Under the pieces are notes generated by a model that was not told where the DNA came from, ran no database searches, and worked only from the letters and a program-made list of their open reading frames with translations. From an uncultured Prevotella sp. (lineage in GTDB: Bacteria > Bacteroidota > Bacteroidia > Bacteroidales > Bacteroidaceae), in NCBI GenBank assembly GCA_900316015.1, contig ONBG01000003.1, positions 54,473 to 118,472 on the forward strand: 64,000 bases of DNA, read 5' to 3'. Positions 1 through 64,000 of this stretch are shown here, in pieces. Within the stretch, counting starts at the first letter, position 1. Every line of letters begins with the position of its first letter. Position numbers and translations under genes: made by a program.

Positions 1-233
1 GTCCAACGTGAAGGATTCTTCACCGTGTTGACATCCCATCGTTCCGTTACAATACGATACTTGATAATGCCTGAATCGGAAATCAACGTATTAACGCCAT
101 AACTGGTCATGACTGATGCAGAATCTCTCGGAAAGACAGCAGGTGCCGTATGTTCCTTTTGCTCCTCACAAGAAGCGAAGAAAAGAACAAACATTACAAA
201 CGAGGACAGAATTATGAGATATCCTTTCTGCAT
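1..233 (-). CDS. lptC: LPS export ABC transporter periplasmic protein LptC (5' part; runs off window)
   Basis: Not in the ORF track. Manual translation from ATG 233: MQKGYLIILSSFVMFVLFFASCEEQKEHTAPAVFPRDSASVMTSYGVNTLISDSGIIKYRIVTERWDVNT..., with an N-terminal lipoprotein-type signal and the LISDSG motif of Bacteroidota LptC. Starts just after the stop of the upstream barrel gene. Confidence 0.7.
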   Translation of the reverse strand, partial: MQKGYLIILSSFVMFVLFFASCEEQKEHTAPAVFPRDSASVMTSYGVNTLISDSGIIKYRIVTERWDVNTVKNPSRW

Positions 234-236
234 CTA

Positions 237-1529
237 TTATTGGACTTTCCACTTTGCGAACCAGCCCTCATTAAAGGTTATGCCAATATTAATTCTAAAG
301 GTATTCTCCGTAATCAAGTCTTTTGCTGACTGGTGAACCCATTGGGCACTGATATTCAATATGGAGCGATTATTAAACTGATTCATGATTGGGATACCGA
401 AACCCAAGCTGGCACTGATTTCCTTAGGACCGTCTTGGCCATTTATTTTTATATAAGGTGTAGCGTATGAGACGCCCGCACGGTAATGAATCCGACCAAA
501 GAAATTTCTTCCATAAGCAGATGGGCAAAGTTCTGCTCCAACAGTTACTTTCTGCCGGTCTTTATACAAGCCACTCTTTAAAGCGTACTGAGGGACGTTA
601 TTCACCACACTATATTGCGGGAAATCAATCTTTGCCCATTTTTGCAAGCTGTAATCAACACCAAACTTTAGTTGGTCATTGTGGTTGTACATGAAGCCTG
701 CACTATAAATATGAGGAATCTCCAGCCCATTCTTCACCGTAAAAGTGGTCGTGTCAGAAACCGATGTCTCACTATTTGTAGAAATCACCTGCAGTTCTGG
801 ATCTGAATGCAACTTATGCCCCATGGTATATGTTGCACCAACGGTAAGAGCATCTTTCTTGCTCAACTTTGCCGTATATTGAGCACCAACATTCAGGTTA
901 TAGCTTCTCACATCCACAGTATAGTACTTTGACAAGGTGTTCGCATAGGTCTCACTAAAGCTCGTTACCAAAGAACGGTTCTCTGTACCCCATAGATATC
1001 CAAAATTAGCACCAAAGGAGAATCCCTTGAAAGGCTCCCATCCTGCTCCCAAGTAAACTTGATGAAAGCCACCATCACCAGAATATGCATTTGTATAGGT
1101 TGCCTTCTTGCCTTCATCAATATAATTTGTGCTGGAATAGTTATAACCAACATTGGTGAGAGGAACTAATCCAAAACTAACGCCTACATGACGGAAGGCA
1201 CGGAATCCTGCCACTACATACTCGAAGTTTCCATTATTGGCATTCAACTTCGTACCATTTTCTGAAAAATTAGTGATCTGACCAGAAATACCTGCATCGA
1301 AAATAAAAGTCAGAGAGTCAATGGCTGAATATGAGGCAGGATTCAAATAATTCACCTGATTGTGCTCGTGAAAGCCCAATCCCAATCCATTCATACCGCG
1401 ATTAAAGCCACTTGACTGTTCGGAAAGAATGCCCAAACCATACTGGCTATAAGGAGAGTTTGTGCCGCTCTGTGCAAATCCTGTAAGAGACATGATGCCG
1501 AAGAATGCGACGCATAGTATTTTCTTCAT
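237..1529 (-). CDS. Outer-membrane beta-barrel protein, FadL/TodX-like
   Basis: Signal peptide, N-terminal SPYSQYGLG and NPASY motifs, alternating amphipathic strands, aromatic C-terminus (GWFAKWKVQ). Confidence 0.7.
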   Translation of the reverse strand: MKKILCVAFFGIMSLTGFAQSGTNSPYSQYGLGILSEQSSGFNRGMNGLGLGFHEHNQVNYLNPASYSAIDSLTFIFDAGISGQITNFSENGTKLNANNGNFEYVVAGFRAFRHVGVSFGLVPLTNVGYNYSSTNYIDEGKKATYTNAYSGDGGFHQVYLGAGWEPFKGFSFGANFGYLWGTENRSLVTSFSETYANTLSKYYTVDVRSYNLNVGAQYTAKLSKKDALTVGATYTMGHKLHSDPELQVISTNSETSVSDTTTFTVKNGLEIPHIYSAGFMYNHNDQLKFGVDYSLQKWAKIDFPQYSVVNNVPQYALKSGLYKDRQKVTVGAELCPSAYGRNFFGRIHYRAGVSYATPYIKINGQDGPKEISASLGFGIPIMNQFNNRSILNISAQWVHQSAKDLITENTFRINIGITFNEGWFAKWKVQ

Positions 1530-1619
1530 TTTGTCTGTATTTCAAATTTGCTTGCAAAATTATCGAAAATTTTCGAAATAATAGCACGATAAGTGGGAAA
1601 TATAAGTTATTTTTGCATC

Positions 1620-2846
1620 GTGAAACGTTTTAAATATAATTTAAGGTGGTGCTGGGTGTTAATTTTTATGTTATTAACAACAGCCCTAAAAGGACAGGAC
1701 CGCAACGCTCTCCCAAAAGTGAATACAGATTCAATAAAGATCAGTTTACTTACTTGCGGACCAGGTTCTGAAGTGTATTCCCTATATGGTCATACAGCCA
1801 TACGTTTTCAAGATCCACAAAGGGGGCAGGATCTTGCCATCAACTACGGAATGTTTTCTTTTCGTCAAAAATTCTTCATACTCAGATTTATCTTTGGATT
1901 GACTGATTACGAAATGGGAATTATACCCTTCCAAGATTTCCTACAGGAATACAAAGACGAGCATAGATGGGTTATTGAACAGGATCTGAATCTCACTGGA
2001 GAAGAGAAATTGAATATCGCTCGTGCCATAGACGAGAACTACATCCCAGAAAATCGGGTTTACAGATACAATTACTTTTATGACAATTGCACGACAAGAG
2101 CCAGGGACCTCTTAATCCATCACGTAAACGGAAGGGTTGATTTTCATCAAGGAACGGATGCCACAACGAGTTATCGGGAAATGACGCACCAATGGAATCG
2201 AGAACACTTATGGGCACGCTTTGGAAACGATATCCTATTAGGGGTCAAGGCTGACTCCAAGACGAGTTTTGCTCAGCAACAATTCTTACCAGACAGCCTC
2301 AGGAAGGCTTTTGCCAAGGCCACGATCACAGAAAATGGTAAGATAAAACCATTCGTGGACAGTACATTTTACCTCATACGCCCCCAGGAGATAACCAATA
2401 CAGAAGGTTTTCCTCTTTCTCCGAGAGAATGTTCGTTGATCCTATTGGCATTTACCGTGATTATTACATGTTGCGAGATTCGGAAAAAATGCCGTTTTTG
2501 GATATACGACCTTGTTCTTTTTGCCTCAGCAGGCATAGCCGGGGTCATCCTCACGGCAATGATATTCTCACAGCATCCAACTGTCAGCCTCAACTTACAA
2601 ATATTAGCATTGAACCCTTTCCCTCTTTTGCTGATCTATCCAATTTGGAAACGGCTCAAAGATGGGCAGGGCTATTGGTTCATCAACGTGTGGATACTCC
2701 TAATCTTCCTGTTCTTTGTCGGGAATCTTTTCCAGGAATATGCTGAAGGGATGAATTTTGTGGCATGTTCTTTGCTCTTACGCTGCCTGACAGCTACCCC
2801 AAAAGGCAGAAACATTTTAAAGCTCAATCGTAACAAGCATGAATAA
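1620..2846 (+). CDS. lnb: DUF4105-domain membrane protein, lipoprotein N-acyltransferase Lnb-like
   Basis: ISLLTCGPG..YGHTAIR and YNYFYDNCTTR (His/Cys) motifs followed by several C-terminal TM helices. Start uncertain: ORF is open from 1593, with GTG at 1620 and ATG at 1668. Confidence 0.7.
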   Translation: MKRFKYNLRWCWVLIFMLLTTALKGQDRNALPKVNTDSIKISLLTCGPGSEVYSLYGHTAIRFQDPQRGQDLAINYGMFSFRQKFFILRFIFGLTDYEMGIIPFQDFLQEYKDEHRWVIEQDLNLTGEEKLNIARAIDENYIPENRVYRYNYFYDNCTTRARDLLIHHVNGRVDFHQGTDATTSYREMTHQWNREHLWARFGNDILLGVKADSKTSFAQQQFLPDSLRKAFAKATITENGKIKPFVDSTFYLIRPQEITNTEGFPLSPRECSLILLAFTVIITCCEIRKKCRFWIYDLVLFASAGIAGVILTAMIFSQHPTVSLNLQILALNPFPLLLIYPIWKRLKDGQGYWFINVWILLIFLFFVGNLFQEYAEGMNFVACSLLLRCLTATPKGRNILKLNRNKHE

Positions 2847-4245
2847 ATATATCACCGCAATACTCGTTGCGCTATCCGCAAATCCGACCCATGCGCAGTT
2901 GGTACAACCTGCACCCAAGCTCGTTGTCAGCATTGCCATTGATCAATTACGGTCTGACTATATTGAGGAGTTCTCATCCCTTTATACAACAGATGGTTGG
3001 AAAAAGCTGATGCGGCAAGGAATGGTTTATGATACCGCCTCCTACCCCTTTGAGCCTGTTGATCGAGCCTCTGCCATCGCATGCATCATGACGGGAACGA
3101 CGCCATATTATAATAGTATCGTCGGTACCCAATGGATGAACAGGAACACCTTAAGGCCTGTATCATGTGTAGATGATGACAAATACACATCGTCTCCCGC
3201 ACAAATTTCTACTTCTACCCTCGCTGATGAACTCAAGATTTCGACAAAAGGCAAAGCAATGATTTATGCCGTCGCTGCCGACTGTGATGCCGCCATTCTG
3301 TCAGCAGGACACGCTGCGGACGGAGCCTTTTGGATCCAAGATAAGACAGGAAAATTATGCACTTCAACGTACTATTCCAACCATGCATCTTCTTGGATAA
3401 AGAAGCAAAGTAACGAAACGCTGCAAAGTGCTCATACAGAATCGGATAGAAATGCTTTAATCGTTAAGGCAGCCATCCGTTGCATTCAGGACCATTCCAT
3501 GGGTAAGGATGACATCACGGACATGATGTCCGTAACCCTTACTGCTCAGGAAGCAAAACCGACAAACTGGCAAACACAAACAGAAAGTGCTTATCTACAG
3601 TTGGATAATTTACTTTCCGAACTGATTACTTCTATTGAAACCTCTGTAGGCAAGCAAAATGTTCTATTTGTATTAACAAGTACAGGATTCAAAGACGAAG
3701 AGAATGTTGAATATGGCAAATATAGGATTCCTACAGGTACCTTTTACATCAACAGAACAGCCAATCTACTCAATATATATCTAGGTGCCATCTATGGACA
3801 AGGAAGATATGTAGAAACTTGTTTCCACAACCAAATTTACCTGAATAGAAAACTCATAGAACAAAAGAGAATCAGTTTCAGTGATATATTAAGTCGTTCG
3901 CAGGAGTTTCTGATCCAAAATGCAGGCGTCAGGGATGTCTTTACGACAGATCGCTTACAAACAGGAAGCAATGATATCATCAAGCTGAGAAATGGCTACA
4001 ACCCTACCACAAGCGGAGATATCATGATCGAAGTTGCTGCTGGTTGGCGTCTACTCAATGAAGACAGTCAAGAAAGCTACACTTCGCGCGCTTTTTACGT
4101 CCCCTTCCCAATTATTCTATATGGGGCAGGTATAAAAGCAAAACGCATCACGACTCCAGTTACAATCGACCGCATTGCGCCTACATTGGCGAAAGCTATA
4201 CGAATTAGGGCACCAAATGCCTGCAAGGCAGAACCTCTGCCTTAG
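2839..4245 (+). CDS. Alkaline phosphatase/nucleotide pyrophosphatase (PafA-like) superfamily protein, catalytic residues apparently degenerate
   Basis: Signal peptide; PKLVVSIAIDQLRSDY motif; C-terminal VPIILYG..IAPTLA..RAP motifs. Overlaps the lnb stop. Confidence 0.8.
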   Translation: MNKYITAILVALSANPTHAQLVQPAPKLVVSIAIDQLRSDYIEEFSSLYTTDGWKKLMRQGMVYDTASYPFEPVDRASAIACIMTGTTPYYNSIVGTQWMNRNTLRPVSCVDDDKYTSSPAQISTSTLADELKISTKGKAMIYAVAADCDAAILSAGHAADGAFWIQDKTGKLCTSTYYSNHASSWIKKQSNETLQSAHTESDRNALIVKAAIRCIQDHSMGKDDITDMMSVTLTAQEAKPTNWQTQTESAYLQLDNLLSELITSIETSVGKQNVLFVLTSTGFKDEENVEYGKYRIPTGTFYINRTANLLNIYLGAIYGQGRYVETCFHNQIYLNRKLIEQKRISFSDILSRSQEFLIQNAGVRDVFTTDRLQTGSNDIIKLRNGYNPTTSGDIMIEVAAGWRLLNEDSQESYTSRAFYVPFPIILYGAGIKAKRITTPVTIDRIAPTLAKAIRIRAPNACKAEPLP

Positions 4246-4343
4246 CCCCAAGCCTAAAAAGTTATGGGTCAGTTGTTACACGAACCCATGACTTTTAATC
4301 AAACATTTCACATTATTAATTAGGAAATACGGAAAATAATGCG

Positions 4344-4351
4344 TAATTTTG
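4344..4351 (+). promoter_or_regulatory. Bacteroidota -7 promoter box (TAATTTTG) upstream of secA
   Basis: Matches TAnnTTTG about 43 bp before the secA ATG. Confidence 0.55.
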
Positions 4352-4393
4352 CAAGCAATTTCGTATAGACAAAAAAACAAAATAAGATAAGCA

Positions 4394-7300
4394 ATGAATT
4401 TCAACAAATTTCTTAAGTCATTGTTCGGTGATAAGTCTGGTCGTGATATGAAACTTATTCAGCCGTTAGTTGAGAAGGTTAAGGAAGCCTATCCTGCGAT
4501 CAAAGCATTAAGCAATGACGAACTCCGTGCCAAAACGAAAGAGATCCAAAAGTATGTTCAGGACTCTGCAAAAGAAGAAAAAGCACAAATTGACGATCTA
4601 CGCTCAAGAATAGAAGAAACTCCCATTGATGAGCGAGAAGACATCTTCAACCAAATCGATAAACTTGAAAAAGAAGTACTTGAAATTTACGAGAAGGCCT
4701 TGAATGAGGTGATGCCTGTTGCGTTTAGCATCGTCAAGGATACTGCTCGGCGTTTTGCTGAGAACGAAGAGATTATCGTTACTGCTACAGACTTCGACAG
4801 AGAATTAGCTGCCGATCCCAGCAAGGATTTTATCACAATTGATGGAGACAAGGCTATCTATCATAACGAATGGACGGCTGGTGGCAATAAGATCAAATGG
4901 GATATGGTCCATTATGATGTCCAACTATTTGGAGGTATCGCCTTACATCAAGGAAAGATCGCAGAAATGGCAACAGGTGAAGGAAAGACACTTGTTGCAA
5001 CTCTCCCGGTATTCCTAAATGCATTAACGGGCAATGGCGTTCACATGGTCACTGTGAACGACTATCTTGCAAAACGTGACTCGGAGTGGATGGGACCATT
5101 GTATGAATTCAACGGTTTGTCTGTTGATTGCATTGACAAACACAGGCCGAACTCTCCAGAACGCCGTAAAGCATACCAGGCAGATATCACTTTCGGTACG
5201 AATAATGAATTCGGATTCGATTACCTGCGTGATAACATGGCTGTTTCTCCAGATGACCTGGTACAAAGGAAGCATAATTACGCCATCGTTGATGAGGTCG
5301 ATTCTGTCTTAATCGATGATGCTCGAACACCTTTGATTATTTCAGGACCAGTGCCTAAGGGCGATGACCAGATGTTCGAAGAATATCAGCCTTTAGTAGA
5401 AAAATTGGTAGGTGTCCAGCGGCAATTGGCCACTCAATATTTAGCAGATGCGAAGGCTAAGATTTCTGAGGGCATGCAGACCAATAACCAAGAAGAACTT
5501 CAGCAAGGATTTCTTTCCTTGTACCGTTCGCATCTTGCACTTCCCAAGAACAAGCCTTTAATCAAATTTCTTTCCGAGGAAGGCATGAAAGCAGGTATGC
5601 TAAAAACGGAAGAGTATTACATGGAGAACAACAACCGGAGAATGCCAGAAGCTGTAGAACCTCTCTACTTCGTTGTTGATGAAAAACTGAATTCTTGTGA
5701 TCTAACAGATAAGGGAACAGACTGGTTAGCTCAGCAGGTAAACGATAAAGACCTGTTCGTATTGCCAGATATTACTTCGCAACTCTCCGCCTTGGAGAAT
5801 GAGAAAGAACTGTCTGATCAAGAACGTATTGACAAGAAAGATGACCTTCTGAACCACTATGGTGTACAGAGCGAACGCGTTCACACGCTTCAACAATTAC
5901 TGAAAGCATACACCATGTTTAATAAGGATGATGAATACGTTGTCATGGATGGTGAAGTGAAGATCGTGGACGAGCAAACGGGACGTATCATGGAAGGTCG
6001 CCGTTGGAGTGACGGATTGCATCAGGCTATTGAAGCCAAGGAACACGTAAAAGTAGAAGCTGCCACTCAAACATTCGCAACGATCACATTGCAGAACTAC
6101 TTCCGTATGTATCACAAGTTGGCTGGTATGACAGGTACAGCGTCTACAGAAGCTGGTGAATTCTGGGACATCTACAAATTGGATGTTGTAGAGATCCCAA
6201 CGAACAAACCTGTTATCCGTAATGATATGGATGACCGTGTCTACAAGACAGCACGAGAAAAATACGCAGCCGTCATTGATGAGATAGAGGAGATGCGTAA
6301 CAGTGGTCGTCCGTGTCTGGTGGGTACGACTTCCGTTGAGATCTCAGAATTGCTGAGCCGTATGCTGAAGCTCCGAAATATTCCGCATAACGTGCTGAAT
6401 GCGAAATTGCATCAAAAAGAAGCTATGATTGTTGCTGAAGCGGGTCGTAGCACAATGGGGACCATCACGGTTACTGATGAAAACGGTAACAAACACCAAG
6501 AACAGCGTATGCTTGGTGCCGTAACGATCGCTACCAACATGGCTGGTCGAGGAACTGATATCAAATTAACGCCAGAAGTAAAAGCTGCTGGTGGTCTTGC
6601 TATCATTGGCACTGAGCGTCATGAAAGCCGCCGTGTAGACCGTCAGCTTCGTGGTCGTGCAGGGCGTCAGGGTGATCCCGGATCTTCAGTCTTCTACGTT
6701 TCCCTTGAAGATAAGCTGATGCGCCTATTTGCTTCAGAACGTATTGCAAGTGTCATGGACAGACTCGGTTTCAAAGATGGAGAACGTATCGAGAGCCCAA
6801 TGATATCGAGGAGTATTGAACGTGCCCAGAAGAAAGTGGAAGAGAATAACTTCGGTATCCGTAAGCATTTGCTGGAATACGATGACGTCATGAATAAACA
6901 ACGTACGGTGATATACGAGAAACGGCGCCATGCTTTGATGGGTGAGCGAATCGGCATGGATATTACCAATATTATTTGGGACCGCATCGTAAATATCATT
7001 GAAAAGAATGACTATGAAGGAATTAAGGAGCAATTCCTCAAGGTTCTTGCCATGGAATGCCCCTTCACAGAACAGGAGTCGATTGACGGCAATAAAAGTG
7101 AACTTGAAGAGCGCAGTTTCCAAGACGCAATGGCAAGCTTTAAGCGTAAGACAGACCGTATCCAAAGCATCGCATGGCCCATCATCAAGCAAGTACAGGA
7201 AAATGAAGGGGATAGGTTCGAACGGATTGTTGTTCCCATCACAGACGGGAAACGCATGTACAACATCCCTTGTAAGCTCAAGGAGGCATATGACTCGGAA

Positions 7301-7777
7301 TGTAAATCTGTCGTAAAACAGTTTGAAAAAGTAATTCTCCTTCACATCATTGACGATGATTGGAAAGAGAATCTCCGTCAATTGGATGAACTCCGACACA
7401 GTGTTCAGAATGCTTCTTACGAGCAAAAGGATCCTTTACTGGTATACAAGCTCGAAAGTGCTAAGATCTGGGATACGATGATTGATGATATGAACAACCG
7501 TATTGCAAGTATCCTTATGAGAGGTCAGATTCCTGAAATGCAGCAGCAAGAAGTACAGGAAGCCGCTCCAGAAGAGCATAGCCAGCGCTATAATGAGCAA
7601 AAAGCCGACTTGAGTGATCCCAATCAACAAGCTGCAGCCCATCGCGACACACGTGAGAGCGCACAGCAAGTCAGCCATGTTCCATACAGAGCAGAGAAGA
7701 TGCCACGTCCAAACGATCCTTGCCCATGCGGAAGCGGCAAGAAATTCAAGAATTGCCACGGACGGAACATTCGATAA
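4394..7777 (+). CDS. secA: Preprotein translocase ATPase SecA
   Basis: [54 protein letters not shown] motifs; C-terminal SEC-C motif [17 protein letters not shown]. Confidence 0.99.
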
Positions 7778-7784
7778 ATCCAAG

Positions 7785-8501
7785 ATGAAAATAATCATTC
7801 ATAACTTAAAAAAGAATTTCGGGGAGAAAACAGCTGTTCATATCCCCGAATTCTTTATCAACTCAGGTGATATCTTAGGACTTGTAGGTAACAACGGAGC
7901 CGGAAAAACAACACTATTCCGGCTGATGTTGGATCTCCTAAAGGCTGATGAGGGCAATGTAATCTTCCAAAAAAATGATGAAGCGGAAATTGATCCTGCT
8001 ACCAGTGAAGAATGGAAGTCATCTACCGGAGCTTATATCGATGAAGGATTTCTTATCGATTTCTTAACGCCAGAAGAATACTTCGAATTCATTGGGAAAG
8101 TCAATAATCTGTCTTTGGATGATGTTCACTTGTGGCTCCAAGGCTATGAACGATTCATGGCTGATGAAATCTTAGGGCAGAAGAAACTCATCCGTGATTT
8201 CTCTGCAGGGAACAAGCAAAAGATCGGCATCCTGTCAGCGATGCTAAACCAACCAGAACTGCTGATTTTAGATGAGCCTTTCAATTTCCTTGATCCCTCA
8301 AGTCAGAACATATTGAAAAATATGCTTGTAGAATACAATCAGTCAACTGGTGCCACGATTCTAATCAGTAGCCATAACCTACAACATACGGTGGATATCA
8401 GTACACGTATAGCATTATTGGAACATGGAGAAATCATCAAAGACCTGTCTAACCATGCTGGTAGTGCGGAACAAGAACTGAATTATTATTTTAACGTATA
8501 G
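7785..8501 (+). CDS. ABC transporter ATP-binding protein
   Basis: Walker A GNNGAGKTT, signature-like FSAGNKQK, Walker B LLILDEP, H-loop SSH. The ATG at 7785 is preferred over the ORF-track start that overlaps secA. Confidence 0.92.
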   Translation: MKIIIHNLKKNFGEKTAVHIPEFFINSGDILGLVGNNGAGKTTLFRLMLDLLKADEGNVIFQKNDEAEIDPATSEEWKSSTGAYIDEGFLIDFLTPEEYFEFIGKVNNLSLDDVHLWLQGYERFMADEILGQKKLIRDFSAGNKQKIGILSAMLNQPELLILDEPFNFLDPSSQNILKNMLVEYNQSTGATILISSHNLQHTVDISTRIALLEHGEIIKDLSNHAGSAEQELNYYFNV

Positions 8502-8518
8502 TCCAGAAGAAGGAGAAT

Positions 8519-8562
8519 AAAAAAAGTAGAAAGTAGCCCTCGTGCTTACTTTCTACTTTTTT
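8519..8562. terminator. Bidirectional intrinsic terminator between convergent genes
   Basis: Inverted repeat aaaaaaagtagaaagta...tactttctactttttt with flanking A and T runs. Confidence 0.75.
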
Positions 8563-8563
8563 C

Positions 8564-8980
8564 TTAAACTGGATTATCTTCTGGATCATTGGTGAAAAGA
8601 TCGTCAGCCCCCTTCATTTCATCGTCATCGAACCACAGATGCATCTTTGCCTTTGCCTTTTCTTTCACTTCATCAGAAACTTTTCCCCATACTTTATGAA
8701 GGACATAAATAAGGACTGCGATATCATCACTTAGACCAGCGATAGGAATTGCATCTGGGACAACATCCAGGGGACTAATTAAATATCCTAATGCCCCGAT
8801 GATAATGGCTTTCTCCTTAATAGATACTTTATCACTCTCTAAGGTATAAAATAAGATTAAAGCTGCGTATACCATTTTGGATCCTGCCCTTTTGGCAATA
8901 CGAGAAATTTTATCGACAAATCCCTTAGGAGAGTATTTGTCTTTGTATTTCATAAAATCGGGTAATTGAGGTGTTTCCAT
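8564..8980 (-). CDS. YkvA/DUF1232 family small membrane protein
   Basis: GALGYLISPLDVVPDAIPIAGLSDD motif. Confidence 0.9.
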   Translation of the reverse strand: METPQLPDFMKYKDKYSPKGFVDKISRIAKRAGSKMVYAALILFYTLESDKVSIKEKAIIIGALGYLISPLDVVPDAIPIAGLSDDIAVLIYVLHKVWGKVSDEVKEKAKAKMHLWFDDDEMKGADDLFTNDPEDNPV

Positions 8981-8989
8981 TTCTATTTA

Positions 8990-9400
8990 TTAAAAATCAA
9001 GTACATCTTTGATAAATTTCTCAAATCGATCTTCCGACATTCTCTTGAGGCGCAATTGAATGGAGAGTTTCATTGATGCTTTATAAAGGAATCCAAGCAA
9101 TATTCCGATTGCTATGGAGATAAGTAACCCACCTTCAAGTCCACCAGGTAGCTTTTCGGGGGGAAACGCGGAACAAACCAATACAGGAATAACAACTAAG
9201 ATGCCAAAAACGGTATATTGGCTTTTCTCCGAACCTTCACTATCAAGAATAGCCTGCTTATCAAAAAGATAATCATCAAGTTCACGCCGTGTAAAGCCAT
9301 AATCTTCGACGACAGGGAATCCCTTCACCCCAACATTGACCTTCATCTTTGAGGTGATTGTATGCTCATAATCAAGTATTTCCTTTTCAATATCTTTCAT
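8990..9400 (-). CDS. Hypothetical two-TM membrane protein
   Basis: 136-aa ORF with two hydrophobic segments, in an operon-like arrangement with ykvA. Confidence 0.75.
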   Translation of the reverse strand: MKDIEKEILDYEHTITSKMKVNVGVKGFPVVEDYGFTRRELDDYLFDKQAILDSEGSEKSQYTVFGILVVIPVLVCSAFPPEKLPGGLEGGLLISIAIGILLGFLYKASMKLSIQLRLKRMSEDRFEKFIKDVLDF

Positions 9401-9530
9401 GCCCTATATAACGTTACAAATCATCAATTATTATTTATTGGCGAACAAAAATTGATTCTATTTCACATCCTTGCGCACCACTAATGGATCAGACATGCTT
9501 TCATCATCTACCGTCATTTCTGAAGAAAAA

Positions 9531-9960
9531 TGAAAACAGTGCTCCTATAAGCCGGGTTCCGTCCCTCAATCACCTTTCGATGGATGAAGTGCCTGCCATT
9601 TATCTACGCCGTGAGTCACCCCACGGCTCAAGCATTCTACCCTCCGTCGTACTTGCGTATCGGACGAGCAGCCCTCAAACGACGGTATACGCGAACTTGC
9701 AGCCTCCAGTCAGCACAGCCTGGCGATCACCCGCCAGCTGGTAGTCTCTTACACTACCTTCTCACCCTTACCCTTGTGAGGATCCCAAGACCGGATCAAG
9801 TCCGACCGAGGAATGCGGAACCACAAAGGCGGTTCTTTTCTTCTGCCTTCACCTATTGTTACCAACAGCTTCTACTTTCGGAAGTGGAGTGCTCTATGCT
9901 GCCCGGACTTTCCTCTTGCACCACAAAGATGCCAGCGGCAGAGCCAGAACACTGTTTTCA
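9531..9960 (-). ncRNA. rnpB: RNase P RNA (bacterial class A)
   Basis: Minus strand carries the conserved GAGGAAAGTCCGGG near the 5' end and GGAACCCGGCTTATA near the 3' end. The termini pair (tgaaaacagtgttc / gagcactgttttca) as helix P1. Confidence 0.95.
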
Positions 9961-10144
9961 ACTGCAAAGTTAAACAAAATCATCAAATATAGCACAGAAT
10001 TCCACAAAAAATCACAAATATCAAGCGATCTTATGGTATCAAGCCTTTCAGCCCTTATACACACCTTGCGTGATCGTGCCAAACAGCCACTTGAATTACT
10101 ATTTTATGAATTTGTATCTTTGCACTGGAGTTTTTTTATGCAAT

Positions 10145-10345
10145 AGGTTGACAGGTTGTCAAAACCCAGTGTTTATCAGGCTTGCAACCTGATTTGAGGT
10201 TGTCAAAGGTTGACAAGAGGTTGACAAGAAAACACATATTATGCGCAATTTTCTCGAGAATTTATGGTAATACCTATGCTATTGTTGTGCAGAACCTTCC
10301 CTATTAGATCAAATTCTCTCGAGAATTTTGTATGATAGCTTTACA
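10145..10345. repeat. ~200-bp dispersed palindrome-rich intergenic element, copy 1
   Basis: Aligns by eye with the reverse complement of 38375-38580; contains GGTTGAC/GGTTGTC repeats and two TTCTCGAGAA palindromes. Confidence 0.85.
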
Positions 10346-10650
10346 TTTCATCTCCAGGTCATGATATGAATTGAAATGGGAGAAATAGAATCGAAGTATT
10401 GTATCCTTCCAGATGATCAAATAAACGGAAGATACCAAGAATCTAAACAAACTTAAAAACAAAAACTGTTCTACTTAAGAGCCGTTAATGTGTTAAATTC
10501 AAGTGTTAAAATGGGATAATAATATAAGACAATATGACAGATTAACAATTTTTGCGTCTATATTTGCACATGTCCATTTAAACGAATTGACGAGGGATTC
10601 GTCAAAGAGACAAATGTTGAATCAAAGAACAATTAAATATTTATAGAACA

Positions 10651-12129
10651 ATGAAAAAGTATTCTCAGTATCTGCTTGCAGGTTTGTGCGTTGTTTCGAT
10701 AGCATTTTCTGCAGGTGCTTTTATGAAAGTTCAAGCTGCTACAGAAGCTGCACCCGTTGTCACACAACCCGTTGACTTAACGTACGCAGCAGAGAAAGCT
10801 GTACCAGCTGTTGTACATATCAAATATGTACGGAATTCAAAAACTCAAACTGTGGATGTCCAGGGCGATGACTTCTTTACTGATCCATTCAGTTTCTTCT
10901 TTGGTAATCCTAATTCTGGGAATGGTGGCACACAGAAGAGAAGGATACAAACTCCTAAGCAAGAGGCGACGGGATCCGGTGTCATTATCTCCTCCGACGG
11001 CTACATTGTAACGAACAACCATGTTGTGGACGGTGCTGACGAATTGACAGTCACCCTGAATGACAATCGGGAATTCTCTGCCCGTATCATTGGTACAGAT
11101 AAGGCCACAGACCTCGCCCTGATCAAGGTTAATGCCAATAACCTCCCAACCCTCCCTATCGGAGATTCTGATAAATTGAAGATCGGAGAATGGGTCATCG
11201 CTGTAGGTAATCCATTCAACTTAAATTCTACCGTTACGGCAGGAATCGTCAGTGCCAAAGCACGTGGACTTGGGGGCGGTAGCGAGAATGGACCAGACAT
11301 TTCAAGTTTTATCCAGACTGATGCTGCCATCAACCCTGGCAATTCCGGGGGCGCATTAGTGAACACAAGAGGAGAATTAGTGGGTATCAATGCCATGCTC
11401 TACTCTCAAACAGGTTCTTTCAGCGGATATGGTTTTGCCATTCCTACCTCTATCATGAATAAGGTCGTATCCGACCTGAAGCAGTATGGTACAGTGCAAC
11501 GTGCATATCTAGGTATACGAGGAATGGACGTGCACAATTATATTGACTTACAAAAAGAACAAGACAAGACTGTTCCTGATTTCGGCACAAACGAGGGAGT
11601 CTATGTTGACCAGGTAACAGATAATGGTGCAGCAAAGGCTGCCGGCGTACAAAAGGGCGATGTCATTGTTGGTGTTGACGGCAAGACCATCAACAAGATG
11701 TCTGAACTACAACAGTACATGAACAGCAAGAAACCGGGTGATAAGCTGACCGTTACTTATCTTCGTCATAAGGATAAGATCAGCAAGACCGTTACCTTAA
11801 AGAATGCGCAGGGTAATACCAAGATTATCAAGACAGCCGACCTTGATGTTCTTGATGGAACTTTCCGCCCTGTCACTTCTGAAACCAAGAAGAGCTTAGG
11901 TATCAGCTATGGACTTGAAGTCATGAAAGTTGGCAATGGTCCATTAAAGAATGCAGGTATTAGCAAGGGCTTTATCATTCAGGAAATCAACGATATGCCT
12001 ATGAAGAGCGTCAACGACCTGCAGGATGCCGTTAAGAGCGCATCTACATCCAAGGACCAGGTACTCTACTTCAAGGGAATGTGGCCCACAGGAAAGAAAG
12101 GCTACGGAGCCATCCAACTTGACAATTAA
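10651..12129 (+). CDS. degP: HtrA/DegP (Do family) periplasmic serine protease with PDZ domains
   Basis: GSGVIIS..TNNHVV, DLAL, QTDAAINPGNSGG catalytic motifs; two PDZ domains. Confidence 0.97.
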   Translation: MKKYSQYLLAGLCVVSIAFSAGAFMKVQAATEAAPVVTQPVDLTYAAEKAVPAVVHIKYVRNSKTQTVDVQGDDFFTDPFSFFFGNPNSGNGGTQKRRIQTPKQEATGSGVIISSDGYIVTNNHVVDGADELTVTLNDNREFSARIIGTDKATDLALIKVNANNLPTLPIGDSDKLKIGEWVIAVGNPFNLNSTVTAGIVSAKARGLGGGSENGPDISSFIQTDAAINPGNSGGALVNTRGELVGINAMLYSQTGSFSGYGFAIPTSIMNKVVSDLKQYGTVQRAYLGIRGMDVHNYIDLQKEQDKTVPDFGTNEGVYVDQVTDNGAAKAAGVQKGDVIVGVDGKTINKMSELQQYMNSKKPGDKLTVTYLRHKDKISKTVTLKNAQGNTKIIKTADLDVLDGTFRPVTSETKKSLGISYGLEVMKVGNGPLKNAGISKGFIIQEINDMPMKSVNDLQDAVKSASTSKDQVLYFKGMWPTGKKGYGAIQLDN

Positions 12130-12178
12130 TAGGACATAGAGACAAGAAGGAAACTCCCTCTTTTAGCAAAACAAGAAC

Positions 12179-12241
12179 AAACCTCGAAGCAACCGCACCC
12201 AAGCAGTAAATGAACTGACGTGTGGTAACTTCGAGGTTTTT
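12179..12241 (+). terminator. Long imperfect hairpin downstream of degP (probable terminator)
   Basis: 19-bp arms aaacctcgaagcaaccgca / tgtggtaacttcgaggttt followed by a T-run. Confidence 0.45.
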
Positions 12242-12331
12242 CGTTTGAAATAAAGCAAATTATGTGCTAAAAATTTGCAGATGTGGATATAAAACTTTAA
12301 ATTTGCATTTGGCATAAATATGTAACGCTTA

Positions 12332-13195
12332 ATGAGACAACTGAAAATCACAAAATCGATTACTAATCGAGAGAGCGCATCACTCGACAAGTACTTACAG
12401 GAAATAGGTCATGAAGAGCTTATATCCGTTGAAGAAGAAGTAGAATTGGCACAGCGCATCAAGAAAGGTGACCGCAAGGCATTGGAAAAATTGACTAAAG
12501 CCAATTTAAGATTTGTGGTTTCAGTAGCCAAACAATACCAAAACCAAGGATTAAGTCTCCCAGACCTGATCAATGAAGGCAATCTGGGACTGATCAAGGC
12601 AGCGGAGAAATTCGATGAGACAAGGGGCTTCAAATTCATCTCTTATGCTGTATGGTGGATACGCCAGAGTATCCTACAGGCCATTGCAGAGCAAAGTAGA
12701 ATCGTGCGGTTACCCCTAAACCAGGTAGGATCAGTCAACAAGATCAACCGCGTCCTCAATAAATTTGAACAAGAGAATGAACGTCGCCCCAGTGTAGATG
12801 AGATTGCAGACAAAGTAGACTTGCCTGAAGATAAGGTCGTTGACGCACTCAAGGTTAATGGACATCATGTTTCCGTAGATGCACCCTTTGTCGACGGAGA
12901 GGACAATAGCCTCTTAGATGTCATGGCTAACACGGATTCTCCTATGGCAGATAAGGAATTGGTGATGGAATCATTGCGTGATGAAATTTCGAGGGCTCTC
13001 TCCACATTGAATGAGCGTGAACGCAATATCATAGAAGCATTCTTCGGGATCAACCAGCCTGAAATGACATTGGAAGAAATCGGGGATAAATATGGGCTCA
13101 CTCGTGAGCGTGTACGCCAAATAAAAGAAAAGGCGATTCGCCGTCTGCGGCATAACACCAAGAACAAGATGTTAAAGTCATATCTTGGACAATAA
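12332..13195 (+). CDS. rpoD: RNA polymerase sigma factor, RpoD/SigA family (short Bacteroidota type)
   Basis: [65 protein letters not shown]. Confidence 0.97.
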
Positions 13196-13204
13196 TAAAG
13201 AATT

Positions 13205-13744
13205 ATGAATTTCAAGAAATATATCACAATGTTTGCAGTAACCTTGGCTTTGATAACTGCCACTACAGCATCAGCCAAGAGTAGACCAGCCAAAATCTAT
13301 GCATTTGGCTTCGCTGCATCTTTCAACGATTCCACTGTGTATTTTACGGATATCCAGGAGATTGACTCGGCGTATATAACTACAAAGAATAACTTTCTCG
13401 TCAGTAGGGAAAATTATTCTTACCAGTTACGGGATTATCTTTCAGGGATTGGAGAACAACACCGGACTTGTACAATCACTTATGCCCTTGACCGAAAGAA
13501 GATTGAAAAGAAGTATTTCTCCATGCGGAAGAAATACATATCTAAGGGAACCTTCAACGTGAAGTACCTAAATGCTCCCGATTTCCATTTTAAACCGGTT
13601 ACGGATGTCAATACAGAAGACGAAACGCTGACACCTGTCAAGAAGGTTAAGGATAAAAAAGGAAAGAGGAAACGTGGAGAGATGACTCCACAAGATGGAC
13701 ATGGAAATACACCAGAAGGAAGTGGTCGTCCACCACAAAAATAA
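13205..13744 (+). CDS. Hypothetical secreted protein with Lys/Pro/Gly-rich C-terminal tail
   Basis: Cleavable signal peptide (..ATTASA|K); 179-aa ORF tightly coupled to rpoD and to the downstream kinase-like gene. Confidence 0.75.
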   Translation: MNFKKYITMFAVTLALITATTASAKSRPAKIYAFGFAASFNDSTVYFTDIQEIDSAYITTKNNFLVSRENYSYQLRDYLSGIGEQHRTCTITYALDRKKIEKKYFSMRKKYISKGTFNVKYLNAPDFHFKPVTDVNTEDETLTPVKKVKDKKGKRKRGEMTPQDGHGNTPEGSGRPPQK

Positions 13745-13749
13745 GGGCT

Positions 13750-14637
13750 ATGGAAGAAATTCACTGGTTTAGAATAGCAGAGCACAACGTGAGCATTCTT
13801 TTTAAAGATAACAGTAAAAATAACATGTCGCTGTTACCTTCTTTCGAACCGTTCAGAGCAAATCCTATCTCTGGCGGTTTGTTTTTTTCGCTCACAGTTG
13901 ATGATCAATTGCGTCCCATCCCTAAATCACGAAGAGAGAGAATCCGTGACTTTGACACGGGGAATGGGAATACGATAGTTGACTTACTTGATGATGGCGG
14001 ATATCAATTCATCATTAAGAACATCTCTGGAGGAGACTGTTGCCTACTCATTGCCAACAAAGACTTTACATCATGCACCTGTGCCCTCAACGGCAATGAA
14101 CCCATGCGCAGATTCGGGTTGAATAATGCCCTGATGATGATCTATGCCTTTGCAGGCAGTAAGCAGGACACCTTATTGATCCATGCGTCTGTCGTTAGGT
14201 ACAAAGACAAGGGGTATGCCTTCATCGCAAAAAGTGGTACTGGGAAAAGTACGCAGTCCAGTATGTGGCTAAGGTATATCCCAGGATGCGACCTGATGAA
14301 TGACGACAATCCCATTATCAGGGTATTACGTGGGAAAGCATATATCTACGGAAGTCCATGGAGTGGGAAGACACCCTGCTATCGCAATACGAAATCTGAG
14401 TTGGGAGCAATTGTCAGGATTGACCGTGCCCATGAGAATAGTATAGAGAAACTACAGCCCGTACAGTCCTTTGCCTCCTTCCTACCCTCTTGCTCCTCAA
14501 TGAAATGGGATGAGGACATCTTTGAAAATATCTGCGACATCATCACAAAGGTCGTAGAAACAAATCATTTTTATATTCTTCATTGCTTGCCAAACCGGGA
14601 AGCAGCAGAACTATGTCAGAAAACAGTCGCACCATAA
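13750..14637 (+). CDS. HPr-kinase/PEP-carboxykinase-like P-loop protein (HprK-related kinase)
   Basis: LLIHASVV, Walker A AKSGTGKST, acidic LMNDD motif and GSPWSGK, in the order typical of the HprK/PEPCK fold. Confidence 0.75.
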   Translation: MEEIHWFRIAEHNVSILFKDNSKNNMSLLPSFEPFRANPISGGLFFSLTVDDQLRPIPKSRRERIRDFDTGNGNTIVDLLDDGGYQFIIKNISGGDCCLLIANKDFTSCTCALNGNEPMRRFGLNNALMMIYAFAGSKQDTLLIHASVVRYKDKGYAFIAKSGTGKSTQSSMWLRYIPGCDLMNDDNPIIRVLRGKAYIYGSPWSGKTPCYRNTKSELGAIVRIDRAHENSIEKLQPVQSFASFLPSCSSMKWDEDIFENICDIITKVVETNHFYILHCLPNREAAELCQKTVAP

Positions 14638-15098
14638 ATACCATTCAGGTATCCAACGCGGAGTTCATACCGAAGGTTATAGAACTCCTTGAGGAGGGAC
14701 ATACCGTTACCTTGCCACTCAGAGGATATAGCATGCGCCCCTTTCTTGAGAACAATAGAGATAAAGGTCTTTTGGAAAAGGCAGAACATATTCAAGTAGG
14801 GGATGCGGTTTTAGCTGAGGTCTCTCCGAAGAAATATGTCCTTCACCGGGTCATCCGCATCCAAGAAAACGATATTATCCTTCGGGGAGATGGCAATATA
14901 GGCACTGAGCATTGCCAAATAAAGGATGTAAAAGGCTTGGCAATTGGCTTTTATAGGAAAGGGAGGGGTCATTTAGACCGTACAGACGGCATGAAATGGA
15001 AGGTCTATTCATGGATATGGACGTCACTCTTCCCTATTCGAAGGTACCTATTAGCGTTTTATCGCCGTATATGGCTTAGATTTTTCAAACCAATATAA
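14613..15098 (+). CDS. S24/S26 family signal-peptidase-like serine peptidase
   Basis: LRGYSMRPFL (catalytic Ser box), GDAVL, VLHRV (His general base), RGDGN, and a C-terminal amphipathic/basic segment. Confidence 0.8.
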   Translation: MSENSRTINTIQVSNAEFIPKVIELLEEGHTVTLPLRGYSMRPFLENNRDKGLLEKAEHIQVGDAVLAEVSPKKYVLHRVIRIQENDIILRGDGNIGTEHCQIKDVKGLAIGFYRKGRGHLDRTDGMKWKVYSWIWTSLFPIRRYLLAFYRRIWLRFFKPI

Positions 15099-15100
15099 AT

Positions 15101-15370
15101 ATGAAAACAAAGAAAGGATTCCGCCTTCGTGAGGTCTGTGGGGAACAGATGATTGTAGCAGAAGGCAAAGAAAACATTGATTTTTCAAAGATTATCAGCA
15201 TGAATGAAAGTTCTGCATATCTTTGGAAAGCTGTTGAAGGGAAAGATTTCACGGCTGAAGACCTTGCCGATCTCTTGACTGAGCAATACGAGGTTTCTAA
15301 AGAAAAAGCCTTGGAAGACTCCAAGGCTTTAGTTTCTCAATGGGAAGAAGCGGAAATTATTGAACCGTAA
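15101..15370 (+). CDS. PqqD family protein / RiPP recognition element (RRE)
   Basis: 89 aa: three beta strands (FRLREVCGEQMIVA..IISMNESSAYLW), then helices ending L..L.EQYEVSKEKALED; matches the PqqD winged-helix pattern. Confidence 0.85.
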   Translation: MKTKKGFRLREVCGEQMIVAEGKENIDFSKIISMNESSAYLWKAVEGKDFTAEDLADLLTEQYEVSKEKALEDSKALVSQWEEAEIIEP

Positions 15371-16577
15371 TCTGCAGCGGAGTATGAAGGGCATTGAGGA
15401 ATTCATCAATCCTCAACTGCCATTCCTGCTGTGTTCTAACATCATACGCACTCCAAGCACTTCCAAAATAATAAGTGTATTTCTCCTTGTCCTTCAATCC
15501 TTTAACGACTCCAATGGCATGACCTTCAATGCCATTCTCGGGCTTTGCATACATGAGTTTTCGAGTCTGAGCGCCATTGGGGAACAGAGCTGCCACATAA
15601 ATCTGGAAATTATGGCGATCTGGACCATCTGTTGGATCAGCATACTGGACAAACTCTTTTCCCAAGACAACGCTTTCCTTATCATCAGAATGAATGACAA
15701 CTCCTGAACAGAATGTGGCTGGCTTTGACAATCCCTCATACCAGACTGTCATCTTATTGAAATTAGAGCCTTTGTCCAAACTGATCAGGCGGTGTTCTGT
15801 CACACTGTCATTCCTTACCTTCTCCTTTCCATACACCAAATCAACGGTGAAACGTAAAGGACCATTGTCTAAAATATCATAATCCTTATAACAATAAGGC
15901 AAGATTAGTTTTTCACCATCCATTAAGGCAGGTGTACCACAACCTAAACTCGGGCCGACATTGTAGCAGTCCAGTCCAGTACCATGGTCAAGATGAAAAG
16001 AAGTATTCAAGCTGTATTCCTTTGCCTCTTGCATCTTCCCTTTCTTACGCAATTCCTTGAGGTGAACCCAAGCATAGTCGTTCTTGAGATAACGTTCCCC
16101 GACATCCAAGTCTGGCGTGTTTTTTGTCCAGACATCAATACCGAAAGAACGCTCACCAGTCTTTTGCAATGCCGGGCCATATACGCGATAGGCGCCCCGG
16201 TCATTCTCCCAAGCTATATCATCCTCACGATCAGGATACATCCGACCCTGCACCCATACTTTCATCTGTTTGGGTGTTCCCTTCGTCACGAGGAACTTCA
16301 TCGTCCCAGACGGACGCACAGCAGCATCGATTAGCAACTTCTGATCGTGGGTTATCTGATAGTCAACTTGTTGACCGATAGGATTCTTAACGATGAAGGT
16401 TTCACCCTCTTTCAGTCCTAACTTATCCGTAACAGTCTTCAAATCCACTTCTATCACTTCCTGACGTTGTACCTTTTCTTGGTTCCTAACCATGATTGTG
16501 ACATCACCTGCCCACGCATTCATCTGTGCCATGATCATGGCAACTACTAAATTTAGAGCTTTCCTCATATATTGCAT
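15357..16577 (-). CDS. DUF4861-family exported protein (paralog 1)
   Basis: Signal peptide; DDIAWENDR.AYRVYGPAL, GIDVW.K and DCY.VG.SLGCG motifs. Confidence 0.75.
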   Translation of the reverse strand: MQYMRKALNLVVAMIMAQMNAWAGDVTIMVRNQEKVQRQEVIEVDLKTVTDKLGLKEGETFIVKNPIGQQVDYQITHDQKLLIDAAVRPSGTMKFLVTKGTPKQMKVWVQGRMYPDREDDIAWENDRGAYRVYGPALQKTGERSFGIDVWTKNTPDLDVGERYLKNDYAWVHLKELRKKGKMQEAKEYSLNTSFHLDHGTGLDCYNVGPSLGCGTPALMDGEKLILPYCYKDYDILDNGPLRFTVDLVYGKEKVRNDSVTEHRLISLDKGSNFNKMTVWYEGLSKPATFCSGVVIHSDDKESVVLGKEFVQYADPTDGPDRHNFQIYVAALFPNGAQTRKLMYAKPENGIEGHAIGVVKGLKDKEKYTYYFGSAWSAYDVRTQQEWQLRIDEFLNALHTPLQITVQ

Positions 16578-16591
16578 AACCTATCTTGATA

Positions 16592-18787
16592 TTAAAGATT
16601 CTTTTGGAAGAAATCTGCCACCTGCCTGAGGAGATGGTTTCTTGTGTTTCCTCCATATATTCCGTGATTCCTATTCGTATAATAGTTTTCCTTGAAATCC
16701 TTGTCTGCTTGCACTAAAGCCTCTGCATACTCAAAGGTGTTCTGAGGATGGACATTATCGTCGGCAACTCCGTGACAGATCAGAAGAGCCCCATGCAATT
16801 GACTCGCACGAGTAATGGCATTATCATCATATCCTTCTGGATTCTCCTTTGGCGTACGCATATAACGCTCTGTATAGATACTGTCATAATAGCGATAACT
16901 GGTAGGAGGCGCAATGGCTACGCCACATTTGAAGACTCCACGACCTTCACTCATGCTCATCAGCGTACAGAAGCCTCCGTAACTCCAGCCCCAGATACCG
17001 ATACGATTCTTATCCACATAAGGCAACTTACCCAAATAGAGTGCTGTTTCCACCTGGTCTTTTGCCTCTAAGTTACCTAAGTGGAGATAGGTGCACTTTT
17101 CAAATTCTGCACCACGACCTCCCGTACCCCGGCCATCGACGCAAACAACAATATAGCCTTGTTGGGTCAAATAGTCATCATACGCATAGCCGCCACTCGA
17201 CCCTGCGCCCCATTGGTTCAAGACTTGCTGAGAACCAGGACCACTGTATTGATGCATGATCACGGGATACTTCTTGTTTGGATCAAAGTCTACAGGCTTA
17301 AGCATCCAGCCATCCAGCCTTACCCCTTCAGATGTTGTAAAAGAGAAGGGCACCCTACTTGCGAACCCTGCCTGTGCAATCTTTTTCTTCAATTCAGCAT
17401 TGTCCTCCAGTACTTGCAACTGCTTTCCATCATTGTTACGTAAGGTATATACATAAGGTGTATTATAGTCACTCCACGTATTGACGAAATAACTGTAGTC
17501 GCCAGAGAAAACGGCATGGTTTACACCCTCCCGGTCCGTAAGGCGTTCGATTTTCCCATTCCGATGGGAAACATAGATCTGACGATCATGAGGATTCAAG
17601 GCTGCAGCCTGATAATATACGTCACCATTCTGTTCGTTCATGCCATATACTGCCGTGATATCATAATTGCCCTCACCAATCTTGCGCTGTACTTGACCTG
17701 TCATATTATATAGGTAAAGGTGCATATAGCCATCACGGTCACTGGGCAAAAGAATGCTGTTTTTACCTACGATAATATTGCTGAGAACCTCTTCTTTTAC
17801 ATATTTCGGCACGCTTTCTTTAATCAAAAGCTGTGCGACAGTGCTTCTTGGATTGACCTGATAGATCTTTAATGCATCCTGATGGCGGTTCATGACATAG
17901 ACGAGAATCTTGGCAGGATCAGTCGTCGGAATGATCCTGGGCATATAGCCATCTGCATCCACCGGGACCTGCAATTGACGAGTCTGGTGCGACTTGATAT
18001 CATAACTCCACGCGGAAACTTTCGAATTATCCTCTCCTGCATTCGGATATTTATAGGTATAAAGCCCTGGATAATCAGCATATTCTTTTCGCGCGGGATC
18101 CATCCCCTGAAACATTTGCAGGGAATAGGACTTCACTTTTGACTCATCATATTTTATCCAACAAATCTGAGTGCCATCCGCAGTGAAACAAAGAGCCTTG
18201 TTAAAACTAAATTCTTCTTCATTCACCCAATCTGGTATGCCATTAATGATCTCATTGAACTTACCGTCCTTCGTGACCTGGCTCTCAGCATTGTCATACA
18301 ATAACTTCACCAAATAAATGTTGTTCTCACGAACAAAAGCAATCTGTTGCCCGTCAGGCGACCAGGTAGGAACCTGCTGCGGTCCTCCATCTGACAATCT
18401 CTCTAACTTCCTGCTGGCTATCGTATAGATATAGCAAACCGCAGTAAAGGAACGACGGTAAATCGCTTTCTTCTGTGTAAGGATGATCATGCGTTTCCCA
18501 TCCGGAGAAGGAATGTAACCATCTACCTGGTCGACTTTCTCGCCCATCGTGTTGTTCACATCAAACAAGACCGCAGTTTGCTTGCCAGTTTTAAACGAAT
18601 ACTGCACGATCTTCTTCCCTCCTTCTGTAATCTCAGCATACTGGTCAGTACCCTGAATGGGAATCATGCCCGAAATTCCTTTCGTACGGAACTCACCATT
18701 CACGATCGACTTGATGTCCAGCTTCTGAACTGCCAAGGCAGAGGAAGCCACAAGAAGAGCTGCACACATTGCCAATAATTTGTTCAT
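16592..18787 (-). CDS. dpp4: Dipeptidyl peptidase IV (S9B family)
   Basis: DPPIV N-terminal propeller (GIPDWVNEEEF), GIWGWSYGG nucleophile elbow, DDNV and NHGI triad residues. Start set at MNKLL (18787). Confidence 0.93.
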   Translation of the reverse strand: MNKLLAMCAALLVASSALAVQKLDIKSIVNGEFRTKGISGMIPIQGTDQYAEITEGGKKIVQYSFKTGKQTAVLFDVNNTMGEKVDQVDGYIPSPDGKRMIILTQKKAIYRRSFTAVCYIYTIASRKLERLSDGGPQQVPTWSPDGQQIAFVRENNIYLVKLLYDNAESQVTKDGKFNEIINGIPDWVNEEEFSFNKALCFTADGTQICWIKYDESKVKSYSLQMFQGMDPARKEYADYPGLYTYKYPNAGEDNSKVSAWSYDIKSHQTRQLQVPVDADGYMPRIIPTTDPAKILVYVMNRHQDALKIYQVNPRSTVAQLLIKESVPKYVKEEVLSNIIVGKNSILLPSDRDGYMHLYLYNMTGQVQRKIGEGNYDITAVYGMNEQNGDVYYQAAALNPHDRQIYVSHRNGKIERLTDREGVNHAVFSGDYSYFVNTWSDYNTPYVYTLRNNDGKQLQVLEDNAELKKKIAQAGFASRVPFSFTTSEGVRLDGWMLKPVDFDPNKKYPVIMHQYSGPGSQQVLNQWGAGSSGGYAYDDYLTQQGYIVVCVDGRGTGGRGAEFEKCTYLHLGNLEAKDQVETALYLGKLPYVDKNRIGIWGWSYGGFCTLMSMSEGRGVFKCGVAIAPPTSYRYYDSIYTERYMRTPKENPEGYDDNAITRASQLHGALLICHGVADDNVHPQNTFEYAEALVQADKDFKENYYTNRNHGIYGGNTRNHLLRQVADFFQKNL

Positions 18788-18853
18788 AATCTTAGTCTTT
18801 TTCTTGATAACGATGTGCAAAGATAAATAAAAAACCGTACTTTTGCAAAAGAA

Positions 18854-19741
18854 ATGGAACATTATTATAATGACTTTGGCTCCTGGATTCGAAGAATGTT
18901 TCCCTATCGGGTACAAAAAATCTCCATCGATGCCGGATTCTCCTGCCCTAACCGTGATGGAAGAATCGGAAGGGGGGGCTGTACGTATTGCAATAACAGG
19001 AGTTTCAACCCTGTTTATTGTGATCGGAAGAAATCAGTTACAGCACAACTGATAGAGGGAAAGCAATTCTTTTCGCATAAGTATCCAGACATGAAATACC
19101 TGGCTTATTTCCAGGCATTCACCAATACATACAAGCCCATCGATGAATTAAAAGCATTATATGAAGAAGCTTTAGAGGTTGAGGATGTCGTAGGAATTGT
19201 CATTGGAACACGCCCTGACTGCGTCAATGAGGAAATACTGGATTACCTGGAAGGACTAAGTCATCGCACTTTCGTGATGGTTGAATATGGCATAGAAAGT
19301 GCGAATGACGAAACCTTGCGACGTATCAACCGTGGGCATAACTTTGCATGTAGTCGGAAAGCTGTGGAAGCCACTCATCGGCGAGGGATCATTACCGGAG
19401 GGCACATCATCCTCGGATTGCCCGGGGAAGATGCTGAGGAGAGTCTCCGGCAAGCTCCTATCATCTCTTCCCTTCCACTTGATGTCTTGAAAATCCATCA
19501 GATGCAGATCATCCGGGGTACCGAACTTGCCAGAGAATATGCCTTGCATCCCTTCCATGTATATAGTGTAGATGAATACATAGATCTAATTATCAAGTAT
19601 ATCCATCTTCTTCGGAAGGATTTAGTACTCGAGCGCTTTGTCAGCCAGTCACCTGCCGAGATGCTCATTGCTCCCAAATGGGGTCTCAAAAACTATGAGT
19701 TCACCCATCTTCTTCTCAAAAAGATGAGAGAAGAACCATGA
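18854..19741 (+). CDS. YhcC/TIGR01212-type radical SAM protein
   Basis: DAGFSCPNRDG..GGCTYC extended Cys motif, YFQAFTNTY, IGTRPDC, EYGIES, HIILGLPGE, KIHQ. Confidence 0.9.
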   Translation: MEHYYNDFGSWIRRMFPYRVQKISIDAGFSCPNRDGRIGRGGCTYCNNRSFNPVYCDRKKSVTAQLIEGKQFFSHKYPDMKYLAYFQAFTNTYKPIDELKALYEEALEVEDVVGIVIGTRPDCVNEEILDYLEGLSHRTFVMVEYGIESANDETLRRINRGHNFACSRKAVEATHRRGIITGGHIILGLPGEDAEESLRQAPIISSLPLDVLKIHQMQIIRGTELAREYALHPFHVYSVDEYIDLIIKYIHLLRKDLVLERFVSQSPAEMLIAPKWGLKNYEFTHLLLKKMREEP

Positions 19742-19747
19742 TACAGT

Positions 19748-20977
19748 TTACCTGACTCTGGATACAGTGACAGGATTTGACAGTTCTTCCTTCCATGTTT
19801 CCAGAAAGTGGAACCAATCTTCCGCCCTATGATAGCCAAAGTCTTCGTTATCACTGCAGAAGGCAATGTCGTATTGCAGGACATCCTGGGGAGTATTGAC
19901 CACAAAAGCGTAATTGTCTTGATTAGCGGGTTGCTCGCTAACGATCTCCCGACGTGGGATACAAATGCCCAGTCCGACAGTCTCTCTCTTCCAGTTGATC
20001 GTATCCCCCAACCCGGCAGGCCAATCCGTCCCCCAACAGCCACGCAAGCCTGCATGGTCGGAATATTCCTTGGATCCCTTGACATTGATGATACCTGTTG
20101 AAAACTTTAGGTCGGGCACTTTCCGCGAGAAGCTCGCCGTGACATGCACATCCCGATGCCCAGCATAAAGGACATATCGAATCACCATGGTAACAGGATC
20201 TTTCTGAGGGTCAACCCTCCATTGGTTATCTCCTACTTCTACGATGGAACGCACAGGACCCGAAGAGATAATCCGCTGTGTACGGTATTTGACATCGGTA
20301 AGAGGCTGTGGCTCTTTTCCATTCCAACCTCTCAAGGCACCTAATCCAAAGGTATTGCCTACCCAAAGCACATCATCCCCGTATCCTTTTGCCTTTTGTG
20401 CTTTGTCCGTATAGAACTGGGTATCCTTGATTTCCAGTTGACGATGGAATTTACCGTATAAGTCAATGGTCTGCCGAGGGTCGAAATAGATACGGAATCC
20501 CACAAGCTCACTCTCAAAAGCCACCCCATGATGATGCTGGAAATTATAAGACTGAGCATGACCGTCCACGGTTAAGGCCCTGATATAATAATCATGCTTG
20601 TTTTTCTCCTTCACTCCTGTATTGCGAAGTACCATCTCCGCGTAGGTGCGAGGCTGGTAAATAGGCTCATCACCATGATCGTAAAGCTGTATGGAGAATT
20701 TCTTTCGCTCTTTTCCTTTCAAGTCTGTCACGAAGCACAGTTCATCATTGTGCCCGTCTTGATTGAGATCGTCTAACTGCGAAGGAACTTCCTTACCATT
20801 TTCCATGACCACCGCGCGACGAATATGACTCCCGTAGGGCATGAGACGAATGACCACAGGAGCGGACTTCCGCTCAACGTTCGTGTTATTCTTCACGGAA
20901 TATTCTACTGTCGTTTGCGCCGATGCCATGACAAAGCCAACCATCAAGAAAGACGCAATGAGTAATCTTTTGTCCAT
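19748..20977 (-). CDS. DUF4861-family exported protein (paralog 2)
   Basis: Signal peptide; VPSQLDDLNQDG..DELCF, HHGVAFESE..GFRIYFD, IDLYGK and DVLWVG..FGLG motifs. Confidence 0.75.
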   Translation of the reverse strand: MDKRLLIASFLMVGFVMASAQTTVEYSVKNNTNVERKSAPVVIRLMPYGSHIRRAVVMENGKEVPSQLDDLNQDGHNDELCFVTDLKGKERKKFSIQLYDHGDEPIYQPRTYAEMVLRNTGVKEKNKHDYYIRALTVDGHAQSYNFQHHHGVAFESELVGFRIYFDPRQTIDLYGKFHRQLEIKDTQFYTDKAQKAKGYGDDVLWVGNTFGLGALRGWNGKEPQPLTDVKYRTQRIISSGPVRSIVEVGDNQWRVDPQKDPVTMVIRYVLYAGHRDVHVTASFSRKVPDLKFSTGIINVKGSKEYSDHAGLRGCWGTDWPAGLGDTINWKRETVGLGICIPRREIVSEQPANQDNYAFVVNTPQDVLQYDIAFCSDNEDFGYHRAEDWFHFLETWKEELSNPVTVSRVR

Positions 20978-21165
20978 TGTCGATTAAATTTTATGTAGTT
21001 TCATTGCACAAAGATAGTAATATGTGCGAAAATCGCATTAAAATTTCAACAATTTAAAGTTAAATGCGACTTTTTTAGCTAATAATTTATTTTTTTTAGC
21101 AGATTATTTGGCTTTTAAAATATTTTTTAGTACTTTTGCATTGCAACTCAAAAAGAAGGGTATTA

Positions 21166-21966
21166 GTGAAAAAGATATACGGTCTATTGTTTCTTTCAAT
21201 GGTTCTCTGCATGGCTTGCGAGTTCAAGTTCAAGCCCAATGAGAATGACGATCAGAACACTCCAATCGAAGTGAAGCGTTATGATCGACTGGAAAGCCGT
21301 TATCTTACCACTGGGGATTTCTCCGCATTGCAGGAGATGAATACTGAATACCCGCTTGAGACACGTACCCTGATCGAGAAAGTGCTCCAGATTGGAACGG
21401 TCGACGATCCTGAAATCAGCACGAAGTTCTTGCGTTTCTATCAAGACTCCACTCTACAATCCCTGATCACGAATTGCGAGACAGAATATGCCAACATGGA
21501 TGACATCAACCAGCAGTTGAACGATGCCTTCGACCAATTGCAAAAATGGTTACCTGATTTGCCACGCCCTATGGTCTATACCCAGATAACATCGCTCGAC
21601 CAAAGCATCATTATTGGTGAAAAGACCATCGGTATTTCCTTGGATAAGTACATGGGTGAGAACTATCCTCTCTATAAGAAGTATTATACTTATGAGCAGA
21701 TGAAGACGATGACGCGCAAGTACATTGTCCCGGATTGCTTAAGCTTCTACTTGCTGAGCCTGTATCCCATGGAGAATTTTGACTCCCGACCTCAGCTCGA
21801 AAAGGACTTGCACATGGCGAAAGTGTTATGGGTAGTCAATGAAGCGATGGGCATCCAGTTCTTCAAGTCGAAATATACGGCACTTGTCAGTCGTTATATG
21901 CATCGCCATCCAGCCACGACCATCGCCCAATTACTAACACTTGACGATTACCACGACTTTACGTAA
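21166..21966 (+). CDS. GldB-like lipoprotein
   Basis: Lipobox (LCMAC); IEVKRYDRLE, QSIII...IGISLDKYMG motifs. GTG start at 21166. Confidence 0.65.
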   Translation: MKKIYGLLFLSMVLCMACEFKFKPNENDDQNTPIEVKRYDRLESRYLTTGDFSALQEMNTEYPLETRTLIEKVLQIGTVDDPEISTKFLRFYQDSTLQSLITNCETEYANMDDINQQLNDAFDQLQKWLPDLPRPMVYTQITSLDQSIIIGEKTIGISLDKYMGENYPLYKKYYTYEQMKTMTRKYIVPDCLSFYLLSLYPMENFDSRPQLEKDLHMAKVLWVVNEAMGIQFFKSKYTALVSRYMHRHPATTIAQLLTLDDYHDFT

Positions 21967-22010
21967 TCGCTTCTCCCCCATTCTCTGCAAGCAGGAAAAC
22001 ATCGCCTTCA

Positions 22011-23039
22011 TTAATCTGGCAACTGATCGAACGTGCGGTGACCTTTCACGTAGTATTGCCACAGGATACTGAATGCCTTCCGCTCTGGCACAGGATCTAT
22101 CACCCTTGCCTTCTGGATTCTTTCACGGTCAGCCTTAAAGTCTGGCAACCACTTCCGAAAAGCATGGCGTGCCTTGAAGATAGCCTTGAAATCCCCGAAG
22201 TTACGGTTAAGGATCAAGGTCTCCCAAGCTGCTAAATAATCTAAGAACCAGCGCACACGCATCACCTTCCCCAATTCTTCTTCCGGCAAGTTCTTATATA
22301 ACATGGTCAGGTTATTGCGGAAGTTCAGGAACGTCTTCTTAGGATTTCCCTTGGGCAACGTACCCCCTCCAACATGATATACTTCACTGTCTGGGATACA
22401 AAAGATCTTCCGCCCCATCAGGCGCAAGCGCCAACACAAGTCGATCTCCTCATTATGGGCAAAGAAACGGCGATCCAATCCTCCTGCAGCCCAATAGTCC
22501 TTGCTGCGTATCATCAGGCATGCCCCTGTAGCCCATAATACTTCCGAGCGATAATCATACTGTCCGTTGTCCTGCTCCACGACATCAAAGATACGTCCGC
22601 GACAGAAAGGATAGCCATACTTATCTAAGAAGCCACCGGAGGCACCCGCATATTCGAAGCTGTCCTTGTCTACCTCCGAAAGCAGTTTCGGCTGGCATGC
22701 CGCTGCTTCCGGATGGCTATCCATGAACTCAATCAAAGGTGTCAACCATTCATGGGTCACTTCAACGTCACTGTTCAATAATAGATAATATTCCGCATCG
22801 ATCTGCTTCAAGGCTCGGTTGTATCCTTCGGAAAATCCCCAGTTCCTATCCAACAAAATGGTCTTGCACTCCGGGTACTTCCTTCTGACCAAATCCATGG
22901 AATCATCGGTGGAGGCATTATCCGCAATAAACACTGTTGCATCCCTCCGGGAGTATTCCAAGACAGCAGGGAGATACTGCGCCAGCATCTTCACCCCATT
23001 CCAATTGAGTATGACTATCGCTAACTTCATCCTTGACAT
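22011..23039 (-). CDS. Glycosyltransferase family 2
   Basis: VILNWNG, ADNASTD, NWGFSEGYN, LLNSDVEV, TGACLMIR, EEIDLCWR. Confidence 0.93.
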   Translation of the reverse strand: MSRMKLAIVILNWNGVKMLAQYLPAVLEYSRRDATVFIADNASTDDSMDLVRRKYPECKTILLDRNWGFSEGYNRALKQIDAEYYLLLNSDVEVTHEWLTPLIEFMDSHPEAAACQPKLLSEVDKDSFEYAGASGGFLDKYGYPFCRGRIFDVVEQDNGQYDYRSEVLWATGACLMIRSKDYWAAGGLDRRFFAHNEEIDLCWRLRLMGRKIFCIPDSEVYHVGGGTLPKGNPKKTFLNFRNNLTMLYKNLPEEELGKVMRVRWFLDYLAAWETLILNRNFGDFKAIFKARHAFRKWLPDFKADRERIQKARVIDPVPERKAFSILWQYYVKGHRTFDQLPD

Positions 23040-24395
23040 TTATTCTATGTTGACCTTCAGGGCAGTCTTGTCATGGTTGAAATCACCCAACCTGACCGTG
23101 ATCAACTCATTATCGTATTCCTCCCTTGCCTGTATGGCAGGCAGTTCCACCCGAATATAGTTCCGGGTAAAGCCATGCATGACCTTCCCTTTGGGTGCCT
23201 TTTCAAACAGCACCTCAGCCTGTTCACCCACATGGGCAGCATAAAAGGCATGGGTCTTCTCATCCGAAAGGGCCAGCAACCGTTTCGACCGAGCCTTCTT
23301 GTCAGCATCCGTCACGACATAAGGGATTGCAAGGGCTGACGTTCCCGGCCGCTCACTATAAGGAAAGACATGCAATTGCGTCACGTCTAAGCCTTTCAGG
23401 AAATCATAGCATTCCTCAAAATATTCCGGGCGTTCACCCCGGCAGCCCACCATAACGTCCACGCCAATGAAGGCATCTGGCATCTTCTCCTTGATCAGAT
23501 GGATCTTATGGGCAAACAAAGCCGTGTCATAACGCCTATGCATGAGTTTCAGCACGGCATCAGAACCACTCTGCAACGGGATATGGAAATGGGGCATGAA
23601 AGCCCTGCTATGGGCACAATAGTCAATCAATTCATCTGACAGCAAGTCGGGTTCAAGACTGCTGATCCTGAACCGGTGGATTCCCTGCACTTGGTCGAGT
23701 GCCTTCACCAAATCCAAGAAACGCTCATGGGTGGTCTCTCCAAAGTCGCCAATATTCACACCTGTCAGCACAATCTCCTTTCCTCCTTCACGAGCGGCTT
23801 GCTCAGCCTGCTCCACCAACGAGGCGATAGATGGGTTTCGGGAGAACCCCCGAGCATAAGGAATCGTACAATACGTACAGAAATAGTTGCATCCATCCTG
23901 CACTTTCAGGAAGTAACGGGTACGGTTGCCACGCGAACAGGATGGTGAGAACGTCGTGATGTCCTTTGTCTTGACATGATGGAACTCAGCTTCACCTGCA
24001 TCGTCAGCAACTCCACATTCCAGATACTTGCTCCACGCATCACTGAGATACTGGATCAGATGAGCCTTCTCGTTACTTCCCAAAACCAAGTCCACGCCAG
24101 GAATCCGGGCGACGGTATCAGCTTCCAACTGTGCATAGCAACCCGTCACCACCACGAAGGCATCCGGATGCTCCCTAACCATACGGTGAATGGTCTGGCG
24201 ACATTTATGGTCGGCGACTTCCGTCACCGAGCAAGTATTGATCAGACATAAGTCCACGTGCTCGCCTTTCTCAGCTGTACGGACTCCCATGCCCTGCAGC
24301 ATTTGCCCAAACGTAGAGGTCTCAGAAAAATTCAACTTGCAGCCCAAGGTAAAATAAGCTGCTGTCTTGCCTTGAAAGGCAGATGTATTGATCAT
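23040..24395 (-). CDS. mtaB: tRNA t6A37 methylthiotransferase MtaB
   Basis: TLGCKLNFSET, INTCSVT, VTGCYAQ (UPF0004 domain); KVQDGCNYFCTYC radical SAM motif; C-terminal TRAM domain. Confidence 0.95.
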   Translation of the reverse strand: MINTSAFQGKTAAYFTLGCKLNFSETSTFGQMLQGMGVRTAEKGEHVDLCLINTCSVTEVADHKCRQTIHRMVREHPDAFVVVTGCYAQLEADTVARIPGVDLVLGSNEKAHLIQYLSDAWSKYLECGVADDAGEAEFHHVKTKDITTFSPSCSRGNRTRYFLKVQDGCNYFCTYCTIPYARGFSRNPSIASLVEQAEQAAREGGKEIVLTGVNIGDFGETTHERFLDLVKALDQVQGIHRFRISSLEPDLLSDELIDYCAHSRAFMPHFHIPLQSGSDAVLKLMHRRYDTALFAHKIHLIKEKMPDAFIGVDVMVGCRGERPEYFEECYDFLKGLDVTQLHVFPYSERPGTSALAIPYVVTDADKKARSKRLLALSDEKTHAFYAAHVGEQAEVLFEKAPKGKVMHGFTRNYIRVELPAIQAREEYDNELITVRLGDFNHDKTALKVNIE

Positions 24396-24768
24396 AAACG
24401 TTATACCTTATTATATATAGGTGCAAAGGTACGGTAATTCCAGTGAAGAACAAAACAAACTTGTTGATTTTTTATTCACCTGCTCCCAGAACACCTATAC
24501 CCCACCGGGAAATGGCATACAGAATATTGACAAGCTCGTGTCACGGAAGAATCCAGGACAGATATACCCCACAGGGAAGTAACGTCCCCCTTTATCCTCT
24601 TGTACGAAAGATCCTATCCAACCTATTTTTTAGGATTTATGAAGAAGCCCCAAATATTTAACGTTTGTTTAATATACATAAGACATTGATTATCAGTATG
24701 TTACAAAAAAGTTACATTTTAGACAAAAAAAAGTCGATAAAAAATGAACAACATATCGAAAAAATACT

Positions 24769-24776
24769 TACCTTTG
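24769..24776 (+). promoter_or_regulatory. Bacteroidota -7 promoter box (TACCTTTG) for the small lipoprotein gene
   Basis: TAnnTTTG match 52 bp upstream of ATG 24828. Confidence 0.55.
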
Positions 24777-24827
24777 CAACGTTTTAATAAACAAATGATT
24801 GTTTTACAGATTTAAAAAGCAAAGAAA

Positions 24828-25001
24828 ATGAAGAAATTAGTTTTAATGTTCGTAGCTATTGCAGCTATCTCTTTCGCATCTTGTGGTAACAAAACAGCAG
24901 CTCCTGCAGCTAACGCTGACTCTGATACAGCAGTTGTTGACAGCGCAGCTGATTCTACAGCCGTTGATTCTGCAGCAACAGACACAACTAATGCACAGTA
25001 A
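24828..25001 (+). CDS. Small Ala/Asp/Ser/Thr-rich lipoprotein (57 aa; PG1828-like)
   Basis: Not in the ORF track (<60 aa). MKKLVLMFVAIAAISFASC|GNKTAAPAANADSDTAVVDSAADSTAVDSAATDTTNAQ; has a lipobox, its own promoter box and terminator, and GCA/GCT-biased codons. Confidence 0.9.
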   Translation: MKKLVLMFVAIAAISFASCGNKTAAPAANADSDTAVVDSAADSTAVDSAATDTTNAQ

Positions 25002-25032
25002 TAAATAGCTCGAACTGAAAAATGAGAGATTG

Positions 25033-25063
25033 CCGCTGGGATTCGTCCCGGCGGTTTTTTTTT
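25033..25063 (+). terminator. Intrinsic terminator of the small lipoprotein gene
   Basis: ccgctggga-ttcg-tcccggcgg hairpin followed by 9 T. Confidence 0.85.
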
Positions 25064-25124
25064 ATGCTTTCTCGAATCGGTTCCTCCCCTTCTATCGTGC
25101 CCTATCGATCCTCCCAAAAGCGGG

Positions 25125-25234
25125 AGATGGCCTTTTGGGCTTCAATTGATGACCTTTTGCGTCCTAACTGATGACCTTTTAAAAGGCAGGAGATAACCTT
25201 TTACAAGATGGGAGATAAGCTTTTACAAGGCAAA
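25125..25234. repeat. Five degenerate tandem units with 22-bp period (core WGATRRCYTTTT-like)
   Basis: Cores start at 25125, 25147, 25169, 25191 and 25213. Confidence 0.7.
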
Positions 25235-25237
25235 AGG

Positions 25238-25274
25238 AAAAGGTCCGCCTGCAGCCATTGCAAGCGGACCCTTT
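25238..25274 (-). terminator. Intrinsic terminator of carB
   Basis: ggtccgc..tgca / tgca..gcggacc hairpin with an A-run on its left (T-run on the minus strand). Confidence 0.7.
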
Positions 25275-25302
25275 GACTTTATGTTATTCAGACTTCAAGT
25301 TC

Positions 25303-28300
25303 TTAGTATTCTGCCCACGACTTAATGTCGATCTCATCCAAGGATAAGGTGCAGAACGCATTGATGAATGCGCTTGCCAACCGGCTATTCGTGATCAATG
25401 GGATGTTCAAGTCGATGGCTGCACGACGGATCTTATAGCCATTAGTCAACTCCCTGGGCGTCAAGTCCTTAGGAATATTCACCACCATGTCAATCTTCTT
25501 CTGATGAAGCATGTCAAGGGCTTGCGGCTGCTTGCCCTCTTCGGACGGCCAATACACCCGCGTGTTCTCCACTCCATTCTCCGTCAGATACTTGGAAGTA
25601 CCTCCTGTGGCATACAGTTCATATCCATGCTTGACCAACATCTTGGCTGCATCCAACATGTCTGCCTTCTGCTTTGCGCCACCTGTAGAGAGCAGTACGG
25701 TACGCTTGGGGATCCGTTGCCCTACGCTCAGCATGCTCTTGAGCAGTGCTTGGTTGGTATCATCTCCTAAGCATCCCACCTCACCTGTTGACGACATGTC
25801 AACGCCTAAGACTGGGTCAGCCTTCTGGAGACGGTTAAACGAGAATTGGCTTGCCTTGATCCCGACATAATCCAGGTCGAAGAGATTCTTATTGGGCTTC
25901 TCGACAGGTACTCCCAACATCACTTTCGTAGCCAAGTCTATCAAGTTGAGCTTCAACACCTTGCTAACGAAGGGGAATGAACGGGACGCACGAAGGTTAC
26001 ACTCAATGACCAGGATATCATTGTCACGTGCCATATACTGGATATTGAATGGACCACTGATGTGCAAGTCCTTGGCAATCTGGCGACTGATTCGCTTGAT
26101 CCTGCGCACCGTTTCCACATACAACTTCTGCGGAGGGAACTGGATCGTGGCATCACCAGAATGCACACCGGCAAACTCAATATGCTCAGAGATAGCGTAA
26201 GCCAAGATATCTCCATTCTTTGCCACGGCATCCATCTCGATCTCCTTGGCATGTTCAATGAACCGACTGACGACAACAGGGTGGTCTTCGCTGACATTTG
26301 CTGCCAGCTTCAGGAACCTCTCAAGTTCCTCATGATTAGAGCACACGTTCATCGCAGCCCCAGACAAGACGTAAGAAGGACGCACCAAGACAGGGAATCC
26401 CACTTTGTCGATGAACCGGTTGATATCCTCCATGGTCGTCAACGCACTCCATTCCGGCTGGTTGATGCCATTCTTGGAAAGCATGGTAGAGAACTTAGCC
26501 CGGTCCTCTGCATTGTCGATGTCCTTCGCCGCAGTACCGAGGATGGGGACATTCTGCTCATCCAAGCGCATGGCAAGGTTGTTCGGGATCTGTCCACCCG
26601 TGGAAACGATGACCCCATAAGGATGCTCCAATTCGATGATATCCATGACACGCTCAAAGGTCAACTCATCAAAATAAAGGCGATCGCACATGTCATAGTC
26701 GGTGGAGACCGTCTCCGGGTTATAGTTAATCATGATCGAGCGATAGCCTTCCCGACGGATGGTATGCAAAGCCTGCACCCCGCACCAGTCGAACTCAACG
26801 GAACTGCCGATGCGGTAAGCCCCTGATCCCAACACGATGATGCTTCGCTTGTCATCCTCGAAGGAGATATCACTCTTCACGCCAGCATAGGTGACGTACA
26901 GATAGTTCGTTTGGGCAGGATATTCAGCTGCAAGCGTATCAATCTGCTTGACAACTGGCAGGATGCCATAGCTCTTTCTCAAGTGGCGAACGACAAGCAT
27001 TGCCTTGTGCATGTTGCCCAATTCCTGCTCAAGACCTACGGCACGGGCTATCTGGAAATCAGTGAACCCATAGACTTTCGCCGTGCGCAGCAAGTCCTTG
27101 TCCAACACATTGATGCTCGTGCATTGACGCAACTGCTCGTCAATGTCGATGATATGCTTGAGTTTCTGCAAGAACCACTTATCAATCTTCGTCAAGTCAT
27201 AGATCTGATCGATGGTATAGTTCTTGTGCAAGGCCTTTGAGATGACAAAGACACGCTTGTCGGTCGGCTCCCTCAAGGCCTCATCAATGTCGGAGATCTC
27301 AAGCTCCTTGTTCTCGACAAAGCCATGCATGCCCTGTCCGATCATGCGGAGCCCTTTCTGGATCGCTTCCTCGAAGTTACGCCCAATCGCCATGACCTCA
27401 CCGACAGACTTCATGCTGGAGCCCAGTTCGCGGTCAACGCCCCTGAACTTGCTCAGGTCCCAGCGTGGGATCTTGCAGACCACATAATCGAGTGCAGGCT
27501 CGAAGAAGGCACTGGTTGTCTTGGTCACTGAGTTCTTCAGCTCGAACAATCCATATCCCATCCCTAATTTGGCAGCCACGAAAGCCAGAGGATAACCTGT
27601 TGCCTTGGATGCCAATGCCGAGGATCGGCTCAGACGCGCATTGACCTCGATGACACGATAGTCCTCGCTCTTCGGGTCGAAGGCGTACTGTACATTGCAT
27701 TCGCCCACGATTCCGATGTGGCGGATGATCTTGATAGACAAGGCCCGCAGCTTATGGTACTCACTGTTGCTCAGTGTCTGAGACGGCGCGATGACAATAC
27801 TCTCACCGGTGTGGATGCCTAAAGGATCAAAGTTTTCCATGTTGCAGACCGTGATACAGTTATCATACCGGTCGCGCACCACCTCGTATTCAATTTCTTT
27901 CCAACCCTTCAAGCTCTTCTCCACGAGGACCTGCGGAGAGAACGAGAAGGCTTTCTCAGCCAATTTGTTCAGTTCCTCCTCATTGTCACAGAAGCCACTG
28001 CCCAGTCCACCGAGAGCATAAGCAGCGCGGATGATGACGGGATAGCCTAAGTCGGAAGCTGCCTGACGAGCCTGTTCTATATTCTCGCAAGCCTCACTCT
28101 TGATTGTCTTGACGTCAATCTCCTTCAGTTTCTCTACGAAGAGCTCCCGGTCTTCCGTATCCATGATCGCCTGTACGGGCGTTCCCAACACCTTCACGTG
28201 ATATTTCTCGAGCACCCCGCTCTTGTAGAGCTGAACGCCACAGTTCAGGGCAGTCTGACCGCCAAAAGACAACAGGATCCCATCGGGGCGTTCCTTCTCA

Positions 28301-28530
28301 ATGACACGCTCCACGAAATAGGGTTGCACCGGGAGGAAATAGATTTGGTCGGCTACGCCCTCAGAGGTCTGCACCGTAGCGATGTTCGGGTTGATGAGCA
28401 CCGTATAGATTCCCTCCTCGCGCAAAGCCTTCAACGCTTGTGACCCAGAATAGTCAAACTCACCGGCTTCGCCGATCTTCAACGCTCCTGAACCCAGAAG
28501 CAACACCTTCTTTATATTCTCGTCTTTCAT
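25303..28530 (-). CDS. carB: Carbamoyl-phosphate synthase large subunit
   Basis: LGSGALKIGEAGEFDYSG, two ATP-grasp repeats (IEVNARLSRSSALASKATGYPLA; IECNLRASRSFPFVSK), C-terminal MGS domain. Confidence 0.99.
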   Translation of the reverse strand: MKDENIKKVLLLGSGALKIGEAGEFDYSGSQALKALREEGIYTVLINPNIATVQTSEGVADQIYFLPVQPYFVERVIEKERPDGILLSFGGQTALNCGVQLYKSGVLEKYHVKVLGTPVQAIMDTEDRELFVEKLKEIDVKTIKSEACENIEQARQAASDLGYPVIIRAAYALGGLGSGFCDNEEELNKLAEKAFSFSPQVLVEKSLKGWKEIEYEVVRDRYDNCITVCNMENFDPLGIHTGESIVIAPSQTLSNSEYHKLRALSIKIIRHIGIVGECNVQYAFDPKSEDYRVIEVNARLSRSSALASKATGYPLAFVAAKLGMGYGLFELKNSVTKTTSAFFEPALDYVVCKIPRWDLSKFRGVDRELGSSMKSVGEVMAIGRNFEEAIQKGLRMIGQGMHGFVENKELEISDIDEALREPTDKRVFVISKALHKNYTIDQIYDLTKIDKWFLQKLKHIIDIDEQLRQCTSINVLDKDLLRTAKVYGFTDFQIARAVGLEQELGNMHKAMLVVRHLRKSYGILPVVKQIDTLAAEYPAQTNYLYVTYAGVKSDISFEDDKRSIIVLGSGAYRIGSSVEFDWCGVQALHTIRREGYRSIMINYNPETVSTDYDMCDRLYFDELTFERVMDIIELEHPYGVIVSTGGQIPNNLAMRLDEQNVPILGTAAKDIDNAEDRAKFSTMLSKNGINQPEWSALTTMEDINRFIDKVGFPVLVRPSYVLSGAAMNVCSNHEELERFLKLAANVSEDHPVVVSRFIEHAKEIEMDAVAKNGDILAYAISEHIEFAGVHSGDATIQFPPQKLYVETVRRIKRISRQIAKDLHISGPFNIQYMARDNDILVIECNLRASRSFPFVSKVLKLNLIDLATKVMLGVPVEKPNKNLFDLDYVGIKASQFSFNRLQKADPVLGVDMSSTGEVGCLGDDTNQALLKSMLSVGQRIPKRTVLLSTGGAKQKADMLDAAKMLVKHGYELYATGGTSKYLTENGVENTRVYWPSEEGKQPQALDMLHQKKIDMVVNIPKDLTPRELTNGYKIRRAAIDLNIPLITNSRLASAFINAFCTLSLDEIDIKSWAEY

Positions 28531-28538
28531 TGCTTGTC

Positions 28539-29615
28539 TTATTTAAGTGTTTCTACAAACTTGTCGAACATGAACTCCGTATCCACGGGACCCGCACATG
28601 CCTCTGGATGGAACTGAGAAGAGAACCAAGGGTTCTCCTTATGCCGGATACCTTCATTGGACCCGTCATTCATATTGACGAACAATTCTTCCCAATCCTT
28701 GCCCAAAGTCTTGGCATCTACGGCATAGCCATGGTTCTGGCTCGTGATATAGCAATGGTTGGTACCAACCAAGCGCACGGGCTGGTTATGGGATCGATGC
28801 CCGTATTTCAGTTTATAGATTTTGGCACCTCCTGCCTTGCCCAAGAGTTGGTTCCCCATGCAGATCCCGCAGATAGGTTTCCTGCTCATGCTCATCTGCT
28901 TGCGGATGATGTTAACGGCATCCACGCACATATCAGGGTCACCAGGACCATTGGCAAGGAACAGTCCGTCGAAATCCATGCCAGTATAATCATAGTTCCA
29001 AGGCACCCGGATGACTTCCACCCCTCGCTTGATCAAGCATCGGATGATGTTAGCCTTCACGCCACAATCCACGAGGACCACCTTTTTGCCTGCACCCTCA
29101 TTGTAAGTGATGACTTTCTTCGTGCTCACTTGGTCGACAAAGTTAACCCCTTCGTAATGAGCTTCAGGGATATTGTCTGGTTCGTCATCGAATAAGATCT
29201 TTCCCATCATCACCCCGTGCTCGCGCAAGACCTTGGTCAGCTCCCGGGTATCAATGCCCGTGATGCCAGGCACCTTCTCTCGCTTCAGCCAATCACCCAG
29301 GCTTTCCACAGCGTTCCAATGGGAATACTGCTCACTATAATCAGCGACGATAATAGCCGAGGCATAGATCTTGTCACTCTCCATGAAGGTAGGAATGCCA
29401 TTCTTCTCAATGGTGAAAGGAGGCACGCCATAGTTGCCCACCAAAGGGTACGTGAGCGTCATCAGCTGACCTGCATAAGAAGGGTCAGTGAGACTTTCAG
29501 GATAGCCCATCATCGCCGTGTTGAAAACCACTTCACCTGCAACAGGGACATCATATCCAAAACTCTTTCCGTGGAATTTGGTCCCGTCAGATAAGACAAG
29601 CGTTACATTTTTCAT
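28539..29615 (-). CDS. carA: Carbamoyl-phosphate synthase small subunit
   Basis: GEVVFNTAMMGYPESLTDPSY, NGPGDP, GICMGNQ, SQNHGY, QFHPEA. Confidence 0.98.
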   Translation of the reverse strand: MKNVTLVLSDGTKFHGKSFGYDVPVAGEVVFNTAMMGYPESLTDPSYAGQLMTLTYPLVGNYGVPPFTIEKNGIPTFMESDKIYASAIIVADYSEQYSHWNAVESLGDWLKREKVPGITGIDTRELTKVLREHGVMMGKILFDDEPDNIPEAHYEGVNFVDQVSTKKVITYNEGAGKKVVLVDCGVKANIIRCLIKRGVEVIRVPWNYDYTGMDFDGLFLANGPGDPDMCVDAVNIIRKQMSMSRKPICGICMGNQLLGKAGGAKIYKLKYGHRSHNQPVRLVGTNHCYITSQNHGYAVDAKTLGKDWEELFVNMNDGSNEGIRHKENPWFSSQFHPEACAGPVDTEFMFDKFVETLK

Positions 29616-29642
29616 GTCTATATATTATTTATGGATTCTTAT

Positions 29643-31538
29643 TTAGAACTTTTGCTCGTACTGATATACAGTCTCGATATAATTGATAAAGGCTTGGTTG
29701 CACAGTTTGGTCCCACCGGGCGTAGGATATTTCCCGGTGAAATACCAATCGCCCTTATGGTCAGGGACTGCCTCATGCAAGCCTTCTATCGACTGATAAA
29801 CAAGATCGATCGGCGTTTCCATCCCTTCCGGGCGCAGCATCTCCACGATCTTATGGTTGATTTCCTCGACCGTGAAGGGCTTGTAGATATTGCGAACCTG
29901 ATTTTGCATGGCTGCCTTGGGCTTGTCCATCTCAGCTTTGCATTGGCGGTATGTATCTTCCAGCAACTGATACATGCCCCTTTCTTTCAGCAGTTCAATC
30001 GTTGCCCTGAACACGCAGAACTCTTCCAACCGGGGCATGTCTATCCCATAGTAGTCCGGGTACCGGATCTGTGGGGCGCTGCTGACGATGACGATCTTCT
30101 TCGGATGCAACCGGTCCAAGATGCGCAGGATGCTCTCTTTCAAGGTGGTTCCCCTCACGATACTGTCATCGATGATGACGAGATTGTCTACATAGGGATG
30201 CAGGCTCTCATATGTGATGTCATAGACGTGAGAAGCCAAGTCATTGCGCTTGTTCCCTTCAGTGATGAAGGTACGAAGCTTAATGTCTTTCCAAGCCACT
30301 TTCTCAGAGCGGACATATTCATGCACGATGTCAGACAGTTCCTGGCGTGTTGGCTTATGGTCGAATGCCAGGATCTTGTCTACCTTTTTCTCATTCACAT
30401 ACTTCTTGAACCCATGCAGCATCCCGTAGAAAGCCACCTCCGCTGTGTTGGGAATAAAGGAGAAGACGGTGTGTTCCGTGTCATTGTCGATTGCTTTCAG
30501 GATAGGCTGGGTGAGCTGTTCGCCCAACCGCTTCCGCTCCTTATAGATATCGCGGTCGGAACCCCGGCTGAAATAGATCCGCTCGAAGGAGCAAGCCGAG
30601 TCACCCCGCTGCTGGAAGATCTGCTCAAGGGAGCATTCCCCGTTCTTCTTGACCAAGAGAGCCTGACCCGGTTGCAGCTCCTGAATGTCCTCGCATTCCA
30701 AGTCGAAGGTCGTCTGGAGCACCGGACGCTCACTTGCCAGGACCACGATCTCGTCGTTCTTATAATAGAAGGCTGGACGGATGCCCCATGGATCCCTCAT
30801 GGAGAACATCTCCCCACTGCCCGTGATCCCACAGACGACATACCCACCGTCGAAGTCAGCCATGCTGGTTTTCAGCACATTGCTCATCAGCACATGGTCT
30901 TCAATATAACGGGTGATATCCCTGTCAGCCAACCCACGATGCTGAGCCTCCACGAAGTTGCGTTCCACTTCCCGGTCAAGGCGATGCCCCATCCGCTCCA
31001 GCATGATATAGCTATCACTATAGATGCGGGGATACTGCCCTTGCTGGGTCAGCTTTTGGAAGATCTCATCGATATTGGTCATGTTGAAGTTGCCGCAGAT
31101 ACACAGGTTCTTGGCTCTCCAGTTGTTTCTTCTGAGGAAAGGATGCACATATTGGATACCCTTCTTCCCCGTAGTGGAATAGCGCAGGTGCCCCATGTAC
31201 AGTTCGCCCACGAAAGGCAGGTTCTTCTCGACGAAGCCGACATCAGCGAGCTGCTCCGGCGTGTAATCCTTGAAATGCTTATGGACAGAATAGAAGATCT
31301 CGGTTATGGCATTGGATCCTTCCGCGCGTTCCCTGAACATGTACTCATGGCCCGGGTCGCTATTCAATTTCAGACATGCCAAGCCGGCTCCTTCTTGCCC
31401 ACGGTTGTGCTGTTTCTCCATCATCAGATAGAGCTTATTCAAGCCGTACATCCAAGTGCCATACTTCTGCTTATAATATTCCAGAGGCTTAAGCAACCGA
31501 ATGAGTGCCACACCGCATTCATGCTTTAATGGTTCCAT
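29643..31538 (-). CDS. purF: Amidophosphoribosyltransferase (class II glutamine amidotransferase + PRTase)
   Basis: KHECG N-terminal nucleophile, QHNRGQEGAG, GHLRYSTTG, RDPWGIRP, FERIYFSRGSD, IDDSIVRGTT. Confidence 0.93.
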   Translation of the reverse strand: MEPLKHECGVALIRLLKPLEYYKQKYGTWMYGLNKLYLMMEKQHNRGQEGAGLACLKLNSDPGHEYMFRERAEGSNAITEIFYSVHKHFKDYTPEQLADVGFVEKNLPFVGELYMGHLRYSTTGKKGIQYVHPFLRRNNWRAKNLCICGNFNMTNIDEIFQKLTQQGQYPRIYSDSYIMLERMGHRLDREVERNFVEAQHRGLADRDITRYIEDHVLMSNVLKTSMADFDGGYVVCGITGSGEMFSMRDPWGIRPAFYYKNDEIVVLASERPVLQTTFDLECEDIQELQPGQALLVKKNGECSLEQIFQQRGDSACSFERIYFSRGSDRDIYKERKRLGEQLTQPILKAIDNDTEHTVFSFIPNTAEVAFYGMLHGFKKYVNEKKVDKILAFDHKPTRQELSDIVHEYVRSEKVAWKDIKLRTFITEGNKRNDLASHVYDITYESLHPYVDNLVIIDDSIVRGTTLKESILRILDRLHPKKIVIVSSAPQIRYPDYYGIDMPRLEEFCVFRATIELLKERGMYQLLEDTYRQCKAEMDKPKAAMQNQVRNIYKPFTVEEINHKIVEMLRPEGMETPIDLVYQSIEGLHEAVPDHKGDWYFTGKYPTPGGTKLCNQAFINYIETVYQYEQKF

Positions 31539-31669
31539 ATTGCAATGATTTTATTTTGTACGTATATGAGTAAACAAAAAAGATGAGAGAAGGATCACAC
31601 CAGCCCAGCCGATTGCCTCTATCTCTCATCTTCTCATCTTTCATTCTATTGTCTAAATCTTTGTTTGTC

Positions 31670-32467
31670 TTACCTTAAAATATTCACCACTAAGGAGGCG
31701 ACCGAAGTAACGATTCCGATAGCGGACATCCAAAGGGTTGTCGACTGGCCAATCTGTGAATTCTTGGCTTTCACCTTATTCGGCTCCACATAAACGATAT
31801 CGTTCTGCTGCAAGTAATAATAGGGAGAGCTGATGATGTTCGCGTCGTTGAGGTTCAGGCGATGGAAGCTCTTCTCCCCTTGCGCGTCTTCCCGGATCAA
31901 CAGTACATTGTCGCGCTTGCCATAGATTGTCAAGTCACCTGCCTGTGCCAGTGCCTCGATGATGCTCATCTTCTCTGTCGTGACAGGAACCACCTTCGGG
32001 CTGTTGACCTCACCGGTTACCGTCACGCGATAGCTTGCCATCCGCACGGTCACGATGGGGTTCTCTGTCTTGGCGAGATAAGGGCGAACCTTCTCCGTGA
32101 TCAAGTCCTCGCATTGGTTCTTCGTCATTCCCTGCACATGGAGTTTCCCGACGACAGGAAAATTAATATTTCCCTGATTGTCAACCAAATAAGTTTGCAT
32201 GGTACCACTACCACTTGATGCACTTCCATCAGTGCCCATGGTGTTGGACACGGAAAGGTTAAAGGGAGCGGAAGCCGCGGGATTGGTCGTGTTTACCGTG
32301 ATGCTCAAGATGTCTTTCGGCATAATCTTGGCATCATACAAGCCTTTGGAGGCGGACATGTCTACGTAATCTGCATTCTGGAAATAGGCAATCTGCTTGC
32401 TTCCTGAGCAACTGCCCATCAGCAGGATTATTGCCAACAAGACAAATGGGAACAATAATTTCTTCAT
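31670..32467 (-). CDS. wza: Polysaccharide export outer-membrane lipoprotein (Wza/Poly_export + SLBB)
   Basis: Lipobox (MGSC), YLVDNQGNINFPVVG, VTGEV, EALAQAGDLT..GKRDNV, YYYLQQNDIVYVEP, C-terminal TM helix. Confidence 0.9.
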   Translation of the reverse strand: MKKLLFPFVLLAIILLMGSCSGSKQIAYFQNADYVDMSASKGLYDAKIMPKDILSITVNTTNPAASAPFNLSVSNTMGTDGSASSGSGTMQTYLVDNQGNINFPVVGKLHVQGMTKNQCEDLITEKVRPYLAKTENPIVTVRMASYRVTVTGEVNSPKVVPVTTEKMSIIEALAQAGDLTIYGKRDNVLLIREDAQGEKSFHRLNLNDANIISSPYYYLQQNDIVYVEPNKVKAKNSQIGQSTTLWMSAIGIVTSVASLVVNILR

Positions 32468-32787
32468 ACTAAGCGACGATATATCGTTAAAATCACTGCA
32501 AAATTACCTCTATTTTTTGAGAACTGCAAATATTTCACGAATTATTTACAGTCTGTCTTTCTCGTCATCGCAGGATCGTTAGCGCGTTGGCTGTCCTGTC
32601 CCTGCCCGGAACCCGGATGTCTTCCGATGGTTAGGGCTGCGCTTCCTCTATGAAATGAGGGGTCCGGACGTACCCTATCCCCGTGAAAGAGCCCTGTCCA
32701 CAACGGTTTCCCGAAACGAAACTATCAACTTGCAAGCTAAAAAGGAAAATAAAAGTCTTTTTATTTTGTTTTCCCATCCCTTTATTG

Positions 32788-32795
32788 TAATTTTG
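32788..32795 (+). promoter_or_regulatory. Bacteroidota -7 promoter box (TAATTTTG) upstream of dapA
   Basis: TAnnTTTG match 28 bp before the ATG. Confidence 0.55.
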
Positions 32796-32822
32796 CAAAG
32801 GAAATTATCATTTTAGTATTTT

Positions 32823-33710
32823 ATGGCGAATAATTTTTTAAAAGGGTTAGGCATTGCGCTCATCACGCCTTTTACCAGTGATGGGCAAGTGGACTATCCT
32901 GCATTGAAGAAGTTAATTGAGTATCAGATATCCAATGGTGCTGACTTTTATTGCATCCTTGCCACGACGGCAGAGACCCCTTGCCTGACCAAGGAGGAGA
33001 AGCAGCGCATCAAGGAGTTAGTCGTAGAGATCAATGGCGGTCGCCTTCCGATCCTCATGGGGATCGGTGGGAACAATACGGCTGCGGTGGTGGACGAGAT
33101 CCAGCATACAGACCTTTCGGGCATCGATGCCATCCTCAGTGTTTGCCCTTATTATAACAAGCCTTCCCAGGAAGGGTTGTACCAGCATTTCAAGACCATC
33201 GCAGCGAACAGCCCACGACCCATCGTCCTGTACAATGTCCCCGGTCGCACGGGCGTGAACCTCAAGGCGGAGACCACCGTGCGGATCGCGAACGATTGTC
33301 CCAACGTCATGGCCATCAAGGAAGCGAGCGGCAACTTAGAGCAAATCGACGAGATCATCAAGAACAAGCCCGACCGCTTCGATGTCATCAGCGGGGATGA
33401 TGCCCTGACCTTCTCCATGGTAGCCAGTGGGGCTGCCGGAGTGATTAGCGTGATTGGCAACGCACTGCCCAAGGAATTCTCTCGCATGATTCGCCTGGAG
33501 TTCAATGGAGAATATGAGCCAGCAAGGAAGATCCACCATAAGTTCACCGAGCTCTACAGCTTGCTTTTCGTCGACGGAAACCCTGCTGGCGTGAAAGCAT
33601 TGCTCAGCGAGATGGGCATGATCGAGAACCAGCTGCGCCTCCCACTCGTCCCTACTCGCATCACCACCAAGCAAAAGATGGCGGATATCCTCAAATCGCT
33701 TCGGATCTAA
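32823..33710 (+). CDS. dapA: 4-hydroxy-tetrahydrodipicolinate synthase
   Basis: ALITPF, LATTAETP, PYYNKPSQEG, LYNVPGRT, IKEASG, SGDD, NPAGVK. Confidence 0.97.
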   Translation: MANNFLKGLGIALITPFTSDGQVDYPALKKLIEYQISNGADFYCILATTAETPCLTKEEKQRIKELVVEINGGRLPILMGIGGNNTAAVVDEIQHTDLSGIDAILSVCPYYNKPSQEGLYQHFKTIAANSPRPIVLYNVPGRTGVNLKAETTVRIANDCPNVMAIKEASGNLEQIDEIIKNKPDRFDVISGDDALTFSMVASGAAGVISVIGNALPKEFSRMIRLEFNGEYEPARKIHHKFTELYSLLFVDGNPAGVKALLSEMGMIENQLRLPLVPTRITTKQKMADILKSLRI

Positions 33711-33738
33711 TCCCACGTTGGACTTCACCACGACAGAC

Positions 33739-34635
33739 ATGGACGAACGGAACCGAGACAGGAGGATCATCCACGAGATCACTCCCTTGATGGGGAAAGA
33801 CGTGCTCTACATTGCCGACCGGCGGAAGAAGGAGTTCACCTATCCCATCCACAACCATGAGGTTTACGAGCTCAACTTTGTGGAGCACGCTCCTGGCGTG
33901 CGCCGCATCGTCGGCGATTCACAAGAAGTGATCGGGGAATATGACTTGGTCCTGATCACCAGCCCTGACCTGGAACACGTATGGGAACAATATGAGTGCA
34001 AGAGCGACCATATCCGTGAAGTCACGGTCCAGTTTGATTTCAAGATAGAGGATGATAATTTCTTCAGCCGCAATCCCTTCGAGTCGATCCGCAAAATGAT
34101 GTTGGAGGCAAGAAAGGGACTGGCTTTCCCGATGACTGCTATCATGAACGTGTATCACATGATCGACACGCTCAGCAAGATTGAGGATGGGTTCTATGCC
34201 GTCCAGCAGTTCCTCTCTATCCTGTATGAATTGTCGAAGGTACCCGGCTACCGCACCTTAGCCACCAGCAGCTACGCCAAGGTTGCCATTGCCGACGATA
34301 GCCGGCGCGTGCTGAAGGTCAAGCAGTTCATCAATGATAACTACATGGACGAGATTCGGCTGGCGCAATTGGCTGACATCGCAGGGATGAGCCCCAGTGC
34401 TTTCAGCCGGTTCTTCAAGATGCACACAGGGCGCAACCTGAGCGATTACATCATTGACATCCGCTTGGGCTTCGCTGCACGCATGCTCGTGGACACGAAC
34501 ATGAGCATCAGCGAGATCAGCTTCGACTGTGGTTTCAACAATCTCAGCAACTTCAACCGCATCTTCAAGCGGAAGAAAGGATGCTCGCCCAGTGAGTTCC
34601 GCGAGAACTACCACAAGACGAGGATCATCGTTTAA
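33739..34635 (+). CDS. AraC family transcriptional regulator (cupin + HTH)
   Basis: PIHNHEVYELN cupin; C-terminal AraC HTH ending ISFDCGFNNLSNFNRIFKRKKGCSP. Confidence 0.93.
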   Translation: MDERNRDRRIIHEITPLMGKDVLYIADRRKKEFTYPIHNHEVYELNFVEHAPGVRRIVGDSQEVIGEYDLVLITSPDLEHVWEQYECKSDHIREVTVQFDFKIEDDNFFSRNPFESIRKMMLEARKGLAFPMTAIMNVYHMIDTLSKIEDGFYAVQQFLSILYELSKVPGYRTLATSSYAKVAIADDSRRVLKVKQFINDNYMDEIRLAQLADIAGMSPSAFSRFFKMHTGRNLSDYIIDIRLGFAARMLVDTNMSISEISFDCGFNNLSNFNRIFKRKKGCSPSEFRENYHKTRIIV

Positions 34636-34672
34636 GGCTTCCATCCTTTGGGAAGCCTTCCCCTGCAGCCTG

Positions 34673-35590
34673 CTAATGGCTGCCGATATACAAGAATACC
34701 ATTCCCAACAAGACCAGGGCAAGGTCCACGACCTTGCTCTTCAAGTTCTTCTCATGGAAGACGGCTGCCCCGAACAGGAAGCTAACGATAACGCTTCCCC
34801 GGCGAATCATGGAGACGATGGAGATCATGGCTCCCGGCAGGCTCAGTGCATAGAAGTAGACGAAGTCTGCGGCACTGAGGAAGATGGAGATCCCAATGAT
34901 GCACCAGTCCCAATGGAAGGCTGTCGTGTGCTTTCGCATCGGCCACCACAACAGGACAAGCATCACGCCCATCATCCCGCATTGGTAAAGATTGTACCAA
35001 CTCTGAACCATCATCCGGTCGAGACCTACCCCACCGTCCTCAGGACTTGCCATCAGGTATTTGTCATAGAGTCCGCTGACTGCCCCCAACAAGGCTGCCA
35101 GGACAATACAGCCGATCCACTTATTATGCTCAAAGTCAATGCCTTCCTTCTTCCCGCTCTTGGAAAGCATGAAGAAGGAAACCACGGCAAGTGCCACGCC
35201 GATCCATTGGTAGACATTCAACCGTTCCCCAAACACCAACAGGGCACCCACAAGCACCATCACAGGACGGGTGGCATTGATCGGGCCGACAATGGTCAGG
35301 GGCAAGTGCTTCATCCCAAAATAGCCAAATACCCAGGATGAGAGCACGATGCAACTCTTGAGCAAGATGTACCGATGGACTTCCCATCCTCCTGAGGCTG
35401 CATGGAAAACGGTACCGTCCAGCAGGTTCGTGCACGATGACAGGATGATAAACGGCAAGAAGATCAAGGAAGAGAACAACGTGTTCAGGAACAGCACGGG
35501 GATCACGGCGTTCCCTGCCAATGCTTTCTTCTTGAACGAGTCATAGAATCCCAGCAACGCAGCTGAGAGAAAAGCCAATACTAACCACAT
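34673..35590 (-). CDS. EamA/DMT superfamily transporter
   Basis: About 10 TM helices in two repeats; ends FHEK..LALVLLG. Confidence 0.88.
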   Translation of the reverse strand: MWLVLAFLSAALLGFYDSFKKKALAGNAVIPVLFLNTLFSSLIFLPFIILSSCTNLLDGTVFHAASGGWEVHRYILLKSCIVLSSWVFGYFGMKHLPLTIVGPINATRPVMVLVGALLVFGERLNVYQWIGVALAVVSFFMLSKSGKKEGIDFEHNKWIGCIVLAALLGAVSGLYDKYLMASPEDGGVGLDRMMVQSWYNLYQCGMMGVMLVLLWWPMRKHTTAFHWDWCIIGISIFLSAADFVYFYALSLPGAMISIVSMIRRGSVIVSFLFGAAVFHEKNLKSKVVDLALVLLGMVFLYIGSH

Positions 35591-35592
35591 AT

Positions 35593-36324
35593 CTAATATT
35601 CTATCCTTTCCAGGAACAGGGCATGCCCCGGCATGCTTTCCCCAGCATCGGTGCGCCGCTTTCCTGCTACAATCTTATCAAATTCTTCCAAGGTGATCCT
35701 GCCCCGCCCCACGTCAAACAGGGTTCCCACGATCGCCCTGACCATGTTCCTGAGGAAACGGTTGGCTGTGATCGAGAAATACCAAGTGGTTGGGGATGTC
35801 TGGACCCATCGCGCCTCTGTCACCTGACAAAGGGTTGTCTTCACGTCGGCATGGCTCTTGCAGAATGTGCCGAAGTCGCCGGCTCCAATCAGATGGGAAG
35901 CTGCCTCATTCATCCGGTCGAAGTCCAAAGGATAATGGGTCTCCAAGGAATAATGCCTGAGGAATGGATCGCGGTGGGTATGGATGTAATAATGGTAATT
36001 GCGACTGACGGCTGAGAAGCGGGCATGCAGGTCGGGGGCTACCTCCTTCACCTCATTGACGGCAATGTCTTGGGGCAATATCCTGTTCATCCGGTAGGTC
36101 AGTTGCTTCCCGTCGATCTCCCCCTCATAGTCGAAATGGGCGACCATCATCCGGGCATGGACACCTGTGTCTGTCCTTCCCGCTCCGGTCACGCGGATGC
36201 TCGCTTGGAACAACAAGGAGAGTGCACGCTCTATCTCTGCTTGCACGGAGGGAGCATTGGGCTGGACTTGCCATCCGTGATAATGCGTCCCATCATAGCT
36301 GAAATCAATGAAGAACCTTCTCAT
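35593..36324 (-). CDS. truA: tRNA pseudouridine(38-40) synthase TruA
   Basis: YDGTHYHGWQVQP, GAGRTDTGVHA, HARFSA, FLRNMVRAIVG. Start set at ATG 36324. Confidence 0.97.
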   Translation of the reverse strand: MRRFFIDFSYDGTHYHGWQVQPNAPSVQAEIERALSLLFQASIRVTGAGRTDTGVHARMMVAHFDYEGEIDGKQLTYRMNRILPQDIAVNEVKEVAPDLHARFSAVSRNYHYYIHTHRDPFLRHYSLETHYPLDFDRMNEAASHLIGAGDFGTFCKSHADVKTTLCQVTEARWVQTSPTTWYFSITANRFLRNMVRAIVGTLFDVGRGRITLEEFDKIVAGKRRTDAGESMPGHALFLERIEY

Positions 36325-36366
36325 TCTTGGTGCAAAGGTACAGGAAATAGTTAAGATAGACAATAA

Positions 36367-37581
36367 TCACCTGAGGAATTTTGATGTTTCAAGCCTCGAT
36401 TCATCTGCAACGCTGGCCTTCCTGTGAATCCACACAGCCGTGGATAGCAGGAAAACATAGAGGAGAATGAGCTGGGGCAAGGTGAGGTGGATCCCCTCGA
36501 TGCTGGCATGGGGGAGCCCTGCCACGCCCGACACCGTCGCGTTCATCCAGTCGCTCACGCCCTGGAGGGCTTTTGCCACCCATAGCTGGAGCATTGGGCA
36601 GGGTGCCGTCAGGAAGAGCAGCAAGGACAAGTAGATGATCAGTGTCGCCACAGGGACGATGACCATGTTCGCCAACAAGAAATAGCATGAGAAACGGTGG
36701 AAGTAATACATCACGATGGGGATCATCCCTACCTGGGCAGCAACGGTCACGGATACCATGCCCCACAGCCATTGGAGAAGGGGATGGCAAGGATGGAGCA
36801 GCTGATGCAAGGGCTGATAGAAGAGCAGGATGGAAAGGACGGCGAGGAAGGACATCTGGAACCCGGCATCCCTGAGACTCAATGGATCGACCGTCAGCAT
36901 GACCAGTGCCGCAAAGGACAAGGTGTTGATGGACAGGGATTTCCTATGCCCCAAGGAAGCCAAGGAACAGACCGATACCATCGTGGCTGCCCGCACGATG
37001 GAAGGTGCCATCCCCACGATCAGGACATACGACCAGATGGTACTGAGCAAGACGAGCTGCGTGACCAACGGGTATCTGCGATGAGGGAACACGAGCAGCA
37101 GGATGCCGTACAAGATGGACAAGTGCAACCCCGACAGGGCGAGCACATGGGCGGCAGAGCTGACGGAATAGTCTTGCCTCACTTCTCTTGAAAGCTGCGA
37201 CTTGTCGCCTAAAGTCATGGCAGAGACTACCGCTAACGGATCGCCTTGCAATCCCAACCGCTGGTATTCCCCCAACATCCGGTCGCGCCATTCCTGAGCG
37301 GTCCGGTAAAGGGCATCGTCCTGTGACCTTGGGGCTGGTGGCAATGAAGTCCTTAAGCCACCAAACAAAAAGACGGCGATAAGGAGAAGGAAGGACGAAA
37401 GCAATGGCTTTCTCTTGATGACCATCAACACGACAAGGACTGCGCCTTCCAAGCACAGCCAGAGGGGAAAGGAAAGGGAAATGACAGGACTCAGGATAAT
37501 CCCAAGAACCCATGCCAAAGCGATCGGGAGTAAAGGAGCTGAGTCCATCCAATTTGTTCTGAACATATAGTGGCAATACAT
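36367..37581 (-). CDS. comEC: ComEC/Rec2 family competence membrane protein (intact copy)
   Basis: AMTLGDK, AHVLALSGLH, PSIVRA, GFQMSFLAV and QVGMIP motifs of the Competence domain. Confidence 0.9.
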   Translation of the reverse strand: MYCHYMFRTNWMDSAPLLPIALAWVLGIILSPVISLSFPLWLCLEGAVLVVLMVIKRKPLLSSFLLLIAVFLFGGLRTSLPPAPRSQDDALYRTAQEWRDRMLGEYQRLGLQGDPLAVVSAMTLGDKSQLSREVRQDYSVSSAAHVLALSGLHLSILYGILLLVFPHRRYPLVTQLVLLSTIWSYVLIVGMAPSIVRAATMVSVCSLASLGHRKSLSINTLSFAALVMLTVDPLSLRDAGFQMSFLAVLSILLFYQPLHQLLHPCHPLLQWLWGMVSVTVAAQVGMIPIVMYYFHRFSCYFLLANMVIVPVATLIIYLSLLLFLTAPCPMLQLWVAKALQGVSDWMNATVSGVAGLPHASIEGIHLTLPQLILLYVFLLSTAVWIHRKASVADESRLETSKFLR

Positions 37582-37699
37582 CCGTTAATCGTCGCTGCAA
37601 ACATAATCAAAAAATTCGAGCAAGACAAATGTTCACCCAATTATCTCCGTATTCTATGGAAGAAACAAAATAGATCTTTCCCTCAATTGGTAATTCCAT

Positions 37700-38077
37700 C
37701 CGAAAAGAAGCCCTATACCTATACCGATGCCGACGTGGACTGGACTGATAACGACTCGCGTGAAAATCAGGAGATGAAAGCTCACCCCGACAGCTGTCCA
37801 GCCATCAAGAACAAGGTGGACAACCTCGCACAGTATGATATTGTGTTCCTCGGATTTCCCATTTGGTGGTATATCGAGCCCAATATCATCAACACGTTCC
37901 TGGAGACCCAGGACTTACGTGGCAAGCGCATCGTGCCTTTCTTTAAGCGGGTCGGGCGAGACCGACAAGCATCTGCACGCCTCCATCAATTACGAGGTCG
38001 ATTGGCGACCGGCTGTGCGCGCTAACTCCCTGAACGATCAGCAACTGAAACAATGGACTGAAGAAGCCGTGAAATAA
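37700..38077 (+). pseudogene. Flavodoxin (long-chain, Flavodoxin_4-like) remnant, 5'-truncated and frameshifted
   Basis: YTDADVDW..SR.N.EM, YDIVFLGFPIWW..P.IINTFLE..DL.GK.IVPF; continuation SGSG..W..AVK is in another frame. Confidence 0.75.
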
Positions 38078-38101
38078 CTCATTTTTATTCTGTTAGACAT
38101 T

Positions 38102-38280
38102 ATGCAATCATTTAATTATAACAACCCCATCCATGTACACTTCAGCGACGGTGTACTTTAATAGGAACTCCCATCGGAGCTCAGTCGCTATGGCAAGCGA
38201 GTAATGCTCGCCTATGGTCATGGCAGCATCAAGAAGAGGGACTCTACGACCGCATTATGGCGATGCTCCAGGATTCCACT
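38102..38280 (+). pseudogene. Iron-containing alcohol dehydrogenase (YqhD/BdhA-like) N-terminal remnant
   Basis: Manual translation MQSFNYNNPIHVHFSDGVL**ELPSELSRYGKRVMLAYGHGSIKK..(frameshift)LYDRIM; has stops and is truncated. Confidence 0.7.
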
Positions 38281-38374
38281 AACTAGAGCTTCACTTCATT
38301 GATTTTCTTGTGATATTCGTTGAGTATCGGTTTCATCTATTCTTCCATTTTGCAAATATAACGATCAGTATATT

Positions 38375-38580
38375 AAAAGTGAAGCTATCGTACAAAATTC
38401 TCTCGAGAATTTGAATCAATCGTGGTTCTTTTGCACAGCAAGAGCATAAGTAGTGCAATCAATTCTCGAGAGAATTTAGCGAAACATGTGCTTTTCCTGT
38501 CAACCTTGTGTCAACCTTTGACAACCTAAAAACAGGTTGTGAGCCCTATAAACACTGGGGTTTGACAACCTGTCAACCTT
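38375..38580. repeat. ~200-bp dispersed palindrome-rich intergenic element, copy 2 (inverted)
   Basis: Reverse complement aligns with 10145-10345. Confidence 0.85.
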
Positions 38581-38679
38581 TTCATAAAAAAAATACTGTG
38601 AGCTATAAAATTGTTCAGGAAAAGAAATCTACATGGAAGGCCTTGGGACAGTGCAAAGCAGTAGCCGTGCGATTCAATA

Positions 38680-39170
38680 ATATGGAAAAGAGGTCACATC
38701 AAAATCGGATTATACTACTCCTTTTTTTCTCGTTTGTACTTTCTCTCGTTTTGTACTATCTTTGCAAAAAAACGAACGCCAAAGACCGTCAGTATCAATA
38801 CGGCTACCGATCGCGAGAAAATCAAAAGCAACTACGCAGACTATCTGCTGTTGTGGGACAAGGACTACCCCCGGGAGCAAGACCCAATTGCTCTACATAC
38901 CTATACCCTAAAAGGCTAGAATACCCAGGTGTGGATGTATGTGGAGGCAGAAGGTGACAACATTCTTGTGCTGTCCAAGAGCAGTGGTTGGACAACACCT
39001 ACCCTAACCTGAAAAATGACGATAAAGGCTTTGCTGCCAAAATGGGACTTGGACCGGAGAGGATGTCGGTAGGTGGCTACCTATGGGACTTTCAGATCGA
39101 TACGCTCCATGTGGCTGGACACTGGTGCGGTACGACTACCGATTCCTTCAGATGGGTGTAATAGGAATGA
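38680..39170 (+). pseudogene. Degenerate ORF of an unidentified, probably exported protein
   Basis: Protein-like segments (..KSNYADYLLLWDKDYP..TYTLKG*NTQVWMYVEAEG..) spread over frames and broken by stops; family not recognised. Confidence 0.3.
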
Positions 39171-39243
39171 AGGATCTCTCGCGCTATATGCGGAAGCCCA
39201 CAAACATGTTCCGAAACCTATAAACGTTGCATTGTTACGCTTA

Positions 39244-40588
39244 TCATGTCTCGTTGACCTTGATCAAGGCGTTGGCAATCATTGCGATTATCCCGCCAGT
39301 CGAGATCCTCGATGAGAAAAGGGAATGGATGAGCTGCGGCATTTTGTCAAGAACGCCAGGGACAAGTTCCACACTCATGCCCATGGCAAAACTGATGGCC
39401 ATTACCAGCACCGCCTTTCGGTTGATGTCCGTGGCTGCTATGATCCGGATGCCCGATGCCGCCACGGTTCCGAACATCAGAAGTGTAGCACCACCGAGTT
39501 CGCAGTCGGGGATGAGGGAGAAGAACTGACCCACAACAGGAAAGAGACCTAGGAGAAATAATGTTCCAGCGATGAAATAACCCACATAGCGGCTCGCCAC
39601 TCCCGTGAGCTATAATACCGTTATTCTGTGCGAAGATAGAGTTCGGAAAGCTATTGAATACAGCCGCCAGCATGGAGTTGAAGCCATCAGCGAGTATTCC
39701 ACCCTGCGCCCGCTTCATGAATATGGGTCCCTCGACAGGCTATCCGGAGATGAGAGAGTTGGCTGTGATGTCGCCGAAAGCCTCCACTGCCGTGACCAGA
39801 TAGATGATGCCAAGAGCGATGATACTGCCCACGTCGAAATGCAGACCGTACTTGAAGGGAACCGGTATGTTGACTGTCCCGGCATCATGCAGCTGATTGA
39901 AGTCGATCATGCCCATTGCCCAGGCTACAACACAGCCGACGATCAGTCCGATGACGATAGAGCCCATCCTAAGGTATTGGTTCTGCGATCGGTTGAAGAA
40001 GATGATAGTTACCAAGATCAATACTGCCAAGGCAAGGTATCTTAGCGAGCCAAAAGAGCCATCGTCGATAGCTGCCTGCCCTCCCCCACAGCTGTTGATG
40101 CCGACCTTGATCAGGCACAGTCCAATGAGCGTCACGACAATGCCCGACACAAGTGGAGTGATGATTTTACGTGCATAGGGCAGCAAACGGCTCACGGCCA
40201 TCTCAACGACGGATGCCACCATTGTCGCGCCGAAGATGTAGCTCAGCGCGGTAGGCGCATCAATGCGTCCATTGACCATGCCGAGCATCCCAGCTCCAAT
40301 AATCGGAGTGATGAAGGAGAATGACGTGCCCTGAATGCAGAAAAGTCCGGCTCCCAATGGCCCTATGCGATGACATTGTATAAACGTAGCGACGCCAGAG
40401 ACGAACAGTGACATGGAGACAAGGAAAACCGTGGTCTGAAGATCAAACTTCAAGGCAGAGCTGATGATGAGCGGAGGCGTGATGATAGCGACAAAGATGG
40501 CAAGCAGATGCTGCAGAGCAGCAAAGAGCGTCCCACGGAGAAGCGGACGGTCATTCAGCCCGTAAATCAAGTCCGATTGCTGTTGCAT
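39244..40588 (-). pseudogene. Xanthine/uracil permease (NCS2, PbuX-like) pseudogene
   Basis: ALQHLLAIFV..TPP, QGTSF.F, NSFPNS.FAQNNG, GGATL.MFG motifs; in-frame TAG at 39740-39742 and a frameshift near 39610. Confidence 0.9.
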
Positions 40589-40603
40589 GGGCTCATTCCT
40601 CCC

Positions 40604-41398
40604 TCAACTTGATCTCACAGTTGTCAGCCGCTGCTTGAGCTGCATTATTTCTTCTTGCTGGTGACTATAGGCAGCGAGAGCACGGTCGCGGAGACCATCA
40701 TAGCAGGCTTTCTATTGGGCAGCTAATGCTGAAAGGCTGGCATTCTCTATCCTTAGGCGTTCATTCTCAGAGCTGAGGTGAGTGTACTCTTTCTCTATGC
40801 CTTTCATCTTCTCATCCTGTTGCTGGCGGTAGCCGGTTCGGGCGGCGTACATGCGCTCTTTGATGCCGCCTTTCTCAACAAAAGTCTTCTCTAAGTGTTT
40901 GAGATAGCTGTTCATCATTGCATCAACTTGGAAACAGAGCGTAAGGCTGGTATTGGCAAACTCCTCAGCCGTCCATTTTGTGACAAGTGGCAAATAGTCC
41001 TCTAGGTTATTATGCCGACGGCTAAAATCCTGCATAGGCTGGAACCGTTTGTGCCCAGGCTTCCAATGTGTGAGGTGGTGCTTCTTGATAAAGTCTTGAT
41101 AATCCTCGCGTAGTTCATCGTTGCTGGAGCGTGCCACATTAAGCAATTTAAGCTCCATCTCTGTAGAGGTGGCACCGTCCTCAGAGCCCTCAACGATATT
41201 TTGCTTGCAAGAGCGGGCTGCCTGTGCCATTTGATCAACAGTGCGGTCGCCACACAAGGGCAGGAATCGCTGGCAAAACACGCTGGTGAACTGATAGAGC
41301 ACGTCACTTTTGCGTTAGAAATATAAATCCTGCCACTTCACCACTTGCCTCAGCACACGAGGCGTGGGATTGGATTTGTTTTCTTTCTCTGATTGCAT
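40604..41398 (-). pseudogene. Four-helix-bundle (23S IVS-protein/Avd-like) suffix-domain protein, two nonsense mutations
   Basis: MQSEK..LRQVVKWQDLYF*RKSDVLYQFT..DRTVDQM.QAARSCKQNIVEGS..E.KLLNVARSS..EL..DY; in-frame TAA at 41315-41317 and TAG at 40712-40714; the frame continues to TGA at 40604-40606. Confidence 0.85.
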
Positions 41399-41424
41399 TG
41401 ATAATAGTCTTAAGGATTTATATT

Positions 41425-41494
41425 GTTTCTATAGTCTCTATAGCTTCTGTGGCTTCTATAGTTTCCATAGCTTCTATAGTCTATGGCTTCTATA
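41425..41494. repeat. Imperfect 9-bp tandem repeat (consensus YTTCTATAG), about 8 units
   Basis: tttctatag tctctatag cttctgtgg cttctatag tttccatag cttctatag ..ctatgg cttctataag, directly upstream of the four-helix-bundle gene. Confidence 0.85.
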
Positions 41495-42386
41495 AGAAGG
41501 TTAGGCGAGCCACTGATGATACATTGAGCAACTCGTATCGCTGCCACAGGACCTCCTTGCAAACGAGGCACGGAAAGATTGGGATGGCCTTACACAGGCT
41601 GTCGCGCTTGCAGGGAAGAGCGACACGAGCCTTCCCCTAAATAGAGTCGGGCATCCGCGAAGGGATACAGCCAAGTATTTGCTGGGCACTCAAGGCACGT
41701 AACATTTCTTCCTATATCATGAATTTCCTTTTTCACCGCGGGTATCGCCGGGAGCGACCGCTCCAGGGAGAAGGCATCCGGCGGGTTCATGCCATGGGGT
41801 AGAACCACATTGCAGATAAGGGTTATCTCCCTGCAGTTGATCATTGGATAAGCCATGAGCAAGGTGGGTCTCTGGGGTACAAGCCCAAGTGCTGCGGTCA
41901 AGCGTTGCTGAAAGCATGACCACTTTCTCTTGCTCGTTGCCGAAGAGCAAATGCTCTGCTTGCGCTCGCGAAAATACATATTGATCGGAATATGATCATC
42001 TGCCATTGCATGATATGTGATTAATCCATAACGCCAACCGAAAGGGGAATGTATTAGATGAGCCTCAAAAGGGCGTGCGCTCCTCTCTTCCTGCCCACAA
42101 TTCATTTCCTGCTGCAAATGTACGTGATTTCCATTAATCTTCCAACGAAATTTAAAGAACACTGCATTTTAATGCGCTTTTCTGTATATGCATGCTATTA
42201 AACATAGAAAGTGCTCTGCCGCTCCCCACCATTTTCTTTTTCTATTTCACACCGCCACATTTATTGCTATCGCAACTTTCAACTGCATCCCATGGCACTC
42301 AGCTCCTATCACCAGCAAATGATAAGGACGCGCCACCCAGACGATATTTCCGCGCCTCGCTAAGTATAAATACAGGAAAATGAGGT

Positions 42387-43448
42387 TTACGGCTTATTGT
42401 TAACAGTTTTTAACCGCAATCTTGTGATATACACCGTACCCTTGTCCGCCATCATCTTCACGTGATAGAGGGCTTCAATAATCTTCAATGCCTCTTGAAG
42501 ATTGTCAGAGGGAAGTTTCCCGGTGAAGGTCTTCGACGACAAATGGATATCGGTCGGCTGGAAGGTTACGCCATAATTCCTGCTGAGTGCAGCCAGCAGC
42601 TCGTCCTGTGTGGCATGGCGCAGCACAATCTCGTCGCGCAGCCAGGAGCTGTGGTCATCCTGATATTCTTCTTGTTTGACCTTGATTGTACCCGTCTTTC
42701 TGTCGATATATGCCACGTGACCTGCACTCATCTCTGTGCTTTGTTGCTGCGGAGTCTGTAAGGAGATGACACCTTCATCCAATGAGATGACAACCTCGTC
42801 GTCTTGCTGATAATTGGAGATATTGAATTTGGTGCCCTGTACCTCGACGGTGTAGCCGTTGCCCTGTATGACGAAGTGGTGCCTCGGGTCTTTGGCGATG
42901 TCGAAGTAGGCTTCGCCACTGAATGCGATTGTACGCTTGTCTTTGGAGAAGTCGCCGGCTCTGTATGCTATCCGTGACCCTTCATTGAGAATGACCTTGC
43001 TGTGGTCGGGCAGGCGCAAGGAGGCCTTGTTTCCCTTGCCAGTGGTGAATTCGTCGGTGGAGAACACGATGGCCTCTTGCGTCACTTTGCCTTGCATATA
43101 ATACAAGTATGCTGTGGAGCAAATCAATATTGGCAACAGGATGGCGGCAGCCCGGAGCGCAATCTTTTGCATCTTGGTGTAACGGGGGATGGTAGGTGAA
43201 CCATCCTGCGTGTCATCCTGTATGTCGTCTGGCCGGTCATGGCAGGCCTCCTCCATAATCTTTTCCTTCAGCAGCCTGACCTCTGTGTCGGTGAAGACAT
43301 CTTCTCTTTGTCTGCCGACCATCCATTCATCCTGGAGGAGCTGTGAAATCTCCTCGTCTGAAGCCTCTTCCAGCAGCTCCCTCAGTTTGACAAACTCCTC
43401 GTGTGTGATGGTGTTGTCCTTATATTTTTGCAGTAACTCTTTCATCAT
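42387..43448 (-). CDS. FecR family anti-sigma factor
   Basis: N-terminal helical domain, single TM, LPDHSKVILNEGSRI.Y, GEAYFDIAKD...F, V.GTKFN, SSWL..I motifs. Confidence 0.92.
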   Translation of the reverse strand: MMKELLQKYKDNTITHEEFVKLRELLEEASDEEISQLLQDEWMVGRQREDVFTDTEVRLLKEKIMEEACHDRPDDIQDDTQDGSPTIPRYTKMQKIALRAAAILLPILICSTAYLYYMQGKVTQEAIVFSTDEFTTGKGNKASLRLPDHSKVILNEGSRIAYRAGDFSKDKRTIAFSGEAYFDIAKDPRHHFVIQGNGYTVEVQGTKFNISNYQQDDEVVISLDEGVISLQTPQQQSTEMSAGHVAYIDRKTGTIKVKQEEYQDDHSSWLRDEIVLRHATQDELLAALSRNYGVTFQPTDIHLSSKTFTGKLPSDNLQEALKIIEALYHVKMMADKGTVYITRLRLKTVNNKP

Positions 43449-43480
43449 AAATAAGACGTAGATAATTGAGATATTTCACA

Positions 43481-44041
43481 TTAAATATTGAAAAAAAACA
43501 AGAAGATTTTCAAAAAGTCCCTGATGAGGGCATGCAACTTCTTATTGCCTAAAGAGAGTTGGTTTCTCACGGTCTTCTCGCTGATGTTCAGCTTGTCGGC
43601 AATGGTGTCGTTGTTCATCCCCTCGAAGTCAGACATCCACACTATTTTCTGTTGTGTAGGAGTGAGCTGCCGGATAGAGCTTTTCACTTGCTGGACGTAT
43701 TGGTCGAAGTCAACACCGCTGTCCCCCTCGTCCAATGACGAGCGGAATTCCATAAAGTCCTCATAGGCGACGCTCCTTACACGTTGCCTGAGCAGGTCAA
43801 TGATTTTCCTATGGGCGATGGTAAAGATGAAAGGCCGTAGCGTGTCCTCCCTGATGATGGTGGTTCTTATCTTCCACAGCTTGACAAAGGTGTCCTGCAC
43901 GATTTCCTCGGAATCCTCTTTCGACTTCACATATGCATAGCAATATGCCAGCAGCTCTCTGGCGTACAGGTCGTAAATCTCGCCGAGCGCCGTCTCTCTT
44001 CCATCGCGTAGTGACTGTATGAGCTTTTGTTCTTGGGTCAT
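43481..44041 (-). CDS. ECF RNA polymerase sigma-70 factor
   Basis: SEEIVQDTFVKLWK region 2; region 4 GMNNDTIADKLNISEKTVRNQLSLG. Confidence 0.93.
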   Translation of the reverse strand: MTQEQKLIQSLRDGRETALGEIYDLYARELLAYCYAYVKSKEDSEEIVQDTFVKLWKIRTTIIREDTLRPFIFTIAHRKIIDLLRQRVRSVAYEDFMEFRSSLDEGDSGVDFDQYVQQVKSSIRQLTPTQQKIVWMSDFEGMNNDTIADKLNISEKTVRNQLSLGNKKLHALIRDFLKIFLFFFNI

Positions 44042-44263
44042 TGCTACTTACCTTCTAACTGTAATACAACTACAAAGATAATCAAACTTGTTAAGAAATT
44101 GTCAACACTACGCATGATTTAGAGTTTATTAAAGAACAGAGATGACGGATGTTCCGTCTTGGCAGGGTCTTGCTGTTTAATGGTGGTGGGATTACATTTC
44201 AAAAGGCCGATTTCCTCACGAAAGCCGGCCTTGGACTGACTGTTTAATCGACGGATGTCGTGT

Positions 44264-45265
44264 CTATTCGTGAACGGGGCGGATGGTCATTCCACGATGG
44301 CGACCATAATTACTTGTTTGTATAACCGTGTCGTTACCGGCGAAATCGTATGCGTTGCCTACATAGCTGCCATTCCATGAGTTGCTTGTCCAATAGAAGA
44401 ATGTTTTACCCTGATCCGATAAAGTGCTGCCATTTTTCTGACCTCCTGCTGGCATGAATATGGAGTTTCCGTTTGGCCCTACAATCTTGTAGCCGTTGAC
44501 GCCGTTCTGGGTTGTATAGATACAGTCACAGTTATTGATAAGCTCATTGCATTCTGCCTGTGTCGGCATACGCCAACCGCTGCCTAATGCAGCTGTTGCC
44601 GCATCGTCATCAGACTCCAGGGTCTCTTTAGTTCCTTTAGTGTTGTACTTAATCCAGTTTCCTGCACTGTAATAAGTGTTGTTGTCTTTCGTGTAAGTGT
44701 CTTTTGGCTCCGTCTCGCCCCATGCGTAGTAGTTTCCGTAATCCTCCGGCTTTGCGGCTCCGAGGTTGCAGGTTGCCCACTTCACGCTGAGACCCAGGTC
44801 AACATACTCTGCCGCACCGCCTGTGGTGAACTGCTTCACCACGCCATAAACGGCTGTGCTACCGATGATGGCGTAGCTGCGGTAATAATATTTCGTGTTG
44901 CCTGTAAGGCCGTCAATGGTGGCATCCCACGTGCCATTCTTCACGTATGTGGCAAATGGCACCTTGGTATCGCAGATGTTTGGCTCCTCATTGGTAGCGG
45001 AGTAGCATATGCCCTCTTCCACAGCTCCGCTGAAGGAGGTCGCCGTAGTGGTGGTACAGGTAGCCTTCATCGACGTGCCGGTGACGTTGGCGGCATCTCC
45101 CGTCTCGACCTTGACGATGTCGGACGGAATGGCGAATGTGACACTGTCAACGCCCTGGTCCGACACGGTGACCGTCTTGTCGCTGTTCCATACATAAACG
45201 TGATGTTGTGCATTGATTGTCAGCGTCGATAATGCGAGCATGGCAAGTAATATAAACTTTTTCAT
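44264..45265 (-). CDS. Secreted protein with Fn3-like domain and Bacteroidota 'VDLGLSVKWA' C-terminal domain
   Basis: Signal peptide; GLTGNTKYYYRSYA; YVDLGLSVKWATCNLGA..PEDYGNYYAWGET; GWRMPTQAE; SIFMPAGG. Confidence 0.75.
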   Translation of the reverse strand: MKKFILLAMLALSTLTINAQHHVYVWNSDKTVTVSDQGVDSVTFAIPSDIVKVETGDAANVTGTSMKATCTTTTATSFSGAVEEGICYSATNEEPNICDTKVPFATYVKNGTWDATIDGLTGNTKYYYRSYAIIGSTAVYGVVKQFTTGGAAEYVDLGLSVKWATCNLGAAKPEDYGNYYAWGETEPKDTYTKDNNTYYSAGNWIKYNTKGTKETLESDDDAATAALGSGWRMPTQAECNELINNCDCIYTTQNGVNGYKIVGPNGNSIFMPAGGQKNGSTLSDQGKTFFYWTSNSWNGSYVGNAYDFAGNDTVIQTSNYGRHRGMTIRPVHE

Positions 45266-45295
45266 AATTACGATGATTTTAGATTCTCAATAAAG

Positions 45296-45775
45296 TTAGC
45301 GCTTCACAAATTTCAGGCTGTATCCTGATTTGGTTTGAAGAATGTAGATGGCTGGTGCTGTCGTGGGCAGCCGCAGGGAGATGTCCGAGCAGGCGTTTCC
45401 TGCACATCCTGATGCCACTACCTTTCCATCGACCGAGAAGATGTAGACAATGTCATGGGCGGGAAGTCCGCTTACATGGACGCCGTCGGCGGTTGTCCTG
45501 ACCGAGATGTCAGAGCTGCCCTTTACGGCCGCAATGCCGGTCGAGACATCGCAGAACGTGAGACGCTGCACCGACTCCAACGGGAACGTCCGTTTTTCCC
45601 CGTCTGCCACCAAGAGTGTGACGGACGTGTCACCGAACACCAGTTTGGGATGGCGTGACAAGGCGTACTCCACCTTACTGCCGTCCTTCAGCAGGAGTCT
45701 TACCCCCTCTTCGGCAAAGCCTTGCAGGGGAAGTGCCATCAGCAGGGAGGCCACTAAAAGTTTGACATGTTTCAT
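45296..45775 (-). CDS. Small T9SS type-A-sorted secreted protein
   Basis: Signal peptide; STGI linker, then V.IFSVDGKVV..G, and IYILQT....LKFVKR C-terminal domain pattern. Confidence 0.7.
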   Translation of the reverse strand: MKHVKLLVASLLMALPLQGFAEEGVRLLLKDGSKVEYALSRHPKLVFGDTSVTLLVADGEKRTFPLESVQRLTFCDVSTGIAAVKGSSDISVRTTADGVHVSGLPAHDIVYIFSVDGKVVASGCAGNACSDISLRLPTTAPAIYILQTKSGYSLKFVKR

Positions 45776-45844
45776 AATAATTAAGTTTTAAGTTATTGAA
45801 TAACAGAATGAATCATTCTATGAGTTGCTGGTCCGTGACCTTGC

Positions 45845-48121
45845 TCAGAAGTTGGCGGTGAGCCAGACCTCCGGCTTCAGGTCAGTTTCTTTTTTATTGA
45901 AAGCCATCACCACCACTTCTATCTGCTTTCCTGCCATTTCGGGAGTGAGCGGAAGATAGTAGGTGTAGTTGGCATCGCGTTCCTGCACCCTCCGTTCCCA
46001 GGTGTTGGCTGGGTAGGAAGGTGCACGGTCGGGGCATCCCACAAGCTTTCCGTCTATCTTGCAGGCGGCCCATGCGCCCTCGCAGCCGTGCTTTCCGTTG
46101 ACGGCGATGCAGAGGTAAGCCCCCTTGTAGATGTGGCTCAGGGTGAAGCTGCTTTTCCATGTTTGGGCGGCTTTCGTGTATTCCGTGCCATACGGCAGGA
46201 AGAGATTGGAGGCTCGCCACAGGCTGCGGTCGATGACTTTACCGTTTTTGTACCCCGTCACCTCGGCAAGGCGTATGGGACAGGGCAGGAACTCTAAGTA
46301 TCTGACGGGACCCATATGGGCAAAGGAAATGACCGCATGGGGACGGGCAACGAAGACCACCTGCCGCCAGCTCTTCAGGTCGGCCGACACCTGTGCCACC
46401 GTGCCTTCCTCTATTTTCAGGGGTTGGAGAGAGTATTCGTCGGGAGTGGTGATGACCAGACTGTCCAAGGCTTCCTCCTCGCCGAGGTCGAGTGTGAACG
46501 CCGATATGCCGTGAGGCCTCGGGTCTCCACCGCGCCATGCAAGCGAGAAACAGCTGGCGGGGTCGTTGTCGAAGAGGTTCTTGTCCCACAGCTCGCGTTG
46601 GACGAAGGTGGGCGATTGGAAGAAAGCGTCGCGGGCCTTCTGCACCTCTGGTATTTGGGTTGGACCTGACCGGTGTAGGGAACGCACCTCAAAGGGGTTG
46701 TTGTCGGCGGCAAACAGCGTGGCATCGTACAGCGCACGTATGTCGGCCGGGATTGCACAGGTGTCCATCACCGCTATTCTCCGGTGCCAGTCGGAGGTTG
46801 ACTTGGGAATGTTCAGGCGCACGATGCGGTCCTTTCTCCCTTGTCCGCCCTTTATGATGCGGTAGGGATGGTCATTATCTACAACGGGGTCTTTCTCCGC
46901 TTCGGCCGTCACTTTCACGAGACACGCGCGGAAGGGCAGCACCTCCACCTGCATCGTATCGCCGTAGGCGTACCGGCCAAGGTATTGGATGTAGGGATGG
47001 TATTGTCTGACCGTCACCTTGCCTTTCTTGATAAGACCAATTTCTCCGTTCAGCCTGACGGTGTATTTGACGGGGTTCCAGCTCAGGTTGCGCAGCACAA
47101 GCCATCGGGTGTTCCCGTTGCCGCGGCTCACGGCATCGGGACCGTAATGGCTTTCGGGCAGGGTCATGCCCTCCTTAAGGATGTCGCGGTACTGCCTGTG
47201 CAGGTCGAAAAGGAATGCCATTTGCGCCTGCTCGTCGTCACGCAGCAGCCAGGGATTGCCGTAAATCTCCGGGGCCAGGATGAGGTTGCGGCAGAAAGCC
47301 TGCAGCACGAGGTCGTCGTCCCAATAGTCGAGGCACGAGGAAAGGCACACGCCGTGGTCCTCGGTGAGCCGGGTAGGAGGGTTGTGACGCGACAATGCGG
47401 CCACGCGATGGTGGGTGCCGGTGGTGGTGTTGGTCATGTGCGCGTCGATGTAGGTCTCGTCTCCGCCCAACAGATAGGTCGTTGAGAAGCGGTTGCCCGG
47501 CCCGAGGTCGAGACGATGGTTGAGGACGACGAAGTCAGGGTCAGCCTTGCGTATCTCCGTCATCATCCGCTCGAAGTAGCCGTATTTGGAGGGTCGCAGG
47601 TCGCCGCAGACCTTGTCGAACTTGAACAGTCCGAAGTTGTCGTTCCTTACAAGCTCGACCATCATCCGTATGCGGTCCTCAGCTTCCTCTTGCGTGTTGC
47701 CGAATCCGTCAGGACCGGCCCAAAGGCCGAGCTTCGTACCCATAGACCTCGTCAGTCGGGTCACCCGTCCGAACCCTTCGGGAAAGAGCTTCCTGAAGTG
47801 TTCCGTTTGCTGGTTCCCATAGACATGTGCGCCGTCGATGACTCCGGCATCAAAGGCGTAGAAGTCGAGTTGCATGCCATACGTGTCGCGGAGCCACTTG
47901 AAATAGTTGAGGTTGGCCAGGGTCTGCGCCTCCGTCGGCCCCTCGTTGGTATGGCTGATCCAAGAGAAATACTCCGACCGCGAGGGCGTAAGCTCAGTGG
48001 CTCCATGGTCGGACAATGGCTTCCCGCCCCGTGTCTGGTGCCGTTGGGCAAGCAGTCCGCCGGGCATCATGCAGCCCCCTGTGAGGAGCAAAAGTATGAT
48101 GAAGTGACACTTCTTTCGCAT
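45845..48121 (-). CDS. Secreted glycoside-hydrolase-like protein of unassigned family (possible clan GH-D TIM barrel)
   Basis: Signal peptide; YFSW, FYAFDAG, LGLWAGPDGF, GLFKFD strand motifs; sits inside a PUL. Confidence 0.5.
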   Translation of the reverse strand: MRKKCHFIILLLLTGGCMMPGGLLAQRHQTRGGKPLSDHGATELTPSRSEYFSWISHTNEGPTEAQTLANLNYFKWLRDTYGMQLDFYAFDAGVIDGAHVYGNQQTEHFRKLFPEGFGRVTRLTRSMGTKLGLWAGPDGFGNTQEEAEDRIRMMVELVRNDNFGLFKFDKVCGDLRPSKYGYFERMMTEIRKADPDFVVLNHRLDLGPGNRFSTTYLLGGDETYIDAHMTNTTTGTHHRVAALSRHNPPTRLTEDHGVCLSSCLDYWDDDLVLQAFCRNLILAPEIYGNPWLLRDDEQAQMAFLFDLHRQYRDILKEGMTLPESHYGPDAVSRGNGNTRWLVLRNLSWNPVKYTVRLNGEIGLIKKGKVTVRQYHPYIQYLGRYAYGDTMQVEVLPFRACLVKVTAEAEKDPVVDNDHPYRIIKGGQGRKDRIVRLNIPKSTSDWHRRIAVMDTCAIPADIRALYDATLFAADNNPFEVRSLHRSGPTQIPEVQKARDAFFQSPTFVQRELWDKNLFDNDPASCFSLAWRGGDPRPHGISAFTLDLGEEEALDSLVITTPDEYSLQPLKIEEGTVAQVSADLKSWRQVVFVARPHAVISFAHMGPVRYLEFLPCPIRLAEVTGYKNGKVIDRSLWRASNLFLPYGTEYTKAAQTWKSSFTLSHIYKGAYLCIAVNGKHGCEGAWAACKIDGKLVGCPDRAPSYPANTWERRVQERDANYTYYLPLTPEMAGKQIEVVVMAFNKKETDLKPEVWLTANF

Positions 48122-48130
48122 GGTTTCTCC

Positions 48131-49978
48131 TTATATATATTCGTTTACGTTCTCCGTCCGCACGTCTATCACCTTAGGCAGCCATACACGGTAGCGCTGC
48201 TTGTCGTCCCAGTCGTTGCCCGCGGAGGCAAAGTCGCAGAGGTGTATGGCGCGGGGCTTCACGCCCTCCCGGTTGGTTCCCGTGATGGTGCTCACGGTGA
48301 ATGTCAGCCGGGCGAAGCCGGCGGCCACGGTCCTTTGCAGGGCCACGGTGCCGTTGTTGGCCTTGATGTCAACGCCCTCATCCACAAATCCGTCCTGGAA
48401 ACGGCTGTCCCTTGCCAGCACGACGGGGCCGTAGGTGATGGCCTGGCAGTGGTTGTTCTCCTGCAGTCGCCCCTGCATGTCGAGGTTCAGCACGATGCGG
48501 TCACCTTTCGTCCACGTGCGGTGTATGCGGCAGTATTGGCCGGGCACGATGTCTCCACAGTCGTTTCCGTTGACGCTGACGCGCGTGTGGCGGCTCCACA
48601 GGGGAATGCGGAGGGCGACGGTGAACGTCTGGCTGTGCGAGGGTGACACTTGTATCTCCACCTTTCCGTCGGCCGGGTAGTCTGTGGCCTGCGTCATCTC
48701 CACCTGATGCCGCCCGTCTATGGAGACGGTTGCCGTGGAGGGCGCATAGAGGTTGACGTCAACCTCGCCGTAGTCTCCGCCGTACATGACCGACGGCAGC
48801 AGGCAGAAGCCGCGCGCCGCATTGGCCGTACAGCAGTTGATGTTGAGGCCGCACTGAAGCTCTCCCTCGTAGCGGTGCCCGGCGAGCGGACTGTATTTGG
48901 CGGTCTTCCGTCCGTCGGCGCGCATGGAGGCCAGCAGTGCGTTGTAGGCCGACCGCTCTATCTCGTCCGCATACCGGGTGTCCTTGGTGATTCTCAGCAG
49001 TTCGGCGCAGAGCTGCATCCACGTCACGGTCACGCAGGTCTCCATCGTATGGGCGGTGGGCAGCGTCTGCAGGCGGCTTCCGCCATACCAGCACTCGAAG
49101 GCACTGCCCGAGCCGGCGAGGTTGATTTCCTCCTGCATGATATGTCCGGCGGCCGTCTTGGCGGCATTGAGCAATTGCTCTTCATGCGTAATCTGGTAGA
49201 GCCGGAGCAGTCCTGCGTAGCACGACATCATCTCGTAGGCCTTCATCCCGTTCTCCTTAGTGTACCACTTGGAGGGATGCGGCCACCGCAGGGCGACCGG
49301 CACGTCGGCCTTACCGATGAGCTGCGGCCCCTCCGCACTCTCGCCCCGGGCCACGATGTAGCGTGCGAATGCGAGGTAACGCGGGTCACGGGTAATCTCG
49401 TAGAGGCGCACCACTGGGATAATGACCGAGCAGCTGGGCATGCCTTTGTAGATGCCGCACAGCACGATGTCGGCCTTTCCCTCGCCGACTTGCGTCATGA
49501 GATGGTCGGTCAGCCGGCGGACGGCCGCGAGGGCTTTCCTGTCTCCCGTGAGGTCGTACCAGGCCAAAAGTCCCATGGCCGTGTATTTCCTGCCCCAGAT
49601 GTCCCATTGCATAGTCTGGCTTCCGGCACTGTAGTTGCCGATATACCCGTCGGGCAACTGCGCGCTGAGCATCTGCCTTACCGACCGTTCCATCTTGTCG
49701 CGCAGCCGCGGGTCCGGGGCGTATCGGTAGGCCTCGACGGCTCCTAGCATCCATTTTCCCCAGAACTCTGTCTGCCACTGACCGGTCTCCTCGTGATGGA
49801 AGAAGGGCGCGGTGAGCTGGTCAACGTCCTCATCCATAACGCGGTACTGTATGCACTGGCCGATTTTCTGTCCCAGCCAGCCGCCTACCCTGATTTTCTC
49901 TGCCTTTACGGCCTGGCCGTGTGCCAGGGCCGTAGAGAGCAGAAAGGGTGTTACGAAAATCAGCAAACGCTTCATCAT
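48131..49978 (-). CDS. GH127-family (beta-L-arabinofuranosidase-like) glycoside hydrolase
   Basis: WQTEFWGKW, KAYEMMSC, METC and NCC metal/nucleophile motifs; C-terminal beta domains (ALRIPLWS, GQYCRIHRTWTKGD). Confidence 0.85.
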   Translation of the reverse strand: MMKRLLIFVTPFLLSTALAHGQAVKAEKIRVGGWLGQKIGQCIQYRVMDEDVDQLTAPFFHHEETGQWQTEFWGKWMLGAVEAYRYAPDPRLRDKMERSVRQMLSAQLPDGYIGNYSAGSQTMQWDIWGRKYTAMGLLAWYDLTGDRKALAAVRRLTDHLMTQVGEGKADIVLCGIYKGMPSCSVIIPVVRLYEITRDPRYLAFARYIVARGESAEGPQLIGKADVPVALRWPHPSKWYTKENGMKAYEMMSCYAGLLRLYQITHEEQLLNAAKTAAGHIMQEEINLAGSGSAFECWYGGSRLQTLPTAHTMETCVTVTWMQLCAELLRITKDTRYADEIERSAYNALLASMRADGRKTAKYSPLAGHRYEGELQCGLNINCCTANAARGFCLLPSVMYGGDYGEVDVNLYAPSTATVSIDGRHQVEMTQATDYPADGKVEIQVSPSHSQTFTVALRIPLWSRHTRVSVNGNDCGDIVPGQYCRIHRTWTKGDRIVLNLDMQGRLQENNHCQAITYGPVVLARDSRFQDGFVDEGVDIKANNGTVALQRTVAAGFARLTFTVSTITGTNREGVKPRAIHLCDFASAGNDWDDKQRYRVWLPKVIDVRTENVNEYI

Positions 49979-50008
49979 ATTGCCTGATGTTCTATTGGTT
50001 TACAATAA

Positions 50009-51709
50009 TTACCAGCCCGGGTTCTGTTCCAGGTTTGGGTTCTTCTCCACCTCGCTGCTCGGGATGGGCCACAGGTAGTCGCGGTCCGTCACCTTGCGTG
50101 TCCAACGGTAGGTGCCTGTTATGTCGCACACGCGCCGGTCATTGAGCGTGTCGAGCATGCCCCAGCGTTTCAGGTCGAAGTAGCTGTGACCCTCGCAGGC
50201 CAGTTCAACGGCACGCTCGTGGACGATGCGCTGGAACACTTCGTCGTGCGTGGTGGCGCGGGTCCAGGGACTGCCATTGTTGATCAGGGCCACACCGGCC
50301 CTTGCCCTTACTTGGTTGATGAGGCTGATGGCGTCGGGCTGGTCGCCAAGCTCGTTCAGACATTCGGCCTGCATGAGCAGCACGTCGGCATAGCGTATCA
50401 GCGGGAAGTTGATGGGCGTCTGCTTGCGGTCGAACATCTGTCCACCCATGTCGCCGACGGGAACGAACTTGCGCCAGAGGTAAACCTCCAGTCCGCGGTC
50501 CACTTGGATGTAGCCCCAGTTGGCTCCTTTGATTGACGAACCGGCAATGGCATACTCACAGTCTATCTCATGATTGTCGGCATAACCTAAGTAATGGGTG
50601 TAGGGCAGAATAACGCTGGCGCTCATGCGCGGGTCACGCTGTTTGTACATGGCCAGCAGTTTGTCCTTTGCAGCCGGATATTTGCTCACCTTGTTGCCTT
50701 CGAAAGTAGCACGGAAAGTAGCTTTCTTGACATTGTTCGACTCTGAGAAGTTGGGAATGAAGTCGTCCCAGTCGAATGGCCGTCCGTTCTTGTATTCGTA
50801 GCTGTCAACCAGTTCTACCGAGGGATAATCCTGGTTCCAGTCCCATCCCCACGTTGAGCGGGTGCCAAGATAGAGGCACGACGGTAGCCCCACATTGCTT
50901 GTGGCTCCGCTCGTGGTCTGTATGGAGAATATCATCTCGTTGCAGTTGTCGGCCTCAGGCTGGAACAGGTCGGCATAGTTGGGATACAGCTCATACCTGC
51001 CGGAGTCGATAACCTTTTGGAAGCATTCGGATGCCTCCTGATAGCGTTTCCTGTAGAGCAGCACCTTCCCCTTGAGGGCAAGGGCCGCATATTTGGTGGC
51101 ACGCCCAAGGTTGGCGGCATCCCAGGCCTCCGGAAGTACGGCGATGGCCGAGTCCATGTCTGCAAGGATGAAGTCGATGGTCTGCTCCCCGGAGCTGCGG
51201 GGATAGTTCATCTGCTCGTAGTTTTCCACGTTGAAGCTCTCGTCGTAGATGGGCACGCCGCCCCACAGCTTGTACAGGAAGAAGTAGTAGAGTCCGCGCA
51301 TGAAGCGGGCCTCGCCCCGATATTGGGCTTTCAGGGATTCGGTCATATTGGTATTGTTGATGTTCTGTAGCACCATGTTGGCCCTTGCAATACCCTCGTA
51401 GGTGGTCTGCCAATAGGAAATCAGGAACGCGCTCGATGCGTCATAAGTTCCCACTTGCACGGTTGTCACCTTTTGCACCGCGCCGTCGCACAGTCCTCCC
51501 AGCACGTCAAACCGATAGTTCACCCCCATGCAGTTCTCGTTGCGCATCACGGAATACACGCCCATCATGGCCTCGTCGGCATGGGTCTGGTTCTTGTAGA
51601 AAGTCAGTGAGCTCAGCTGGTTGGCGGGAGCCCTGTCGAGGTCGTAGCATCCTGTGAGCATGAATCCGCAGACGGATGCTGCTATGATATATATGAATTT
51701 GCTTTTCAT
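50009..51709 (-). CDS. susD: SusD/RagB family nutrient-binding lipoprotein
   Basis: Lipobox MLTGC; GEARFMRG.YY..L...WGGVP; GRATKYAA.ALKGKVLL; RYADVLLMQAE; ERAVELACEGH..FDLKRWG; LWPIP..E..NPNLEQNPGW. Confidence 0.96.
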   Translation of the reverse strand: MKSKFIYIIAASVCGFMLTGCYDLDRAPANQLSSLTFYKNQTHADEAMMGVYSVMRNENCMGVNYRFDVLGGLCDGAVQKVTTVQVGTYDASSAFLISYWQTTYEGIARANMVLQNINNTNMTESLKAQYRGEARFMRGLYYFFLYKLWGGVPIYDESFNVENYEQMNYPRSSGEQTIDFILADMDSAIAVLPEAWDAANLGRATKYAALALKGKVLLYRKRYQEASECFQKVIDSGRYELYPNYADLFQPEADNCNEMIFSIQTTSGATSNVGLPSCLYLGTRSTWGWDWNQDYPSVELVDSYEYKNGRPFDWDDFIPNFSESNNVKKATFRATFEGNKVSKYPAAKDKLLAMYKQRDPRMSASVILPYTHYLGYADNHEIDCEYAIAGSSIKGANWGYIQVDRGLEVYLWRKFVPVGDMGGQMFDRKQTPINFPLIRYADVLLMQAECLNELGDQPDAISLINQVRARAGVALINNGSPWTRATTHDEVFQRIVHERAVELACEGHSYFDLKRWGMLDTLNDRRVCDITGTYRWTRKVTDRDYLWPIPSSEVEKNPNLEQNPGW

Positions 51710-51731
51710 TTTCTGTTATTTTATTTGATGT

Positions 51732-53615
51732 TTACTTCAGTTCCTTGCTGCTCAGACGCACTACCACTTTGTTCTTTCCGTCTGGCAGTTTGCAGTCGGC
51801 CTGTAGCATGGTGATGCCGCTGATGGCGTATTCGGCCGTTGAGCTGGTCTTTGCGGCGTAGGTGGAGAACGTGGCGTTCTCGGGCGAGATGATTTTTATC
51901 CAGAAGTTCTTGCCGTTCTTGGTCAGACAGACTGTATTGCAGTTCACCTGCACTGCGGCCGTCGTGCCGGCTATCCAGTTGATGGTCGATGTGGCCTTGG
52001 CGAGCTGCACCTCGTCGGTCACGTCGATGGTGTAGTCATCAACGAGGGTAAAGGTGCGGTGAGCTGACGTGGCGAGGGGCGAGAGCATGCTGCTCATGTC
52101 GATGGTCACCGACGGGTTGGGCTTGTCGTAGTTGGTGGCACTCACCTTGGCAGTGCCTGCGGCGTTGTGCAGATGCTTGTCAATGGCGATGGTGTTGTGG
52201 GAGAAGTTGTTGTTGCGGAAGTAGTTCCATCGTCTGCCTCCGACACTGTTCTCCCAGAAGCCCGTCACGTTGTAGTTCTCCGCGCCAAGCTCCGCCGTCC
52301 AGTCGATGCCGTCGGATCCGACGACGAAGGTGCCGGCATCCATCTGCTGGTGGCTCTTCATGGGCTCGCCACCCTTGGTGATGAGCTTCAACGCGCCCGC
52401 TTTCGACTGGTCGCCGCAAAGCACGGCGATGTCGGCGATGTCGTTGCGGAACACCTGAAGCGACGGCACTGCTGCGACCGAAGAGGCTGTCTCCGTGTCG
52501 TACCACGGCAGGCTCAGGAAGAAGAACTCGTTGAGCGTGCTGTTGCTCTCGATGCTCTTCTTAATCTGGGCTCGGCACCACTGTGCCAGCTCCGGCTGGC
52601 TGTAGGACTTGGCAAAGTAGAAAAACGTGGGATAGTTGACGGGTGTAGTCGAGTGGCCGTCGGCGTAGCAAAACATGTCGCCTGACGACTGTAGGGTGCG
52701 CAGGAAGAACGTTCCCGTCTCCTTGATGCCGGGAAGGGCGGCTATGCTGTTGTGGGTCGGGTCGTTGTCGGCGATGGCTCTCAGATAGAGCGTGAGGAAC
52801 TCGGTGGTCATAATCCAGTAGGTGTTGCCCTCATACCATACGCCGTCGGGCTTGAAAAACTTCAGACAGGTGGGCATGTAGGTAATTGCCTTGTCAAGAA
52901 CGGTGCTGGCAGCCTCAGGATAGTCCTCAGCCACGGCCAGCGCGCCCAGCACCATGGCCGTGTGGCAGGTCACGTTCCAGTTGGTCTCCTTGTTCACCCA
53001 TGTGCTCGATTCGGGCTTTTTGTATTCCTCCAAGGCCTTGCTCAGTGCCTTCTCGTAGATGCTCTTGCTCACCAAAGTCTTAGTCTCGTCGGAGAGGTCG
53101 TCGTAGAGCCAGTCGTAGGCGATGGCCACGCCGACGGTCAGGTATGACGTGTCCAGATAGTGGGTCGGGTGCCAGTCGGGGTAGGCGCATATCCATTTCA
53201 GCGATTTCTCCACCGCGTTGAGGTAGAGTTTGCTCCCCGTAAGGCGGTAGGCAAGGGCCATGGTAATGAGCCGGGTCATATAGGTGCCGGCCGTGGTAAG
53301 CATCCTGCCGCCCTCATCCACCTTGTAGTCGATTTGCGGCAGGAGTGCATAGGCGCGTGCCTTGTTGATCTCGTAGTTGTACAATTCCTTCACATCGGCA
53401 TCCTTTCCGCTCAGGTCTTTCGCAGCCTTTATCTCCTGGGCGCTCACTAAGAGACGCGGATGCTGCGTGAGCCACCGCTGACCCTCGGGGGTGACCGGGG
53501 TGGGAGGCTCGGGAGTGGGGTCGGTCTCCGAGGAGCTGCTGCCGCAGGAGTTGAGGCAAAGCGTCAGCAGCAGGGCTATGATGCCATATACCTTATTTAT
53601 AAAATTTATCTTCAT
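51732..53615 (-). CDS. Heparinase II/III-like polysaccharide lyase lipoprotein (alpha/alpha toroid + beta sandwich)
   Basis: Lipobox CLNSC, HPRLL, NWNVTC, DGVWYEG..YW, YADG, KGG....HQQMDAGTF, SHNTIAID. Confidence 0.8.
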   Translation of the reverse strand: MKINFINKVYGIIALLLTLCLNSCGSSSSETDPTPEPPTPVTPEGQRWLTQHPRLLVSAQEIKAAKDLSGKDADVKELYNYEINKARAYALLPQIDYKVDEGGRMLTTAGTYMTRLITMALAYRLTGSKLYLNAVEKSLKWICAYPDWHPTHYLDTSYLTVGVAIAYDWLYDDLSDETKTLVSKSIYEKALSKALEEYKKPESSTWVNKETNWNVTCHTAMVLGALAVAEDYPEAASTVLDKAITYMPTCLKFFKPDGVWYEGNTYWIMTTEFLTLYLRAIADNDPTHNSIAALPGIKETGTFFLRTLQSSGDMFCYADGHSTTPVNYPTFFYFAKSYSQPELAQWCRAQIKKSIESNSTLNEFFFLSLPWYDTETASSVAAVPSLQVFRNDIADIAVLCGDQSKAGALKLITKGGEPMKSHQQMDAGTFVVGSDGIDWTAELGAENYNVTGFWENSVGGRRWNYFRNNNFSHNTIAIDKHLHNAAGTAKVSATNYDKPNPSVTIDMSSMLSPLATSAHRTFTLVDDYTIDVTDEVQLAKATSTINWIAGTTAAVQVNCNTVCLTKNGKNFWIKIISPENATFSTYAAKTSSTAEYAISGITMLQADCKLPDGKNKVVVRLSSKELK

Positions 53616-53634
53616 AATTTTTGTTTTTAGGTGG

Positions 53635-56600
53635 TTAGAATGAAAGGTTGAGGCCCATCACGACCTGCCTCATTGAGGGGTAAGTCACTGATCCTGAAGT
53701 CTCCGGGTCGATGCCGTGGTAGTTGGTGAACGTGAAGAAGTTCTCCAGGCTGCCATAAACCCTCACGCGGTCGAGGCCAATCTTGTTGGTCAGATAGTGG
53801 GGGATGGTGTAGCCCAGCTGGATATTCCTGATCTTAATAAACGACTTGTCCTCGAGATAGAGGTCGCAAATCTGGATGTTGCGCTGGTAGTTGGAGGGGA
53901 GCAGACGGGGATAGGTGGCATCGGTACGGCCCTCGTACCAGCGTCCGTCAACAACCCTCTGGCAGAGTTGGAAGCCCAGTTCCACAACGGGCATGTTGTA
54001 GCCCTTGGTCAGCCAGAACGTCTTGCCGCCGAACTGTCCCTGGGCGAAGATTGAGAAGTCGAAGCCTTTCCAGGTGGCATCAAAGGTGAGGCCGGCCAGA
54101 TAGGGACACTGGTTGTCGCCCTTGATTTCCTTGTCGTTATAGTCGATGATGCCGTCTCCGTTGATATCCTTGTAGAGAATGTCGCCCATTGCGGGCGTGC
54201 CGGTGGCTGCAAACGGGTTCTTCTTGTTTCCTTTCTCATCGACGGGAGCGTTGTCAATCATCTCCTGAACCTTGGCAAGGTCGTCATCGGTCTGCACGAT
54301 GCGGTCAACCACCATGGTGTAGAGGGCGTTGATGCTGTGGCCTTCCCAGATGACCTTGGCTGCATTGATGGACATGCCGCCCTTGTCCTTGCCCTTGTAC
54401 TTCGTCACGCGGTTTCTGACATAGCTGAAGTTGCCGCTGATGGCGTAGCTTAAGTCACCGACACGGTCCCTCCACGACAGTGTAGTCTCGATACCGTTGT
54501 TGGTTACTACCGCGCTGTTGGTCTTTGGGATGGAGGCGCTTCCGTGTACGGCAGGGGCTGGAAGATTGATGAGAATGTTGGACGTGCGCTTGTTGAAATA
54601 GTCAATCGTACCGTTGAGCCGGTTGTTGAACAGACCGAAGTCAATGCCAAGGTTCAGCACGTGGGTGGTCTCCCACGTCATTTTGGGGTTGGCGATGGCG
54701 TTGCGGGCCAGACCCACCACCATTTTGTCGGCAAGACTGTAGTTGTTGCCCACGCCGTTGGTGGTGTAGAGCGACTGGTAGTCGTAGTTACCTACGGCGT
54801 TGTTTCCCAGCGAGCCGTAGGAGACGCGCAGCTTCAGGTTGGACAGCTGTCCGTTCAGCACGCCCTGCATGAATTTCTCCTGGCTGATGCGCCATCCTGC
54901 CGATATGGAGGGGAAGTAGCCCCACCGCCTGCCTTTGGCGAAGCGGGATGAGCCGTCGGCGCGCAGGTTGGCCTCGAATAGATATTTCTCGTCCCAGTTG
55001 AGGTTGATGCGCCCGAAGAACGAACGCATGGACCACTCGGTGCGGTTGCCGCTGGCGCTGGCCTCGCCCGTGGCGGCAGAGATAACGTTGAGCGACGGGT
55101 CGATGAGGTCGTACTTCGTTGCCGAGAACGCGTCGGTGCGGTACAGCTCATTGCTGACACCGGCCATGACGCCAATGTCGAGCTTGTCGAACACCTTATT
55201 ATTATAGCGTGCCACGAGGTCGTTGAAGTAGCGGTCGGTCTTCTGGCTCGTGTTGGTCACGTAGTATTGGCCGGCGACGCTGTTGTCGATGCCAGTCCAG
55301 AGGTCGATGAGTTCAGGATATTCAGGTTTCTTGGTCACCTTCTGGTCGGTCATCTCGTAGTTGAAGCTGCCGGTCAGCGAGAATCCCTTGAATGGCTTTA
55401 GTATGGCGACGAAGCGGGGTCTGAGGTTGGTGATGCGGTTTTTGCCCGAAAAAGTGTAGAGCATGCGCACGGGGTTGTTGGTGTTGGCGGTGGTGGCCTC
55501 CTCTGGGTTGGAACCCATGGTGAAGCGTCCCTGCTGGTCGCGATACACCATCCCCGGGGTACTTGCGCCGCATAGCGTGAACATCTGCCCCATATAGTTG
55601 TAACCCGGCTGCATGTCGGAGATATAGCCGTTGATATTGAGCCCGAGCGTTATCCAGGGCCTGATGTCGGCCTCCACGTTCACCCTTGCGGTGTATTTCT
55701 TCAATCCCGAGTTGTCAAGCACGCCCGGATTGTTGTTGTAGCTCAGTGAGGAGTAGAAGCGCAGCTTGTCGGTTCCGCCCGCCATGGAGACGATATGGTT
55801 CTGCATGGCGCCGGTCTTGAACAGCGCGTCCATCCAATTGGTGTTGGGATAGAGCCAGTGGTCGGTGGCGTTGCGCCACGTGTCAATGGTCGTCTGTGAG
55901 AAAGGGGCCGCCATGCCGCCGTTGATATAGCCTTCGTTGACCAGCTCCATGTAGTCGGCATAGTTGCTGACGGGCTTGAAGCTCTTCCTCACGCTCTCAA
56001 ACGACACATAGCCGTTGTAATCGACCTTTACGCTCCCTGTCTTGCCTTTCTTGGTGGTTATCAGAATGACGCCGTTGGCTGCGCGCGAGCCGTAGATGGC
56101 TGCCGAGGAGGCATCCTTGAGGACGGAGACGCTCTCGATGTCCTGTGGGTTGACCGTGTTGAACGCCGACTCCACGCCATCGATGATGACGAGGGGGTTG
56201 GAGTTGTTCAGCGTACCCTGTCCGCGGACGGTAAAGGAGAGGTTGTCGTTGCCTGGCTGGAATGAGGATGCAACGACGTTGAGGCCCGGCACCTGGCCAA
56301 CGAGTGCCTGGGTGACATTGGTGAAAGGGCGGCTCTCGGTCAGTTCGCCGATGTTGACTGACGAGACGGCACCGGTCATATCAACTTTCTTCTGAGTGGC
56401 ATAGCCCACGGCCACCACCTCGTCGAGCACGTGGGAGTCCTCGTGCATGACGATGTCCATGCGGCTTCTGTCGCCCACCCTGACTTCCTTGTCGGAAAAT
56501 CCCACATAGGTGACGCGCAGCGTAGCCCCCGCGGGTACGTCGATGGTGAAGCGGCCGTCGAGGTCGGAGACAATGCCCTTGCCCGTTCCTTTTATCAGGA

Positions 56601-57045
56601 CGCTGGCTCCCACCACCGGTTCGCCCTGCTCATCGGTGATGACGCCGCTCACTTTGCGGGTCCCGTTGGCGGGAGAGGCAGGCTTGCCGGCATTCTCCTG
56701 CGTGCTGGCCTTTTGTTCTTTCTTGAGAATGACAATCGACTTGTCAGACACGATTCGGTAGGTGAGGTTGCGGTTCCTGAGGCACCTGTCGAGGACGGCG
56801 CTCACCTTGGCTTTCTTCACGGAGAGGGTGATGTTCTTCTGCGCGTCAATCTCAGCGTCGAAGTACGAGAAACGGTAGGTAGTCTGCCGCTCAATCTGAT
56901 TGAAGACATCGATGAGAGCGGCATTCTTCAGTCTCATGGTGATGAGATTGGGCTGTGCTGAGGCACCCAAGGCGTTTCCTAACGTAAGCAATAGAAGGAA
57001 CAGTGTGACCTTCCATGCCAATGGTCGTTTACTTTTCAATCTCAT
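53635..57045 (-). CDS. susC: SusC/RagA TonB-dependent transporter with N-terminal signalling (STN) extension
   Basis: STN-like N-terminus, CarboxypepD_reg-like domain, LDEVVAVGY, DIESVSVLKDASSAAIYGSRAANGVILITTKKG, C-terminal YPSMRQVVMGLNLSF. Confidence 0.97.
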   Translation of the reverse strand: MRLKSKRPLAWKVTLFLLLLTLGNALGASAQPNLITMRLKNAALIDVFNQIERQTTYRFSYFDAEIDAQKNITLSVKKAKVSAVLDRCLRNRNLTYRIVSDKSIVILKKEQKASTQENAGKPASPANGTRKVSGVITDEQGEPVVGASVLIKGTGKGIVSDLDGRFTIDVPAGATLRVTYVGFSDKEVRVGDRSRMDIVMHEDSHVLDEVVAVGYATQKKVDMTGAVSSVNIGELTESRPFTNVTQALVGQVPGLNVVASSFQPGNDNLSFTVRGQGTLNNSNPLVIIDGVESAFNTVNPQDIESVSVLKDASSAAIYGSRAANGVILITTKKGKTGSVKVDYNGYVSFESVRKSFKPVSNYADYMELVNEGYINGGMAAPFSQTTIDTWRNATDHWLYPNTNWMDALFKTGAMQNHIVSMAGGTDKLRFYSSLSYNNNPGVLDNSGLKKYTARVNVEADIRPWITLGLNINGYISDMQPGYNYMGQMFTLCGASTPGMVYRDQQGRFTMGSNPEEATTANTNNPVRMLYTFSGKNRITNLRPRFVAILKPFKGFSLTGSFNYEMTDQKVTKKPEYPELIDLWTGIDNSVAGQYYVTNTSQKTDRYFNDLVARYNNKVFDKLDIGVMAGVSNELYRTDAFSATKYDLIDPSLNVISAATGEASASGNRTEWSMRSFFGRINLNWDEKYLFEANLRADGSSRFAKGRRWGYFPSISAGWRISQEKFMQGVLNGQLSNLKLRVSYGSLGNNAVGNYDYQSLYTTNGVGNNYSLADKMVVGLARNAIANPKMTWETTHVLNLGIDFGLFNNRLNGTIDYFNKRTSNILINLPAPAVHGSASIPKTNSAVVTNNGIETTLSWRDRVGDLSYAISGNFSYVRNRVTKYKGKDKGGMSINAAKVIWEGHSINALYTMVVDRIVQTDDDLAKVQEMIDNAPVDEKGNKKNPFAATGTPAMGDILYKDINGDGIIDYNDKEIKGDNQCPYLAGLTFDATWKGFDFSIFAQGQFGGKTFWLTKGYNMPVVELGFQLCQRVVDGRWYEGRTDATYPRLLPSNYQRNIQICDLYLEDKSFIKIRNIQLGYTIPHYLTNKIGLDRVRVYGSLENFFTFTNYHGIDPETSGSVTYPSMRQVVMGLNLSF

Positions 57046-57163
57046 TGTTTTTATGTTTTTAGTCCATATTTAGGTTGTTTTTAATCATAAGACGGAGGCC
57101 TTTTACCTGTTGTCCCTTATGGTGCTGGGTGTTTAACATTTATTATACGTTTCAAGGCTTTTC

Positions 57164-58546
57164 ATAACTACTCAGCACCCTATTTACATGAGTAGTCATC
57201 TCACTGTCGTACGACAGCAAGAATAGCTTTGAATTTGGAGTTTCCGTTCTTCATGGCCGTTTCTGTGATGGAGTGAAGCTTCGCAAAATAGTCGGCACCA
57301 TCGTTAGTCCGAAAACATCCACTGACTTTTTGCTTTATCTTTATCTTCCTCACACCCCGCTCACTGGCATTGTTGTCATAAGGGACACGCAGATCGGAAA
57401 GAAACGTAAACAGGTATTCTTGGACTTTGAGGATTCCTTTATTGAATTTTTCGAACTCATCATCAAGGTGGGTAAGGCTTTCACCCAATAGTTTCTTCAT
57501 TTTTGTCTTGATGATTTTCACTTTCCTGGGCGTTATTTTCCCTTTCCGCTTGATGTCGATGGCATGTCCTAATCGATGGATAAATCTTCGTGACCAGTTC
57601 AGTCTTGTATCCAGTTTGTTGAGATATTCTGCGTTCCTCAGTAAGTGTGCAAGGCAAACTTAATGGTTTTTGACCTTCATATTGAAATAGCTACGGTGTC
57701 TGTCTGTTACCAGTGTCGTGTTGGGCAGTCCTTTGGGAAACTTGGAATCTATGGCCTACATGCCTTTCGACTTCATCTGATATACGAAGGTAAGCAGGTC
57801 GGTCTGGAATTTCCAGTTCCAGTGCAGTTCCTTTCCGACCACTGTTCCCGTCTCGTCAGCTCCAGTGACCGGCGTCAGTTCCACCCTCCTACGTATCTCC
57901 TCGTATGCCGAGGATGCTTTCTTGCTGCTTTCCTTGAGGATATTCTGCACGGTTCCCTCGCTTATCTTCCGGTCGCGAAGATCTGAGATTAACTCGGCAA
58001 TTCGCTTGAATGGCATGCACTGCACTACACGAAGGTAGGTAATAAGTGCCCGGAGGTTGTCGCCATATTTAATACGGCAATTGGGGCATCGCAGTTGTTC
58101 ACACAGCCACACTCGCATACCTTCTCATTGTATTGTTCCTCGGTCGTCTCCATGACGAACTTGATGTCCACAACTTGGGTCTTGCGGATTTCCCTGTATT
58201 TCACATCTCCAAGAGGTCGGCCGCAGCACTTACAGTATTCAGGCTCATGCTTTACAATTCTGTCCGGTAAGGATTTATATCTCTTAACGCGGATATTTCA
58301 ATTTGAATAACAGTAAAATTGGCTCTGTGGCGCAAATGTTTGTTTGGTAGCAAATAGTGGAGGCAAAGCTTTGTATCAAACTCTAGTAGCTCCTATGCCT
58401 CTAATTGGATTACTACATCTGTCACACGTACAAGGATACCCATCCTAAAACACATTAACATGGGTTTGGATTTAGACGAAAATCAAGTTTGTGAATTATT
58501 AACGAGCTTAGGTACCTGTATCATACCGGGGGTGCTGAGTAGTTAC
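57164..58546 (-). mobile_element. IS66-family (single-ORF, ISBst12-like) insertion sequence, inactivated
   Basis: 17-bp terminal inverted repeats ataactactcagcaccc (57164) / gggtgctgagtagttac (58530-58546; GTAA end intact, other end G>A); transposase fragments inside. Confidence 0.85.
57201..58300 (-). pseudogene. IS66 transposase (TnpC) fragments
   Basis: ISEGTVQNIL, GADETG, VTDRHRSY, H*VCLAHLLR, VPYDNNASERGVR..K.KQKVSGCFRT spread over frames with stops. Confidence 0.88.
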
Positions 58547-58580
58547 ACCCTCGAAATTTGGAGGCTGGGGGTTTGGGCTG

Positions 58581-58588
58581 TATCTTTG
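58581..58588 (+). promoter_or_regulatory. Bacteroidota -7 promoter box (TATCTTTG) for the HU-like gene
   Basis: TAnnTTTG match just upstream of the ORF. Confidence 0.5.
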
Positions 58589-58612
58589 CAAACGTAAACC
58601 TTTTAAACTTTT

Positions 58613-59095
58613 TTGCTTATACTACACTACAAGATCTATCGGGACACGAAAAAAAAATCCGAGCACTTCGGAGAATATTATGCCCGCGTGGTCGTGAACC
58701 ACACGATTGACCTGACTGAGCTCGCCGAGCACATGTCCAACCACAACACTCCTTTCTCCAAGGGTGCCATCTACGGCGTGCTGACCGACATGGTGGCTTG
58801 CATCCGCGAGCTAGTACTGGAGGGTAATGCCGTGAAGATCCCCGACCTTGCCATCTTCTCAATCGGCATCGAGACGCGCCCTGTGCGCACCGCAGAGGAT
58901 TTCACTCCCTCGAAGAACATCCGTTCTGCCTACTTGCGCTCCGGCACCACGGGCAAGTTCATGCGCAGCCAGGTGAGCAAGGCGGTAAGGGTGCAAGAGC
59001 AGTCCATCTACGCCCTGCCCGAGAAGAAGTCGGACGGGGAGGGTGAAACCAAGCCTGGAGGCGAGACTGGCGGAGGTGACACCACGAAGCCATAG
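58613..59095 (+). CDS. HU/IHF-like (histone-like) DNA-binding protein, Bacteroidota long form
   Basis: YYARVV, ELAEHMS.HNTPFSKG.I.GVL.DMV.CIRELVLEG.AVKIPDLAIFSIGI; Gly-rich acidic tail. Start uncertain. Confidence 0.85.
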   Translation: MLILHYKIYRDTKKKSEHFGEYYARVVVNHTIDLTELAEHMSNHNTPFSKGAIYGVLTDMVACIRELVLEGNAVKIPDLAIFSIGIETRPVRTAEDFTPSKNIRSAYLRSGTTGKFMRSQVSKAVRVQEQSIYALPEKKSDGEGETKPGGETGGGDTTKP

Positions 59096-59187
59096 GCACT
59101 GCCCACCGCGTGCCATGTGCGGAGGGATGTCCGCATTTCACCAACTTTTTCACCAACCCTTTCACCAACCTTTTAAACCTTTAATCT

Positions 59188-59292
59188 ATGTCTGAACCTA
59201 TCAAGAAAGAAACCTGGAAGATGATCATCAACATGCTCATCTCCATCCTCACCGCCATTGCCACTACACTGGGACTGACCAGCTGCATGTAA
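59188..59292 (+). CDS. Smalltalk-family small protein (34 aa)
   Basis: Not in the ORF track. MSEPIKKETWKMIINMLISILTAIATTLGLTSCM, matching the KK.TWK.I..IL.AI.T.LG.TSC pattern and the usual position after an HU-like gene. Confidence 0.85.
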   Translation: MSEPIKKETWKMIINMLISILTAIATTLGLTSCM

Positions 59293-59435
59293 GGGGGCGA
59301 GCGAGCCCTTAAAACCTTTACATCCCGCTCCGTCCGCCAACCGCATGGATGAGAGCGGGGGTTCTTATACATTGAATCCCTTCGGACATTCTGCCATTCT
59401 CAGGTTGCAGGAAGGGCACAAGATGGACGGGGAGG

Positions 59436-60252
59436 TCAGAACCTGATGGCAGCCTTCGCGCCGAGCGTCATCGTATGGACATATTCACCACTGTGCTGAC
59501 TGTGTGGCGGTTGGATATTATAGTCCAGGAACAAGCCAAAGCCAAAGTGCTGTCTCACGCGATAGTCGATATTCAATCCAGAGCCTACGCCCATGCCGCC
59601 ATTGCGGGGTACATGGGTGCCGCCGATGTCGGTAGCGTTGTACTGCGTGTAAGTGGCAAGCAGTTTCGTGCCGAGGGTCCACCGCGGCGTGAGCGGGAAA
59701 GAGAAATAAGGACCGAGACTGAAATCGTAGAAGTTGAGCGTGTTCTCTGGGGCATCAGTGCCATTGACAATAAACTGCAGGTTGGATATCGTGGCGCGCC
59801 CGCCAAGACCGATGTATCGGTTCAGGAAATAAGCCCCCTCCACGCCGAGCGTCGTTCCCATGGATGTCTGGAAGTCGTTGTCCTCATTCACGTCATATCG
59901 GCTCAGCGGCACGTTGAAACCTAAATAGAATCCGAAAAGGGACGGGCGACCGTAGCCATAGATAGGCTCTTGCTGAACCTCCTTGATGTTGAGCCCCTTT
60001 TCTTCCATGATCGCATCCGCAATCCAATAGCCGAACTCCGTGGAAAGGATGCCCACGCCAGCACCCACCATGACATCGCTCAGCCAGTGCTTGTTGTTGG
60101 CCATGCGCATCAGTCCCGTCGCCGTCGCCACCGAGTAGGCTCCCACGCTCACCCATGACGAGAGATGGCCATACTCCCTGGAGAGCATAGTGGCGGTCGT
60201 GAAGGCGGTTGCAGTGTGGCCGGAGGGGAAGCTATGGTTGTTGCTGCCGACA
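59436..60252 (-). pseudogene. 5'-truncated PAP2 phosphatase + outer-membrane beta-barrel fusion gene
   Basis: RP.GSNNHSFPSGHT (motif 2), RMANNKHWLSDV (motif 3), then amphipathic beta strands ending in Phe. The native N-terminus is replaced by comEC-derived DNA. Confidence 0.8.
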
Positions 60253-60725
60253 GGGCGAGCACATGGGCGGCAGAGCTGACGGAATAGTCTTGCCTCACTT
60301 CTCTTGAAAGCTGCGACTTGTCGCCTAAGGTCATGGCAGAGACTACTGCTAACGGGTCGCCTTGCAATCCCAACCGCTGGTATTCCCCCAGCATCCCGTC
60401 GCGCCATTCCTGGGCGGTTCGGTAAAGGACATTCCCGTGCGGGCTCGGGACTGGTGGCAACGAAGTCCGTAAGCCACCTAACAAAAAGACGGCGAAAAGG
60501 AGGAGGGAGGACGAAAGCAAGGGCTTTCTCTTGACGGCCATCAACACAAAAAGGACTGGGCCTTCCACGCACAACCAGAGGAGAAAGGGAAGGGAGATGA
60601 CAGGACTCAGGAGAATCCCAAGAATCCATGCCAAAGCGATCGGGAGTAAAGGAGCCGAGTCCATCCAATTTGCTTTCAACATATAGTGGCAATACATCCG
60701 TTAATCGTCGCTGCAAACATAATCA
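60247..60725 (-). pseudogene. comEC: Truncated second copy of the comEC 5' end and promoter
   Basis: Aligns by eye at roughly 85-90% identity with 37131-37610; breaks off after AHVLALS. Confidence 0.88.
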
Positions 60726-60966
60726 GAAAAGTCAAATCATGCAAATGTTCCGTCCATTCATTAGCTTTGCAATTGCAAATATACGTGATTTATATCAAAC
60801 TGCCAAAGAAAAAATGTGGGGAAATATGGTTTATTCATTCCCCCCGTATCCTAACAAAGATGAAATTTTCTATCAAAATATTATTTTGTTTCGCATAAAA
60901 ATCATATATTTGCAATGAGAACTTTTTAATGCCAAACCATTTATTTTGAAAATTATATAAAGAAAT

Positions 60967-63315
60967 ATGAATAAATGCTTCTTTCTATCCATCATATTTT
61001 TTTGTCTTCGTACAGTTGTCTTTTCTCAGACATTCTGTATAAAGGGGACTGTAGTCTCTTCAGACACACAAGCTCCATTAGAATTTGTGAATGTTGTCCT
61101 CTCTGACAAGGATGGTAAAATATTACAAGGGGCTGTCACGGATAGTTTAGGAAGATTCAATCTTATTGTAGACAGTCATGTTCAACCAATAGGAAAAGAT
61201 CTGATATTCTCTTATCTTGGTTACGAAAGCGTCAGGCAGTCAGTGGACAAAGAAAATTTCGGCGTGATATCACTGACTCCTTCTGTCAAAGCGTTGCAAG
61301 AAGTAGTCGTGGCAGGAAGGAGGTCTCCGTTTTCAATGAAAGGAGGTACATTTACTGCCAATATACAAAGAAGCATTTTAAAAGATGCAGGAAACGCAAT
61401 GGACGTTTTAAGACAATTGCCACTGATAAATATCAAGAATGATATCGTCAACATATTCGGGAAAGGAGAAACACTCATATACATTGACAACAAGGAGCTT
61501 CACAGTAATGAGGATTTGCTTAAGCTCTCTTCAAAAAATATAAAGAAAATAGATATTATAACCACGCCTGGCGTGCAGTATTCAGCCTCGGTAGGTGCTG
61601 TGATAAGAATAACCACAACTACTCCAGATGAAGGCTTTTCTGGGATCATCCACACGAAAGTGCAAAGAGGAGAAGATTGGAGCGAAATGCTTTTGACCAA
61701 TCTTTCGTATGCGAAAAAGGGATTTTCTTTTTTTGCAGACTATTCTCTGCAGGATTTAAGGATGAAACAAAAACAACAGACAAATGTGGAGATAAACGGA
61801 CTGACTCATAATCTAATACAATCGAACAACAGCTTAAACTTAAGCAGGAGAACTCACAGTCTTGGTATAGCCGCAGAATACAAGGTATCAGAGAAGCATT
61901 TATTTGGCATCAAATACAATCATTCCTTGATAGGCAATGGACACTACAAAATATATGGGGCAACAACAGCTTATACAGGCTCGAAAAAAGATGCTGAATA
62001 CAGTCAAATATCACATTACACCCCGAATGGTAATGGCGGGAATATGAATATGTTCTATAAGGGTAAATTTTCCAAGTGGAGTGTTGACTTTAATGCTGAC
62101 TATATATATGGGCAAACAAAAACATCAGCCTCTTACGATAATAACGAGCATGTAAAGAACGTTCGAAATATTGTAAACAGTAATAGTAAGAACGACTATC
62201 GATTAGGTGCCACAAGATTGGAGTTGTCCAGAGCAATTGGCAATTCCTCTGTCTTGTTTGGAGCTGACTATGCAAGAACGCGGAACAATTCATATTACAA
62301 TAACGATGATATGGATTTACAAAACGACCTCCCGGAAACATTTACAACAAACAAGCAAGATCTGTATTCACTTTTCTTTAATTATAAGTGTAACCCATAT
62401 GATTTTGACATTGAGATGGGATTGAGATATGAATTTGTCAATCAGCTTTATTACATGAATGGAGCAAAAAGAGACGATCAAAGCAAAACATACAGCAATG
62501 TTTTCCCCACATTTGTCATTTCACGCCCTTTCTTTCATGAGAAAATGAATATGGCTTTAAGTTACAGGAGGGTTGTAAACAGACCATCCTATTACCAGCT
62601 AAGAGGTGACGTTCAATACAACTCACCCTATTCTTATGAGGCAGGAAATCCTTTATTGAAGAACACTTATATTGATGATATCAATTATACCATATCATAT
62701 TTAGACTTGAATTTCATAGCGTCCTATAAATTATACCATGACAAAATATTGTTTACAATAGACCAATTTGAGGATAAAGCCATTACCATTTCACGTTTTA
62801 CGAATGTGGATGGTTTTAAAAAGATCAGTATCGCATCGGTTTGGGATCCAACATTCTTTAAAATATGGAACCCTGAGATAGAAGTTGGATTTGAAAAGCA
62901 ATTCTTCAAATTAAGCAATGCGAATGCTGTCAATTCCTATAATAAGCCTTACCTCTACATAAGCCTGTATAATATTATCAGATTCCCACACGCACTTTCT
63001 TTTGTTACCCAAGCCAAATGTTGGACTTCATACCATTCCGGAGTTTCCCGCGAACGCAATGGAATGTTTGTAGATGCATATCTGCAAAAACATTTCCTTA
63101 ATAAGACAATGGCTTTAAAAATAGGAGCGGAAAATATCTTTAACACCTACAAGGACAAATGGGAGATGGCATTCAATACTGTAAATTACAAAAAAGATGC
63201 CAATGATGACAGCAGGTTCATCTACATTTCGTTGATATACAACCTTCATAATGCAAAAAAGTATGCAGGAAAAGGAACCCGGAATTCTGAGCGAAATCGT
63301 TTGAATACCCTATAA
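60967..63315 (+). CDS. TonB-dependent-receptor-like outer-membrane beta-barrel protein (CarboxypepD_reg-like N-terminus)
   Basis: Signal peptide, IKGTVV..LEFVNVVL..GAVTDSLGRF, LQEVVV, plug (IDIITTPG.QY.A..GAVIRI), barrel with NP.LK, ending KKYAGKG..SERNRL; AT-rich. Confidence 0.85.
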   Translation: MNKCFFLSIIFFCLRTVVFSQTFCIKGTVVSSDTQAPLEFVNVVLSDKDGKILQGAVTDSLGRFNLIVDSHVQPIGKDLIFSYLGYESVRQSVDKENFGVISLTPSVKALQEVVVAGRRSPFSMKGGTFTANIQRSILKDAGNAMDVLRQLPLINIKNDIVNIFGKGETLIYIDNKELHSNEDLLKLSSKNIKKIDIITTPGVQYSASVGAVIRITTTTPDEGFSGIIHTKVQRGEDWSEMLLTNLSYAKKGFSFFADYSLQDLRMKQKQQTNVEINGLTHNLIQSNNSLNLSRRTHSLGIAAEYKVSEKHLFGIKYNHSLIGNGHYKIYGATTAYTGSKKDAEYSQISHYTPNGNGGNMNMFYKGKFSKWSVDFNADYIYGQTKTSASYDNNEHVKNVRNIVNSNSKNDYRLGATRLELSRAIGNSSVLFGADYARTRNNSYYNNDDMDLQNDLPETFTTNKQDLYSLFFNYKCNPYDFDIEMGLRYEFVNQLYYMNGAKRDDQSKTYSNVFPTFVISRPFFHEKMNMALSYRRVVNRPSYYQLRGDVQYNSPYSYEAGNPLLKNTYIDDINYTISYLDLNFIASYKLYHDKILFTIDQFEDKAITISRFTNVDGFKKISIASVWDPTFFKIWNPEIEVGFEKQFFKLSNANAVNSYNKPYLYISLYNIIRFPHALSFVTQAKCWTSYHSGVSRERNGMFVDAYLQKHFLNKTMALKIGAENIFNTYKDKWEMAFNTVNYKKDANDDSRFIYISLIYNLHNAKKYAGKGTRNSERNRLNTL

Positions 63316-63565
63316 AATGATCACTCCTGTCACACTGCCACCTTTCGGGGTCACTGTCCTTTCCTTTCGTAGAACTCACGAATCATGTGCTTTTCTCATT
63401 TTCTTGACTCCCTTCGGGGGCACTGCCCTTCCCCTCGGCAGGAAGAGGGAAGGGGGATGGACCGGGAGGTCAGGGGCAAACGCGAAAATGGAGAAAAATA
63501 GTGAAAAAGGAAAGAATTCCTACGTTTTTGTGGGATGGAACTATGTTCATTAGAAAATAAAGCAG

Positions 63566-63573
63566 TATCTTTG
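63566..63573 (+). promoter_or_regulatory. Bacteroidota -7 promoter box (TATCTTTG), near-leaderless
   Basis: TAnnTTTG match 5 bp before ATG 63579. Confidence 0.55.
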
Positions 63574-63578
63574 CAGCC

Positions 63579-64000
63579 ATGATATTCTATTTTTCCGGAA
63601 CAGGGAACACGAAATGGGCAGCCCAGAAAGTGGCTGACTACTTAGAAGAGGAACTGGTCAACATTCCTGACGTCTTCGACGGGGACTGCCATTTTGTGTT
63701 GAAAATGGGGGAACGGATCGGGTTCTGCTTCCCCGTGCATGGCTGGCGCCCACCTCTTTATATCCGGCAGTTCATCCGGAAACTGTCTTTCGACAACGCC
63801 GACGACCATTTCTGCTGGGCCCTCTGCACGGCAGGGGATGACATCGGGGAAACCATCAGCATCCTGCAAAAAGACCTGGAACCAAAAGGTTTGCAAGTCG
63901 CAAGTGCCGTGTCGTTGGTCATGCCTGAGTCGTATGTCGGGCTCCCCTTCATGGACGTGGACACTCCCGAGAAGGAAAGGCTGAAAAAAGAGAAGGCAGA
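63579..64000 (+). CDS. EFR1-family flavodoxin/ferredoxin protein (5' part; runs off window)
   Basis: Not in the ORF track. MIFYFSGTGNTKWAAQKVA..RIGFCFPVHGWRPP..CTAGDDIGET..MPESYVGLPFMDVD. Confidence 0.85.
   Translation, partial: MIFYFSGTGNTKWAAQKVADYLEEELVNIPDVFDGDCHFVLKMGERIGFCFPVHGWRPPLYIRQFIRKLSFDNADDHFCWALCTAGDDIGETISILQKDLEPKGLQVASAVSLVMPESYVGLPFMDVDTPEKERLKKEKA

Follow-up and report, generated by a model that had tools for sequence, protein, structure and literature searches.

The DNA analyzed here (hereinafter the window) is a 64 kb stretch of a contig from an uncultured Prevotella sp., in which two copies of a repeat lie in opposite orientations. Copy 1 is flanked by rnpB, encoded on the minus strand (9532-9955), and by a divergently oriented 492-aa ORF on the plus strand (10651-12129), a putative degP. 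The rnpB gene is also the only feature of the window to reach the gathering score in an Rfam search (RNase P, 9532-9955). An earlier note on this DNA had reported two inverted look-alike stretches of about 200 bp, one between divergent rnpB and degP and the other among pseudogenes. Both stretches are present where it placed them, the position and strand of the genes around copy 1 agree, and a repeat of about 200 bp is borne out; however, the true homologous unit is longer than 200 bp, and the "pseudogene" beside copy 2 turns out to be the dead 5′ end of the element's own HU-HIG gene. The repeat arms 10131-10232 and 38492-38593 are 85% complementary, and the arms 10229-10367 and 38356-38494 are 74% complementary. 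The nhmmer profile of the family covers 10109-10384 and 38343-38617 and recovers these as the sole two copies in the 64 kb, while a metagenome contig from the rumen (L071) carries a copy identical to copy 2. The whole units are as follows:

10096..10404, plus strand: copy 1, whole unit (start uncertain by about 4 bp, 10092-10096)
38343..38701, minus strand: copy 2, whole unit, reading D-M1-M2-M3 (nhmmer, 38617-38343 at E = 2.6e-85), with the module map M3- M2- M1- D-

An anchored comparison of all copies recovers a constant order of modules, D - (M4)n - M1 - M2 - M3 - (M4) - M5, in units of about 280-610 bp. The parts of M1 are a T-run, a pair of GGTTGWCA iterons, a piece of the form CCC-loop-GGG, a partial iteron in inverted orientation (GCAACCT) and a further two to four iterons at a spacing of 10-11 bp. 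The array totals 5-6 GGTTGWCA iterons, and the number of units varies among the copies. M2 is a pair of AATTCTC-NN-GAGAATT palindromes, which are 65 bp apart, start to start, in all 44 of the 44 non-redundant pairs, with no center other than TC or the complementary GA (70 versus 59). M3 is a promoter-like end, with a Bacteroidetes-type -7 box in many copies, copy 2 included. Module D together with the left arm of M1 constitutes, on the other strand, the start of a HU-HIG gene. Finally, M4 is a separate insertion of about 78 bp targeting AAC. We discarded the idea that M4 is a hammerhead ribozyme, as by eye its CAGAUGA...GAGAAAA misfits the CUGAUGA...CGAAA core. Identical M4 positions were likewise rejected as proof of gene-less amplification, since independent AAC-targeted insertions are possible. 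In the two window copies these features are located thus (L124 is an intact gene-carrying relative described below):

10115..10122, plus strand: TATCTTTG, a putative promoter in the copy 1 left arm that fits the Bacteroidetes -7 box (TAnnTTTG)
10146..10226, plus strand: M1 iteron array of copy 1, read from the sequence
10146-10153, 10208-10215 and 10219-10226, plus strand: M1 iterons of the form GGTTGACA in copy 1
10154-10161 and 10198-10205, plus strand: M1 iterons of the form GGTTGTCA in copy 1
10184-10190, plus strand: inverted partial iteron GCAACCT within M1 of copy 1
10247..10327, plus strand: M2 of copy 1, with AATTTTC-TC-GAGAATT at 10247-10262 and AATTCTC-TC-GAGAATT at 10312-10327, 65 bp apart
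10328..10404, plus strand: M3 of copy 1 and a remnant of the first ~6 primase-helicase codons (...TTGTATC), from the alignment with L124
38353..38360, minus strand: TATATTTG, an intact -7-type box at the M3 end of copy 2; putative promoter facing outward to lower coordinates
38396..38476, minus strand: M2 of copy 2, with palindromes at 38461-38476 (center TC on the element strand) and 38396-38411 (center GA), 65 bp apart
38498..38578, minus strand: M1 iteron array of copy 2, read from the sequence
38571-38578, 38509-38516 and 38498-38505, minus strand: M1 iterons of the form GGTTGACA in copy 2
38563-38570 and 38519-38526, minus strand: M1 iterons of the form GGTTGTCA in copy 2
38598..38669, plus strand: module D of copy 2, a dead HU-HIG 5′ end VSYKIVQEKKSTWKALGQCKAVAV, from tblastn

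Every motif named earlier is present, namely TTGACA-ggt-TGTCAA (10148-10162 in copy 1), CAACCT-loop-AGGTTG with the loop GATTTG in one copy versus GTTTTT in the other, and TGTCAA-agg-TTGACA with a further GGTTGACA after it. Nevertheless, those of the first half make better sense as direct GGTTGWCA repeats, five in number, with one partial repeat in inverted orientation, and the distance between the palindromes, previously given as 63-65 bp, is exactly 65 bp start to start. One palindrome of copy 2 has a flipped center (AATTCTC-GA-GAGAATT). Within the window AGGTTGACA occurs six times, always inside the two copies, versus 0.64 expected (0 of 100 shuffles reached six), and the palindrome pattern has seven matches versus 0.15 expected, at four sites all lying within the copies. 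The proximal -7 box in M3 of copy 1 is degenerate, and its left-arm box TATCTTTG has an equivalent at the matching place in the aligned L124.

The earlier impression of conserved motifs separated by drifting spacers holds across the 28 non-redundant full copies, which were chosen solely via an 18-mer within the first half of the element: the palindrome arms are 99.6% conserved and the iterons outside the search word 96.9%, as against 84.5% for the remaining columns. We infer that the motifs of the gene-less copies (hereinafter orphans) are kept by selection.

In its whole architecture the element matches the cis-acting control region of a cassette coding for a BT4734/VirE-type primase-helicase and a histone-like HU-HIG protein, and it is a copy of that region devoid of the genes. 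The cassette has the order M1 - M2 - M3 (with the promoter and start codon) - primase-helicase gene - inverted M1 - HU-HIG gene, as seen in L124:

698-978 of L124: M1-M2-M3, abutting the VirE-like ORF
980-3034 of L124: primase-helicase (VirE-like) ORF
3035-3154 of L124: inverted M1, abutting the HU-HIG start codon

Copy 1 aligns end to end with 655-1030 of L124, from the TATCTTTG box of the left arm to the sixth codon of the primase-helicase, and the limits of this alignment coincide with the limits of the copy 1 insertion relative to the syntenic locus of a sister species (L023; see below). In the L124 master, the three inner iterons upstream of the gene are degenerate. The recurrent partner of the HU-HIG gene codes for a protein of about 690 aa combining BT4734-like_N (an AEP primase), a VapE-like ATPase, DUF5906 and DUF3874 (PF08800, PF05272, PF19263 and PF12990), of which PADLOC recognizes the PrimPol domain alone. 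At L001 the HU-HIG gene codes for an intact 128-aa protein (PF18291 HU-HIG, 1.2e-17), and the gene upstream of M1 ends in DUF3874. The module D gene is intact only at L001 and its syntenic copies; elsewhere it is a remnant of 24-66 codons, often with stop codons, and that of copy 2 shares 71% identity with residues 1-24 of the L001 protein. Other forms, of 520 bp (M1-M2-M3-M4-inverted M1), retain only about five primase-helicase codons and derive from the cassette by internal deletion.

No homologue of the primase-helicase lies in the window itself. However, its organism possesses one intact master cassette: locus L103, which combines an intact HU-HIG gene with M1 and the 3′ portion of a primase-helicase (VirE) gene, is present at 0 mismatches in four DNA sequencing runs holding the organism of the window, and contigs of all four extend over more than 4 kb across the gene. 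Its depth and that of the iteron block compare with the window flank as follows:

Run X1: window flank 18.8, L103 16.8, iteron block 1900-2300
Run X2: window flank 58.8, L103 61.1, iteron block 5400-7100
Run X7: window flank 12.3, L103 12.4, iteron block 620-970
Run X12: window flank 15, L103 13.8, iteron block 1220-1430

Thus, the depth of M1 is about 60-120 times that of the single-copy flanks in a ratio roughly constant over the four runs, which suggests that the genome of the window holds on the order of 100 copies, a figure taken from summed metagenome contig depth and not a count.

The two copies of the window are accordingly members of a much larger family. Among species-representative genomes, the exact 18-mer GGTTGTCAAAGGTTGACA is found at 45 loci, of which 39 (with 40 matches) belong to a single human-gut MAG, uncultured Prevotella sp. 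MGYG-HGUT-02168, where many copies sit at contig ends. Two further loci are from rumen Prevotella/Bacteroidales MAGs, and four from unrelated phyla have no match to the family profile and were treated as chance. A metagenome collection contributes 77 further GGTTGTCAAAGGTTGACA loci, and the profile has 183 hits in the collected loci. Roughly, then, the family amounts to tens to about 100 gene-less copies per genome in gut and rumen Prevotella. All copies are intergenic, often between convergent genes, and they show no orientation bias relative to the neighboring genes (15 same, 24 opposite) and no sign of a regulon. The surmise that this is a dispersed, non-coding, intergenic repeat family, MITE/REP-like in its behavior, was therefore sound, and the family has no name in Rfam or in the literature we searched, where no description of it was found. 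The ground for rejection that the earlier note had set, a total of just two copies, does not apply.

Comparison with divergent cassettes indicates which parts of the architecture are constant. The iteron word is GGTTGWCA in L124, GGGTGYCA in L126 and L135, and CCTACA(A/C) in the divergent cassettes L129 and L137, in which oppositely oriented arrays flank M2. In L135 inverted M1-like blocks lie on either side of the primase-helicase gene and keep the layout of two iterons, loop, inverted iteron and three iterons. Thus, in all five cassettes phased iterons of a lineage-specific word adjoin the BT4734/VapE genes, and the palindrome pair is exactly 65 bp apart in each, with unrelated spacers. The architecture of the cassette hence appears to be older than its sequence. 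At a further locus, L133, a HU-HIG gene has no primase-helicase neighbor; directly upstream of it a variant of the palindrome, AATTTTTCTAGAAAAATT, occurs twice, 65 bp apart, and no iterons are visible there. Moreover, the HU-HIG proteins of the cassette loci have long conserved blocks in common, whereas the primase-helicases diverge strongly at both ends; a domain-wise comparison of the five primase-helicases singled out no specificity domain. Based on L133 and on this difference in conservation, we infer that HU-HIG is the partner of the palindromes and the primase-helicase that of the iterons, an assignment that derives from co-occurrence, with L133 as the one locus separating the two. HU-HIG forms homodimers (PDB 4FMR, described in PMC5499826), and the same study argued against sequence-specific binding and found that HU-HIG genes almost entirely lack conserved linkage and undergo lineage-specific expansions and losses (PMC5499826).

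Sister species differ by gains or losses of copies. In the human-gut MAG, from a sister Prevotella species, locus L023 is collinear with 6647-14317 of the window at about 91% identity, and its rnpB-degP spacer is the empty counterpart of the copy 1 site, with a 19-bp filler in place of 10096-10404. The same locus has a 600-bp D-M4-M1-M2-M3-M4 cluster where the window has a terminator hairpin alone (8527-8559). Smaller changes are found within M2: at three loci the exact 65-bp unit between the directly oriented palindromes has been lost in one assembly, with flanks that are 100% identical (L028/L077 versus L081, L003/L104 versus L083 and L020 versus L063), and at one orthologous locus the center has flipped in place from TC to GA. 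Slippage between 19-bp direct repeats would account for the 65-bp deletions just as well as a recombinase acting on the palindromes, and loop inversion of a quasi-palindrome would do the same for the flip. An invertible promoter between the palindromes was rejected, as the 49-nt spacer has a single orientation in all 30 non-redundant copies. As for the ends of the element, solo M1 copies terminate at one common nucleotide (GGTTGACA[G]) at no fewer than nine unrelated loci and many copies have module breakpoints in common, while the HU-HIG and primase-helicase remnants stop at codons differing from copy to copy, leaving the ends of the element unsharp.

Taken together, these observations are best read as describing non-autonomous, MITE-like "orphan" modules of iterons and operators, which are putatively bound by the proteins of the cassette. 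We consider it probable, with moderate confidence, that the orphans are gene-less cassette control regions whose motifs are bound by the cassette's own proteins and which function as extra, selected binding or origin-like sites. The GGTTGWCA iterons, with their 10-11-bp phasing and a word that changes with lineage, would form the array to which the cassette's own initiator binds, the primase-helicase being the likeliest candidate. As for the invariant AATTCTC-NN-GAGAATT pair at its fixed 65 bp, it would be bound by a conserved protein that acts as a dimer, for which the homodimeric HU-HIG is the likeliest choice. If the iterons and palindromes are indeed the sites of both cassette proteins, it would follow that the orphans act as additional binding or origin-like sites for both. 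The least certain step is their multiplication, for which they might be served in trans, as non-autonomous derivatives, by the cassette rather than by a transposase; that they multiply via the cassette's own replication machinery is speculative. A bolder proposal, to which we assign a rather low probability, is that this is a new kind of non-autonomous mobile or replicating element, the sole trans machinery of which is the AEP primase-helicase (BT4734/VirE-DUF3874) with a sequence-specific HU-HIG dimer, and no transposase or integrase. In that event, the iteron arrays would be origins or loading sites and the 65-bp palindrome pair a HU-HIG-shaped architectural core, with the spread occurring by origin-driven copying and re-insertion next to terminators through microhomology or recombination.

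Alternatively, the orphans might be a graveyard of once multi-copy cassettes whose gene bodies were independently deleted, with neither a present function nor movement of their own. Such decay accords with the unsharp ends, with the range of remnants (24 HU-HIG codons commonly, 66 in L003 and a near-complete gene with an internal deletion in L023; ~6, ~8 or at least 15 primase-helicase codons), and with the known lineage-specific HU-HIG expansions and losses (PMC5499826). Yet about one intact cassette is faced by tens to 100 orphans, the motif columns are 97-99.6% conserved versus 84.5% elsewhere, the breakpoints shared by many copies and the identical last nucleotide of the solo M1 copies do not favor independent events, and the iterons of the orphans are perfect where the upstream array of the master has degenerated; we therefore hold decay alone to be unlikely. 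An ordinary MITE served by a DDE or other transposase encoded elsewhere, which would recognize the iteron-rich arms as ends with several sites, as in Tn7/Mu/Tn402, seems to us quite improbable. It would account for a high-copy, short, non-coding and strictly intergenic repeat with presence and absence between sister species, and for those forms (L017, L021, L022 and L053) in which M1 and inverted M1 constitute inverted arms of about 100 bp, one of which, a ~500-bp M1 - M2 - inverted-M1 element at a rumen locus (L053/L058/L115), lies between 28-bp direct repeats. However, this is the sole locus with a flanking repeat: in general, the longest flank matches do not differ from those of shuffled pairings, none is found at L021 or L022, and most copies, both window copies included, have a single arm. 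The transposase with matching ends and the target duplications that had been suggested as signs of such an element thus failed to materialize, and in 0.9 Mb of loci no transposase, integrase, recombinase or other neighbor protein recurs near the copies, the protein clusters found there being syntenic duplicates of identical loci in different assemblies. Further, the only gene-carrying relatives code for a primase-helicase, plasmid and phage collections searched by blastn in distant mode gave no match, and a scan of viral contigs gave one hit, unmatched by the family profile and treated as chance.

The earlier note had left a choice between protein-binding sites and a structured RNA, and it is the protein-binding look of the motifs that is supported. 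That the elements yield structured small RNAs or 5′ leaders from the promoter-like box of the left arm, with functional hairpins, we judge to be very improbable. The TAnnTTTG box at 10115-10122 does have a counterpart at the same position of the master cassette, as ssDNA the strand folds somewhat better than its shuffles (z = -2.2), and one metatranscriptome has low-depth contigs (8-15) with M1 of other copies. Against this, metatranscriptome contigs cover rnpB exactly (9539-9949) and stop there, the contig over the putative degP begins at 10592, beyond the element, no RNA contig covers copy 1, and the RNA runs hold at most 5-7% of the words of the canonical copy, which is a weak negative indication as regards an abundant RNA product. 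Rfam gave no match for L041 and L124 even at E <= 1. The only variable stem position does not covary (AT 47 and TA 3 pair; TT 4, AA 2 and GT 1 do not), and a second putative stem is unpaired in 19 of 59 cases. As this variable W position of GGTTGWCA is free of a pairing constraint, direct repeats in double-stranded DNA fit better than hairpins, and we rejected the RNA reading of the iterons; the occurrence of copies in both orientations relative to the neighboring genes also disfavors this alternative. The least credible alternative, in our view, is that these are operators of a host transcription factor controlling the adjacent genes, such as the putative degP. The motifs are palindromic and repeated, and for some copies the gene downstream has the orientation of the copy; but the non-motif sequence is 85-95% identical among copies, implying recent copying rather than convergence, many copies lie between convergent genes whose neighborhoods have no common function or orientation theme, and the site upstream of the gene downstream of copy 1 is empty in the sister species.

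The orphan control regions favored here invite comparison with several known systems. Like Correia/NEMIS and NIME-dRS3 of Neisseria, BIME/REP of enterobacteria and a MITE of P. gingivalis (PMC4596501), they are short, non-coding, high-copy and intergenic, combine modules in a fixed grammar with palindromes and promoter-like boxes, often lie between convergent genes by terminators, break short-read assemblies and comprise short forms derived from a longer gene-carrying unit via internal deletion. Unlike those, the gene-carrying relative codes for a primase-helicase and a HU-like protein but no transposase or RAYT (none being found near the copies in the 0.9 Mb of loci), consistent target duplication is lacking, the second inverted arm is missing in most copies, and the arms are arrays of 8-bp direct repeats. 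The mosaic grammar is shared with REP/BIME, but it is built on direct iterons of 8 bp and on paired 16-bp palindromes, and no REP-like GTAG-type unit is present.

A different precedent is offered by the P4 ori/crr with its alpha protein and the SaPI/PICI ori with Pri-Rep, which are iteron origins served by primase-helicase initiators. As in those origins, phased 8-bp iterons in two opposed arrays flank a central region directly beside a gene for an AEP-primase/SF3-type helicase, and the iteron word changes among relatives while the architecture stays; the present arrays are thus putative origins. The cassette differs in being devoid of integrase, capsid-interference or other island genes, in having tens of chromosomal orphan copies, and in that two invariant palindromes, always 65 bp apart, occupy its center in place of an AT-rich stretch. 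M2 also resembles the res or crossover sites of small serine recombinases in its palindromic arms, its 2-bp center (TC or GA), its two sites at a fixed distance and the precise deletion of the 65-bp unit between direct sites in some strains. However, there is no linked recombinase gene near the copies and no inverted spacer between opposed sites, deletions being the only variants seen; hence, we rejected a res site and retain it only as an analogy.

A single Bacteroides genome can encode as many as 22 HU-HIG paralogues, and primase-helicases of the BT4734 type occur widely among the Bacteroidales of the gut. The present family offers the first candidate DNA sites for both, namely an 8-bp iteron whose word depends on the lineage and a pair of 16-bp palindromes, invariant and phased at 65 bp. 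It also offers two genes that recur as neighbors and, in each genome, some 100 naturally occurring sites. These repeats also break Prevotella assemblies and create strain-level indels. If the orphans are copied via the primase-helicase, they would be selfish DNA that multiplies without a transposase; and should the primase-helicase and HU-HIG prove to be their only machinery, this would provide a function and a DNA target for the large HU-HIG and BT4734 expansions of Bacteroidales.

A TATATTTG box at window positions 10559-10566 and a metatranscriptome contig that crosses the ORF at 10651-12129 (+ strand; called degP in the earlier note) and starts at 10592 together suggest that the putative promoter of this ORF is outside copy 1 of the gene-less repeat family, some 150 bp downstream of it.

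Around copy 2, the other family member in the window, the comparison is with the locus of the gut MAG Prevotella sp. MGYG-HGUT-02168 (L034). Copy 2 with its left flank (window 38343-38770) and the corresponding L034 segment (55-596) have opposite orientations relative to the permease gene (39244-40588), and in the gut MAG the permease stop codon adjoins the promoter-like M3 end of the element. Either the copy 2 block was inverted locally or it was rearranged independently. From the same collinear locus a 17.4-kb stretch (window 41890-59337) is missing, a large insertion or deletion by which the sister species differ. It contains a PUL and, close to its right edge, an intact second paralogue of the histone-like HU-HIG gene (58622-59095). 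Both copy 2 and this stretch are enclosed by a pair of 300-bp direct repeats, one of which lies within a 404-aa membrane-protein ORF (36367-37581).

Window 37131-37430 and 60247-60546: the pair of 300-bp direct repeats, with 91% identity and separated by 23 kb
Window 41540-41889: matched by L034 2618-2969, left of the 17.4-kb stretch
Window 59338-60146: matched by L034 2960-3768, right of the 17.4-kb stretch

Many elements of the family have terminator-like hairpins at both sides in inverted orientation. These belong to a recurrent hairpin family of the form GAGGRTGYATCA...TGATRCAYCCTC followed by a T-run, and fold well only on the transcript strand of the adjacent gene because of G-T wobble positions.

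L041 1520-1560; L045 around 860-920; L016, L018 and L030: terminator-like hairpin family in compared loci
Window 38702-38745: degenerate version

A separate insertion of about 78 bp, M4 (GTTTTCGTTAAGCC...GGCGAAAGCC), is found outside the window at loci such as L023, L041, L045, L083 and L090. It is always bordered by AAC...AAC, sometimes occurs in tandem, and has a small terminal hairpin with the variants GGC-GAAA-GCC and CGC-GTAA-GCG. Within the repeat family it occupies two fixed AAC sites, and it is present at unrelated sites too. Its appearance is that of a very small nested MITE that targets 3 bp.

One divergent cassette of primase-helicase and HU-HIG genes, 99.9% identical across 6.9 kb, is shared by two compared loci (L137 and L138). 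Their DNA differs from about 140 bp past the primase-helicase gene's 3' end, with an SLFN/AlbA_2 gene in one genome and a RelA_SpoT gene in the other. This divergence point is a variable boundary adjoining the cassette.

Further short iterated words adjoin the M1 iteron array: to its right in L038 and L039, and also in L007 and L043. The gut MAG has 23-bp units in tandem with GAAAGGTCATCT, and rumen MAGs have AAAGGTGACCTTTT-type repeats. Other proteins may bind to these additional arrays beside M1.
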